DNA of 64,000 nucleotides, taken from Octopus bimaculoides (taxonomy: Eukaryota). Positions 1 through 64,000 of this stretch are shown here, one piece after another. The stretch's first letter is position 1, and the number at the start of each line of letters is the position of its first letter. Both the position numbers and the translations under genes were made by a program. Location of the stretch: positions 18,078,942 through 18,142,941 of the forward strand of contig NC_068996.1 of NCBI RefSeq assembly GCF_001194135.2. The letters run 5' to 3'. The notes beneath the pieces were generated by a model. That model was not told the DNA's origin, made no database searches, and was given only the letters and a program-made list of their open reading frames with translations.

Positions 1-100
<100 letters not shown>

Positions 101-290
101 AAGCACTGTTGCTGGTGCCACATAGAAAGCATCCACTACACTCTGTGAAGTGGTTGGTGTTTGGAAGCGCATCCAGTTGTAGAAACCATGCTAAAACAAA
201 CTGCTAGAGTCTGGTGCAGCTCTCTGGCTTGCCAGCTCCTGTCAAACTGTCCAACCCATGCCCGCATGGAAAATGGATTTTAAATGATGA
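101..290 (+). mobile_element. RTE LINE 3'-end fragment (GGTTGGCATTAGGAAGGGCATCC family)
   Basis: Contains a degenerate core plus CCAACCCATGCC-GCATGGAAA tail. Confidence 0.6.
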
Positions 291-499
291 GCAGGATATA
301 GGTAGTGGATATTTGTGATGAGTGTGTACATAATCAGCACAGCAATTATGAGAATAGATTGTATGGGATGTGAGGCTTTAGAATGGACAATAGGTGGGTG
401 GTGATATGTATCTAGAGACTACAGGATAAACATAGAGGTTTGATGGTTGCAAGTGGGAAGGAAAAAAATGACAAAAGAGGTGTGTTCATTAAGCCTTGG

Positions 500-790
500 G
501 GAAAATGGATCTTCTGCAATACCAGATATCACCAGTCAACATGACCTAATCCTCTCCTTCGTCAGATGTAACATCTTAATCATTTTTCTCCATCTCATCC
601 TGAGTCTGCTTTGGTCTCCCACTTCTACATGTACTGTTCACTTGGAGTACTCAGCACCTTTTATGCAAATGTTATCCTCTGTTCACATCAGATTAATGCA
701 GTCTCCTCTCTTGCTTACTATAAGTGATTCTTCTTATAGCCAGTTTGTCTCTCAATTTATTTAGACTTCATCATTCATGTACATGAACAT
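500..790 (-). mobile_element. Degraded RTE-type LINE C-terminal fragment
   Basis: The reverse strand resembles the decayed 3' ORF end of the LINE at 49380-49700 (AGAAGTGGGAGACC, 'GRP'-like, region); multiple stops. Confidence 0.5.
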
Positions 791-2552
791 AGCATACCCA
801 ACAAAGCTTGTTCACTGTTTTTTTTTTTTTGTAAGCCTTCACACTTACACACAAGCATTATGCAATCTGCTTTGGTCTTTTTATTTTTTTGTCAATAGCT
901 AAGGCTGTACCCATGGTTCATGATAGGGCTTCAAAGACTGGTGGGAAGAAGGAAGGTTTCTTCAAATTGGTAATCTGGCCTGTATGCTTCCAATGGAATT
1001 GATTCCACTAAAGGCATGCAAGATGCCAGGTGGTGGTGTTAAAACAGGAAACAGGTTAGGTCCACCACCCAAGTAGAACATGGTGGGATTTAAACTCAGA
1101 ACAGATATCACAAGGCATCCAGTCTGAAGCTCCAATAATTCCACAAATCCACTAGCTTGGATTGGTATTTTTTGTTTTATTGACACCAAGCGGATGAAAG
1201 GAATAGTTGACTTTGACAGGATTTGAACTCAGAATGCAGAGAATACAAACACAAAACATTCTGTCTCATGCTCTGCCACTTTGTGGTTCATAGATTTTGT
1301 TAACTAAACGATCTAATTAGCAATGGGAATGAGTGTTCTGAAAGTATAGTGGCCAGAGAAAGATCAGGAAGCTATTATCTGTAACAAAGGGATTCTCTTT
1401 CTCAGAAAGGCAGAATGCATGATGCTCTAGGTGTGTAAAATTAGCATTTATGTATACCATTCTCATTATATGCTGCCATGAGTTGGATGGTTTGACAGAA
1501 GCTCTAGATCTGAATCACACTCCAGTGTCTGCGTTTGATCTGGTTTCTATGGTTGGATACCTTCTTTATGCTAACCACATTCTAGTGTGTGCAGAATGCA
1601 TTTTCCATGCCACCACCATTAGTGAGGAGTAGTATGTGACTGACAAGGTTGAGGGGCAATATACATACATACACACATACAAAGATATATATGAAGGAAT
1701 AAAAGGTTTTTAGTAGTGTACAGAATAGTGAAGGTACTATTTTTTTTCAGTTTATAAAGGTATAAAAGGTCTTTGAATTTCCTGCAGTATGTAACAAGAA
1801 ACACTGCTCAACTCTTTTGTTACTATACTTATGTTGAAACATACAGCCTTTGGTAAGGGTTAGGAATTGGTACCATTGGCAAGTCAATAGGGTCGATGTA
1901 ACAAATGAAACATTGAGGTTGATGTAATCAATTTAGCGTCTCCCCGAAATTGCTGGCCTTCTGCCAAAATTTGAAACCAGAAGAACCCCAGTAACAACAC
2001 TTCTTTAAAAATTAACACAGTTTTGTCATTGCATCACTGACTTGCATTATGTAGACAGTTTTTTGTTTTTTTTATGAGGTCTTATTTAGAATGAAAATTG
2101 TTGATTCATTTCAACAGAGTTTAGTCATGTTATAAATAGTTGCTTAAGGTGTGTCAGTAAAATGCAAAACCACTGAGATAACAGTTGCAAATATTAGTGA
2201 ATCATTACAATCACCACTGATTGTATCTGTGTGTGTGCACAAGCACATGTTCCTGTGTCACTGCATGACACCTTGGGCAAGTGTTTTCTACTCTAGCCCC
2301 GAGCTGACCTATGCCTTGTGAGTGAATTTGGTAGACAGAAGCTTAAAGAAGCCCATCATTTATGTGTGTGTGTGTGTCTTTTCTATTTCTTTTTCTCACT
2401 CCCCTAATGCTTTTCTTTTGTGGAGGACCAACATCTGAAATATTAAAACTCCCTTTTTCAAGTTCTAAGCTAATACAGTTTTTGTTAGACCTTGATTATT
2501 TTTATTGCTCATTACAGTGTGTGTATATGAGAGAGAGATAGTGTATGTATCC

Positions 2553-2899
2553 TGGCACTCTGTCAGTTACAATGATGAGGGTTCCGATTGATCCGATCAA
2601 CGGAACAGCCTGCTCGTGAAATTAACGTGCAAGTGGCTGAGCACTCCACAGACACATGTACCCTTAACATAGTTCTCGGGGATATTCAGCGTGATACAGT
2701 GTGACAAGGCTGACCCTTTGAATTAGAGGTACAACAGAAACAGGAAGTAAGAGTGAGAGAAAGTTGTGGTGAAAGAGTAAAGCAGGGTTCCCCACCATCC
2801 CCTACCGGAGCCTCGTGGAACTTTAGTTGTTTTCGCTCAATAAACACTCATTATGACCGCGAGTCCGCTGCCCTAACCATTGGGACATTGTGCCTCCAC
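2553..2899 (-). mobile_element. tRNA-derived SINE family A copy
   Basis: Reverse complement matches 15373-15712 (GTGGAGGC head; GTGGAGTGCTCAGCCACTTGCACGTTAATTT body). B-box region is deleted in this copy. Confidence 0.8.
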
Positions 2900-2981
2900 C
2901 ATGCCAGCATGGACAAACAATGTTAAATGATGATAATGATGAATAATCTAATATAATAATAAGCATAGTGTTTTTATATAT

Positions 2982-3038
<57 letters not shown>

Positions 3039-3084
3039 AACACACACAAATATATATATGTGTGTGTGTATATATATATATATA

Positions 3085-3234
3085 TCATCATCATCATCGT
3101 TTAACGTCCGCTTTCCATGCTAGCATGGGTTGGACGATTTGACTGAGGGCTGGTGAAACCGGATGGCAACACCAGGCTCCAATCTAATTTGGCAGAGTTT
3201 CTACAGCTGGATGCCCTTCCTAACGCCAACCACT
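3085..3234 (-). mobile_element. Young RTE LINE 3'-end copy with (ATG)n tail
   Basis: Only 3 differences from 15210-15357 over about 148 nt; abuts an N gap. Confidence 0.85.
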
Positions 3235-3251
3235 CAGAGAGTATATATATA

Positions 3252-3587
3252 NNNNNNNNNNNNNNNNNNNNNNNNNNNNNNNNNNNNNNNNNNNNNNNNN
3301 NNNNNNNNNNNNNNNNNNNNNNNNNNNNNNNNNNNNNNNNNNNNNNNNNNNNNNNNNNNNNNNNNNNNNNNNNNNNNNNNNNNNNNNNNNNNNNNNNNNN
3401 NNNNNNNNNNNNNNNNNNNNNNNNNNNNNNNNNNNNNNNNNNNNNNNNNNNNNNNNNNNNNNNNNNNNNNNNNNNNNNNNNNNNNNNNNNNNNNNNNNNN
3501 NNNNNNNNNNNNNNNNNNNNNNNNNNNNNNNNNNNNNNNNNNNNNNNNNNNNNNNNNNNNNNNNNNNNNNNNNNNNNNNNNNNNNNN
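3252..3587. other. Assembly gap (N)
   Basis: N run flanked by (TA)n. Confidence 1.
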
Positions 3588-6119
3588 ATATATATATATA
3601 TTTGTTCAGAGTCACGTCAGACGTGGAGGAGAAGAGAAAATAGTAATTCAGTGAAGGAGAAGCAGTGAGAGTAATAGCCCTAACTGAGAGGGAGTGAGAG
3701 AAAGGAAGGAGTGGATAGATGAATTAGGAAGGGAGGGGTGAAAAAAAATCAGCATTTCAACTCTGAGTGTGTGTGTGTGTACAAAGGAAATATGTGAATG
3801 TTTGTACATGTGATTATTTTATACCTTATTTATATATAAAATACTACAATTAGTCATCATTATTGATGGCACGTGGTCAGCTAGTTCCTAATAGTATTTG
3901 ATTATAAAAAATAGGATTTTTAAAACACTGAATGGTTGTAAGTGTCCACTTGAGTAAAATAGAAATCAAGTGTACCACTGATTTAGATACTAACTTTGTA
4001 TATTGAGAGAATAATGTAGGAGAGGTGGTTAAGCATTTTTTTTTTCAAGAAGCTTTTCTTATATGTATCAAAACAAAAGTGAATGTCATGAAAGGATTGA
4101 CTTGTATATAAATTTATCAGCAACAGGAGCAGTATTAGTTCAGAATAACATTCTGTATACCTTACTTTATGTGGTGTGGTATTCTTCTTGAGAAAGCATA
4201 TCATATAAATGTAGTGTTAAAAAGCACAGAAATATCAGCTACAGATGAAAAATGTCTTGCAGTAGAATTGCCAGGTTCAGAATTTCTGTATATTTGCATG
4301 TCACCTGTTAACTGCATGCTGAGACAAATTTTGCTTCTACCTTTATAGAAAAACAGTGATTAACAAATCACTAGTGTTGCAAATAGTAGGATGGATACAA
4401 ATTTGTTATTGGTCACAGAAGTATTATTAGTACCAAATAGTAATCTGTATATCTTAACGTGAATATACTGTAAGAAAGTCCCAACACTGCCATTTGCGAC
4501 GTTAGTGATTTGTTACTCACTGTTTCTCTGTACCAGTGGAAATAAAATTTTTCTGAGCATGTTGTTGATAGTGGATACATGCTTCTGATGACATGTAAAT
4601 ATTCAGGATTCTCCAGAATCCAGCAATTCCACTGCCACTGCTGGATACTTTTCACCTGCAACATGTACCTCTGTGCTTTTTTTTCTTTTAGCACTGTACA
4701 TTTATATGAGATATTTTCTCAAGATGAATACTGCAGTATTGTGGTTTTCTTACAGCATATTCACCTTAAGTAATATATACAAAATGCTATTCGTAACATG
4801 ATTATTTGTACATTGTTTATATTTCATGCTTCTTATTTTTTGTGTCTCTTAGAAGTTATATTCATGTGCTGATTAAATGAAATTATTATTACTATTAATA
4901 TTTTTATTATCAAAACTGTTATCAATATTGAGGGTGCAAAGTCTAGTTACCTAGTATAAGAGAGGTTATAAGAAAATTTGTCAGGGATAGCAATTTCAGA
5001 CTGACACTAATAATCCCTATGAAAGTTAACAGGAGAATAAACCAAAAAAATTCTTTGCTTTTGTTATTAGTGACTGGGGCTCATTGGAAGCAGCTAAGAC
5101 ATACTTTGAACAGGTTAACGAATTCAACTATAGTTACACGCAGACAGGAAGGATTTGGTACAAGATACTGAGGTAGGCAAGAATTGTGAGAGGAAACAAA
5201 CACAATCAGAAAGACATAGTGATTGAGGTGTCAAGCTATATTTTGGACAAATATAGAGGTGAAGTTGAGATCATTTTTCATTAGTAATGTGAGTTATGTG
5301 CATAAATAAGAGAACTAAACTAGTTGTGACATGTTGGCACCAGTCAGATTCTTTCTCCTGATTTTCCCTGAGGAGATTCATAAATGGTAACTGATAGTTG
5401 GCTTCAATGGTCTCATGAGCATTTGAAGTGCAGGTGATTGTAATTCTACACTTACCATCTATTTCTTTTCAATTTGTTAGTGTGTAAACTCATTTAATAG
5501 GCTGATTGAATTATAACAGCTGTTATTTCTAGCAATTTAAGTGACAGCATAGAGGATTCTTTGAGTGGCATTTGTGAACATTACTCTGTGTGTGTGTGGG
5601 AGAGAGAAAGAACAGTATGTCTATTTGTGTGTAGAGAAAACAATGCTGGATTAATTTTGAAGATGATAATTCTAAGATCCACTGGATAAGAAGGTAGTGT
5701 ATAATCCTGCAGTTGTCGAAATAGACTTAAATTTCTGACAGTAGATATAGCTATTGTAGTAACGAAGTGGTGGTGTTGTGATTATACGTTTCCTTCTACT
5801 CAATGGTGCTTAGAGAATTATTGTCTCTTTCAAAATGATGGTGTAGCAACTGAAAGTGGTGAGTGGATTAGCAGAATCATTAGAGCATGATTTACAGTGC
5901 CTTGTAATATTTTTTTCTGATTGTGATTGATTTAATCAGCTGATCCATTGTATCCTTTTGCTTGTCAGAAATCATTACTAGTGATAACTAGTTGTAATAG
6001 TAGTGGTAATAGTAATTTTAATTCTGTTTATGATGATAGTAATGGTGGTAGCAGTTGTACTGTAGTTGTAGTTATTCTGTTGTTACTACTTGTAATTGTT
6101 AAACAGTTGTACTATGAGC

Positions 6120-6432
6120 GGGGGGCACGTGAAAAGACATTCGAGCAAGATCGTTGCCAGTGCCAATGGACTGGCTCCTGTGCAGGTGGCACGTAAAATA
6201 CACAATTTTGAGCGTAGCCATTGCCAGTACCGCCTGACTGGTCCTCGTGTCAGTGGCACGTAAAACACCCACTACACTCTTGGAGTAGTTGGCATTAGGA
6301 AGGGCATCCAGCTGTAGAAACTCTGCCAAATCAGATTGGAGCCTGGTGTAGCCATCTGGTTTCACCAATCCTCAGTCAAATCATCCAACCCATGCTAGCA
6401 TGGAAAGCAGACGTTAAACGATGCTGATGATG
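6120..6432 (+). mobile_element. RTE LINE 3'-UTR copy including GGCACGTAAAA sub-repeats
   Basis: Core, tail ending GATGATG, and upstream GCCAGT...GGCACGT repeats similar to 49165-49330 on the opposite strand. Confidence 0.8.
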
Positions 6433-7298
6433 ATGTTGCAGGTGAGAAGAAATCAACAAAGTATCAATCAAGTACTGAAGTTAATTCAGTGCCCTTAATT
6501 CTTAATACCAACCCACCTGAAACTGCCCTTCCTCCTATCATACAGATTCCTTGTTTTGAATTAAAGCCTCCCATCAAAATTCCATAATTTAAGTTCCAAA
6601 CACCAGCTTAATAATGACAGATATTTTACTAAATTCCATGTTTTCTAAATTGCAACAAAGGTAATTTGTCTCAACAGAAGTGTATAAAAGGGTTAAATTC
6701 TCAGTTATACAACCTTATTAATGTTGCTGAAATAACAGCAAGAGATGGCATAGTTAGAATGCTGAACAAAATCCTGTGTACATTACCTTCAGCTCCAGCA
6801 GAGCACTATTGTCTTTTGGAGATGCTATTTGTGTAATTTAAGAAATAAGAAAAAATGTGTTCTTCAGTTGCCACAAAAGAAAATTTAAAACAGTCAGGAT
6901 CAAGTGATCAAGTAGAAATTGTATAAAACCTGTTACACAGGAATATGTCTGCAATGAGAAAGTGATAATGCTTGAAATACAGTTGACAACCACTGTGTGT
7001 ATAATTTAATTTGGGTGTTAATCTTGGAGTTTAATTCTAAGTTCAGCCACAGGTCCAGACAGAAATTTATGCCTGAAAATCCACAAATATTTGTAGTTTT
7101 ACAATTAAAAACAAGCAGAATGGAGTTGGCAAGTGCTTTCATTACATCAATTTACAATTGTTTTATCTGCATTCAATCTTGTGAATAATGTTGTGAAATA
7201 ATGACCAACTTTTCTTTCAAATGTGTTAAAGATTTTTTTCATATTACTTATTGGTTCTTTGCATTTGGTTTGAAATAAAACAGTTCCTACGTCTTTAA

Positions 7299-7519
7299 CC
7301 CTTTAGCATTTAAACCGGCCATATCCGGCCAAAAGTATTCTGCCTATTCTATCTTCAAACTGGCCAGATCTGGTCTTTCACACCAACCCTACAATATGGT
7401 TTTAAAAATTAACAGTTACCTCATCAAAGTCTCATAGCTATGAGATAATGCTTGATTAGTTCAAAACAATGTGAATAAAAAAGCATTAATTATGGCAGAA
7501 TAATGTGAACACTAAAGGG
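7299..7519 (+). mobile_element. piggyBac-like MITE
   Basis: TTAA|CCCTTTAG ... CTAAAGGG|TTAA, i.e. TTAA TSD and CCC termini; 221 bp; no ORF. Confidence 0.8.
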
Positions 7520-7531
7520 TTAAATCTGACA

Positions 7532-7725
7532 CTTTGTTACTTGTTTCAATCATTTGACTGTGGCCATGCTGGAGCACCTTTAGTCGAGCAAATTGACCCC
7601 AGGACTTATTCTTTGTAAGCCTAGTACTTATTCTATCGATCCCTTTTGGCGAACCACTAAATTACGGGAACATAAACACAACAGCATCAGTTGTCAAGCG
7701 ATGTTGGGGGGACAAACACACACAA

Positions 7726-7784
<59 letters not shown>

Positions 7785-7952
7785 TACATACACGATGGGC
7801 TTCTTTCAGTTTTTGTGTACCAAATCCACTCACTAGGCTTTGGTCGGCTCAAGGCTATAGTAGAAGATACTTGCCCAATGTGTCACGCAGTGGGACTGAA
7901 CCCAGAACCATGTGGTTGGTAAGCTACTTACCACACAGCCACTTCTACGCCT
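7532..7952 (-). mobile_element. tRNA/CORE-like SINE family C with internal microsatellite
   Basis: Reverse complement aligns end to end with 36983-37365. Confidence 0.85.
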
Positions 7953-10900
7953 ACTTCAAAACTTTTATTTTCAAGTTATTGTTTCAATTGCATCTTGCTT
8001 GTGAATGGTCACTACTAATTTGCAAAGGATGGGTCTTGGAAATAATTATATATGAAATCCTGTCAGTATCATATATTTGTGACAAATCTGTATATTTTGT
8101 TATTAATAAAACTTCCATAGGTATTCTAATTTTATTGGGATTCCATGTAAAATTGTAGTGCTGCCAATTACTGCTTTTTATTGTGTGGTCATTGTTCAAC
8201 GGCTCATTTGTGTAAATGCATGTTCACCCAACATCCATCTCTCTCTTACACACACAAGTGCATGTATATATATTCAAACATACAGCTAATATATTCCTAC
8301 AGCATATGTAGTCAACTAGATACATAAATAAATGAAAACCTGTTAACCAGACTACCCTGAACCCATTGACAACTCTGATAGGTTTTTGTGGCAACACCTA
8401 TGTTGCTCACAAAGTTCATGGCTTCAACTTGGAACTGATATAAGAATTCTTTCCAAATATCTAGAAAGTTCCAAAACTGTAACAGGTTACAGAAGTAATA
8501 CACACACAGGGAGATTAACCAAAAGTCTGCTCAATGGAATGAATGAGGGTGAGAGCTAATGCTCTACAATTATCATAGTAATACGAGAATAAGAATTTAG
8601 ATTAATCAGATTCAAATCTTTCTTTCTCTGTCTCTTACTCATATTTATAGCAGCACTGACAAAAACATGCTTCAAATAAAAATAATTTTCAATACAAAGG
8701 AAAGCCAGTAATGAAAGCTCAACAGTAACCCCCCCTCCACACACATGCATGCTTGATCACGTATATGACACCTGGTAAAGTAGAAAAAGGATGTGGGTGG
8801 GGAGGAGAAATCGTTGCAGACTGGGAAACCAATAAAGGCTAAAGTGGTGTGACAAGAAATATGACTAAAACTATTGGATGATTTTATTAACAAAAGACCC
8901 TCCCAAAGTACAGAACACATGCAATATATGTATATTTATATAACAAGATATATATACATATGCCCGCATGTTTATATTTTTGTGTGTATACATACACATG
9001 TATGCATTTGTATGTTTATTAGGGTCATGAATTTTCAGAGTTATAAGCGCACAAGACAATGTTTTGTAGTCTTCTCTGTGTTCAAATCTTGCCATGGTCA
9101 ACTTTATTTTTCATTCCTTCAGGAGTTGATAATGTACCTTTGCAGTGGACAGGTGGAACTTAGAAGGATCTCTTGTATATGTTTCAGCTCTTTACATTCT
9201 GATTTCAAATCCTGCCAAGACCCACGCGTCTGGTACTAACACTAACGTCTAACACCGTTATCTTTAGCAGGACCTGCTCTGTGGTAAGCATTTAGGCTCA
9301 GTTTCTAGTTTCGTGATGCCCTCTCCCCTCCTTTCCACCATCCTTAGAGACCATGTGGAGTCAATGGTACTACCATCTGTCCACTAAAAAAAAAAAAAAA
9401 ATCATAGCTAAACATAAAGCGTAAATTATTTAACTTGACAGCTGAATAACACACACACCCACACACAGTATAAGTAGCAGATTTATCATAAGTACTGAGA
9501 TAAATTTGATTGCATATACTCAAGGTAATGTACTGTATTGCTGCAGTCCAGTAACTGAAACCAATAAAAGCATATGTATATAGGTAGGTGTTTGTGTGTC
9601 TATATACATATTTATTAATTTGTTTTACGTCTGTTTTTCCATGCTGTTATGGGTTAGATTAATGAATATTATTGAGGCATTGTTTCACTGTTCGATGCTC
9701 TTCCCGTTACTCACGCTTAATCTATTTGAAGGTATTTTTTGCAATCCACTGTTTTAGAAAATCAAGTGGATGATTTTGTTGACATGGAATTTTGACAAAT
9801 GCAAAATTTCCAGCTCAACAATTTACACACACACACGATAAGGCTTCTGTTTGTCTAGGTCACTCACCTAGCATTTGATGGCTCAGAGGTAGTGTAGCAT
9901 AGTAAGGAGTTAAAATGAAACACGTGGTTGGGAAGAGACCTAAAAACCATACAGCCGATAGCCGTTTGTGTGTGTGTATTTCCACTCCTATTTTCCCATC
10001 TTAAACTTTCACTAAGCCTCAATCAAATGCATTTAGTGCGTATGTCTAATTGACTTTTTATTTTTGACTTGCCTACACACAAATGCTTAGAACCGATTTG
10101 TAGCCTAGAAAATTTTTTTTGGAATTAATACATTACGTATGAATATGCCTGTGCATTTTCACACTTTTGATTTGGTCCTTTCTATCTGGTTTTGTGAATC
10201 CTAGTTTCTCGAACTTTGGTACCGAGGCAGTTAGTCACGCAATCATTCGTGTGCTACAATTATTGGTAGAAATATAAAACTATAATGTCCGGATGGCATT
10301 ACTGCAGTTTTCTCGATAGTCCAGTTGTATAGATATATTCATTGTCACATCTGTTGTTCAACTACTGTGCTTCTAGTTTCTTTCTACTGTCCGAGATCGT
10401 TATGTATTGTTAGGTTTACATTTTATTGATGTCTTGACTGACACATTCCACCAGTACTAGTACTCTGGTTAGGTTCACCACACCATTGTACCTTCTTACG
10501 TGACTCCTCGAGTTTATCTTTTTTGCAGGTTTCGTTAATTATATAGTGATTTAGCTGCAACATCATAGTATATAGGTAGGTAATACGATTAGGATATTTT
10601 TGATGTGGGTGAGGTCTGCAGTAGGTTTTGCTGCATTTAGGTAGTTTATCTACACCATATTCCTTCTGCGAACCAGGTATTTTGTGATTATTTGTGTTGC
10701 AAAAGTATAGTTTTCAGAATGAGAGCCAACATCACGTAGTAATTGATGTTTGCTGTCAATTGGAAAAAGCTTTTTGAGAATAAAGCTATGCTTGTTCTAT
10801 ATACAACTCTTTTTAAAGGAGCTGTATAGTATAGTTGTACAACTCACCGTCTTGAAATTTTTTGTGAGAAGTCCATCTCGTGTGATCTGTTAGTATGCAT

Positions 10901-11966
10901 GCGCGATGTTTGTGTATACATTATATTCGCGCGTAAAAATACTTATACACTTGTATAACCATTCGCAGAAATATTACAGCTTATCAGCTATTATTTCTTT
11001 GTCTTGACTCTCCACCCCACAATAATATACTTTTTTTTTTGTTTTGTCTTATATCAACAATGGGTTATCGTTAGCTCCAACTGATAGATATATTAGTGGA
11101 AGGTTTATGAAGTCACCCTCTCAGTCACTGATTTGCGCTTCGGATTAGTGTAATCAATTGGTGAATATTATACCTTCAAAATGTGATAGCGTAGAACCAG
11201 AGAGAAGTAGGTTGTTGGTGCAAACCACGTGACTTGGGCTATCTTATTAAACACTCAAAAACTGTATACATTTATTGTGCTTCAGTACAGTATAGATACT
11301 TTAATGAGAAAGTTAACTAAAACACCTTGACCTTCATTGATAAAGTAGGAGCCAAAATGAAATGTATTTTACAGGAAACTCGTTACTTCAATTAATGTAT
11401 TATTTAATTGCAATTACAAAATAAATACCTTAAACTTGTCATTGATGCAAATAATGCCACGCATTCATCCTCCTCCTCACTTTAATTTACATATAAAACA
11501 TCTAAGTTTGTTCTCGTCGAAATTTAGGGCTGTATACGAAGAATTCAAATTGTATATTAGCGGATATCATTACATTGACTATATTTTTATCTGTAGACTT
11601 GCAGCTTGTACATTAGAAATAATCTAGTTCTTTATTAGCTTAGTAATACGGCATTTTATAGGCCGGTCGTTTGATGTCGAACAAAATGAGTTCCGAACTA
11701 ATTAAGCTTTGTCATTTGTCTTTCTGGGGTCGATTGATATAAAATAAACTACCAGTCAAGTTGGGGATCAAATTACCGATAGTAGCTTTGATCTTTGTTA
11801 GAAAATGATTTACAGTGCATGATATATAACAATATGAAATTAATCTCTCTCTCTCTCCACACACACATAAAACCTATGAATGTTTATTGGTGCATGCATC
11901 AGGTTATTGAAGAGATATGGATGTGACATTCAAAGGTTGTGTGTACATATGTATCTATATATGTTT

Positions 11967-12324
11967 ATAAATATATAGGGATTGACAGTAACCTGCTTCT
12001 CCAACATACTGAGAATTCAGAAATAGCAGCCAAAGAACTACTGATTCCAAAACTACAAATTTTACTCTAAATTGATAGCGATATTTCTGATACACAGAAC
12101 AAAAAACAGTAGAGAAGAGTAAAAAAACAACTTGCCTTTTTTTTACTCTTCTCTTTTTTTTTTTTTTTACTCTTCTCTACTGTTTTTTGTTCTGTGTGTA
12201 TCAGAAATATCGCTACCAAAGTAGAGTAAAATTTGTAGTTTTGGAATCAGTAGTTCTTTGGCTGCTATTTCTGAATTCTCAGTATGTTGGAGAAGCAGGT
12301 TATTATCAATCCCTATATATTTAT
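11967..12324. mobile_element. Fold-back MITE / long inverted repeat
   Basis: ATAAATATATAGGGATTGA...TCAATCCCTATATATTTAT; about 160-bp arms, near-perfect, TA-rich ends. Confidence 0.85.
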
Positions 12325-12719
12325 GATTATAAATGATTTTACCGATAAGGTTTTTTCATACTGGGCTACCCGGCAAAATTGTTAGTTATTAATTTTATTA
12401 CTAATTGACGATTCCCTGCCCTGTATATCTATATATATGTTTATATGTATGTGTATGTATACGTGCATCTGTGTTACATACTTGCGCATTCACAGTGGTA
12501 ATAAACATGGTTAAGAGTAATCGATAGCACAAAAGCTAATAATATAAATTGAAATTTTACGCCATCGTTACTCGAGGTTTGCGTCTATTACTTTTAGATT
12601 TCATTTAAAGGTTTTATTAGTTTATATATATCGTGTATTTGTAATGTAATTTCTTAGATTGCTTAACAGGATTTGTATTTGCAGTTTGTAAATACGGCTG
12701 GTGCCGACATTAATTAGTT

Positions 12720-13030
12720 CGTGTTTTTTATAAGTGGTGTGTGTGTGTGAGAGAGAGAAGGAGGGAGAGACTCGCTGTTTAGCAGGTTGGTTCACGTTAT
12801 CCCCTTTCGTCAGCTTCTTTTCCGTTAGCGAGCATACTTTGTCCCCACACTCTCGCGCTTTTGTGTGTGTATGTATGTGTGTGAGAAAGAGAGAGAGAGA
12901 AGGAACATTTATATTGCTGGTTTCACCAGAAGCAAGAATAGGTTGATTTATATTTACGAGTGCCTTCAGTTATGGTTACTCCCGGATGAGAGTAACCATT
13001 TAATCCCAGTATATAAAATAAGGTTGTCGG
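12720..13030 (+). promoter_or_regulatory. Putative non-coding first exon / TSS region of dom
   Basis: CpG-containing, GA/GT-repeat-rich segment ending at TCGG|GTTAGT, the same donor hexamer as used at 34274. The next acceptor (14558) precedes the ATG. The start coordinate is a guess. Confidence 0.35.
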
Positions 13031-14581
13031 GTTAGTTTTATGTGGCTCTTTCTTCCTTATTTGCTGCCTTTTTCAAATAAATTATTAAAATCACACATAG
13101 CACGCACATTGCAGTTGAGACATAGGAACTGTTCATGAGGCTGTTTTAATTAAGTATACCATACATTTTACATTCAGTATTTACGAAGTAGTTTTCATTT
13201 TATTTCAATCATTTTCACTGTGTTATGTTTGGTATATTTCGACTGGACTTATATTTTGTTCGCAGCTGAGTTAATTTTTCTATGACGTTAATAAAACGAA
13301 TGCTCAATATCCTATAGTACTTTTTATGCTGTATGTTTACTTATTCGTGAGGTTTACGTTGAAGTTTTTCATTCATTTGTGATGTTTCCTCCACCACCGT
13401 TATCTATAAAACGTTTATGTAATATAAAACTGTAGTGAATCCAGCAATTTCCCATCCATGAAATGTAAAGCTATTGTAATCAAAGACTACCTAGCCTGAT
13501 AAATTTTGATATCTTTTTTTGTTTTTGATTTTTAAGATAAATTATTTACGGAGATGTTAAGCCTTAAATGATGAGAATTGAGTAACTATATATAATTAAA
13601 GACCTATCCGTTATCAGCCATTTCTTCGGACATGTGTATCTAGGATTACATTCTTTCGTGTTCTTGTTAAGAAGCTAGGGTGTTTTGAGGAGGGAGATTT
13701 ATCAGTTATTTTTGTAGCTAAGTTTCTGCGGCTCTAGTGTTGATAGTGACATTAAAGTCTCTAAATGATTTACACTTAACTGATTAGTAATAATTATAAT
13801 GTTCATAGTAATTATATTTCGCATCCTAATAAACTTTCGTTTGTGTTTGTATCATTTTTATAGCGACTATTTTGTAGTTGATAAAATTTAAATCTTGCTA
13901 AATCTCTTAGAGAAATAGTGAAAATATTTACTTGGCAAGACAAATTACAAAAACATAACTTTTCATTTCATTCTTCAAATTTTCAAAATTCAGTTATGAT
14001 TCTTTAGATTTTTTTTTCCTGTTATTACTTGTTCAACGAGTTATTTACAAAGTAACTTTTAATTCCTCAAAAATCGAGAACTCTTAACTGCAGGAGAAAA
14101 TTGATAATTTCTCTTTTTACGTTTTAATTTTTCTTCAAATATTTTGGTGTTAAATACTCAGAATGAGTCTTTTCTCCAATATATTATGTTCCACAGAATA
14201 CAACATTGTTTTACTATCATAATTCCCTTTAAAAATTGTTCAGGGAAGTGAAAGGCCCTCCTCTCATTTATTCATTTTGTGTGACTTAAGGGGGAAAAAA
14301 TTGTGTGGTATAGATAGAGGTGAAACTAACAAATTTTAAATATTTAAATATAAATAACAAAAACTGATAAATATTTTCCAAGTGAGAGACTTCATAAATA
14401 AAAATTCAATCAATATTTTAATTTAGATGTAAATGAACCAATGTTAGTTCGATTACTTTAGGTACTTGATTGTTAGAGATTCATTGATTTCCTTCTGTTC
14501 CTATTATTGTTTTTCTGTAGTCTTAAATGATATCTATTTTCTTTTCTTTTTTTTATAGTCGAAACCTCCCAGCTTGGTACT

Positions 14582-14747
14582 ATGCAGAGGGACAATGATG
14601 TCAGCAATGCCTTGAAGAAAACAGTTGCAAATGTATCGGGCCTGGCATCCCAGCAGCAGCAAAACTCTTCTGCTGGGTTCAAGCAGAGTGTTTTACAGCA
14701 TTATGTGCTTACACCACATGAAGCTGAGCCAGATAGGCAGGCAATTG
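14582..14747 (+). CDS. dom: Domino/SRCAP/EP400-like remodeller, coding exon 1 (acceptor at 14558/14559, ATG 14582)
   Basis: Long pyrimidine tract ending TTTTATAG|TC. ATG at 14582 gives MQRDNDVSNALKKTVANVSGLASQQQQNSSAGFKQSVLQHYVLTPHEAEPDRQAI. Strong G|GTGAGT donor, phase 1, joins exon 2 in frame. Not in ORF track. Confidence 0.7.
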
Positions 14748-15209
14748 GTGAGTAAACTCTACACTTTCTGTATAGATATAGCACGGTAAGAAAGGTACCG
14801 CTAAAACATAAGATATAATGAGAGATGTCATCAATATCTTCATCACCATTATTGTTTTGACATCCACTTTCCCATACTTTCATGGGTCAGATGGAGTTTG
14901 CTGAGGTGGATTTTCTGTGATTAAATGTCCTTCCTGTTGCCAACCCTCACCTATTTTCAACCAAGATATTTCCTCATGGCTAAATGTGTTTTCACAGAAT
15001 ATTGGAAAGGAACAACAGGGACACTCATTTACAGTTATCACAAAATACCAAGACAAGACATTCACACACGTATACACATGCATGTGTGCGATATGCTTGT
15101 CTCGGTTTCCACTTAATTCACTCACCAGACTTGGTTAGCAAAATGCTTGCCCAAGATACCACACAGTGGGACTGAACATGTAATTGAGAAGTAAATGTAA
15201 TATGTGGAT

Positions 15210-15357
15210 AGTGGTTGGCGTTAGGAAGGGCATCCAGCTGTAGAAACTCTGCCAAATTTAGATTGGAGCCTGGTGTTGCCATCCGGTTTCACCAGTCCTC
15301 AGTCAAGTCGTCCAACCCATGCTAGCATGGAAAGCGGACGTTAAACGATGATGATGA
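15210..15357 (+). mobile_element. Young RTE LINE 3'-end copy
   Basis: AGTGGTTGGCGTTAGGAAGGGCATCC...GGACGTTAAACGATGATGATGAT. Confidence 0.85.
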
Positions 15358-15372
15358 TATGTAAATGTGTGT

Positions 15373-15712
15373 GTGGAGGCGTAATGGCCCAGTTGTTAGG
15401 GCAGTGGACTCATGGTCATAGGATCGTGGTTTCGATTCCCAGACCAGGCATTGTGAGTGTTTATTGAGTGAAAACACCTAAAGCTCCAAGAGGTTCCGGC
15501 AGGGGATGGTAACGAACCCTGCTGTACTCTTCTCATTTCTGTTGTACCTGTATTTCTAAGGGCCAACCTTGTTTGCACTGTGTCATGCTGAATATCCTTG
15601 AGAACTACGTTAAGGGTACACGTGTCTGTGGAGTGCTCAGCCACTTGCACGTTAATTTTACGAGCAGGCTGTTCTGTTGATTGGATCAACTGGAACCCGC
15701 AACGGAGTGCCA
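15373..15712 (+). mobile_element. tRNA-derived SINE family A copy
   Basis: A-box-like TGGCCCAGTTGTTAGGGC and B-box-like GGTTTCGATTCCC; body shared with 2553-2899. Confidence 0.8.
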
Positions 15713-16140
15713 TGATATATAGATAGGTGAGATCATATGAAATAAAGAAAAAGGGGTGGCATTAGAATAGGGAGTTAGTGCTAAAACAAATGTATGTTTA
15801 TGTAAGTACTACATAGGGACTTATATAAAGCTTACTGGTGCCATGACTATTGAAATCAATACACATGGTTCAGATTCTCAAAATGTAATGAACAGTAATA
15901 GGAAATTTTTAATGATACTTGGTCAATTTTTCTGAAAGTGATTAAGATTGATTTGGGTTATAAATTCAAACATTCATTAATTTCTTGGATTTTTGAATAC
16001 TTAAAATATCCATATTGATGTAATAATATATTTGAATAAATTAAAGGGGTTTATTTTTTACATTAATTTAAATAAATGAATCTAAATTTGTTTTCTGTCC
16101 TTGTTTCTGTTTTGCTAATGGATTTATATTTTTGTTTCAG

Positions 16141-16934
16141 AAATGTTTTCTCCTGTTTCAATACAAAGATCACCACAACCCCAAACTCCACTCCAAGCAG
16201 CTGCAGCAGCAACAGTTGTAGTTACACAGCCCAGTACACTTGCTAGTCATTCAACTTTGTCAATACAGGATGCAAATGCAATCCAGCAGGTGCTTTCAAT
16301 TGCATCTTCAGCTGCTCGTTTACAAACACAAGCACAACCAAATATGTCTGGAACTATTCATCACCATGGGCAGCAATGTCAGTTGAGTGTATCTGGGAGT
16401 GGTTTATCACCACTTTCTGTTAATGTAGCTAACCATCAACAACCTCAGCCTGTGTTTGGAATGAGTTTACCAACTCATCGATTCACTCAAAGGCTGCCAT
16501 GTGGCACAAGTTCGGGAGCAAATGTCGCTGTAACAACAACAGATGCTAGTGTAACCTCAATTACTTGCTCATCTCTAGACTCTTCACAAGTGCTCACTTC
16601 AAGTGCTGGCAACTTCTCACTTAGTACGTCGGCATCAACATCTACAACAGTTGCGCCACCTAGAAAACGGATTAAACTAGAAGAGAAACCTCCTAGTACA
16701 CCGGAAATAGCTGCATATAGGAAAAAAATTATAGACTTTAAACTTAAAGAAATGGCTGAATTAAAAGAAAACTATTCTGAACATTGGACAGAATGTTATT
16801 TTTTAAATGGTAGTGGGAATATTATGGATTTCCTCCATTGGAAGAAACGTCCTCCATTACAACTTGTTCAGTTTTTAAAAGCAAAATCTTTGGACAGTGA
16901 TGATGAAGATGAAACATTGGAGTTGGATTCCTCA
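16141..16934 (+). CDS. dom: dom exon 2: Q/S/T-rich N-terminus plus EP400_N-like block
   Basis: TTTCAG|AA acceptor (phase 1). ORF 16143 frame, includes PPRKRIKL (NLS-like) and YRKKIIDFKLKEMAELKENYSEHWTECYFLNGSGNIMDFLHWKKRP. Donor TCA|GTAAGA, phase 0. Confidence 0.9.
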
Positions 16935-18009
16935 GTAAGATATGACACTTCTTTCATTTCTAGAAAAATACACCAAATATTTGCAAATAGTTTTACTTTA
17001 ATATATGACTATTATATTGTTTTAAACATTTAACCCATAAGAATTTAAAATGGCCATTTCAGCCTCTGTCTTTTTATGTTAAAACTGGCCAGAGTTAGCC
17101 TCTTACACCTACCCTACAATGTCATTCTAAAAATAAATAACCATATCAAAATCTCATTGCTTCAAGATTATATATGGTTCATTCAAATCAACGTAAATAA
17201 GTTTTACATTTGACAGAGTAATCTTAACACTAAAGAGTCCATACATTTTATCCTAGTTATACAAAGATAAAACATATTTCCCGTTATTTCATTTAGTGTG
17301 CCCAAACTGGGCACACAGCTCTTGTTTCACGTTTGCATTTTATCTGTCTTACTTAGTAATATTATAATTGGTTTGGGATATCTGAACATTACCTGGTAAG
17401 ATCATCATAAATTTTACGTAACTCCTGAAGAGTTTTATATTATTAATCAGAGAAATGTTTTATACCAGAAATTTTAGACCAAAATGTCATTGGGTTTCCA
17501 TAATCTGCTTCTTAGATTATAACTTTGCTAAATACTATGTAAGTAACAGTGTAAATATGAACTTTCATGATTAGTCTAGGACTAATCATGAATGTATGAT
17601 AGCACAAGAAACTGGCTTACTATTTTTCCCAGGTTGATCTAACACTTTTAGATGTATCTGATAAGTTAGATTTGTTACTTAACATTATATCAATGAAAAT
17701 CTCAGTTTAATTTGCCAGGTTCAAAATACAGAATTGTCTTACCAAGTATTAGATAATTAATCAGATATATCATCATTAAATGATGGTGGTGACACTAATG
17801 ACTATTGTTGGATTTACTTCATTTTATTTAGTGTTTAACATGTAAAAGAAAGCGATAGTGGTGGACTTCATAATTTCCTAAACCCAGATTTTTTTTTGTT
17901 TATGATGCAAACACAGCCATTACCACAAAAGTGTTATTTCTGTGAGATAGCATACTCTTCACAAATTTCAACTCTAAGGCACAGTTCACTAGCTAATCGA
18001 GCACCCCCC

Positions 18010-18019
18010 NNNNNNNNNN
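18010..18019. other. Assembly gap (N)
   Basis: 10 N. Confidence 1.
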
Positions 18020-19179
18020 ATTTATATGTTAACTACTGATTCTTGTTGTAAATTTAGATGTTTTTGCAGGTGGTAGTTAGAAAATCTCACAATATTGTTC
18101 ACTGGAAGTTGTATCTTTTTAGATTTTCATTATCAACACACGCATTCTATATTCAACTCAAAGATTCATATTTATACTTTGAAAGCTGCATTTAGAAAGG
18201 CAATGCATAATTAATCTGACCATCCACCCATTTACAACTTGCTACTTGCTATTGGATAAAGATGAAGCCTAATACTATTTGTCTTTTGTGAATTAGAAGT
18301 TTTGTTTCATCATTTTCTTTTTTTGTTGTTTTAATGGAACTTCTAAAATATTTTGTTACCTCATCATAACTGTCAATATTACCATACATTTTCATTTTCA
18401 TACTGGCATGGTTTGTATGGGTTATCACAGTCTAAATCAATTCTTATTTAGAGTTACTTCCCTTCTTGGTATGGTTGGTGACCATACATCATTTGCATAT
18501 TTTGGTGTGGTTTCCCCATCTGGTTTCCGTTCTTAATACCAGCCACTTGACAGAGTGAGTGCATTTTATTGTGCTGCCAGTACCAAAGAAATTGTCATGT
18601 TATTTACACAATGAAACCAAAATTGACTACAAAAATATACTTGGTTCACTTATTTTATAACAAGTACTTGTGAGGTAGCTTTGTGCTCTGCAAGACAGAA
18701 TTCTTACTGTTTAATTATGTCTCCATTCATTCATAGCAATGTGACTAAGAAGAGGGGCATGTAGACTATGTCTGAATGGAGAAAATAGAAAGGGTTTGAA
18801 GAGAGGGGTGCTTGAGGTGATAGCGTAGAAGGAAGACTTGGGAAAGACAGTGTTGGAGGAGTAACAACAGAAGGTAGATTGTAATAGTAGCTACATGGTT
18901 GAGAGGTGGGATGAATTGTACAAATGATCTGTGGCAAGAGAGTGGCAGTGGGCGGTATAGAAGAGGGAGTAATGTTAGCTGGTAAGGGAGAATATGGATT
19001 TCAATAAAAGAGTGACCTGAAGTGGGGAGCGAGAGGCTGATAGCAGGTGTAATGGATGGTATTGTGCAGTGACTAGGAGAGAGAAGGTGATAAAAGACGA
19101 TAGGGTATTGAATCACCAAGAAAGGTGGCAAATAGACTTAGCAAGAACAAAATGGAAGGAAGGTACAGATATAGATGTA

Positions 19180-20130
19180 AGTCTTCCTTGGTTTGCTTCT
19201 TTGGCATGTTCCATTCATTTTCAACACTTGGTGCGTCTTTAAGTGCCTGACACCATAGTCTTCTCTTGCATTACTACATCTACTATTTTATATTGAGATC
19301 TCTCATTTCATTTGCACTCCATTGTTCTTACCCATTAACATTACACATCCAACAAAGCATGCTTACTTCTTTTTCTTTCTAGTCTTTGAAAATTCTTTAC
19401 ATTGAAGGCTTTGTCTTACTACAATTTTGCACTTCAAGCATAAGCGTTATACAATATCACATTCATTCTGAAGGGGAAGGCTTTAAGTTGCCAACAAAGA
19501 TAATAGCACCCCCAACTTTTCCAACCTCTTCTTACTTTTGGATAATGTGCTTTTAAGAGAACCCACTCCAGCTACTAATTAGGCCTAGGTAGGTAATACA
19601 TACTATCAACTAATTCAAAGGAGCTTCTCAAGCTTTTGAGAGAATCTATTTCTTGAATGCTCTTAGTTCTTATTCACCTGTTGCATGTGAATTCTGCCTT
19701 TTCTGTTGGTTTGGCCTCTGATCCAATTACATTTGATGTGTGTCCATAGTTTACACTGGGTACACTCTATGGAATTTCTGTATACTAGGCTCAGCCATTT
19801 CGTCGATGGTATTAAGGTCTTGTCTTCTTTCTAACTTATTAATATTGGACTTTTTTTTTTATCTTTCAATACCAGGTTTTGCTTTCACATCTGAAATTTC
19901 TCCAAATACTATACAGTTTCTACCATAAAACCTAGATTGTCGGCATAGAGGTATTCCCATGGCTAGCTGAGTTTAAACTCATTTGCTGAGAACTGAACTG
20001 GTGGATTCCTATTGGCTTATTATTCACTGCTGACTCTTTGATTCTCACCTTGCTGACTGCACATTCATACATGACTTGTACAACCTCACAATCCTTAGTG
20101 ACTATTAAATTTCAGAGGGATGAACCTTCT
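19180..20130 (-). mobile_element. Old degraded LINE (RTE-like) fragment(s)
   Basis: The GGGGAAGGCTTT and CCCCCAACTTTTCC-type segments parallel the 49750-49800 LINE region; no intact ORF; boundaries approximate. Confidence 0.4.
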
Positions 20131-22868
20131 TAGTTTCATTAGTGATCACTATTTTGCATACATGGAACTCTAGCATTAACAATGTAATGCTTGTAAAGTT
20201 CTTCATCTTTGGATAGATTTCTAGTCTTAGTTACATCTACTAAAGTTCTTTAGAATGTTTATTATTATAATTACGGCCTTGTAATTTGTTGATTTGTTTT
20301 ATGAACATTTAATCCCAGATGTTCTTGATGCTTCATTTTAGTTTGATTTTCAAATGGAAACTAGTTTATAATAATTGCAAATAAGGTATAAGTTTTGAAG
20401 CGTTAACAGCTACCTTTCAGTTATCTAGCCCTCTCTCACAGGTATATTGTTCAATGCCTTAGTTTTATGTGTGTATCTGTCTGATGGCTGTCCTCTCATG
20501 ACCAAAGAAGACCATCACAGTCCACTAAGAACAGTGTGCATTCAGACAAAATTATATTTTATCTTTCGCTGGTGACTGATGAGCCCTGCTCTTGATTGAC
20601 ATACATGTCTGCAGATACTACTGACAAAACATTTCCCATTCACTGCACTGGCAGTGTGTTTTTGAGTTGCTCACTTCAGTTAATGCACAATGTGCATTTC
20701 TTCAAAAACATTCTCTCTTTCCTTTACTCATTTTCTCCCATATTTCACCTGCCTTCAATGAGGACTTTACACAATCCTTAAACTGTAGTCTTGGTTTTTG
20801 CTGGAGGCACTTTCTACAAACGACTTCATTATATAGCATCTATAGGAATCCTCTGGTCATTCATCTGAACAAGGTGCCCAGCCCAATGTAATCACTACTT
20901 GTGTGCCATTATCTCACTGCTCAGGATGTGCTATCTGTGAAAATTTACTGCATATTTAGTTGTAAATCTTGATTGTATTTTAGTATTTCCACTCCACTTT
21001 TCTCTCAAGTAATCATGTAATTAAATGGGTTCAGCAATATATATATATATATATATGTATGTATATATAAAACTCAAGAATTGAGGTGTAGGAAGAAAGT
21101 GAGCTTCAAGCAATCTGTAGAAAATATTAAAAAACAGCTTTCAGGAGCAATAGTGGTTTATTGGAGTGGAAGGTTGTGGATTTTTTCTGCATGAAAGTAT
21201 AAGCTGAAAAAATTTTATATTTCATGGTCGGCAGCCAGGTGTGCAAATAAAAATACAAGAGTTAAGAAATGACTCCATTCTTTAACTGTGTATGTATGTG
21301 TATATATTTCACAACTTCCATTCTTATCGTACAAAGTCAATAGTGAGTGTTAAAACTTGATAATTCTCACATTTCACAAAAACTAGCTCATGGAATACTC
21401 TTAAAATTGTTTAAGTTATATTGGCTTTTGAATTTGACTGCCATTCTTAATATCTTGTCATTTTACTTTAAATTCCAAGGAGCAATAAAGAAAAAAAAGT
21501 CATTCATTCAGATTCTGATGTTTGCACTAGTATGCTGATAATTTTTATTTGATTTTCTTTGTGTGTAAACTTTTATTAAAACACTTAAACCACAATTCAT
21601 TTCTTAATATTTTTTTTTTCTATCTGTATTTAAGTTTTTGTCCACTGAATAATTTACTACTAATTACACTTGACTATTTTGTAATTTTAAGATATTTCTG
21701 TAAGGGTATTTTGACAAACTCCAATTTTTAACCTCTTTTTTTAAAAACATTCAGTAAATATCTTGCATAAGTGTACTACATTTTCCCAGATATAAACACT
21801 ATTCTTACATCAGCTAATTTCTTTAGGCATTGTTTGGGATTTTGGGATTAAATAACATTTTTCTTATGTAATCATTTCATTGTTTGCTACATATTTTCAC
21901 TGAAACACTGCTCCTCGGGTCTTTAACACTTTAGCATTCAGGTCTCTTTGCCAAATGTTATGCTTATTTATTCCCATTGTTTTGAATTAACCATGCATTA
22001 TTTTGTTGCTTCAAGATTTCAATGGTGTGCTTGTATATTTTTAGAGTGGTGGGAGAGGTTGAATCTGGTCAGTTTTTAACATAAAACATGAAATATTTGG
22101 GCTGGATATGGCCAGATTAAATGCTAAAACAAAAATAGTGTTATATTAAATAAGCATATAACCATTTCTACACAATTATGATTTTGATTTTTTTTTTATT
22201 GTTATTGATTGATAATAATTTTATGGTATATGGTAACTGTTACAACACTGAATCTTTGAAGTTAGAGTAGGTTTAGTAATGCATTTTATATTATTTTAAA
22301 ACAGGTATTGGTGTTTGATGTCAAATGTTCTCGAGTATATGATTATTAAAGCTTAAACATGATTAGAAATATTTTGTCATATTAACTTCCTTTTATTGAT
22401 AACACTTTTGGAAAAAGAACCCCCCCCTCAAAAAAAAAACCCCATTCAATCTTGACATAACAGTAGGAAATCTGTCAAAAATTGATCGGGTATTTTGTAG
22501 AATATAGAACACTTCTAAGAAAATATCAGCTTTAGTACGAGGGAATGAATTGGGATTAAAGTATAGAACTGCCCCATTCTTTGTATGTATTGAATCTCTA
22601 TATAAAAAGACAGTAATGTGAATATTTAAACATCAAAATATTTCTTAGTAAGTTACTTTAAAACTTGATGAATTAGTTATTTTTGGAGATATAAATCATA
22701 TTTGACATGTCAAGAAGTTCATTTATTAAAATTTTTCATTTACTTTTAATAATTGACGTATCTATAATTCAGTGGTTGTTTTGAAACTATCACTTTTTAA
22801 TTACAGAATTCATATCATTTGTGATAATGTATTAAAAGAAAACAATTACTTTATTGATTTCATTGCAG

Positions 22869-22974
22869 CCAATGAAGAATACTGGAAATGTCGGGAGTGT
22901 TTTGTCAGCCCAAAATTTGGCAACAAGTACACCAACAACTCTTACACCCACATTGGCAGCATTAACACAGCAAG
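22869..22974 (+). CDS. dom: dom exon 3 (alternative in-frame donor at 23112)
   Basis: TTGCAG|CCA acceptor, phase 0. PMKNTGNVGSVLSAQNLATSTPTTLTPTLAALTQQ. Donors AAG|GTATTG (22974) and AGG|GTATCA (23112), both phase 1. Confidence 0.75.
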
Positions 22975-24373
22975 GTATTGCAGTATTTCAACTTGCACCA
23001 TCTCCTCTCACACTTAATCCTGGTAGTTTGGAGTGGTTACAAGAGTTTCAGAGACAAATTTCTTCACAACAGCTACAACAACAACAACAGCATCATCATC
23101 ATCATCAACAGGGTATCACCACATTTCCTACTGAAGACATTCAATGTGGCTAGCACAGCATTGTCCTCTGTTCAGTATGCTTAAGAATGGCTTTTTCAGT
23201 GAGAATAACCATTCCTATGTTGTCTGCATGCTTTGTAGTATATATCAACATTCATTTTCTCTATCATTCTGGAAAGCTCCTGGTGAAATTGTTTCCAGGA
23301 TGGATGTCTTTGGTGTTATATATGGTTTTGTGGTTGATTATAAACAAATTTTGGGTTTTATTTTCACAATATACATATTAGGAAAATTTTTTAAATATTC
23401 TTGATTCAATGTAAATTAGCAGTTAGAGACGTAGATATAATTTTAAGCTCAGTCTGTTGTTGCGATTAATTATGATTACTATTATTAAGTAGAATTTTAT
23501 TTTAATGTTACAAGTAAACTTAGCTTTTCATTTCTGCTTTGAATGTTTGATTTTTCAATTATCTAATTTCATTATTTTTAGTTCTGTATTTTAAGTTAAA
23601 TTCCGTAAAGCACTAAATTTTAAAGATTATTTAATTTAAGTAAAGTTACAATTTGAAAGTCATATTTAGTAAAATAGTTTCATAGAAAAGAATATAGAAC
23701 CTAGTTTATTTCGGATTTTCAGAATTTATTAAAATAGATATTGTTTGCTTTTCATATATAAATTTTGCTTCCACAGCATGCTATTATATCCATATACTTG
23801 TTTGAATGTTAAAGTGAAGTGTTTTATTGAATGTGTCATCAATAAGAATGGTTTTATTTCGATTTAAATTTTATTAGCTTTGATATTTATATTTAATTTT
23901 TGCTGGATTCGTGTATGTCCATTAGTGAATATGTGTTTTTGTATGTGCTTGTATGTATGATGAATGTATGTGTGTGTGTGTTTATACAGACATGCACAAA
24001 TATTGAAAGGTAAGTATGAAGTTTTACTCTGTTACTAAAAATTAAAATCACATTTGTGATGATTTAAGTTAAAACGTTCATTATTTACTGTAACTATGAA
24101 AATTTAAAAACCCAGCAAAATTTTTGGTTAATTTTAATTCATAATGATTATTTAATTTTTATTCTTGCTCAACAGTTTTGATGACAATCCTTTGTGAACT
24201 CTGTTAACAGTTAATCTTTAAACTAGTAATTACTGTATTGGTTTCGAATAGCAAATTTAAACTGAAAAGATGTGTAAAATAAGTATCTGAATAACCTATC
24301 GTATGCTGCATGTATATTTTTTATCTTCACCCAGTATTGGTATATTTAAATAAATTATCTTTGGAAAATTTAG

Positions 24374-24665
24374 GTTTGCCTGTAATTAGTGCTGCTCCAA
24401 TTAGCAGTCCAGCTAGTGCTAGCTCTTGTGTCCCCACGGCAACAGCTACAAGTACTGTCACTACTACTACAGTTATAACAGTTTCCACGACACCCACACC
24501 AACAGATAGTAGTACATCTGGATCTATTTCAACATCTACAGTTGTCTCTCAGACATTACCTCTGCATTTATCAACGATTACCACATCATCAACGAAAACG
24601 ACAGATGTAAAACCTTCTGTTGCACAGTCATCTCAAATTATCAAGAATGCTCTTTTATCTCCTGT
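24374..24665 (+). CDS. dom: dom exon 4, Thr/Ser-rich
   Basis: TTTAG|GT acceptor, phase 1. GLPVISAAP...KNALLSPV. Donor GT|GTAAGA, phase 2. Confidence 0.85.
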
Positions 24666-24774
24666 GTAAGATACAATTTTTATTAATACAATTTACATTT
24701 TTCACTTTGAATTTTAAATAGTTTCCTGTAATATACACCATGCTTAATTTTGGGTTTTATGTTGTTTCATTTAG

Positions 24775-25099
24775 TGGGACCCAATCAATGGTGCGGACAC
24801 CGAAGTCTCCAACGTCTCCAGCACATCGTTTGAATACTCGACAGCAAGCTATTTCAGCAGTATATGACAGTGCTATTGGTTCACAAGAAGCTATTGTTGA
24901 GAGGGCCAAACAAGAAGCTCAAGTGATGCACAGGGTAGCTGAACTCAGGAAAGATGGTCTTTGGTCAGCACGGCGCCTGCCTAAAGTACAGGAACCAATC
25001 AGGAATAAAGCCCATTGGGATTACCTACTGGAAGAAATGCAGTGGCTAGCAGCTGATTTTGCTCAGGAAAGAAAGTGGAAAAAGGCTGCAGCTAGAAAG
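24775..25099 (+). CDS. dom: dom exon 5, HSA domain start
   Basis: AIVERAKQEAQVMHRVAELRKDGLWSARRLPKVQEPIRNKAHWDYLLEEMQWLAADFAQERKWKKAAARK is the SWR1/p400 HSA signature. TTAG| acceptor; AAG|GTGAAT donor. Confidence 0.95.
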
Positions 25100-26140
25100 G
25101 TGAATTTAAAATGGAAGTGTATTAGTAAAATGCATGTGTGCGTTTTCAATCCCACTAAGTGGTATCTTGCGAAAAGGGTTTTCTACTGTATCTTTGGGTT
25201 GAGCTTTGCTTTCCGAGTAAATTGGAATAGGTGGAACCCCCTTATATGGTGGGTTGGTTGAATGGCAGAAATTTTCTTTGCATTTTAGTTATATTCTGAG
25301 ATGAAATTTCATGTTGAGCAACTTTGCCTTTAAATGGCGATACGTGTGTATATACAGGTGTGGTTGAACATTTAATGTCTGTTTGCTGTCAATGAGTTCC
25401 TGGATTCAGTTCTATTGTAGGGACTGTACCTGTAGAAAAAGAAAGGCCAACTTTTCCACATAAAATGCAGCATTTAATTCACCTGAAGATTATGTTGCAA
25501 AAGCTTTTAAGAACACTCAGCTACTTACATTAAAATGCTGTAAGATTATAAATTCTTTTGAATAAACAGGAGTATTCATTGTTGAAAACATACATGTGCA
25601 CGTGTATACATTGACGATTGAAGTAAGTTTTCTGTTGAGCTCTAAGCACTGAAGTATTAGTATTCTAATAAATAATTGGTTAAATAACCTGATTGGTTTC
25701 GAATAGGATATGTTATGATTATCAAATACCAAACGCTTTGACATTTCTTTTTACCTCACAATTTTGATGCCAACTGGAATCAATATCAGTTCTCCAGTTT
25801 TGTGATAACCAACTTTCCATTTTAAAAGTGACCTAAATTTTAAAGCCTTCCATCAAACATTCATGTTAATTGTTCTAAACACTAGATTAATTAATGACAA
25901 AGTTATTTTAATAATTTCTTCAGTGTTCTTCAAATTGAAAGGAAGCCACTGTATTTCAGCAGAAATATGGTAACAAAAGAGTTAACATATTTGAATCTGG
26001 AGAGGAATACACATGGTCTTAGCTAATCTGAAAGTTTGATATTAGTAATTTGTTTGTTTCTAAAGTGCTGAAACTGTAAATTTATTTGATACTGATTAGA
26101 ACATTGTATTTTACTAGAGGTTTTGAAATTTATTTTTTAG

Positions 26141-26281
26141 CTATCCCGTATGGTTGCTAAATATCACCAAGAACAAGATCAAAAAGAACAGAAAGCTGTG
26201 AAAGAGGAAGCCCAGAAATTGAAAAGAATAGCCGGTCAAGTGGCAAAACAAGTGAAAGAATTTTGGGCTAACATCGAAAAG
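26141..26281 (+). CDS. dom: dom exon 6, HSA helix
   Basis: LSRMVAKYHQEQDQKEQKAVKEEAQKLKRIAGQVAKQVKEFWANIEK; phase 0-0. Confidence 0.93.
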
Positions 26282-26434
26282 GTTTATACAATCAAATATT
26301 TGTTGCATTCTTTTAGTTCATTTTTTCCTGTTATACCATATTTTTTACCAGCTTTCTAGGGTTGAGCAATTTATCCTGTAAATTGTCAAAAAAACAACCA
26401 AACAATTTATAGTTTTCCAGGCATTTATATTTAA

Positions 26435-26651
26435 CCCTTTAGCATTTAAACCAGTTGTATCTTGCCAAAATATTCAACCTGTTTTGTATTCAGACCAGCC
26501 AGACCTGGTCTTTCACACATACTCTACGTCAATCTGAAACTGAACAATCACATAATTGAAATCTTAAAGTTATGAGATAATGCATAATTAATTCAAAACA
26601 GTGTGGCTAAATAAGCTTTACACTTGATAGAATAGTCTGAATGCTAAAGGG
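26435..26651 (+). mobile_element. piggyBac-like MITE
   Basis: TTAA|CCCTTTAG...CTAAAGGG|TTAA; homologous to 7299-7519. Confidence 0.8.
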
Positions 26652-27186
26652 TTAAATGTCTGTATCTGCTTTTAGTTTGGTAAATTTTCTAAGTTAATGC
26701 TTTCTTAGCAAATTAACAAGAACAAAATACCAATCAATGTAATCTGAATTAATAAATTAATAAATCTTTGCAATATTAGTTATATTGTGGTATGTACTTT
26801 AGATGGTACATATTGACACTGTATGTCTGAGAAGACAGCAACTACATATCAACACACACTTAAAGCCTTCTAGTCTGATGTTCCCCTTAATACTTTTTTA
26901 CCTGTTGATTTATAGTTGACTGTTTAATGTAGTCAGTATGAAACTGAAGTTTATAATTTTATACCAGTGAACACTTAACTTTTGCTATTAGTGTTTTGAG
27001 TGCTCACATTTAAAAGAAAAAATATACTCGTTGAATTTTAAACTTACTTTGCATTCTATTAAGATGGATTTATGCATGAATTAGCAAATTAACATTTTGT
27101 TGGCTATACATATATTTATACATATATATGTAACCTTATGAAGACTAAATAATCTGCTTGCTGGTAAGTATTCCAGTTGGATATAA

Positions 27187-28090
27187 AATTAAGGGATTGC
27201 TTAAATGGAATCACTTCTAAATTAACTGTCTTCCCCCCCCCCCTTTTTTTTGTAAAGTTCAAGTGTAATTGTTCTTCATCTTATGTGGTACCAATAAAAC
27301 ACTTAGTAATATTTAAAGGTAAGGAATTAACCAAATTGTGAGAGCATTAGACAACTACATTGCTGTCTTTGTTATGACTTTATATGTTCGGAGTTCAAAT
27401 CCTGGCAAAGTTAAAATCATATCTTGATCATTCTTTCTGATTGAAGAAGACTATTTTAAGAATCTTCTGGATGTTGAATGAAGTTGCTTGTTGGCATATA
27501 AAAACATTTTTTCCTTCCAATTTTGCATCAAAACTGTGAACACAATTCATTTAATCAATTTTCAGGTTGTTCAGTACAAGCAGCAAACTAGGCTTGAAGA
27601 GAAAAGACGAAAAGCTTTAGATATACACCTGAATTTCATAGTTGACCAAACAGAAAAATATTCTTCATGGTTAACAGAAAGTCTAGCTAAATCTGATATG
27701 GGAAAAGGTGTTTCATCTTCTGTTGTTGGGTCCATAACAAGTACTCCCGAACATTCCAACGCCAGTGGAGATGGTAATGCACAAATTTTCTCACGAAATT
27801 TCTTAATTTTAGAGATATAATTTTGTTTCCCTGTTTTATTATGGTTATTTATTTAATAATCATTATTTAAAGTAATTAAGGAGTTGCTTAAATGGAATTG
27901 CTTCTAAATTGTCTTCCTCCACTTTTTTTTTTAAAAGTTCAAATCTCATTGTTGCTTTTCATCTCATGTGGTACAAGTAAAACACTTAGTAGTAATATTT
28001 AAAGGTAATGAATTAACCAAATTGTGAGAGCGTTAGACAAGTACATTGTCTTTGTTACGGCTTTATATGTTCAGAGTTCAAATCCTGCCA
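27187..28090 (+). repeat. Local direct repeat of about 220 bp (27187-27407 and 27874-28090) flanking exon 7
   Basis: Shared TTGCTTAAATGGAAT...AAAACACTTAGTA...TAATATTTAAAGGTAA...AACCAAATTGTGAGAGC...GAGTTCAAATCCTG. Confidence 0.85.
27566..27773 (+). CDS. dom: dom exon 7, post-HSA
   Basis: VVQYKQQTRLEEKRRKALDIHLNFIVDQTEKYSSWL...; TTTCAG| acceptor, G|GTAATG donor, phase 0-1. Confidence 0.93.
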
Positions 28091-28480
28091 GAATAGTGGA
28101 TAAGAAGAATTGTCAGAGTATTAGACAAAATATTTTGTGTTAATTGTTTCAGCTCTATACATTCTGAATAACTTCATAGGTGTTGAAAGCTTGTTTAAAA
28201 TTACTTGAAAAATGGTGTTTCCTAAAAATGAACACACTTTGGATGTCAACGGGAAACTAACTCATGGTGGATGCCTAAGAAATCACCACGTGTTATTAAT
28301 GACCTCATTGCATAAGATATAGAGCGTAGGTTGTAGTGGAGGGAGGCAGTGATGTTTGACTTATAATTTGTTATTTTTGTAAAGTAAGAGATTCAAAAAT
28401 TATAGCATTCAAAATATGTAACCCTAAACTTCATGTTATGAACTGAATGTAATATATATTTCTTTATATTTTGTTTTAAG

Positions 28481-28560
28481 ATGACTTTGAACCTGATCAG
28501 AGTGAAACAGATGATGAAGAAACTATTGACAAAGAAGAAAGAGAAACTGGGAATAATGAG
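28481..28560 (+). CDS. dom: dom exon 8, acidic
   Basis: DDFEPDQSETDDEETIDKEERETGNNE; TTTAAG| acceptor, GAG|GTACAT donor, phase 1-0. Not in ORF track. Confidence 0.88.
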
Positions 28561-29408
28561 GTACATTACTGAACATTACATTACTTTTGGTTCCTTATCC
28601 CCACAAATTTCTACTCACTTTGTACCTTGAGGATCCACTTATCTCTTTCCAGATCTACATGACTACTTCCACCCTTGTTTTGTAATATACGAGTAATGAT
28701 GTATCTCCTCTTCTACTAGAAGTCTGCTCTGTTCTGACCCCCTTTTTTTCATACTTTAACTCCTCTTGCCTTTTTCATGATAGTTGCATGGTCACCTTTA
28801 GTGTGCTAGTGCCATGTAAGAAAGTATTCAGTGCATACTGTAAAGTGGTTGGCATTAGGAAGAGCATCCAATCATACAAAGCACTGGAACATGATGCAGT
28901 TCTAGCAACTGCCAGATCACCCAACCCATGCCACCATGGAACATAGACATTAAATGGTGATCATTACTAAAGGTATTTTTTAAACTTATAAATATATACA
29001 AGAACAACTATGTTTTAATCTGAAGAAAGTGTTGCACATACTTTGAGCTTATATATTGATCATAGTAATAACTGCCTATAGTAGAAAACACCCATGAACC
29101 TAAATCCACATGGTTTCAAGTTATTTCTTTGTGTGCTCGACCGTATGTGGCTAGAAGTAGATCATCAGCCTGAGGCAGGCAGGTTTTAGTTGGAGGTAAT
29201 GCTTTTTAGTTTGTACCATATTTTGCTCTGGTTTATATATATATAAATACACACACACACGCACGCACGCACAGAGAGAGAGAGAGAGACAGAGTATTGA
29301 ATATTAGGAAGGACATCCTGACATACAACACCTAACCATTGAGAAGTAACTCAGGTCATGCTGAGCCATCCAACCCATGCCAGCGTAGAAAGCAGCTATA
29401 AAAATGGT

Positions 29409-29986
29409 GGATCTTTTTTAAAACGGGGTCCACATTTTTCATTAATGTTTTACGTAGTGTTTTTGGTACCGAAAGACTTTCAAACTTCGTATACTTATCT
29501 ATTTTGTGTTATAGAACAGAAAAATATTTTTGTATTCGAATTTATTTCATGTAAAAAAATTGTCTTATTTCGATAATTTCAACCAATCACTGACAAGTAT
29601 TCAGTTGTTTATATTTACTCCTTTGGCTAATTAAGCCATAGCTTCGCTTTATTTGCTTTTTTCATTTTCTTTTTTTTTTCTTCGTTTTATTTGGTTTTTT
29701 CTTTTTAAATTTGCTGTTTTACCCTAACCCTAACCCTATCACCGATAAAATTGTTTCAGAATCGTTTGTTTATGTAGTCGGCACTTAATGTATATCGGCT
29801 GAATGGACGTCAGTGATTGGTTGAAATTACAAAAATACAACAACTTTAACATGGAATAACTTAGGGATTTCTTTTTTTTTAAGAAGACTAAGAGAAAAAG
29901 ATGTTTTATATGACACATTCTACCAGTGTTCCAAGTTTCAAAGTGTTTCGTTAATGAAAAATGTGGCCCCCGTTTTAAAAAAGATC
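29409..29986. mobile_element. Non-autonomous DNA transposon with 8-bp TSD
   Basis: TIR GGATCTTTTTTAAAACGGGG(T)CCACATTTTTCATTAA and its complement. AAAATGGT on both sides. Inner inverted AATTTCAACCAATCACTGAC. Internal (CCCTAA) tract. Confidence 0.88.
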
Positions 29987-31944
29987 CAAAATGGTGGTTC
30001 AGTCAGAAAAGGGAAATCGACACCCATTACCTTCTGCAAGATAGAAAGGAACCATAATAGATGAAGTAGTTATCGTTTTGACTGGAAACCAGGCCAAATA
30101 CTTGCAACAAAGTGACTTCACTAAAAAGCTTAAAGCAGCCAAGTGTTGGTTGTGGAGGTGGTGTTAAACTGAGTGAAGGATTATACTTGCCAGTCAAGAG
30201 CAATTTCAGTCCAGCCAACATACTTCCACAGGTTCTATTTACTAAATTACACTGAAATGGTTTGGATCCACCTGTGACTATAACAGAAAATGCTTTTCAA
30301 TAGGTGTTATGCAGCAGAGTTAACCCTTAACTCAATATCACTTTCAAGCTATTTGGAATTACAGTATAGTAGATATATAAGTAAAACAGTTAGGGGAATG
30401 TTCATATACACTGTATATCAAAACTGCTATTGCCAGCACCTGTCACCTAATTTGCTTACTATTTGGAAAAGGAGACTTTATACTCTCATTTTACTTACTA
30501 GAAATAACATATTTCCCTAAGATTTTGGCCTATAATTCTATGCAATATATGTAAGGGGCTCTTTCATTTTATGACTATTTAGTCTACTGGAGCTTTAACA
30601 GAAGACACTTTTTCATGGTGTTATGAAGTGGGACTGAATTACATGGTTGGAAAGCAAACTTCTCAGCCACATACCACACTTGTAAAGTGTGCCAACAGAA
30701 AGGCCAGAAATGGTTATTAGAGAGGTGTTGATCAGGGGTAGGGGAGTAAATATATGCATAGAGAATACTCAGTAATTTAGGCAAGTACATTTGTGTAGGT
30801 AACTTGAAAGGGGAATTGGAGAGACAAGAAAGAATGCAACTAGTTCTCAGTAAAGTTACTTACAAACAAGCAGAGAATATGACAAGCTCTCCTACTATTT
30901 CATCTGTTGAAACCATGTCAAAAACTGTAAAGTGATAGTAAAGCAGCCCCTTTGACCAGCAGATCTTAATATGTACTAACTTGGTTGTAACAATCTATCC
31001 ATTACATTCCAGTAATGATTGATGTAAAATATTGACACTGATTTCTGATTACTTTACATTCATAGTTACTTGTATTTCGTGTTCAAGTAAAATATCAATG
31101 TAATTTTATGTAAATACATCACTGATCAAGTATTTCTTTTGACAATAGATCATACTGATGGAAAATTTATACTCAGACATAGTTAAATGAGAATGTTCCT
31201 TTTTGTTAATAATCATTGTCATCATTTAACATTCTCCCATGATGGTGTGAGTTGGATAGTTTGGCAGGATCCAGTGGGCTGTGTGGCATTACATTGTCTG
31301 CTTTGGCATGGTTTCTGACTTAATACTCTGCTTGATGTCACCTACTTTACAAAATGTTATGGTGCTGTCTTTGTGATGCTAGCAAAAGTGAAGAAGGTCA
31401 CCAAGTATCTTAACAAGATAAAGCATAAGAAATGTCTTGGCATGAGGGAACTTTATGGCAGGTTGAGTTGTCCTGAAATTTTAACTCTTTCTCCAATGGT
31501 TATATTCTATTACTAGCACATGATTACTCAGCCAAACATGTTTCTTTTCCATACTGTATTCTTTCTTGAAAAATTAACGATATTCTTCCAACGTACTGTA
31601 ATTAACCATCTCTCTTATTCAATATTTTTCTCCAGTATCACCTCATACTTTCTCCACAAATCCATATACACACACTGGCTTGCCAAAATTTATGTAGTTG
31701 ATACTACTATCCATGCAGAGCTTGCATTTCTCAGCAATTGTTTTAGACTTTTGAAAATAATCTAAAATAGATGGATTATGAATAGAATCAGACGTTTGGA
31801 ACTACTTTGTTTAAAATTACCTTTGAAATTTTGTGGATACTTTCAAAGCTTTGAAAGAATTGATAAATTAATTTTTGTGAAAAGAATGGAATTATGAAAA
31901 GATAAAGAAATTTAAATGTTTATATGGTTGTTTTTTCATTTCAG

Positions 31945-32085
31945 TCTATCCAAGATGAAATAGCCCTTTTACAAAAGGAAGGGGATGTACCCCTGGAAGA
32001 ACTTTTGAAAAGCCTCCCAGAAGAAATTCTCGAAAAACCTGCAGAATTAAAGCCAGAAAGAAAGATAAAAGTTTCTGATTCAGAG
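31945..32085 (+). CDS. dom: dom exon 9
   Basis: SIQDEIALLQKEGDVPLEELLKSLPEEIL...; phase 0-0, GAG|GTGAGA donor. Confidence 0.92.
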
Positions 32086-32253
32086 GTGAGAAGACGGTTC
32101 ATCTAAAATTGGGTTATCGTGACCCATTTATTGCAAATTGATAGTTTCCATACAAGTAATATATTAATAATTGTTATCCTCATTTGGCATTCATTACTCT
32201 ATGATTATCGATATCTTAAAAGATTCAATCCATTTCTCTCTTTCTTTCCCCAG

Positions 32254-32386
32254 GAGAAAGTTAGTGATGAAGAATTTCAAACAGAAGATCAAGAAGAGGA
32301 AGATATGGAAGATACCATTGAAGAACAAGAAAAACATGAAAGAAATCAAAGCCATCTTGAAGAAATATCAGAGCTAGAAAAAGAAG
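32254..32386 (+). CDS. dom: dom exon 10, acidic
   Basis: EKVSDEEFQTEDQEEEDMEDTIEEQEKHERNQSHLEEISELEKE; CCCCAG| acceptor, G|GTATGT donor. Confidence 0.92.
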
Positions 32387-32858
32387 GTATGTGTTATTGG
32401 TTATATTTCACAATACATTGGATTTTTAATGCGTTGGATATTATTTTAATGTTATTTTTATCATAGAATAAATTAGTTGTCTATTAGTTAAATATAAACT
32501 TTAAAAAAATTTATCTTTATTCTTCATGATTAAAAATTCATTCTTACCATTTGAACTTTTCTCATAATTGTATTCAATCAAATTCGATTTTTGAATTTGA
32601 TTCTGATTAATTATTTTCTCTGCTGTATATTTTATATTTGGTTAATAATGTTTAATGTTGAAATAGTTATAGGAACCTGTTAGATTTTATATTGTTTCCT
32701 TTTGCATGTGTGTATTTTGTGTAAATACACACAAAATGCACAAATATTTTCTGGTTTTAAATCCACGTTTCATCCAGATACTGCAAATGATTATCAAAGA
32801 GCATAACAAAAAAGTATCTTTTCTATTAACTTAATATAATTGTGGAACTTATTTTCAG

Positions 32859-32984
32859 GTGAAATGTCTATTGAAGAATTAATTAAGAAGTATGAAGGTG
32901 CTTACAACAGTGATTTTGAGATGCCAGATGTTGAGGAATCTGGAGACACAACAGAAGACACTGAAGAGTATGGATCTGATAATG
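32859..32984 (+). CDS. dom: dom exon 11, acidic
   Basis: GEMSIEELIKKYEGAYNSDFEMPDVEESGDTTEDTEEYGSDN; phase 1-1. Not in ORF track. Confidence 0.9.
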
Positions 32985-33082
32985 GTAAATTAACGATTTA
33001 ATTTTAAATATTTTTGTTTCAGTTTTGGTGTGTATGTTGATTTGCTTTAGTAACACCAACAAACTTAACCTTTTTCATTTAG

Positions 33083-33222
33083 ATGATACTGAAGAAGAGG
33101 AGGATCAAGAAGAGGAGGAGGAAGAAGATGATGATGAAGACAGCAATAATGGTGTTAATGAAGAGATTGGACTGGAATATTTAATGCATCCGGAAATTCA
33201 GGAAGGTTCTCAATCTAATAAG
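33083..33222 (+). CDS. dom: dom exon 12, poly-E/D
   Basis: DDTEEEEDQEEEEEEDDDEDSNNGVNEEIGLEYLMHPE...; phase 1-0, AAG|GTATGT donor. Confidence 0.9.
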
Positions 33223-34109
33223 GTATGTCATTCTTCTTTTTTTTTTTTTACTTGCTCAGTCTGGAGGAAGAGGCATTGAGTGCTGAGAGTGTGTTGTAGA
33301 CTAGTGAGAATGCTGCCATTAATGTTCTTCTTGAACGTTTGTAATCAGCACCTGTGTGGAACATATGAGCATAGAAGCTCTAGGGGAACAAAGTTACTGG
33401 AAAGAAATCCTAAGCATTATGTGGGGCCTTGTAGAGTTGGATATTATGGTGGTGCTGAGTGGATGAAGGATGAGTAAAATACAATGCTTGAGTGGAAGTA
33501 GGGTGACCTTAGCGAGCTGTGAGCAATAACGGTCAAGTCAGTAACAGAAGAAAAGGCAGAGAGAGGAGTTAGCACACCTGTGGTGGGCTAGAGGTTGGGG
33601 TGTTGCAAAACACTACATAATGTTATTTCAGCATAACTGGCAGGGATTTATTTTTGTATTATATCTTAGTAGTAAGAAGCATATGTATTAGGTTTCGTAC
33701 AATATAACGGATTTATGAGAACTGTGTTTGTAAAACAGGTCATGATGATGATAGTGTAGAGCTCTAGAAAGTAATAATGCAGAAATAAATTTTCTTTATG
33801 GTGTATATATCTGGAACACCCTCTGTTCTTGTGTACATCTCTTTTGTATTTGCATACTTTTTCATAAAGTCTTTTTTTTTTTTTTGTCATAACAAAAAAA
33901 AATTGGAAAAAGTTACGAATTAAGAAATTGCAGTGGGGATAGGGGGAAAATTTAGATATTGAAAATGTGATTTCTGGACCCCCTTTTATACGTTGAAACA
34001 ATACATAGTTTCTGATCCTTAAGAGCAGAAAGCACTTTAATGCATATTGTACCCTCGCTCTTCACTATTAAACAAACAGTAACTTCCATTATTCCATTAA
34101 ATGTGTGTG

Positions 34110-34140
<31 letters not shown>

Positions 34141-34171
34141 CCATATTCATATATATCCAAATCCATTTTAG

Positions 34172-34273
34172 GCTGCAACATTAGAAGGAAAGGCACCTGG
34201 AAAAGAAATTACCGATATTGCTGCTGAAGCACAAAGTTTACAGCCAAAAGGATACACTCTGGAAACTACTCAG
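34172..34273 (+). CDS. dom: dom exon 13, pre-ATPase
   Basis: AATLEGKAPGKEITDIAAEAQSLQPKGYTLETTQ, the conserved 'AESLQPKGYTL'-type block of the family; phase 0-0. Not in ORF track. Confidence 0.93.
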
Positions 34274-34789
34274 GTTAGTTAATCATTTATGTTAATTATT
34301 AACTAAGTGAATATTTTGTTTCATTTCTTTGATTCATTTCTTTTCATCCTGTCTTTCATATATATATATTTTAAACTCCAGCAACATCAGGCAGTGGCAC
34401 AGTGTCTTTCCCTGTTTTTGAATTGTTTATGTTCTATCACTGGTTTTATTCCCATTTCCTATAAGTTGGCATTCTTTCAGATTTTCAAATGTTTTCATAA
34501 TTAGAAATGTTCTTCAACTTCTTCGTATGTTCAGTTCTTAATTTTTTTTATTTTGAAGTTTTGGCAATGAATTAGCATTATGATTGTCATTTGTAGAATT
34601 ATGGCTATTGCTTCATTTTTCCACATGAATGTTATTAATGAAAAAACTTGAATTAGATAATAATCAGGTTCATAAATTAAATGCTAGTTAGTCCTATAGG
34701 AAAACCTATTAGGCACCATCCACATTACAAGCATGATTACTAAAATGTTTGAATACTTATTTTAAACAGAAAGAAAATGTATGTGTGTG

Positions 34790-34823
<34 letters not shown>

Positions 34824-36176
34824 ATTATGATCATTGTTTTTAAATCTGCTTTTTGTAAGGGTTAGACAAAACTTATTTAGATAGTATACTTACTTAGGCA
34901 GTGTTGTATGACCCCCATTGTCGCTAAAGCTTATTTCTCAAGTGAAGTATTGTTATTCCACTGGTCTTCACACAAAACTGCTGAGCTAGTGGCATATAGT
35001 TAAGGGAAGACCTACCTTGTTATGTTTCTCTCACCACCTGGCACAAAGCTTCTTCCCTCAATACTACTCTCACCCTGCAGTTGGGGAGTCTTGTCCTGCA
35101 AGTTACTTGCTGTCCTAACTGGTGCTGGTAGTATAAAAAAATGTACCCTGTACACTGTAAAGTTGTTGGCATTAGGAAGAGTATACAGCCATAGAATTCA
35201 TGCTAAAGTAGACACTTAAACTCGGAGTAGTTGTTTGGCTTGCCACCCCCTGTCAAACTATGTAATCTTTGCAACTATGGAAGGAGGGTTTTACATATAT
35301 CATTGTTTTGATGTTCACTTTTTCATGTCAACTAGTATTTGGGTGTGTACATGTTCATATTTGCAAGTATTGGCTGTATAGGTGAGAAGTCTGTTGTAAC
35401 CATGTAGTTGACTGTTCAGTCCTGCTCTGTGATGCCTTGGGCAGATGCTGCCATGTAGCAAGCTGAAATCCAAAACCACACCAGTGCCCTGTGGGATAAA
35501 AATATAGTTTTGGGTTGAAGACAGGTGGATGGGGATCTAAGCAAAGAATATGGCTTCATTAAGTTTTGGCACAACTGATGCCAGCATGGGAAAGGCTGTC
35601 TTTGAAAAACAGCATTGAGATGGACATATGAGCATATGCATGTACACATATGTGTCTACTTTAGTTTTGGATTGGTACATCATACATTTTAACTACCTAT
35701 TTTATGTGTTAAAAGGCAACTAATAGAGTTAGCAACAAAAAGAACAACCAGTTGTAAAACACTGTCCTGAGTAATCAAAGAAATATGTCTGTGCATATAT
35801 GTGTGCATGTGCACATATACATGCAATGTAAGTTGATGGCTTGTATTCTGTGTTTTTATAGCATCCCCCCTCCCTGCTTCATTCTTGTAACTAATGTACT
35901 TACATGATATTAGCAACTTAATTTTAGATTAATTCCACACGCTATTACCACAATCTGTAAATTGCAATAATTTCAAAGCAGAAATCATATAAAATTTTTT
36001 TAATAGTAAGTTTCTTTTGTGTCAGTCTTGCTTATTATTTTTTTTTGTATTTGTTTAGCAGTACTTTTTTTTTTTTAAATTGTTCTTTTAAACAGTTTTT
36101 TTAATTGTAATGTATAATTTACTCATTTTTTGTATGGTGGTAATTTAGTATTTTAATTATATAATATTTAATTCAG

Positions 36177-36354
36177 GTGAAAGTAGCCGTCCCTTTCTTG
36201 TTGAAGCATACTTTACGTGAATATCAGCACGTTGGTCTAGATTGGTTGGCCACGATGCATGAAAAGAAACTCAATGGAATTTTAGCCGATGAAATGGGTT
36301 TGGGTAAAACTATTCAAACTATTGCCTTGTTGGCTCATTTAGCTTGTGAAAAGG
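36177..36354 (+). CDS. dom: dom exon 14, Snf2 ATPase motif I (Walker A)
   Basis: [12 protein letters not shown]...[17 protein letters not shown]; phase 0-1. Confidence 0.97.
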
Positions 36355-36473
36355 GTAATTATTTTAATATCCATTTGAAATTACGTAATCTAATTTATTA
36401 TTTGAAATTAAAAGCTTTTGAAATGCACTTAGTTGTTTGAGCTGATTCTTGTTATTTGTTACTGTTCTATTAG

Positions 36474-36610
36474 GTATTTGGGGTCCGCATTTAATTGTGG
36501 TACCAACTAGTGTAATGCTCAATTGGGAAATGGAGTTAAAGAAATGGTGTCCTGCCTTCAAAATCTTGACATATTATGGTAACCCAAAAGAAAGGAAAGC
36601 TAAGAGAACA
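36474..36610 (+). CDS. dom: dom exon 15, ATPase motif Ia
   Basis: GIWGPHLIVVPTSVMLNWEMELKKWCPAFKILTYYGNPKERKAKRT; phase 1-0. Not in ORF track. Confidence 0.97.
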
Positions 36611-36711
36611 GTGAGTTAAACAATCTATTGAATATTTCATTCTTTATATACATTTTAACAATTTATTTGAACAAGATCTTGCAATTTTCAAAAATGTCAC
36701 TTTTTTTTTAG

Positions 36712-36822
36712 GGTTGGACCAAAACAAATGCGTTCCATGTTTGTATTACGTCCTATAAACTAGTTATTCAAGACCATCAAGCCTTTAGGAGGAAAAAATG
36801 GAAGTATTTCATTTTAGATGAA
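36712..36822 (+). CDS. dom: dom exon 16, up to Walker B (ILDE)
   Basis: GWTKTNAFHVCITSYKLVIQDHQAFRRKKWKYFILDE|GTAAGT. Not in ORF track. Confidence 0.97.
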
Positions 36823-36858
36823 GTAAGTATTGATTTGCAGTTATTTTGATTTATTTAA

Positions 36859-37429
36859 CCCTCTAGTATTTAATCCAGTAATATTTAGCCTTAATATGTT
36901 AAAACTGACCAAATCCAACCTCTTGCACCTTCTATTCAATATCATTCTGAAAATATGCAAACACATCATAGAAATCTTGCATAGGCGTAGGAGTGGCTGT
37001 GTGGTAAGTAGCTTGCTTACCAACCACATGGTCACGGGTTCAGTCCCACTGCGTGGCATCTTGGGCAAGTGTCTTCTACTATAGCCTCGGGCCGACCAAA
37101 GCCTTGTGAGTGGATTTGGTAGACGGAAACTGAAAGAAGCCTGTCGTATATATGTATATATATATATATGTATGTGTTTGTCCCCCCAACATCGCTTGAC
37201 AACCGATGCTGGTGTGATTATGTCCCCGTAACTTAGCGGTTCGGCAAAAGAGACCGATAGAATAAGTACTAGGCTTCCAAAGAATAAGTCCTGGGGTCGA
37301 TTTGCTTGACTAAAGGCGGTGCTCCAGCATGGCCACAGTCGAAAGACTGAAACGAGTAAAAGAGATTAATTCAAACCCTTTGTATTACATAAGTAATATA
37401 TTTGACAAAGAAATCTGAAAGCTAAAGGG
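36859..37429 (+). mobile_element. piggyBac-like MITE interrupted by SINE C
   Basis: TTAA|CCCTCTAG at 36855-36866 and CTAAAGGG|TTAA at 37422-37433, with the SINE between. Confidence 0.7.
36983..37365 (+). mobile_element. tRNA/CORE-like SINE family C, full length
   Basis: Head GGAGTGGCTGTGTGGTAAG, B-box GGGTTCAGTCCC, TTGGGCAAGTGTCTTCTACTATAGCC core, internal (TA)n, tail GAATAAGTCCTGGGGTCGATTTG...CCAGCATGGCC. Confidence 0.85.
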
Positions 37430-37691
37430 TTAATATTGCAAGTGGGTTGTTGAATCATAAGTTAAAGAAGCTGTGTATACCAGTCTCAAAGAAGTGTTCA
37501 TTTATTGTTCTAAAATTTTAATTTTTTAGGACACAGAATTGTCTGAAATCATAAACTTGTAATTAAGATAAAGGCAGTTATGAGTTGTATAGTTACTAAA
37601 CTGCTATAGTGCTGAATATTTTTTTTTTTTCTCCCTTAAATAATTGCTTGATTGCTACTAAATGAAATCCACTGTTTCTCTGAATTTTCAG

Positions 37692-37943
37692 GCTCAAAAT
37701 ATAAAAAATTTCAAGTCTCAACGTTGGCAGACACTTTTAAATTTTCAAAGTCAACGCCGATTATTATTAACTGGAACTCCGCTTCAAAACAGTTTAATGG
37801 AACTTTGGTCATTGATGCACTTTTTGATGCCAAATGTGTTTTCTTCGCATAAGGACTTCAAAGAATGGTTTGCTAATCCATTGTCAGGTATGATAGAGGG
37901 AAGCCATGAATACAATGACAATCTCATCAAACGTTTGCATAAA
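37692..37943 (+). CDS. dom: dom exon 17, motif III
   Basis: AQNIKNFKSQRWQTLLNFQSQRRLLLTGTPLQNSLMELWSLMHFLMP...; phase 0-0. Confidence 0.97.
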
Positions 37944-38765
37944 GTGAGTATGATTTATATATATATATCTTATTTCAGTGTTTTGTTTTGTTTTGTTTTT
38001 TTAATTCAGTTGCTCTGGACTGTATTGCTGGCATTCACAGAAACATATTGGCATAAAAATAATAAAGCAAATGTGTTTTCAGTTAGAAAAATACAAGTAT
38101 GGGGTATTTTCTCTGTGCTGCACTCAAAACTTGCTTCTTTTGCCTTAGTCTCAATTTATCCAATACTTACCTTGTCAGTAGAATTTAATAGACAAAACAA
38201 GACAAACCTGTCGTGCGTGTGTGTTAAAGTATATGCCAGACTGTTAAAGGTTCTTTACAGATGGAGTCAAAATACTGTTGTTCAGTTTTATAGTTGACTG
38301 AGTTTGAAGTTTCACTGCTGCTGATTTATATGAAAATTTATTAGGACTTGGTTTTATTATACAGTAATTAAGGTGAGAAACAGTAGTTTGATTGGGAAAG
38401 CCTGGATATTTGAACCCACGTGGTGGGAGGAGTCTTTGAAAAGTGAAGGCAGTACGTTCAGATTATTACAGAATTAGAAGGCATCAGTGTGGGGAGTTAT
38501 TCATATAGAAATATTTCTTAAAATATGCTTTATGGTAGCTATTTGAAACAAAACCAAAGAGACAAAAGACGAAATCAGCAGCATATACAAGAAATAAAAG
38601 ACACATAGTTTGCAGATGAAGCAGTTCAAAGTAATGAATTGTTATAAGTTTGACTTACTACTGGAAATGAAACTTATTTTAATTGAATTTTTGTTTTATA
38701 TTTTTTCAGTCTCAGAGCACTAGATTCATTCGTTTATGAGAAATCTACTTTTTCTTTTAATGCAG

Positions 38766-38902
38766 GTCTTGCGTCCATTTTTGTTGCGGCGCCTCAAAGA
38801 CGATGTTGAGAAACAAATGCCTAAGAAGTATGAACATGTTGTTATGTGTCGCCTTTCGAAAAGACAGAGATTTCTCTATGATGAATTCATGTCTCAAACA
38901 AA
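38766..38902 (+). CDS. dom: dom exon 18
   Basis: [45 protein letters not shown]; phase 0-2. Not in ORF track. Confidence 0.97.
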
Positions 38903-40059
38903 GTAAGTTAATGTAATTTTACAGACATTCCACTCACCCTATGAGATTTTACAAGCCTACAAATTTTGCCATTGCATGGAATTCTGTAACCCAAAACCTA
39001 TTTTCCCTTTGATTTTGATGTTGTAAATTGAAATGCATTCCATTGTGAATTGAAGTGGAGAGAAATGAGGAAATAACCTGTTTATTCATGTGTATGACAG
39101 TTTATAAACACATGGTGTGTATGTATATATTAAAAAAAAAATGTTTAGGAAGGAATGTAGCTGCTTGTGCATTTGTCCTAATTTTGCTTTTTAACGTCTG
39201 ATAGTGTTCTCACTGTGGTTGTAGCAAGCTTTAAATGTGTTTTGTAATGTAGCTGAATTTTTCTCCTCATCAGACCTTCGTAAAACACTGTTTAATATCC
39301 ATTGAATCCTTATATGATTACTGGCAGCACTACTGCTTTCACTTCTACTTAGTGGCCTCTTATGAGTTACATTGAATAAAGGTAATAATATACTATGTAG
39401 TCAGTTTTAAAATCCAAGTGTAGCAATGATAGACTAGAAATCATGCTATTAGAATCAGAAAAGTAGTAATGTTCTGTTTGAGTGTGAATTAATGATCTTA
39501 TTATTGCTTGCAAGAAGAGATATGGAAAAAGGAACAAAATTTAAAGAATTCAGTTGATAGGTTTTAAGCCACAAAAGAGCAGGGAGTAGAGAGGAAAAAA
39601 AAAATGAGTGACCAGATGTATGAAATTATTATGCCAAATATATCTTGTGTGTATGTGTGTATATATACACACACGTAAAAAGAGAGAGAGACTGTAATTT
39701 TACTTCTTAATATTTACCCAAGTTTCCCTTAGGATGGAATTACATGCTGTGTCATGCTTTACAGTTCCTGCTGAATTTTGTGTCCAGAGTTTCAATGACA
39801 CAGCAGGATACTATTATTTTATCTTTGTTCTTGTGAGGTTGGGTTTATGTCCATTGGGCTGTTGTGAGAGTTATGTTGTTAATTAAGTTTGAATTGTTAG
39901 AATACTTAGAACGATAATGTTACTTTGTAGACTATATACTTAGAGAACATTAATCAATAGAATATTTGCTGAGTTTGTGATTGAGAGAATGAGTAATGGT
40001 AAGAAAGAAAGGAATTTATTTTGCTTTTATTTTAATCCAAAATTTATTGCTAATTTCAG

Positions 40060-40246
40060 AACCAAAGAAACATTAGCTTCTGGTCACTTCATGAGTGTCA
40101 TCAATGTGCTAATGCAGCTCAGGAAAGTATGCAATCATCCAAATCTCTTTGACCCACGGCCAATTGTCTCACCATTTCAAATGCAGGGTTTAGTATATTC
40201 AACTGCATCCCAAGTTGTCAATGCTTTAGAAACTGGACCGTTTGAT
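40060..40246 (+). CDS. dom: dom exon 19, end of lobe 1 and start of insertion
   Basis: TKETLASGHFMSVINVLMQLRKVCNHPNLFDPRPIVSPF; phase 2-0. Confidence 0.96.
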
Positions 40247-40386
40247 GTGAGTAACTTTTTTGCATTTTCATGTTTTCTAAAAGTGTGAAACTAACCTTTA
40301 TAAACTATAGCACTAAAAACTAAAAATATTTCTTCAAATTGCATTTGGTACTAAGTTTTTATTTTTTGTTTTTACTCTATTGACAG

Positions 40387-40587
40387 AGTATTGACTTACG
40401 ATTATTGTATCCAAGTCTTTGTGACATGGAATATGACTTGCCAAAATTTATTTCCGAGAGAGTCAAGAAGACACAGACACCCCGGCATTTGATAATGGAA
40501 ATTGATAGTCAACCAGATCCACCTCCACGTCCCAAACCTGCCAAATTAAAAACTTCACATCTTCGTAGTTCTTCTCCTTTTGTCCAG
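40387..40587 (+). CDS. dom: dom exon 20, ATPase insertion
   Basis: SIDLRLLYPSLCDMEYDLPKF...PDPPPRPKP...; TGACAG| acceptor, CAG|GTAAAT donor. Confidence 0.9.
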
Positions 40588-40725
40588 GTAAATTTTTTTT
40601 AAAAATAATTTATGCAGACTTGAAAAATGTGTTGTTCTTTATACATACCAAGAAAATAAACTAATTTTACTTCATTAATTGTTAGTATTATTAAAATAAT
40701 GTCAATTTTTATTTTTTTCTAATAG

Positions 40726-40873
40726 TCCGGAAGAGCTTCTCCTGTCAGCCAAAGTACATCTACAGCCCCAGGTACCACCACAACTATAGTTACAGCTAAG
40801 CCTAACATAGTGAAACCTGTGGTAGCAACACATCAGTCCACCACTGCCACAGTCTCTACTGGTACATCAACAC
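40726..40873 (+). CDS. dom: dom exon 21, low-complexity insertion
   Basis: SGRASPVSQSTSTAPGTTTTIVTAKPNIVKPVVATHQSTTATVSTGTST; AATAG| acceptor, C|GTAAGG donor, phase 0-1. Not in ORF track. Confidence 0.85.
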
Positions 40874-41790
40874 GTAAGGCATTTTTCTGTTACCTTTCAA
40901 TATTTGAATATTTTAATAGTAAAACTTTCACAAAAGAGTTATTCAAACATTCTCTTTTGTTGGAAAAGAATATTTGCCATTGAAAGTTTACATATATGTG
41001 TTGGCATTTTTAAACTGTTTCTACAATATCCAAAGCAAATTTAAGAATATAAATGGGAGAACTACAAACTTGGTTTAAATATGGGAATGCTTAATTACCA
41101 TATAATTCTTTTATTTACTGGATGATAATAACGATATCAGTGAGCTGGTTTATCTTTTCTGTGTCAAAGTGAGGGTTATTTTTAATATCATTTTTAAATA
41201 TTAGCAAGTTCATTCATAATTAATTCAATTATGATATTAAAAAAATAGTTATATTGTATAGTTATATATATCTTTATCATTGATACCATTTAACATCTAT
41301 TTTCCTTGGTGGCATGAGCTGAACAATTTAACAGGATCCAATAAGTTTGAGGACTGCATTGTGCTTTGTGTCAGCCTGGGCTCAGTTTCTACAGCTGGAT
41401 GCCCTTAATGTCAACCACTGTACAATGTACTGGTTGCTGTTTTTTTTTTTGTTTTTCATTGCACCATCACTAGTGATATGACTATGCAGTTGGCAAAACT
41501 AAGGGAAAAAGGGGGAGAGAGTGAAAATGTGATGTTCTTGGCAGGCTGGGGTAAGAGAGGATAGATTTATAGTTAGGAGGGGTGTGTAAAGTAGACAGAG
41601 CAACAGAGTAGACACTATTGCAGTAGGGAATATGAAAGGGACAGGAGATGAGGGATTAGTTTTGGGTCAGTGAAAAAGAGAAACATTGGATAAGTGTGAT
41701 AAGGTGGGTTCTGTGAATGTAAATGGAAGGTGTGAAAGAAAGGGTAGGAGAGGTGAGAATCTGGAAAGAGTCATTGAAGGAAATATATTT

Positions 41791-41826
<36 letters not shown>

Positions 41827-41828
41827 AG

Positions 41829-42041
41829 CTTCAATGCCTATTCGAATTGGATTAGTTCCTCAGCACCAAATTGCGCAACAAATACGGACTACTCTTCCAC
41901 ATCAACAGTCTCAAAGCTTAGTTCCCGGAACAACCTCTTCAATTGCTGCTGTTGTTCTATCATCTGCTAGTGTAGGGACATCACGACCGACGTTACCACA
42001 ACCTAGTATTGCCACCATTCAAACAAAGGTTTTACCACATG
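41829..42041 (+). CDS. dom: dom exon 22, insertion
   Basis: Long poly-T then ACTAG| acceptor; SMPIRIGLVPQHQIAQQIR...; G|GTAAGG donor; phase 1-1. Confidence 0.85.
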
Positions 42042-42197
42042 GTAAGGTCCAATAAGGATTTTCTCATTTTTCTCTTCAGTACAAATGTTCCTTTTCTTCC
42101 CCATTATTGTTGCAAATGCATATAATATTGTATCATCTTTATCAAAACTAAATTGCATTTGCTCACTTGGTAAATTTACTGTGCAATTATCTTACAG

Positions 42198-42347
42198 GTG
42201 CACTACATACATCAGGTACTGCTGCAGTTTCTACAACTTCATCTTCCACACCTGTTCTTTCTTCTCAACCCATAACTGTTCAAATACAACAAACTGATCA
42301 GGGAACACGACTCATGATTCCAACAGGCCAGCTTTCACAATTTTCTA
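42198..42347 (+). CDS. dom: dom exon 23, insertion
   Basis: ALHTSGTAAVSTTSSSTPVLSSQPITVQIQQTDQGTRLMIPTGQLSQFS; phase 1-1. Confidence 0.82.
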
Positions 42348-42784
42348 GTAAATATCCACACCATTCATATTTCTTTTGGTTGATTTAAGAAATGTCATCA
42401 TTTTATGAGTTTTATAAATTATATTTTTTGTACAAGAATGTTCATTGTATAAAAGGATAAATGTTTATTCCACGTACTAATATAGGATAAATATTCAATA
42501 ATGTTATCTATGATGAGAGGTCTTCAGGAGTAAGTGATCAGTTCTACTTCTGTGGAGTGGGAGGAACTTTTGTGATATTAACTCTTTCTCAACAGCATAG
42601 AAATAGTTAGTCACTTGCAGTTTTGCTGAAGTTTACCGTCTGAGTTTTCATGTTAATTATGCAATGTTGAGTGAGTTTTGTAACTTATTGTTGAATTACA
42701 AAGAAAGATATGTTATATTCACGTTTAATGAACTTAGATACTTAAATCTGTTGTCTGGTGAAGATAATGTTCTCTTCTTTTCAG

Positions 42785-42904
42785 CTGGATTCATTCAGAT
42801 TATTCAAACTTCTGGGCAGCAATTTATTGCTGCTTCTACACCACCTGTTCAGTCTGTGATTCCTGTGCAAACTGTAACTAGTACATGTTCTGCAGTACCT
42901 GTTG
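42785..42904 (+). CDS. dom: dom exon 24, insertion
   Basis: GFIQIIQTSGQQFIAASTPPVQSVIPVQTVTSTCSAVPV; TTTCAG| acceptor, G|GTAAGA donor; phase 1-1. Confidence 0.85.
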
Positions 42905-43656
42905 GTAAGATATTTTTCTATTTCAAATTTATCATGTTGTTGTGTACAGCATGTTAAATGCTTATTTTGAATAAGAAATTGTACTGTTCTATCTATGCTA
43001 TCAGTATAGAAAGAGAAAATGTTAACACTCTAGCTTTTTATTTTGCTGACTATAAAGGTATTGAAAAGCCATTTATGTAGTAAAAGTATTAATCAAAATT
43101 TTGTTTTTTGTGATTGGTTTGCAAAGTTCTTGATGTGAATCTGTCTTAAAACAAATCTTGTCTTGAAAGACACACACACTAGTCAGTCACTTGGTTAAAT
43201 ATCTAACTAACTAACTCTTCATTTACTCTCACCCTTACCTCCTAAGCAAACATCCATCCATGTACTCAAACCTATATACACACATACAAGCATACATACA
43301 CACCAGCATAAGACCAATTCTCAAACACTCTGAGCAGACCTTGTAAAGAGAAGGCAAGTCACTGAGAAGTTTGTGAATAGTGACGAAAGGATTTGGCAAG
43401 CAAACAACTGATTGATTGCTTAACCAGCACATTAAATAAAGGATTAGTTTGTTCGTTGGCTAAGTATTTGAACATTTGACTTACAATGAAGAATTTCTAT
43501 TGAGCCAGTACATGTTATTATCGATGTAACAACCCTCACAAGACAAGAGTTGTTAAAAAAAATATTCAGTTGAAAAATAGTTGTTAATGATTTTGATTGT
43601 GACAAGTGTAGAGGAGATGATAAAATTCAAATGTTCTGTTTTTCTTCTCTTCACAG

Positions 43657-44028
43657 TGAATGGTCCTGGTCTAGTATCTAATTTATCATCCACTACCTCT
43701 GTTGCTAGCAGTAGTAGCAGTGCATCTGTTGTTTCAGTTCCTGCAGTGCTCAAGACTATTCCAACAGTCAATTTGCCTATTACAACAGCTGCTGCTACGG
43801 CTGGTAAACCTGTAATGAAAGTGCAACCTTTGTCTACAGAGCTTCCATCAACTATGCATTACCAATCACAGCAGAAACAAATTAGTCTAACAACAAGTCA
43901 GTCTAAACCAACTCCTATAATATTGGCTACTGCTGCTGCAGCTGTGACCAGTACGAAGACTACAACTGCTGCACCACAATCGACACCTGCTGCTGCAACC
44001 ATTTCTACAACCCTTGTGCAGACAATAG
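43657..44028 (+). CDS. dom: dom exon 25, insertion
   Basis: VNGPGLVSNLSSTTSVASSSSS...TTLVQTI; TCACAG| acceptor, G|GTAAAA donor; phase 1-1. Confidence 0.85.
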
Positions 44029-44211
44029 GTAAAAATGAAATTATTTTATATGCCTGTTTCATCTTGATATTGAATGTTAAGGAATTTGTTAATTCTATGT
44101 TTAGTAGTTTTCTTTTTTTATTGAAGATGGAATTATTGTATAGTTTGTGAATCTGCAAACTCTTTTGATGTTAGCACTTTTCTTCCTATCATATGCAACT
44201 ACCTGCTTTAA

Positions 44212-44426
44212 CTCTTTAGCATTCAGCTTATTCTATCAGATGTTTTGCTGATTTATTCATAGTTTTGAATTAATCATACATTATCTTATAGCTTTCAGAT
44301 TTCAATGAGCTAGCTGTTAATTTTTAGAATGATGTAGGATTGTTGTAAAAGGTCAGGTCTGGCCAGTTTGAGCAAAAAACAGGTAGAATATTTTGGTCAG
44401 ATATGGCCATTTTAAATATGAAAGGG
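44212..44426 (-). mobile_element. piggyBac-like MITE, antisense
   Basis: TTAA|CTCTTTAG...AAAGGG|TTAA; internal sequence is the reverse complement of 7299-7519. Confidence 0.7.
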
Positions 44427-45923
44427 TTAAAAAATGAAATTTAGCGCTTCCATCAAAATTTCATGCAAGTTCCTTTGTTTCAAACTCCAGCTTAACCCTC
44501 TTGATACCTACCTGCCTTAGACCATCCTTGGTTCTATGATTCCAGTTTTAAAATGGTCTAAAAACATTCCATCAAAATTTCGTGTTCCAAACACCAATTT
44601 AATAATGACATAGTTATTGTATGAAATAGAAATATGATAATAATATGGTTAATATTGACAAAATTGTTTCACTTCATAAATAACTTCAAATTATAAGCTT
44701 TCCAAAATATAAGATTCTATGTTTTATTGGACAATGCAATGTTTAGTTCATTTATGAACAATAAAACAATGATTTGTTTTGCAAAATGCATTTCAGTAGA
44801 ATTAAGTTTATCAAACACTGATGTTTTTGGAGCACATCATAATTCCATTTTCGTTCTTGGAACTTTACTGCTACTTTAATTAAATATTACTGTACATTAT
44901 AGAATTTTATTGCAGTCATTGTGTCCATTAGACACATAGAGGCATGAGAAACTGAAGATTGGGTGGTGTGAGTTGGGGTTTGAAATAGATTAATTGCTAA
45001 TTTCATTTACTGTCAAATGAGAATATCATCTTTTCTGTTGGCTTGTGTTGAATACAACAATGGCTGCAACACTTATGCCATTAATTATAAGGTATTTGTT
45101 ATCAATAAGGGATACTGCTCTTCACAGGAATATTGTGGTTTCCGAAGCAGCATTAAGATTTGTGAAGTTTCTAGCCATTGTCTCTTGTTTGAGGAAGTCT
45201 AGGGGATGACTGATAATCTATTTTATCATTCATCATCAGAGTGATGAATAGCAAAATTGACTTCAATACATAAAGATCTAAAAGGGTTTGAACTAAATAG
45301 CACATTCAGCACAAATGATAATGCCATTCTGCTGTTGCATGTCATGATTATTCAATTTATCTTCCTGTTATGGATTATCTTTCCCTGTCTCAGTTTTGCG
45401 TCTAACTTCAGATTGCTGTAGTCTGTGTGGTTGAAGTATCATGCACTTTTTAGTCTTGTTCCCCTATACAGCCACTTCGTTGTTTTCTTTCACTTTATCA
45501 ATTTTTGTTATATAAATCAAGGTCTGCAGCTTTTGCTGACAAATGATTTATCTTTCTGTGTGTTGTAGTTCATGTGCCAGAAATGTGATGTAAATCAGTA
45601 CAAATAAGTAAGAGAGACTGGAGAGTTGAATAAATTACTTGAATGTAAAAAAAACACTATGGCTACAAGATAATTGACAACAGAGTATTTGTTTATTACA
45701 GATGAGTAATTTATACAGATATCATATGGCTGTGTATTCCATATGATACAGATATCATATGGCTGTGTATGTTTTCTTGGGATGATAGGACAGTTCAGAA
45801 CTTTTTTGTTTTTAGTACTATGAAATGTGGCTTAAAGAGAAAATCTTCCTACAACACGAAAAACATGGTTGCTAATGAATTGTTACTTTCACATTTTTCT
45901 TTATTTTATTTTGGTTATTATAG

Positions 45924-46042
45924 GTAGAACATCTCTGCAAGGTCAAACAAGCATTTCACTTACCTCAGCAAGTGGATTTGCTAATACCAAACTTGTTGCT
46001 GCAAAAGCAGTTGTCCAACAACCAAAGTCTGAATTCTTCTTA
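45924..46042 (+). CDS. dom: dom exon 26
   Basis: GRTSLQGQTSISLTSASGFANTKLVAAKAVVQQPKSEFFL|GTAAGT; phase 1-0. Confidence 0.87.
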
Positions 46043-47167
46043 GTAAGTTATATTTTATTTAAACCAGCTTTATTTAAACTTCCATTGTTTGTGTGTGTGT
46101 GCGCATGTTAAAGAGAAGAGATTGTTGGAATTGAAAACAGCTATATTTCCCAGTGACTGCCAGTTTCATTTTACATTCTTTGAAGTGAACAAATGATAGG
46201 TTTAGTAGCTTACTAATAATTAGAATCTTCAAAGTGTATTAGTCTCACTCGGAAATGAGCATTGAAGCTATATTATCCTGATAGAAACTTAAATTGCTTT
46301 CAATCAAGGCTAATTTTCTTCTTGATAGTTTTTGTTTCCTTCAGTTACTTTTCTTTGTTTTTGTAATAGTTGATACTATTACTGTTGTACAAGTTTTTGA
46401 GTATGACCATCTGCCTGAATGAGTGTGTAACATTTCCAGCATCTTTGAAATTAATCCATCACGTTATGTTGCTTTCTCTGCCTTGATATCCTAAATTGTG
46501 TTTTTAGCTGATAGCTACTAGTAAGTAGACCCTCTCCCCTCATGCATATTTTACATTCAACAGTACCTCATAATAGCATTTTTGTGCTTCTCTTTTTTAA
46601 GTATCAATAAGGGCAGATGCACTGCTAGTATTCTAAACACACTTCTTACATCTTGATTCATGCTAGCATGTTTTCTTGCAATCCAGAATACTCCATTTCT
46701 CTGATCCTCATGTTAGAGAACATCAGTAGAAACTATTATGCTTAGTTTCTCTGCAGCATCTCTACCTGATATTGTTTCTTATGCCATCCCATTGCCTTTC
46801 TTTTAGTCTTTCTAGGCCTGTCTCAGCTTTTCTGACTCTATTTACTGTACCCATTCTACAAGCATATCAAATTCCATCTGGCTGGAATCTTGCTACATCT
46901 GATAATCTTGATTATTGCTTGCAGCAGTGTGTGTCTGTATATGCGTATGTCTTGTTTCTTTATTTACATAGAATTTCTACTCTGTTATTTATATATAAAA
47001 TATTTCATTAGCTAAAAAAATTTTTAATTTAAAACTTTCAAAATATCTTATTTAGTGTTTTCAACATATATTTCTGAAAGTTGTGAATGTTGTTTTTTTT
47101 TCTTTTCTTTTTTTACCTTTTTTATGATAGTGTTTTGACTATATTTTTGTTCTGATTTTTCCTCCAG

Positions 47168-47481
47168 GAATGTTTATATCAGAAACGGAAACAATGGAGA
47201 AAAGAGAAGTTGGATCATTTAGACCGAATAAATAAGAAACATTGTGATATGAATGTTATTTATGGGCAGGATTTATTGGAATCAGTAAATTTATTAAAAA
47301 CCCCAGAAAAAGCTCTGTCAGTTAAAAATTTATGGCATGGCATTGGACACTTCCATTGTAAAAAAGTTCATCTTGATTATTCTTATTCTTGTAATTCATT
47401 ATGGTCTCGGACAGCTGCATTAGAAAATATGGTACATACTCCAGAAAAGTACCTTAATGAGCTGGCAGACATTCTATCAAG
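47168..47481 (+). CDS. dom: dom exon 27, conserved end of insertion
   Basis: ECLYQKRKQWRKEKLDHLDRINKKHCDMNVIYGQDLL...; phase 0-2, AG|GTAAGG donor. Confidence 0.92.
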
Positions 47482-48984
47482 GTAAGGACAAATTTAGAAT
47501 AATCAGATTTGTTTTTTTACTTTTAATTTTTGTTTGATGTAGATGTTTGTAGCAATGCTTTAGTTAATTAAGTTTTATTAGAGAATTGTAGGAGTTGGAA
47601 ATCAAAGCTTGATTTGTAACATTGGTGCCACACCATAAATTTTATAGTGAATGAAAATAAATAATAGTACTTCTTGGACAGTAGATAATATTTCAAGTCA
47701 TTTCTATTTGCCTGAATACTGTGGACATTGGTGTTTACCTCCTTAAAGTGCCAGCAGCACTAAAATTTTTTGGGATTCTCAGCTGTTGGAATGTGAGAGG
47801 CATGTGTATTGGCTGATTGAATCAATCCCAATAGTTGACTTGTACTTTGTTATTTCTAGGAGGGGAAAGCAGAGTTGAACTTAGGTGAAAACCAAATATC
47901 ATGCAACTTTTGAATGTTGGTTAATTTTTATAGATATTTGGAAAAATAAAAGGTAGTCAATCATGGGGTCTCTGAACTGAGATGTAATAATGTATCAAAG
48001 AAACAATTATTCCAAGTGGAATATCTTGTTACCCTCACCCTAAAAATAAAAAAAAATTAAGAGGATCTTAGATGTTGTAAAGAAGCTGGTAGACTGTCAC
48101 TGGTTGTGATTTCAAATTTGCTACTGTTTCTGATCATATATTGATGTTGGGAATAACTATCAGATTGGTAACCTTGTCAGAACATTGTAGAACATCTACA
48201 GATGTTTTGTCCACTAGGTTATCAGAAGTTGTTTTCTGTTCACTGGTTGATGTTATTAATCAGCAATTTTTAAAATTTATTTCAAATGAAGAAGAGTCTA
48301 TTTTAGAGATACATATTTTAAGATTTCTACATGTTTAAATGTTATTAGTTGGATTAAAGAGACTTGTTGAGTAAGTCTAGAAAAAGAAGAAAGGTAAACA
48401 AAATTGGAGTTCTACCTTATATTTCAGGGCTATGACTCCCTTCTTCAGGACACTTGCAAAAGCGAGAGATGGAAAAAGGTTGTTGCTCTAATGTGTAGGG
48501 AAGGGAGGTACCATACACAAACTGGTGCTGCTGTAGTAAACAGTCTGCTTTCCTGTAGTTCAATTCTGTTATTTATGGCTGGTCTCTGTTTGTTGGTAAG
48601 GAGGGACCGCTCATGATTTTGAGATTGCCCTGTTGTATTGAGTGGTCGTGATGGATACCTTGAATTAGTTAGGCTTCCATGGGTTGGGCTTTTTTTTTTA
48701 AACTGGTAAAATGCTCCTTTTACTATTAGAAATATACTTTTGACAGTGAGGCTAAATCAGCATCATTTTCTTCAAGTGCTACTGATATGCCTGAAGTACT
48801 GTTAGAAAAGAAAGTTTATGGTAAGCTCGAGAATTAAATGAAATCAAAACAAAAGTGCAATAAAATTTTGTACAACATAAAAGTGAGAGAATGTTACAAG
48901 AACTATATTGGTATTTGGAAAGAAGATATTGTTGGATACAAGAGGAAGAATTTTAAGTTTCTTAACATTTGGAAGACATTGATA

Positions 48985-50110
48985 CATCATTATTATTTTC
49001 ATTTAGCATCTGCTCTCCATGCTGGTATGGGTTAAACGGTTTGACTAGACCTGATGAACCAGAGAGCTTCACCAGGTTCCAGCCTGATTTTGCATAATTT
49101 CTACGGCTGGTTGCCCTTCCTAATGCCAACCACTCTAGGAGTGTCATGAGTGCTTTTATGTTCCACTGGCACAGGTGCCATTTACATGACACTAGCAACA
49201 ACCATGACTACAATTCGCGGGTGCCATTTACATGGCACTGGCATTGACCATGATTCACAGTTGCCATTTAAATGGCACTGGCAATGACCACAACTACAAT
49301 GCTTGAGTACCATTTACATGATACCGGGATGGCCACATCTACAATTTCACTTGGCCTGATGTGTCTTCTCATGCACAGCGTATTGCCAAAGGCCTTGGTC
49401 ACTTGTCATCACCTCCGTGAGACCCATCGTTTGAAGATCATGCTTCACCACCTCATCCAATGTCTTTTGGGGATCTACTTATTTACACAGCTCTCTTTGT
49501 ACAGACACATCATATGGCTTTACCAGTGCAGTTGTCTCTCTTGCATACCACATCTAATGCTTTTTATGCCCAACTTTTCTCTCAAGACATTTACACTGTC
49601 ATACACACACACAGACACTGCACATTCAGTGAAGCATAGTAGCTTAATTTCTTTCAAGCCTATGCATGTCCTCAGTGGTCACAGCCCATGTTTCACTGCT
49701 ATGTAGCATAGCTGTTCACACACAGACATCACACAGTCTGCTTTTCATTCTGAGGGAGAAACCCTTTGCTACCAACAGAAGTAGGAGGAGCTCTCTGAAC
49801 TTTGCCCAGCATATTCTTATTCTTGCAGCTACACTCAAAGCACCCACCTCTACTACTGATTTGATCACCTAGATAAAGGAAGCTATCAGCTACCTCTGGC
49901 TTACCTCCTTGGCATTTGATGGAATTTATTTTCTGTACATCTCTGTTTATTGTACCTATGCACCTTCCACACACAAAATTTATTTTCCCTGTTAACCTTC
50001 CTCTGATATTGCTGCACTTCTTATGTGTCCATAGCTTACACTGGGTACATCTTATGGAGTTTCTACCTATGCCTTTTCTACAGATCAAGCAGGGCCATCT
50101 ACCTGAGAGG
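48985..50110 (-). mobile_element. 5'-truncated RTE LINE with PHD-like Cys cluster and complete 3' UTR
   Basis: SGRWPCLICRKGIGRNSIRCTQCKLWTHKKCSNIRGRLTGKINFVCGRC...EVADSFLYLGDQIS; frameshifted; continues into 3'-UTR repeats, GGTTGGCATTAGGAAGGGC core and (ATG)n-like tail. Confidence 0.85.
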
Positions 50111-51639
50111 ATTTGTGATTTGTCTACTTTCCAACTTACTACAAGTTTGGTGTTTGCTAGATTTGACTTGATACAATTAAATAAAATAGAGATAGGGGTG
50201 AATTTTAAATTTGGTTACTTCAAAATTGTACTGTGTGGGGACTAGCATGTCAGGGAATAAATCCATTTCCTCTGTGTGCCAAAAAAAAACAAAAAAACAA
50301 GAGATTGAGGTAGGATTTGCACTATGACTTTGTAAAACTCTCACCAACAATGATTACCCAAGCAGATCCACGAGTTGGAGGGTTAATAATACAAAGGTGT
50401 AGTAGGGAATGACCAACAAATGGTGGATGCAGCAGCATGCTGCTAAAGTGCATTACCCATATTATTACTGCTTAAAACTCAATATAATCTTCATTTGTAA
50501 GATGAAGCAAGTTCAATAAAAATCCAATAAAATAAGTATGAATCTGAAATAAGTACTAGGGTTGATATAAGTAAAAACCTTTAAAATGGTGTCCCAGCAT
50601 GGCTATGACTGAAACCAATAAAGGATTAAAAATATTAGCATCATTTTAGGATCTGTTTTCAAGGTAATAAGAGATAGTGAATTGGCAATGTAGTGTCTCC
50701 ATTTTATTTTGAACTAGAATTAGTATCATTGTAGTCCTACTTTTAGGAATAATTCATTTTATCCATGATTCTTCTCCACTTTCAGTAACTTCTAAACTCT
50801 ACAGTTTTTCAGGATATGTTATTTGTATTTGATACAAGTGTAGCCTCTTTTTTTGTATGCATTAACCAATGTCTGTCTCTAACACCATCTCACTTTGTCA
50901 TTTTAGTAATACCTCATACGTCCTTAGTTCACTCTCGTGGCCACAGTTCCAATGAAAATTATTGGTTATGTACTTCAATTTATTTTTGGAGAAACAAGTA
51001 TTTGAAGGGATTTATTGAAAAAGCTTTTCATTTGTCTTATATTTAGAATAGATGGTTCTTAGATAAACTTATAGGTAGAGTGGTTTCAAGCATGTTGATG
51101 TCAAAAACAGTTAATATACAACGTGTTCTGAGTGACAGATTAAGTGATCACTTAAAGAAGTAAGAAAGTGCCCTGATTGTCTCTGTTTAACCATGCCTTG
51201 TATTATAGGTGCTAATGGATAAAGATATTTCTCTACTGATTGGAGATAAAAATGCACCTGCTCAAATAAATAACTGCTAAGTCACTGTTACCAACCTACT
51301 GCAATTTTTGCAACTATTATTTATCCCCTGAAACTATCCTAACTTCACTATCTTCAGGTCTTCCCTGTGATTCTTCTACTACAGCTTTTTGTTGGCTCCA
51401 CTGAGTTGGCTTTCCCTGCAATATAATCCTCATTCACCAAAAGTGATAGATATCCCCTTCTCTAGTAATTCGCCAGAACTTGGGACTTGTGATTTGAGTA
51501 ATTATTTTAGTCTAAGAATGTGAAAATATGCTATTTAAAAGTTAATATTATATGTAATTTATTTTGTTAATTATGTTTCTGAATAATCTCTTGTTATTTA
51601 TTTAATATCTTTTTTTTTTTTTTTTTTTTTTTTTTGTAG

Positions 51640-51842
51640 ATTTGTATTTGTCATCCCACCAGTGACTGTGCCATTTGTAAAGCTCCATGTTTCTCATCCA
51701 TCTCCATCCTCTGTAGCTCGAGAAAACTTTCAGAGGTTTATGTTACATAATTATGTCTCTCCTCAAACTGCCTGCCTCCACAAAATAGATGCTTGTATGT
51801 CAGTACAGTTTCCTGAACTCAGGTTGATACAGTATGATTGTG
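51640..51842 (+). CDS. dom: dom exon 28
   Basis: RFVFVIPPVTVP...SVQFPELRLIQYDC; long poly-T acceptor, G|GTGAGT donor; phase 2-1. Confidence 0.95.
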
Positions 51843-52055
51843 GTGAGTAACCAGCTTTCAAGCATTAAATCTTTAAATGTATTGGTGGCATGTTTTAATT
51901 AGAATTTAATTGAAAGGTACTTCAAACAAACAATAACTGTTTGTCATTTTAAAGAGTTTATTGTCCTCATTTAAGTAGTTGAAACATTTTTGCATTAAAT
52001 TCATATTTTATATGAGGTTATTTATTGGAAATTTTAATATTTTTTTTGTCAACAG

Positions 52056-52225
52056 GAAAATTGCAGACATTAGATGTCCTTCTAAGACAATTGAAAACAG
52101 GAAACCACAGAGTGTTGATTTTTACACAAATGACAAAAATGTTAGATGTACTTGAAGCTTTTTTGAATTACCATGGTCATAGATATTTGCGCTTAGATGG
52201 AACAACCAGAGTAGAGCAAAGACAG
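52056..52225 (+). CDS. dom: dom exon 29, HELICc motif IV
   Basis: GKLQTLDVLLRQLKTGNHRVLIFTQMTKMLDVLEAFLNYHGHRYLRLDGTTRVEQRQ; phase 1-0. Confidence 0.97.
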
Positions 52226-52612
52226 GTAAAATGTTGTTTTAATTAGTTGGAAACTAGTTATTTTTGTGCATCATAATACTAAATAAATCATTGGTTTTCC
52301 AAAATATTTATGGAAAATTTTACAGAAATTTTGTTTTTCTTTGTCCTAGCTATCTGAGAATGACATTGGATCTTTTTCATGTTTATAAATCTTCCATTAA
52401 TGCATGTGATGAAAATTAAACTGAAAACTGTAAATAGGAGTGAAGCAAATAACAAATGTATATAATGTTGATCAGAGAAAGTTAAACATCATCATTTGTT
52501 ACTTAACTAATGTCTTAATGGACATATGACTGGTTTACATGTGACTTGAAACACTTGGGTTTCTAGTGGAACAGTTCGTGAATTAGATTTCATTGTAATA
52601 TTTCTTTTATAG

Positions 52613-52837
<225 letters not shown>

Positions 52838-53196
52838 TAAATGAAGAAATGTATAATTTTATTATAGGTCGTATAAGGATTCAATTACATTTCTATATGG
52901 TGTGTAGGGTAAAGGGATAAATGATAAAGTTTAAATACACACAGAAATGTATATTTCCATTTAGTAAATAGCAGTTTAAAAAATAAATTTTTTATCACTA
53001 CTTAATTTCCACGTATGTTGAACACTTGATGTCAACCTGTCTGAGACTGCTTATGGTTCTTCTTGTTTTAAAGTGACCTAAACTCTTCATCAAAATTTCA
53101 TAATTTGTTCCAAATACTAGCTTGATAGTGAGAAAATTATTATACTAATTCATTCATTAGTGTATTTCTACAGAAATAAGGTGACAAAAAGTTTAA

Positions 53197-53416
53197 TCCT
53201 TTAGCATTCAGATTACTCAGTCATATGCTTGTATATTATTCACATACTTTTGAGTCAGTCATACATTATCTTACAGCTTTGAGATTTTGATGTGATTGCT
53301 TATTTTTGCAATGACATAGGTATGGCATGTATAGGAGGTCAGTTTTAGCCAATATAAACATAAAACAAGTTGAATATTTGGGCTGAATAAATATGGCCAG
53401 TTTGAAAGCTAAAGGG
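53197..53416 (-). mobile_element. piggyBac-like MITE, antisense
   Basis: TTAA|TCCTTTAG...CTAAAGGG|TTAA. Confidence 0.7.
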
Positions 53417-53969
53417 TTAAATTCCAAACCTCAGCAAATCTGCTTGTGTTGATTGCTATTCAAAGACAAGGTAGACTACATTCTATAATGAAAAGTTTTC
53501 TTGACCTTGGTTTACTTAATTTATTCATTTATTTTCAAAACATGTCCACTTTTCCACAATGGCATGTGCTGGACAAAACATATTGGAATTTTTCTATGAC
53601 TAGATGCTTTCCTATCACCAACCCTCACCTGTTTACAAGTAAGGTAATATTTCCTCTGTTGCTCCAAACAACAAATAGTTTTCAAATGTCAGTGTAGTGT
53701 CAATATAGACATTGACAGCACTTGTGTGGATGGTGACCTTGTTTTTATGCAGCATACAAACATCATAATGAGGAAAGCGCAAGTGTGCTTGCATGTATGC
53801 ACAACTGGCTTCCTATAATTTCTACCTACCAATTCACTCATAGGGCATTGGTTAGTCTAAGGCCACACTGGGTGACACCTGACTACATTGCCATACACTA
53901 AGAAGGAACCCTAAGACATGTGGTCATAAAGTGAACTTCATGAAATATGTAACTTTATCAAGAATTAAG

Positions 53970-54013
<44 letters not shown>

Positions 54014-54133
54014 CTTAATTCCTGTTGAAATCAGTTTTATTGTTTGTTAATTTTGATATAGGTGACTGCTTTATGTTTTTATTTTGTTCCTTGTAAAACT
54101 GCTGATGCTTATTCTTGTAATTATTTCTTTTAG

Positions 54134-54248
54134 GTTAATCAGTGAAAGAACTATCGAAGAAAATATTTTAAAGAAAGCTGATCAAAAGCGCCTTTTAGGA
54201 GATGTGGCCATTGAGGGTGGAAATTTCACTACTGCCTTCTTTAAGCAG
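54134..54248 (+). CDS. dom: dom exon 31
   Basis: RLISERTIEENILKKADQKRLLGDVAIEGGNFTTAFFKQ; phase 2-0. Confidence 0.96.
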
Positions 54249-54598
54249 GTAGAATTCAGTGTTATTGATCATGAAATTTACCCAGTAAACAATATATATT
54301 GTGATTTGTGTTCCTGACTATATTGTTGGCAGTATATTATCATTAATCTCAGATTAATCAGTTAAGATAACCATTATCATCCAGCCACATCTCTTACACT
54401 ACTGAAACCCCCCACATAACTGGATGCCCACATCAACTTTACTGTACCCAAAGGTTCCCAACACTATTCCTTACATTCCTAACGATATCTCCATCCAGAT
54501 ACCCCCAATATACCCTTCTCTTTGATACTATATATCCTCCATTAAGCAACTTTCTCAGTCTGTCTTTAATCAAATGTGTAAACAATTATGGTTAAACT

Positions 54599-54650
<52 letters not shown>

Positions 54651-54653
<3 letters not shown>

Positions 54654-56850
54654 CACACATACCCAAGCCTGTTCCCCATTTTTTAGGATTGGGTAGCCAC
54701 AAGACACACCTGGCATTCCATTTATTTCTCAATTCAAAGGGGTGAACCCTGTTCTATGCTCGGGTCAAGGCAGAGAACACAACTGCCAATATCAGCAGTG
54801 AGGCTTGACAGCATCATGCTTGTTCTGTGCCCCTTTAAGCAATATCAATTTACTCATCTGTCCACAAACACTCTCCAAGTTTTCCTATCATTTATAAACT
54901 CGCTTGCCTCTCTCACTCTAACACCTCTAACCACCAAAGCTTTCCTCACTCCATCCATCCATCCACACAAACCAAGGTCTACCTCTGTTTCTGCTGCCTA
55001 CCACTTCAGCATTCATCACCCTCCTTACCATCCGCTTCTCATCCATCCTCTCCATGTGGCCAAACCACCTCAACATTCGTCTATCCAATTTGGTTGTTAG
55101 TTTTTCTCTCATTGCTGCTCATCTTTGCACCTCCTCATCCTCTCTATCCATGTCACACCAACCATAGCTCTGAAACATCTCATCTCAGACACATCTAGTC
55201 GCCTCCTTTCCACCTATCTCAACCCCCACATCTCTGCACCATATAACATTGTTGGCACAATCACGCCCTCATACACACCTCTTTCCATGTTCATGCTCAA
55301 CCATTTATCTCTCAGCATACCTTTCACAACTCCAAGTATCTTACTCCCCCTCCCTCACTCTGAATCCCACCTTCTCAACCAACTGTTGCATGTGACCCCA
55401 GGTACCTAAAAACACCTCCTCTAGCATCTTACCATTTATACTCACATCCATCCTACCAGCCATTCCATCTCTCAAACATCTCATCACCTTACTCTCAACT
55501 ACATTCACTTTCAGTTTCCTCCTCTCACGCATTCTTCCAAACTCAATCACCAGTCTCCTCAGTTGCTCTTCTGAATCCACCACCAGTGCTGTATCATAAG
55601 CAAACAACAACTGACTCACCTGCCATTTCTCTCTATTTTCTCCCACCATTTGGGCTCTCTTACCAAAGGTTCAAGCATTCACCTCTCTCACCACACCATC
55701 CATNNNNNNNNNNNNNNNNNNNNNNNNNNNNNNNNNNNNNNNNNNNNNNNNNNNNNNNNNNNNNNNNNNNNNNNNNNNNNNNNNNNNNNNNNNNNNNNNN
55801 NNNNNNNNNNNNNNNNNNNNNNNNNNNNNNNNNNNNNNNNNNNNNNNNNNNNNNNNNNNNNNNNNNNNNNNNNNNNNNNNNNNNNNNNNNNNNNNNNNNN
55901 NNNNNNNNNNNNNNNNNNNNNNNNNNNNNNNNNNNNNNNNNNNNNNNNNNNNNNNNNNNNNNNNNNNNNNNNNNNNNNNNNNNNNNNNNNNNNNNNNNNN
56001 NNNNNNNNNNNNNNNNNNNNNNNNNNNNNNNNNNNNNNNNNNNNNNNNNNNNNNNNNNNNNNNNNNNNNNNNNNNNNNNNNNNNNNNNNTGATCCGCACA
56101 CCTTCTTCCACCCTTAAAACCACACTGCTCCTCCCCTAGTACATTCTCTGTCTGGTTCCTCACCCTTACAATCAGAATTCTCCCATACAGTTTACCAACC
56201 ATACACAACAAACTTATACCCCTAAAATACCCACACTCACATTTATCCTCTTTCCCCTTGCACAGTGGCACTATACAGGCACTGCACCAGTCCTTTGGTG
56301 CCCTTCCAGCCATATAACAAACATTCACAAGCCTCACTAACCATTCAGTCACTGTCACTCCTCCTTTCTTTAGGCATTCCACTTATACCTGGCACCTTCC
56401 AGTTTGCCATCTTCCATAGGGATTCCCTCACCTCCTCTCTTCCAGTTGCATTGTAGTTCCGTTCCCCAACAGGCATTCTCCTCTCTCCTCCCTAAAGCTA
56501 CTATACTTGCCCCCCTAACATCCTCCACATTTAACAGCTCATTAAAATACTCTACCTGTCTCCTTTGTACATCCTCACTTCCTTTCAACAAATTTCCATT
56601 TACATCCTTCACCCTTTCTTCCTTTCCTCCAACCACCTCTTTATCTCTCCAAAACATCGTTTTATTTCTTACAAAATGTTCACTCAACTTTTTCCCAAAC
56701 CTTTCACTCGCCTCCCATTTTGCTACCCTCACCACTCTCTTCACTCTCCTCTTCACTTCTCTGTAACGACCATAAGCCTCTCCATCCCCTCTCTGCAACC
56801 ACTCTTCAAAAGCCCTTTTCTTCTCTGCCACTGCATTAAATATGTGGATT
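54651..56850 (-). mobile_element. 5'-truncated, inactivated RTE-clade LINE of a second family (RT domain), with N gap inside
   Basis: APKDWCSACIVPLCKGKEDKCECGYFRGISLL...GEEQCGFKGGRRCAD; SQLLFAYDTAL (catalytic YADD/FADD decayed to FAYD); MLRWFGHMERM...RGRP; frameshifts between ORF-track pieces. Confidence 0.92.
55704..56089. other. Assembly gap (N) inside LINE RT
   Basis: N run. Confidence 1.
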
Positions 56851-57759
56851 TTTTAAAATGCATTAAACAAAAAGAGGAGGATCCTGGTGAAGAGCTTGCT
56901 CTGCACCAGATGGCTGGACATGATTTGGGAAGTTCTCCAGAGGTTTCATGTCACCTTGGAGGATGCAGAGGAACTGACACGAGACTGCCAATGATGGAGA
57001 GCACTGGTGGACCTGGTTGGTTGTATGCATGATAACATCTCCTGGATCACTAACTTGGAATGACTCCAGACCCATCAAGTCAAGCCATTAAACAAAAATA
57101 TATATTTTAATCTTATCAATCATTAAAGTCGACAGTGATTTTACAATGTAGCGATTAATGAAAAAACATTCAAAAGGAGAAAATAAATACATTTTTTAGT
57201 ATTCTTTTAGCAGTTATTGAAGTATTTGTCAAATGGCTTCAGGAAAAGTTTAAAATGTGGATGAATATTTGAATCAATGTAGTCAAACTAAAGTACTTGG
57301 TCAGTGCAGTGACTCTGTGCAATATATATTGTAGAATGTCTGGCAGGCTGATAAAAGACTAGAACATGGGTGATAAGCAGAGGAACATTCACATATGTGA
57401 ACAAACGAGCTGTAAAAGGGGAAAATGGGTGATGAGTGTGGTAAAAATTTTTACAATGGTGATCACTGTCTGGATACATGACAATAAAAATATTGCTGTT
57501 TGCAGCTGAGATGACTAAAATGATATGAACATGAGTCACTGATGATCATGATAAAATGTATTGAGTTGAGTTGATATTGGATTGTAGATGTAAAGTTAGT
57601 TTTGGTCTTCACAAACAAGATAACATTGAAACTAAGTTTAATGTGTTACATAGTAGACTTATCCAGTAAATAGCTGTTTATGAAATATGTTTATAAACAA
57701 TCAAAATGACAGCATTTTTTTCTAAAGTATATACTAAAAGTTTTCTTCATAAATTACAG

Positions 57760-57948
57760 AATACTATCAAAGAATTGTTTGATGAGCCTACTGGATTGCA
57801 GGCTCTTGCTAAAGAAAGGGAAACTAAGAAACGCATTGAGTGGCCGAAAGAAGCGAAAGTATTAACCACAACGTTGGTACAAAAACCAGCAGTGAACAAA
57901 GTTTCAGAGCATGGAAAAGAATCTAATCTTATTACTCAATTGGAACAG
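57760..57948 (+). CDS. dom: dom exon 32
   Basis: NTIKELFDEPTGLQALAKERE...LITQLEQ; TTACAG| acceptor, CAG|GTGAAT donor; phase 0-0. Confidence 0.9.
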
Positions 57949-59126
57949 GTGAATATTGCATTAAATGCTTGGTATAAATCTTATTTGATTTCATTTGAAA
58001 AGGTGTTTGTTTATACACACACACATGTATTGTTAGATAATAAATTCTTCGGTATACACCTGGTAGCTTGTTCGTAAAGCATGTTCACTTACATTGTTCA
58101 TTGGGTGTCTGATTAATGAGAGAGATGAAAAATCGAAGATACGAGAATGTTTATTGACCACTACAATTGTCTCAACCCATCTAGTGTTGATCCCCCGTAT
58201 CTCCCATCTTCCGTTCCTCTCATTAATCATATGTATAATGTTAGCACAGTATGGTTAAATGCTTGAGAAGTTTGTGTTGCAACTATGAGGTTTTTTTATT
58301 CTGGTGCATGGCATTTTGAGCAGATCATCTTCTTTAGCATCAGGTTGGCCCATGCTTTATGCATTGACAGAAACTGTAGGAATGTTTATTTGGTGGGTTG
58401 TAGTTGTAATTCAAAGTTTCAACTTTGTCAAATAGTGTCATGCTAATTGTATCTGTGAATTTCTTTGAAGGTTATGTGGGGGTCTACTAATCCACTTACA
58501 TATTAAATTAGTGAGCTTGATGAGTATGATTGATTGAATAATTGAATACTCTCTGTTCTGACTGAGATCTGTGTGTGTGTGTAATCGCTCACTTTAGTTC
58601 ATCTGACAGGTTTCTTTGAGTTCATCCAACTATTCTTTCAAACCAATCTTTAGATTGCCCATGAGCTTTAGGATGCAAAATCTTCTGTGTAAGGTGTTGG
58701 GCTCATGATTACAAGGTTGTTGGTTTTGATCCCTGGACTGCAGTGTTTTGTGCGAGTAGCAGCTGAGCACTGATGGAGTACCCTCCTCTCTTTCTCTTCT
58801 GCTCTCAATTCCTGGATGGGAGTGCAGAGAGCGTGACTTTTTCTGCATATGACTACATTGGCCACACTGTTTCTAATCATTTTAAATACTTATTCTATTG
58901 TCATTCTATTTGAGTGATGGCCAAAATAAACCATGTCATAAATTTTAGGTAAGAATATTTTAAACTCAATAAGATTAGTTATTTTATTAAATTGCACAAA
59001 ATCCTTGATTGTTTTAGAAATCAGTTTAGGCATTAAGAATTTTTTTTTTTTTTTTTTTTTTTGCAGTAAATTGACAAAAGAGTTAAATGTTTCAGCATTA
59101 TTTTAAACATTAAAACATTTTTGTAG

Positions 59127-59309
59127 GCATTGTGTAAAGCAGAGGATGAGACTGATGTTATGGCTGCTGATTTGGTAAAAGCTGAACAAAAAGCAGAATT
59201 AGCAGAATTTGATGAAAACATCCCTTGGGATGATAAAGAGGCTGAGAGGAAGCAAGATGAAGACGAAACATCTAAGGTTGAGATGGAATTGAGTCTTTTG
59301 GAAAAAGAG
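59127..59309 (+). CDS. dom: dom exon 33
   Basis: ALCKAEDETDVMAADLVKAEQKAELAEFDENIPWDD...LLEKE|GTAAGC. Confidence 0.94.
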
Positions 59310-61149
59310 GTAAGCGAGTTTTTAACACTTGTAAAAGTTTTTTTTTTTTTTTTTTCTTGTCTTTAAAACATATTTACAAGCATCAGTAAAACTTTGGACT
59401 TATGTGATAGTCATTTTCTTGCAAAGTTCACCTCTTGATGAGGGACTACCATTCTGTGTATTGGGAATTGCAGTTTCAGAAATGAATTTTGTGTAAGCAT
59501 ATTATTTACTGATGAACATTAAAAGTAACATTTATGAAATAATTTTGACCAACCAATGTAGGGGCCTTTATGTAGTTGGTTAACCTGCTAGAAAGGACAA
59601 TCAAATTCTAATAAAATCTTACCATTGTGCAATGATTCCCAAACATCTTGATATCAGTCCCAATTCTCCAGAAAAATTTCTTCCCTCTATTCATCACCAC
59701 CACCACCATTATCATATAATGTCCATGATCCCTACTGACACTGGTCGGATACTTTGACAGGTTCCTATACATCATGGTCTATTGTCTGTTTTGGCATGGT
59801 TTCTATGGCTGGATGCTCTTCCTAATACCAACAACTTTACAGCGTAGTGGATGCTGTTTTCTGCAACCAACACTACTGAGGTTGCTATGCAGCTTGTAAG
59901 ACTATGAATTCTGAGTGGGGAGCTTTATATTGGATGACGAAGGGTAAAAGTATGAGAAAAGAGGCCGGAGCAGAACAAGTCTCTTGTAGAGGGGCCATAT
60001 GGCTATTCATATTTTAGAAGTGAGGGTACAAGTGATTGAGTGGCTCAGGAAAACAATAAAAATAGTAGTGATGAGGTGGATAGCAGGGATAAAGGAACCA
60101 ATGGTGTGGGTGGAGGTTGTAAGAGTATTGGAGGAATAAGACATGGGGAATGGGTGAGGGGAGGTAGGTATAGTTGAAATGCAGATATGTGATTGGTAGA
60201 TAATCAACAATGCATGAGTTATGGGAGGAAAGGGAAAGTAGAAGGATGAGAGAGAGAGATGATGTGGTTGTATAAGTTGCAGGAATGGACAAGGAGGAGA
60301 GAGATGGTAGCAAGCATAGTGCATGAGAATGAGAGAGGCATAGGAGGAGAGATAATTTTGTGATTCAGTGGCACTTGGTGATGGTGAAAGTGTGAGTGAG
60401 TAGAATAGTGTTAATGGATGGAGGATGGATAACAGATGAAATGATTTTGGGTAGTAAAAAGTGGTATCATGGAAGAACTGCAGTTAGGGAGACAATGGGT
60501 GATGGTGATGTCTTGAAGAGGAAGGAAACTGAGTAAAGAACCTAGTTTTGCTAACATATATATTTATGTGTGTAGGTTTTATTTATGCACACACATACCC
60601 ACATACAGCTTTATCAGAACTCATTTTTGCTGGTGTGAGTGGCTCTTTTTGAGAACTGCTTGTATCCATATAATTCTTTCTTACACCAGTCTTGGACAAG
60701 TTTAAAAACCACCTTGGTTTTGTTAAACAGCAATTTATTTGGATCTGTTTCAATATTTGCAGCAGCACTAACCTCCCCAAACATTTCTGTACAATCTTAA
60801 AGTGAGAACCATAGAAACACCAACAGAAATTAAGATAGAATAATCAGGTTTCATTTGGTTATAAATCCTGGCACAATTTAATCCTTTAGCATCCAAATTA
60901 CATTGTTAAATGTAATGCTTAGACATGATATTTTAAGGTAGATGTGAAAGGCCGGATCTGGATGGTTTAAACATAAAAATGGGCAGAATATGAGTTTAAA
61001 TAACATTTTTTGGTAGATGCCCTTTTACCCTCATTTCCTACTATGGTAACCAAGTATCCCTTCTACAGCAAGGCACTTATCTCTATCCCTCAATTATACT
61101 TTAACCACTCAACTGGCACAAAGCCAGCTCCCTCAGTACTGCTTCCTCT

Positions 61150-61355
61150 CCCAGTTGAAAGGTCTTTGTCTTGCAAATTACTTGGTGACTGTTGTTGGTG
61201 GCATGTAAAAAGCACCCAGTACGCTTTGTAAAGTGGTTGGCGTTAGGAAGGGCATCCAGCCACAGAAACCTTGCCAAAGCAGACAATGAAGCCTACTGCA
61301 AGCTATAGTCAAACTGTTCAACCCATGCCAACAAGGGAGATAGACGTTAAATGAT
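61150..61355 (+). mobile_element. RTE LINE 3'-end fragment
   Basis: GTGGTTGGCGTTAGGAAGGGCATCCAGCC...AACCCATGCC...GACGTTAAATGATA. Similar fragments lie near 28.8 kb (+), 35.1 kb (+), 31.3 kb (-), 41.4 kb (-) and 59.8 kb (-). Confidence 0.75.
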
Positions 61356-61529
61356 AATTATTCTTCCATTCCTTGTTAACCAAAGCAAGTTATAATGAAA
61401 GCTCTTTATCTTTTTTTTTGTGTCCAGTTCTTTTTCTCAGTATTTATATTTTCTAATTTTATTTTTTAAATTCAAAAATCGAAATTTGGTGTTTAAAATT
61501 TATATAATTCCTTCAATTTTCTTTTGAAG

Positions 61530-61613
61530 CTATCTCCTGTTGAGCGGTATGCTGTCCTTTTCTTGGAAACCCAAATGGAACCATTCTGTAGTGAGGAGCT
61601 TCAGATGGCAGAA
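61530..61613 (+). CDS. dom: dom exon 34
   Basis: LSPVERYAVLFLETQMEPFCSEELQMAE|GTAAGT; phase 0-0. Confidence 0.94.
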
Positions 61614-61830
61614 GTAAGTAAAATTAGTTTTAGAAGTCTGAGTTTGTGTGCATGCATTTGCATATTTATTTCTTTGATGTTTACCTTCAAAGCATTTTCA
61701 TTTTCTTGTCATAAAATTTAAAAGAGTTAATTAAAATATTTTTTTGGATGATAATATACAGTTGTAATTGAAGTAAAAATTTAACAAAGATAAAATGACT
61801 AACTAAGAATGTGTGCATTTTGTTTTGTAG

Positions 61831-61965
61831 GAGGATATTGAGAGTGCTAAAAAAGACTGGGAGTTGGCACGGCTCAAATCTCTGAAAGAAGAGGAAGAAA
61901 TAAGAGCTGAATTAGAAGAAGATGAGATGCTGTTTACATATACAAGGGATGATGCATATAATCAG
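61831..61965 (+). CDS. dom: dom exon 35, shared portion up to internal donor
   Basis: TTTGTAG| acceptor; EDIESAKKDWELARLKSLKEEEEIRAELEEDEMLFTYTRDDAYNQ, followed by CAG|GTGAAA. Confidence 0.93.
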
Positions 61966-64000
61966 GTGAAAAAATCTAAGTCTAAAAAGAATTCTGGTAA
62001 CAAAAGCAATAAGAAAAAGAGTAATTATAAGAATTTTAATAGTAGGCAAAACACTTCTGATGAAAAGCTAACTTCTAGCCGTAAGAGTTCTCGAAGATCT
62101 GCTGCTAGCTCAGACATTGCTAAATCTCGGAGCAATGGACTAAGTAGCACTAGAAAGTCACTCATTAATAATAATGAAAAAGATGAAAACAGTTCAAGTC
62201 GGGGTGGGAAAATGAAGGGCATTAATTCCGTAAGATCTGAACACTCTTCACCAGTAAGCACTGGTATGTTGAAGCATGCTCTTAAGAAGGATGTTTCAAA
62301 GATTCCATCCAATCCTAGTGCCCAAAACAAGGCTACTTCAAATCAAAAAGTGCTAAATCTTAATTCCATTTCCAGTAAGAACAGTAATTCTGTAATTAAC
62401 ACCAAAACATCTGCTTCTAGTACTGTCGGCAATCAAAAGTTGGTAGGGTCTAAAAGAGCTAAAAAAGGAGTCGGGGCTAATAAAAAGAAGGTAGGCGGTC
62501 CTGGTAGAAAACCGGTTGGTTCAGGCAAAAAAGGTGCTGGGTCTAAGAAATCTAATACCAAAAAAGCAAACTCTAACAAAGTTGCATCTACTAAGAAGTT
62601 ATCAGGTGGTGTAATATCTAAGAAATCAGCTGCTACATCAACAGTTGGTACATCCACTACTACTACTACTACTAGCAAGAAAGGGTCACAGGTAAATTCT
62701 GTTAAAAAAATTAAAGTGAATTCTAAGAAACTGCTTAGAGCTACCCTAATAGCTCAGGAGAAACTAGCTGCTGATTTACAGGTAGCAGCCACTACGACTG
62801 CTTCAACACCTGTTCCAGTTTCTTCTGCTAGGATATTAGAAACAGCCGTAAAAGTTTCAGAACATGTAAAAGTAGAGTCGAAATCAACCAGCAAACTACC
62901 AACCAATTCAACCGTAAAAGTGTTGTCAGCAGCAGCAAAAACTACTCATACTTTAACAGTTAGCACATCTACTCAAATGGCTTGTGCCTCATCTGTTAGT
63001 ACCTCTGTCACACGTGTTTTACCTGTGAGTTCTACTGGAACTTCTGTTCCACATATTGTTCCAGTCAGTGCAGCTACATGCATTGTATCTGGATCAACAG
63101 CTGCTCATGTCTGGACAACTTTAGCTCAAAAAGTACCAATTGGTCATATGGTGCCAATCAGAGCTTTAGGACAAAAAATACAGGTGCCAATGTCTGCTTT
63201 AACTCAAAAAGTACCTGTCAATACTATCACTCAAAAAGTACCTATTTCAACTATAACTCAAGTTCCTGTGTCTGCTATTACCCAAGTTCCTATTAGTAGT
63301 ATCACTCAAGTACCTGTCTCTGCTATATCTCAGAAGAAGGTACCTGTGTCAACTATAACTCATGTTCCTATGTCTGCTATTACACAGAAAATACCTGTAA
63401 CTGCTGTTACTCAAGTCCCCATTACAGCAATCACACAGAAGGTTCCTATTAAAACCTATTCTCAAAAGGTTCCTGTCACTACTATCACACAAAAGGTGCC
63501 AATTACTACAATAACACAGAAGATACCCTCTCAAAAGGTTCCCGTACCTATTGCTACACATAAGATACCTGTAACTTTTGCTACACAGAAACTTCCGGTA
63601 TCTGTCTTACAGCAGAAACTTCCGGTATCTGTCTTACAGCAGAAACTTCCAGTATCTGTCTTACAACAGAAACTTCCAGTAACTATTGCAGCACAGAAAT
63701 TACCTACAACTTCTCTTACTCCAAAGTTTATAGTTTCTACTCCAACTCAAAAACTTTTATTTTCCACTCCAACCCAAAAACTATTGGTTCCAACTCAAGC
63801 ACAAAAGCTATTAGTCACCTCATCAACTCAAAAGATTTTAGTATCGGCTCCTACGCAAAAACTATTAGTTGCAACCCCTACTCAAACGCATCTAGTTTCT
63901 ACTGCACCAAGCCAAAAATTACCCCTGATATCAACTCCTACCCAAACTGTGCCAGTGTCCACTATTCTTCCTAAGGCAGCAGTTACCACTTCAACTACAC
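61966..64000 (+). CDS. dom: In-frame read-through extension of exon 35: Lys-rich then TQKVP-repeat low-complexity C-terminus, open at window end
   Basis: Manual translation in the exon-35 frame finds no stop over 2035 nt (VKKSKSKKNSGNKSNKKKSNYKNFNSRQ...LPKAAVTTSTT). Probably omitted from the ORF track because it has no stop inside the window. Confidence 0.85.
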   Translation, partial: MKKSKSKKNSGNKSNKKKSNYKNFNSRQNTSDEKLTSSRKSSRRSAASSDIAKSRSNGLSSTRKSLINNNEKDENSSSRGGKMKGINSVRSEHSSPVSTGMLKHALKKDVSKIPSNPSAQNKATSNQKVLNLNSISSKNSNSVINTKTSASSTVGNQKLVGSKRAKKGVGANKKKVGGPGRKPVGSGKKGAGSKKSNTKKANSNKVASTKKLSGGVISKKSAATSTVGTSTTTTTTSKKGSQVNSVKKIKVNSKKLLRATLIAQEKLAADLQVAATTTASTPVPVSSARILETAVKVSEHVKVESKSTSKLPTNSTVKVLSAAAKTTHTLTVSTSTQMACASSVSTSVTRVLPVSSTGTSVPHIVPVSAATCIVSGSTAAHVWTTLAQKVPIGHMVPIRALGQKIQVPMSALTQKVPVNTITQKVPISTITQVPVSAITQVPISSITQVPVSAISQKKVPVSTITHVPMSAITQKIPVTAVTQVPITAITQKVPIKTYSQKVPVTTITQKVPITTITQKIPSQKVPVPIATHKIPVTFATQKLPVSVLQQKLPVSVLQQKLPVSVLQQKLPVTIAAQKLPTTSLTPKFIVSTPTQKLLFSTPTQKLLVPTQAQKLLVTSSTQKILVSAPTQKLLVATPTQTHLVSTAPSQKLPLISTPTQTVPVSTILPKAAVTTSTT
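63121..63960 (+). repeat. Coding tandem repeat, about 24-30-nt units ((T/S)QK(V/L)P motif), including three near-perfect 27-mers at 63586-63666
   Basis: CAGAAACTTCCGGTATCTGTCTTACAG x2 plus one variant gives QKLPVSVLQ x3; flanking units TQKVPxxxI and TQKLLVxxP. Confidence 0.92.

What the first reader, a model, noticed from the sequence alone, without database searches (positions are those of the whole stretch)
61831..64000. Splice-or-read-through switch giving two Domino C-termini (p400/NuA4-like versus SWR1-like) from one gene
Seen: the conserved block ends TYTRDDAYNQ exactly at CAG|GTGAAA (phase 0). Composition then changes abruptly, yet the frame stays open for at least 678 more codons, which is implausible for an AT-rich intron. 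Established: Drosophila domino makes DOM-A (SANT-containing, Tip60/NuA4 complex) and DOM-B (SWR1-like, H2A.V loading) by alternative 3' splicing; vertebrates use EP400 and SRCAP. From memory, EP400 continues past a similar TYTREDAY block into a conserved PPTPP region and SANT domain, which the read-through lacks. Inference: use of the donor yields a p400-like isoform via exons beyond the window; read-through yields an SRCAP/DOM-B-like isoform with a lineage-specific tail. This would extend the isoform-defined-complex mechanism to a lophotrochozoan. The ORF track misses it entirely.
Basis: partly seen in the sequence, partly recalled or inferred. Interest (0 to 1): 0.8.

Follow-up and report, generated by a model that had tools for sequence, protein, structure and literature searches.

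The report
Domino gene's two alternative tails
The last visible exon of a Domino-type chromatin-remodeller gene ends in a splice donor that can also be read through into a long coding tail, the same two-ending design known from the fruit-fly domino gene, and I found the same layout in snails, a sea slug and a tick.

Summary
Exon 61831-61965 ends ...LFTYTRDDAYNQ at CAG|GTGAAA in phase 0. The frame then stays open for 678 codons to the window end; the other five frames hold 23-91 stops.

- Ten related loci carry the same CAG|GTG donor. They include Candidula unifasciata, Plakobranchus ocellatus and the tick Amblyomma americanum.
- Nine of them read through for 588-1805 codons. The three tails tested are under protein-level selection, and many share a WSNPNLVIRTR motif and AT-hooks.
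- Wherever enough downstream DNA is held (eight loci), exons for IWSPPTPPQDD, a SANT domain and Q-rich sequence follow. They align to human EP400 2159-2527 (E=4e-93).
- RNA contigs of one relative splice exactly at this donor into those exons. Public gene models exist for both forms in gastropods.

The ATPase is SRCAP-like and the N-terminus is EP400_N, so this is an undivided Domino gene. The tail shows no sequence similarity to human SRCAP.

This is a new member of a known kind. DOM-A/DOM-B is established in Drosophila and has been noted across arthropods.

The parts
16119..17030 (+). N-terminal exon region of the same gene, with an EP400_N domain
   Evidence: Pfam PF15790 EP400_N, E=5.1e-25. 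tblastn with the full-length model P0111 aligns 16341-16922.
24773..27697 (+). HSA-region exons (24773-25102, 26141-26284, 27563-27697)
   Evidence: tblastn with P0111 residues 423-621 at 64-76% identity, including [24 protein letters not shown] and LNFIVDQTEKY. Pfam HSA was not recovered from the single exon scanned.
36174..40267 (+). ATPase lobe 1 exons (36174-36356, 36473-36607, 36712-36822, 37689-37946, and further exons up to 40267)
   Evidence: Pfam SNF2-rel_dom, E=5e-15 and 2.4e-21. Best solved-structure match is human SRCAP at 155 bits, against 46.5 bits for EP400. Exon map.
51650..54281 (+). ATPase lobe 2 / Helicase_C exons (51650-51847, 52055-52225, 52616-52816, 54129-54281)
   Evidence: tblastn with the relative's transcript L005 at 86-97% identity in the core and with P0111.
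59127..59315 (+). Conserved post-ATPase exon (ALCKAEDETDV...AELAEFDENIPWD...)
   Evidence: tblastn.
61530..61613 (+). Exon LSPVERYAVLFLETQMEPFCSEELQMAE, ending in donor GAA|GTAAGT
   Evidence: Aligns to EP400 LTPIEKYALNYLE....
61831..61965 (+). Last exon common to both forms: EDIESAKKDW...LFTYTRDDAYNQ
   Evidence: Acceptor ttttgtag| at 61831. 82% identical to the relative's transcript. A profile of this block hits human EP400 2159-2230 at E=9e-8 and no SRCAP chain.
61966..61974 (+). Dual-use 5' splice site GTGAAAAAA; it also encodes V-K-K, the first tail residues
   Evidence: CAG|GTG is identical in all 10 related loci read. Plakobranchus has CAG|GTGAAAAAG. Use of the donor is shown in a relative. 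All 96 library hits that align to the last block column have Val (GTN) there.
61966..63999 (+). Read-through (DOM-B-type) tail. 678 codons, basic and rich in S, T, K, V and P. It has an AT-hook-like PGRKP at about residue 180 and 9-residue tandem repeats from about 63200. It is still open at the window end.
   Evidence: Only the first ~100 residues align with relatives' tails. No WSNPNLVIRTR motif lies within the window.

Best explanation
The window holds almost a whole Domino-type (SWR1-class) remodeller gene: EP400_N, HSA, a split SRCAP-like ATPase, and the conserved TYTRDDAY block. I propose that its last visible exon is a composite terminal exon.

If the weak phase-0 donor CAG|GTGAAA at 61965/61966 is ignored, translation continues into a long, disordered, basic tail. 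The mRNA would then end at a poly(A) site inside what is otherwise an intron. This gives a DOM-B-type protein, presumably the H2A.Z-exchanging SWR1-like form.

If the donor is used, the whole tail is removed as an intron. The exon joins, in phase 0, to exons beyond the window. These encode (optionally a 12-residue micro-exon, then) [I/M]W[S/A/C]PPTPPQDD, a SANT domain and Q-rich sequence. This gives a DOM-A/EP400-type protein, presumably the scaffold of a TIP60/NuA4-like acetyltransferase complex. The outcome would be set by competition between splicing at this donor and cleavage/polyadenylation after the tail.

Shown: the ORF, the donor and the domain content in the window; the full architecture in eight other loci; use of the donor in one relative's RNA; protein-level selection on the three relatives' tails tested.

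Inferred: the downstream exons in this genome, use of both routes in this species, and the complexes and activities of the two proteins.
For: ORF and donor in the window.

Gene identity.

Same donor plus a long read-through ORF in L001, L002, L003, L007/L008, L009, L010 (Amblyomma americanum), L011 (Plakobranchus ocellatus) and L012 (Candidula unifasciata). Taxa.

Downstream PPTPP and SANT exons on the same strand, 1.4-8.5 kb after the tail stop, each preceded by AG in phase 0. They match human EP400 2159-2527 at E=4e-93.

Tail under purifying selection: amino-acid identity 48-55%, pS 0.76-0.84, pN 0.32-0.38. Conserved motifs are present in 133 library clusters at E<=1e-3; 31 carry WSNPNLVIRTR and 32 have tails of at least 300 residues.

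Donor use: the spliced RNA contigs L004/L005 and the genomic contig L006 are 137/138 identical up to CAG and diverge at GT. The RNA continues with VFLSDIDQEKMP-MW-PPTPP and SANT. The in-frame equivalent is P0053.

One transcript joins an SRCAP-like motor (357 bits to SRCAP against 197 to EP400) to the EP400-type C-terminus.

In Candidula, the deposited DOM-A-type model skips a 591-codon ORF containing PWSNPNLVIRTRK. In Plakobranchus, the deposited model reads through.

Literature: DOM-A and DOM-B share 2008 residues and define NuA4-like and SWR1-like complexes (PMC7239659).
Against: The window ends at 64000. The tail's stop, its poly(A) site and any PPTPP or SANT exon of this genome are therefore unseen, and none lies elsewhere in the window.

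No RNA or protein data for this species were found. No close relative of this particular tail is in the libraries.

Beyond about 100 residues the window tail is not alignable to other tails, and it lacks the WSNPNLVIRTR motif in the 678 residues seen. That motif does lie 600-900 residues into some other tails.

Direct RNA evidence exists only for the spliced route, in one relative. The read-through route rests on conservation and on deposited gene models.

Contigs L004/L005 carry a 1-nt frame break right after the junction. I attribute it to a homopolymer indel for two reasons: L004 and L005 differ by one A in a homopolymer, and P0053 is in frame.

The functions of the two proteins are extrapolated from Drosophila.
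Confidence: 0.8

Rival explanations
1. In this lineage the read-through tail is the only C-terminus. The GTG after AYNQ is just a valine codon, and a TIP60-scaffold function, if present, is encoded by a separate EP400-like gene or has been lost.
For: No PPTPP or SANT exon can be seen in the window. The window tail has diverged strongly. No transcript data exist for this species.
Against: All eight related loci with enough downstream DNA have the DOM-A exons directly behind the tail. CAG|GTG is invariant in 10 loci, although synonymous sites between the three loci tested are saturated. The N-terminus is EP400_N and the block is EP400-like, as expected of an undivided gene.
Confidence: 0.12
2. 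61966-63999 is only an intron (or a retained intron that is never translated), and its open frame is incidental, for example a by-product of in-frame tandem repeats.
For: The distal third of the tail is made of 24/27/54-nt tandem repeats, which could keep a frame open. No Pfam or solved-structure hit.
Against: There are 0 stops in 678 codons against a shuffle mean of 42 and minimum of 25. The non-repetitive proximal 1200 nt is equally open, and codon periodicity is strong. The start of the tail (VKKSKSKK...SSRRS) is homologous to tails under clear purifying selection in other species. Read-through ORFs of 588-1805 codons recur at the same site in nine other loci.
Confidence: 0.03
3. The tail and the PPTPP/SANT exons belong to two neighbouring genes: an SRCAP-like gene followed by an EP400-like gene.
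For: The deposited tick annotation calls them as two genes.
Against: Only 1.4-8.5 kb separates the tail stop from the PPTPP exon. No HSA or ATPase exons lie between them in any locus. RNA contigs and the Candidula model join the SRCAP-like ATPase directly to PPTPP and SANT.
Confidence: 0.03

Closest known systems
Drosophila melanogaster domino (DOM-A / DOM-B isoforms)
   Same: One SWR1-class gene gives two proteins with a common HSA-ATPase body and alternative C-termini. One carries SANT plus Q-rich sequence and the other an unstructured tail. In flies they define NuA4/TIP60-like and SWR1-like complexes (PMC7239659). The fly DOM-A-specific antibody peptide KEHKRSRTD (bioRxiv 052746) lies in the exon homologous to the PPTPP exon, so the split point appears to be the same.
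   Different: The window's tail is unrelated in sequence beyond its first residues and is rich in lineage-specific 9-residue repeats. Isoform expression and complexes are untested here.
Human EP400 (p400), scaffold of the TIP60 complex
   Same: The block LSPVERYA...TYTRDDAY and, in relatives, the downstream PPTPP, SANT and NNRPxRTSQ exons align to EP400 2159-2527 (E=4e-93). The window's N-terminal exon is Pfam EP400_N.
   Different: The window's ATPase is far closer to SRCAP (155 against 46.5 bits). EP400 has no read-through tail. Library ORFs of the type TYTREDAYNM|VG... stop within 8-100 residues; they look EP400-like to me, but their taxa are unknown.
Human SRCAP
   Same: It is the best match for both ATPase lobes. 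From my own knowledge, SRCAP also has a long, disordered, basic C-terminal tail with AT-hooks. Clear AT-hooks (GRGRPRK) occur in many relatives' tails, and a weak PGRKP occurs in the window.
   Different: No sequence similarity was detected between SRCAP and the block, the tails or the WSNPNLVIRTR profile, even at E<=10.
Composite terminal exons / intronic polyadenylation (for example the immunoglobulin mu secreted versus membrane switch)
   Same: A 5' splice site inside an extendable exon competes with a downstream poly(A) site. This gives either a short-gene mRNA with the exon extension or a long mRNA with the distal exons. This comparison rests on general knowledge.
   Different: Here the extension encodes hundreds of residues. 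Regulation is unknown. AATAAA or ATTAAA hexamers occur 10-1240 nt after the tail stops in relatives, but none has been validated.

Membership tests
SWR1-class remodeller (Swr1 / SRCAP / EP400 / Domino) | SNF2 ATPase split by a long insertion, most similar to SRCAP/Swr1 | tested here: met
   Pfam SNF2-rel_dom on exons at 36.2 and 37.7 kb. Lobe 2 lies at 52.0-54.3 kb. The top solved-structure match is SRCAP.
SWR1-class remodeller (Swr1 / SRCAP / EP400 / Domino) | HSA domain N-terminal to the ATPase | tested here: inconclusive
   tblastn aligns 24773-27697 to the HSA region of the full-length model P0111 at 64-76% identity. The one exon given to Pfam gave no HSA hit.
Domino-type gene with DOM-A/DOM-B alternative C-termini | Tail-encoding sequence contiguous with the last common exon, behind a phase-0 donor | tested here: met
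   in the window. The same holds in 10 related loci.
Domino-type gene with DOM-A/DOM-B alternative C-termini | Downstream exons for a SANT domain and Q-rich region in the same transcription unit | not testable with these tools
   They would lie beyond 64000, and none is in the window. They are present in L001, L002, L003, L007/8, L009, L010 and L012.
Domino-type gene with DOM-A/DOM-B alternative C-termini | Both mRNA forms are made | not testable with these tools
   No RNA for this species was available. In relatives, the spliced junction is seen in RNA contigs L004/L005. Deposited gene models exist for each form in two gastropods.
Domino-type gene with DOM-A/DOM-B alternative C-termini | The isoforms nucleate distinct complexes (TIP60/NuA4-like against SWR1-like) | not testable with these tools
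   Known only for Drosophila (PMC7239659).
Conserved read-through tail family seen here's searches | WSNPNLVIRTR(R/K) motif and the NTVPILEKMAMQL block in the tail | tested here: not met
   Both are absent from the 678 tail residues in the window. In some relatives the motif lies 600-900 residues into the tail, so it may lie beyond the window.
Vertebrate SRCAP C-terminal region | Sequence similarity of the tail to SRCAP; AT-hooks | tested here: not met
   No SRCAP hit at E<=10 for the tail, the block or the motif profile. The window has only a weak AT-hook-like PGRKP.
Vertebrate EP400 orthologue proper | EP400-type (divergent) ATPase together with the SANT C-terminus | tested here: not met
   The ATPase scores 155 bits to SRCAP and 46.5 bits to EP400. 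The gene combines features that are divided between the two vertebrate paralogues.

The most novel reading that the evidence does not exclude
The two-ending design is not a fly or arthropod invention that converged on the vertebrate SRCAP/EP400 split. It is a single ancient feature, at least as old as the protostome ancestor. The design consists of one phase-0 GT donor after the TYTRDDAY block, a read-through tail with AT-hooks and a WSNPNLVIRTR motif, and then PPTPP, SANT and Q-rich exons. If so, vertebrate SRCAP and EP400 could be the two isoforms made permanent after gene duplication. The invariant valine after the block would then be a footprint of a codon that doubles as a splice donor. 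WSNPNLVIRTR would be an undescribed short linear motif specific to the SWR1-type isoform.
Probability: 0.45. Interest if true: 0.6.

Novelty: new member of a known kind. Interest (0 to 1): 0.45.

Why it matters
Domino isoforms are the textbook example of one gene specifying two chromatin machines, one for H2A.Z exchange and one for H4 acetylation. The eLife paper that showed this called the fly solution convergent with the vertebrate gene duplication, and suspected it might be arthropod-wide.

Here the same exon, the same donor nucleotides and a shared tail motif appear in gastropod molluscs and a tick, and the same exon and donor in this window. That points to common descent of the switch in protostomes. 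It also gives a concrete model for how SRCAP and EP400 may have arisen.

In practice, genome annotations currently record only one of the two forms, or split the locus into two genes (Candidula, Plakobranchus, Amblyomma). Orthology tables and isoform-aware expression analyses for this gene are therefore likely wrong in many invertebrates.

The conserved WSNPNLVIRTR motif is a testable candidate for an isoform-specific interaction site.

Tried and rejected
1. The window tail and the relatives' tails were searched against solved structures and Pfam. Nothing was found. The block profile and the WSNPNLVIRTR profile do not reach human SRCAP. The tick tail reaches neither SRCAP nor EP400. I therefore dropped the idea that the tail can be called SRCAP-homologous by sequence.

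2. I looked for a close relative of this window's tail, to find its stop and its downstream exons. None is in either protein library.

3. I looked for PPTPP or SANT exons elsewhere in the window. Only noise appeared at E>1.

4. I considered that the 1-nt frame break after the splice junction in L004/L005 might mark a poison exon. I rejected this in favour of a homopolymer indel: L004 and L005 themselves differ by one A in an A-run, and the related protein P0053 is in frame.

5. The 36-nt micro-exon (MFVSDVDGAEMP in Candidula; VFLSDIDQEKMP in L004) was sought in L001-L003 and L007-L010 with pattern searches. It was not found. Whether those species splice AYNQ directly to IWSPPTPP is unresolved.

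6. Taxa of the metagenome- or Logan-derived loci (L001-L009) could not be established from accession searches. Look-ups for P0053 and P0095 found no record. The window's own taxon was not verified.

7. The fly gene structure (read-through or separate exon for DOM-B) could not be checked in the papers read.
Full report
**Observation**

An acceptor (ttttgtag|) opens an exon at 61831 that encodes EDIESAKKDWELARLKSLKEEEEIRAELEEDEMLFTYTRDDAYNQ. The exon ends at 61965 and is followed by GTGAAAAAATCT, that is CAG|GTGAAA in phase 0. The frame then runs on for 678 codons to the last base of the window.

This is not chance.
- The tail has no stop in frame, while the other five frames have 23-91.
- In 2000 shuffles the mean was 42 stops and never fewer than 25.
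- Nearby introns carry 0.054-0.079 stops per codon.
- Base composition is strongly 3-periodic.
- It is by far the longest open stretch in the window.

G+C rises only modestly, from about 0.29 to 0.36-0.42. The distal third of the tail is built of 24-, 27- and 54-nt tandem repeats, all multiples of three. They encode units such as QQKLPVSVL.

**What gene this is**

A full-length relative (P0111) and a relative's transcript map along the + strand from 16 kb to 62 kb.
- The N-terminal exon hits Pfam EP400_N (E=5e-25).
- HSA-region exons lie at 24.8-27.7 kb.
- ATPase lobe 1 lies at 36.2-40.3 kb (Pfam SNF2-rel_dom).
- Lobe 2 lies at 52.0-54.3 kb.
- Three conserved post-ATPase exons follow, ending at 61965.

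The motor is SRCAP-like: 155 bits to human SRCAP against 46.5 to EP400. The terminal block is EP400-like: a profile hits EP400 2159-2230 at E=9e-8 and does not hit SRCAP even at E<=10. The gene therefore combines features that vertebrates divide between two paralogues. That is the definition of a Domino-type gene.

**Related loci**

A search with the read-through translation found three long ORFs from other genomes. They run straight through ...AYNQVKKKSKK... for 763-901 more codons and end in a shared ...LDTG.

Their contigs (L001-L003) show three things on one strand:
- the same donor, CAG|GTGAAGAAAA;
- the long ORF;
- 2.9-4.7 kb after its stop, an exon that begins directly behind an AG, in phase 0, with IWSPPTPPQDDNDVYIDQ. 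This is followed by exons for a SANT domain, an NNRPMRTSQ...LAESGI block and Q-rich sequence.

Joined to the window's block, these exons align to human EP400 2159-2527 at E=4e-93.

Further look-ups added more loci:
- L007/L008: a 588-codon tail, with the PPTPP exon 5 kb on.
- L009: an 1805-codon tail with AT-hooks, with the PPTPP exon 1.4 kb on.
- L010, the tick Amblyomma americanum: a 708-codon tail, with PPTPP and SANT exons 7 kb on that are annotated as a separate gene.
- L011, the sea slug Plakobranchus ocellatus: the deposited model reads through CAG|GTGAAAAAG for 710 codons.
- L012, the land snail Candidula unifasciata.

In Candidula the deposited model is of the spliced kind. It skips, as an intron, a 591-codon ORF that contains PWSNPNLVIRTRK. 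It then uses a 36-nt micro-exon (MFVSDVDGAEMP, cag|...|gtaagt), the PPTPP exon and the SANT exons.

**The tail is a protein**

The three first-found tails are 48-55% identical in amino acids. Their synonymous sites are saturated (pS 0.76-0.84) while pN is 0.32-0.38.

A profile search of 1.84 billion representatives found 133 clusters at E<=1e-3.
- Forty-seven were scored by a simple pattern as block, then V[K/R/P], then tail.
- Thirty-two of those tails are at least 300 residues long.
- Thirty-one clusters carry an invariant NPNLVIRTR core (WSNPNLVIRTR[R/K]).
- Nineteen carry AT-hook-like GRGRP or RGRPRK.
- Fourteen carry PILEKMA.

The motif was not found in the literature library or in solved structures.

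In all 96 hits that align to the final block column, the next residue is valine, that is GTN. The profile was built with V in that column, so this count leans that way. However, CAG|GTG is also identical in all ten loci read at the DNA level. This holds although synonymous sites between the three loci tested are saturated. I read it as a codon constrained by its second role as a splice donor.

**The donor is used**

Two RNA-derived contigs from one organism (L004, L005) carry the fully spliced sequence. It runs from Helicase_C through the block and then continues GTCTTCC..., encoding VFLSDIDQEKMP-MW-PPTPP, SANT and Q-rich sequence. A genomic contig of the same organism (L006) is 137/138 identical up to CAG. 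It then continues GTGAAGAAAAAG.

The two diverge exactly at CAG|GT. A 1-nt frame break follows a few codons later. I attribute it to a homopolymer error for two reasons: L004 and L005 themselves differ by one A in an A-run, and the related protein P0053 reads ...AFNQVFKSDVDQEKMTMWTPPTPP in frame.

The same RNA joins an SRCAP-like lobe 2 (357 bits to SRCAP against 197 to EP400) to the EP400-type C-terminus. The two parts therefore belong to one gene.

**Mechanism**

The best reading is a composite terminal exon. Reading through the weak donor gives a DOM-B-type protein with a long, basic, disordered tail. The donor matches the consensus at positions -3 to +4 but has A rather than G at +5. Splicing at the donor removes the tail and adds the PPTPP, SANT and Q-rich C-terminus, giving a DOM-A/EP400-type protein.

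In Drosophila the two isoforms share 2008 residues and nucleate SWR1-like and NuA4/TIP60-like complexes (PMC7239659). The fly DOM-A-specific peptide KEHKRSRTD lies in the PPTPP-exon homologue, so the split point appears to be the same.

For this window, the ORF, the donor and the gene identity are shown. The downstream exons, the use of both routes and the functions are inferred.

**Limits**

The window ends before the tail's stop. No PPTPP or SANT exon lies in the window. No RNA and no close relative of this tail were available.

The window tail aligns with others only over its first ~100 residues. It lacks WSNPNLVIRTR in what is visible. I did not verify the window's taxon.

'SRCAP-like' is justified for the motor and for the character of the tail (position, basic and disordered composition, AT-hooks in relatives). 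It is not justified by tail sequence.

**Novelty**

The mechanism is known from flies. Scacchetti et al. 2020 already listed bee, wasp, ant, beetle and spider genes with alternative C-termini, and proposed that the mode is widespread in Arthropoda. Gastropod gene models of each form are in GenBank, though each species shows only one form. The window is therefore a new member of a known kind.

Three things seem not to have been described:
- the switch sits at one homologous donor in molluscs and chelicerates;
- the tail family has a conserved motif;
- this argues for common descent rather than convergence.

That wider reading is given as the novel case.

Noticed in passing
Library proteins P0001-P0003, P0025-P0045, P0111, P0122; L011 and L012 tails: The otherwise fast-evolving read-through tails share an invariant NPNLVIRTR core (WSNPNLVIRTR[R/K]). 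Many also share NTVPILEKMAMQL and AT-hooks (GRGRPRK). No paper in the library and no solved structure contains the motif.
   Followed up: partly
L012 41299-41334 (Candidula unifasciata); L004 about 1106-1141: A 36-nt micro-exon (MFVSDVDGAEMP / VFLSDIDQEKMP) sits between the AYNQ/DESQ donor and the PPTPP exon. It corresponds to EP400 ...YVYEDVDGQTEVMP. Pattern searches did not find it in L001-L003 or L007-L010.
   Followed up: partly
L010 (Amblyomma americanum GCA_030143305.2), L011 (Plakobranchus ocellatus), L012 (Candidula unifasciata): Public annotations record only one of the two forms per species. In the tick, the locus is split into two genes (the tail model, and a separate model starting near the PPTPP exon).
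   Followed up: yes
L006 750-890: In this relative the read-through frame has a single TAG after 37 tail codons (...KQFIDD*). The same frame then reopens for more than 219 codons that include an AT-hook (KKGRGRPS). The related library protein P0034 reads ...FIDDEYVPSSG... without a stop. This suggests a polymorphism, a sequencing error or a recent nonsense change.
   Followed up: partly
window 49732-50214 (- strand): A 161-codon ORF with a PHD finger (Pfam PF00628, E=2.5e-6) lies on the opposite strand, inside an intron of the Domino gene. It may be transposon-derived.
   Followed up: partly
window 55344-56852 (- strand), flanking the N run at about 55.7-56.1 kb: ORFs on the opposite strand lie in a patch that is richer in G+C (0.42-0.46) and strongly skewed, inside an intron. 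To me they resemble non-LTR retrotransposon protein, but Pfam gave no hit for the three pieces tested.
   Followed up: partly
window 60000-60500: About 500 nt are almost free of C on the + strand (GC skew up to +0.77), inside the intron before the LSPVERYA exon. Its nature is unknown.
   Followed up: no
window 2826-3723 and 7584-8155: (TA)n/(TATG)n-type microsatellites, and an assembly gap (N run at about 3.25-3.6 kb), lie upstream of the gene.
   Followed up: no
Library proteins P0101, P0108, P0134, P0136, P0141, P0142, P0146, P0149, P0152, P0153: In a group of short ORFs, the block ends ...TYTREDAYNM and is followed by V-G and a stop within 8-100 residues. This looks like an EP400-type gene that keeps the same phase-0 GT donor but has no coding read-through. 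The taxa are unknown.
   Followed up: no
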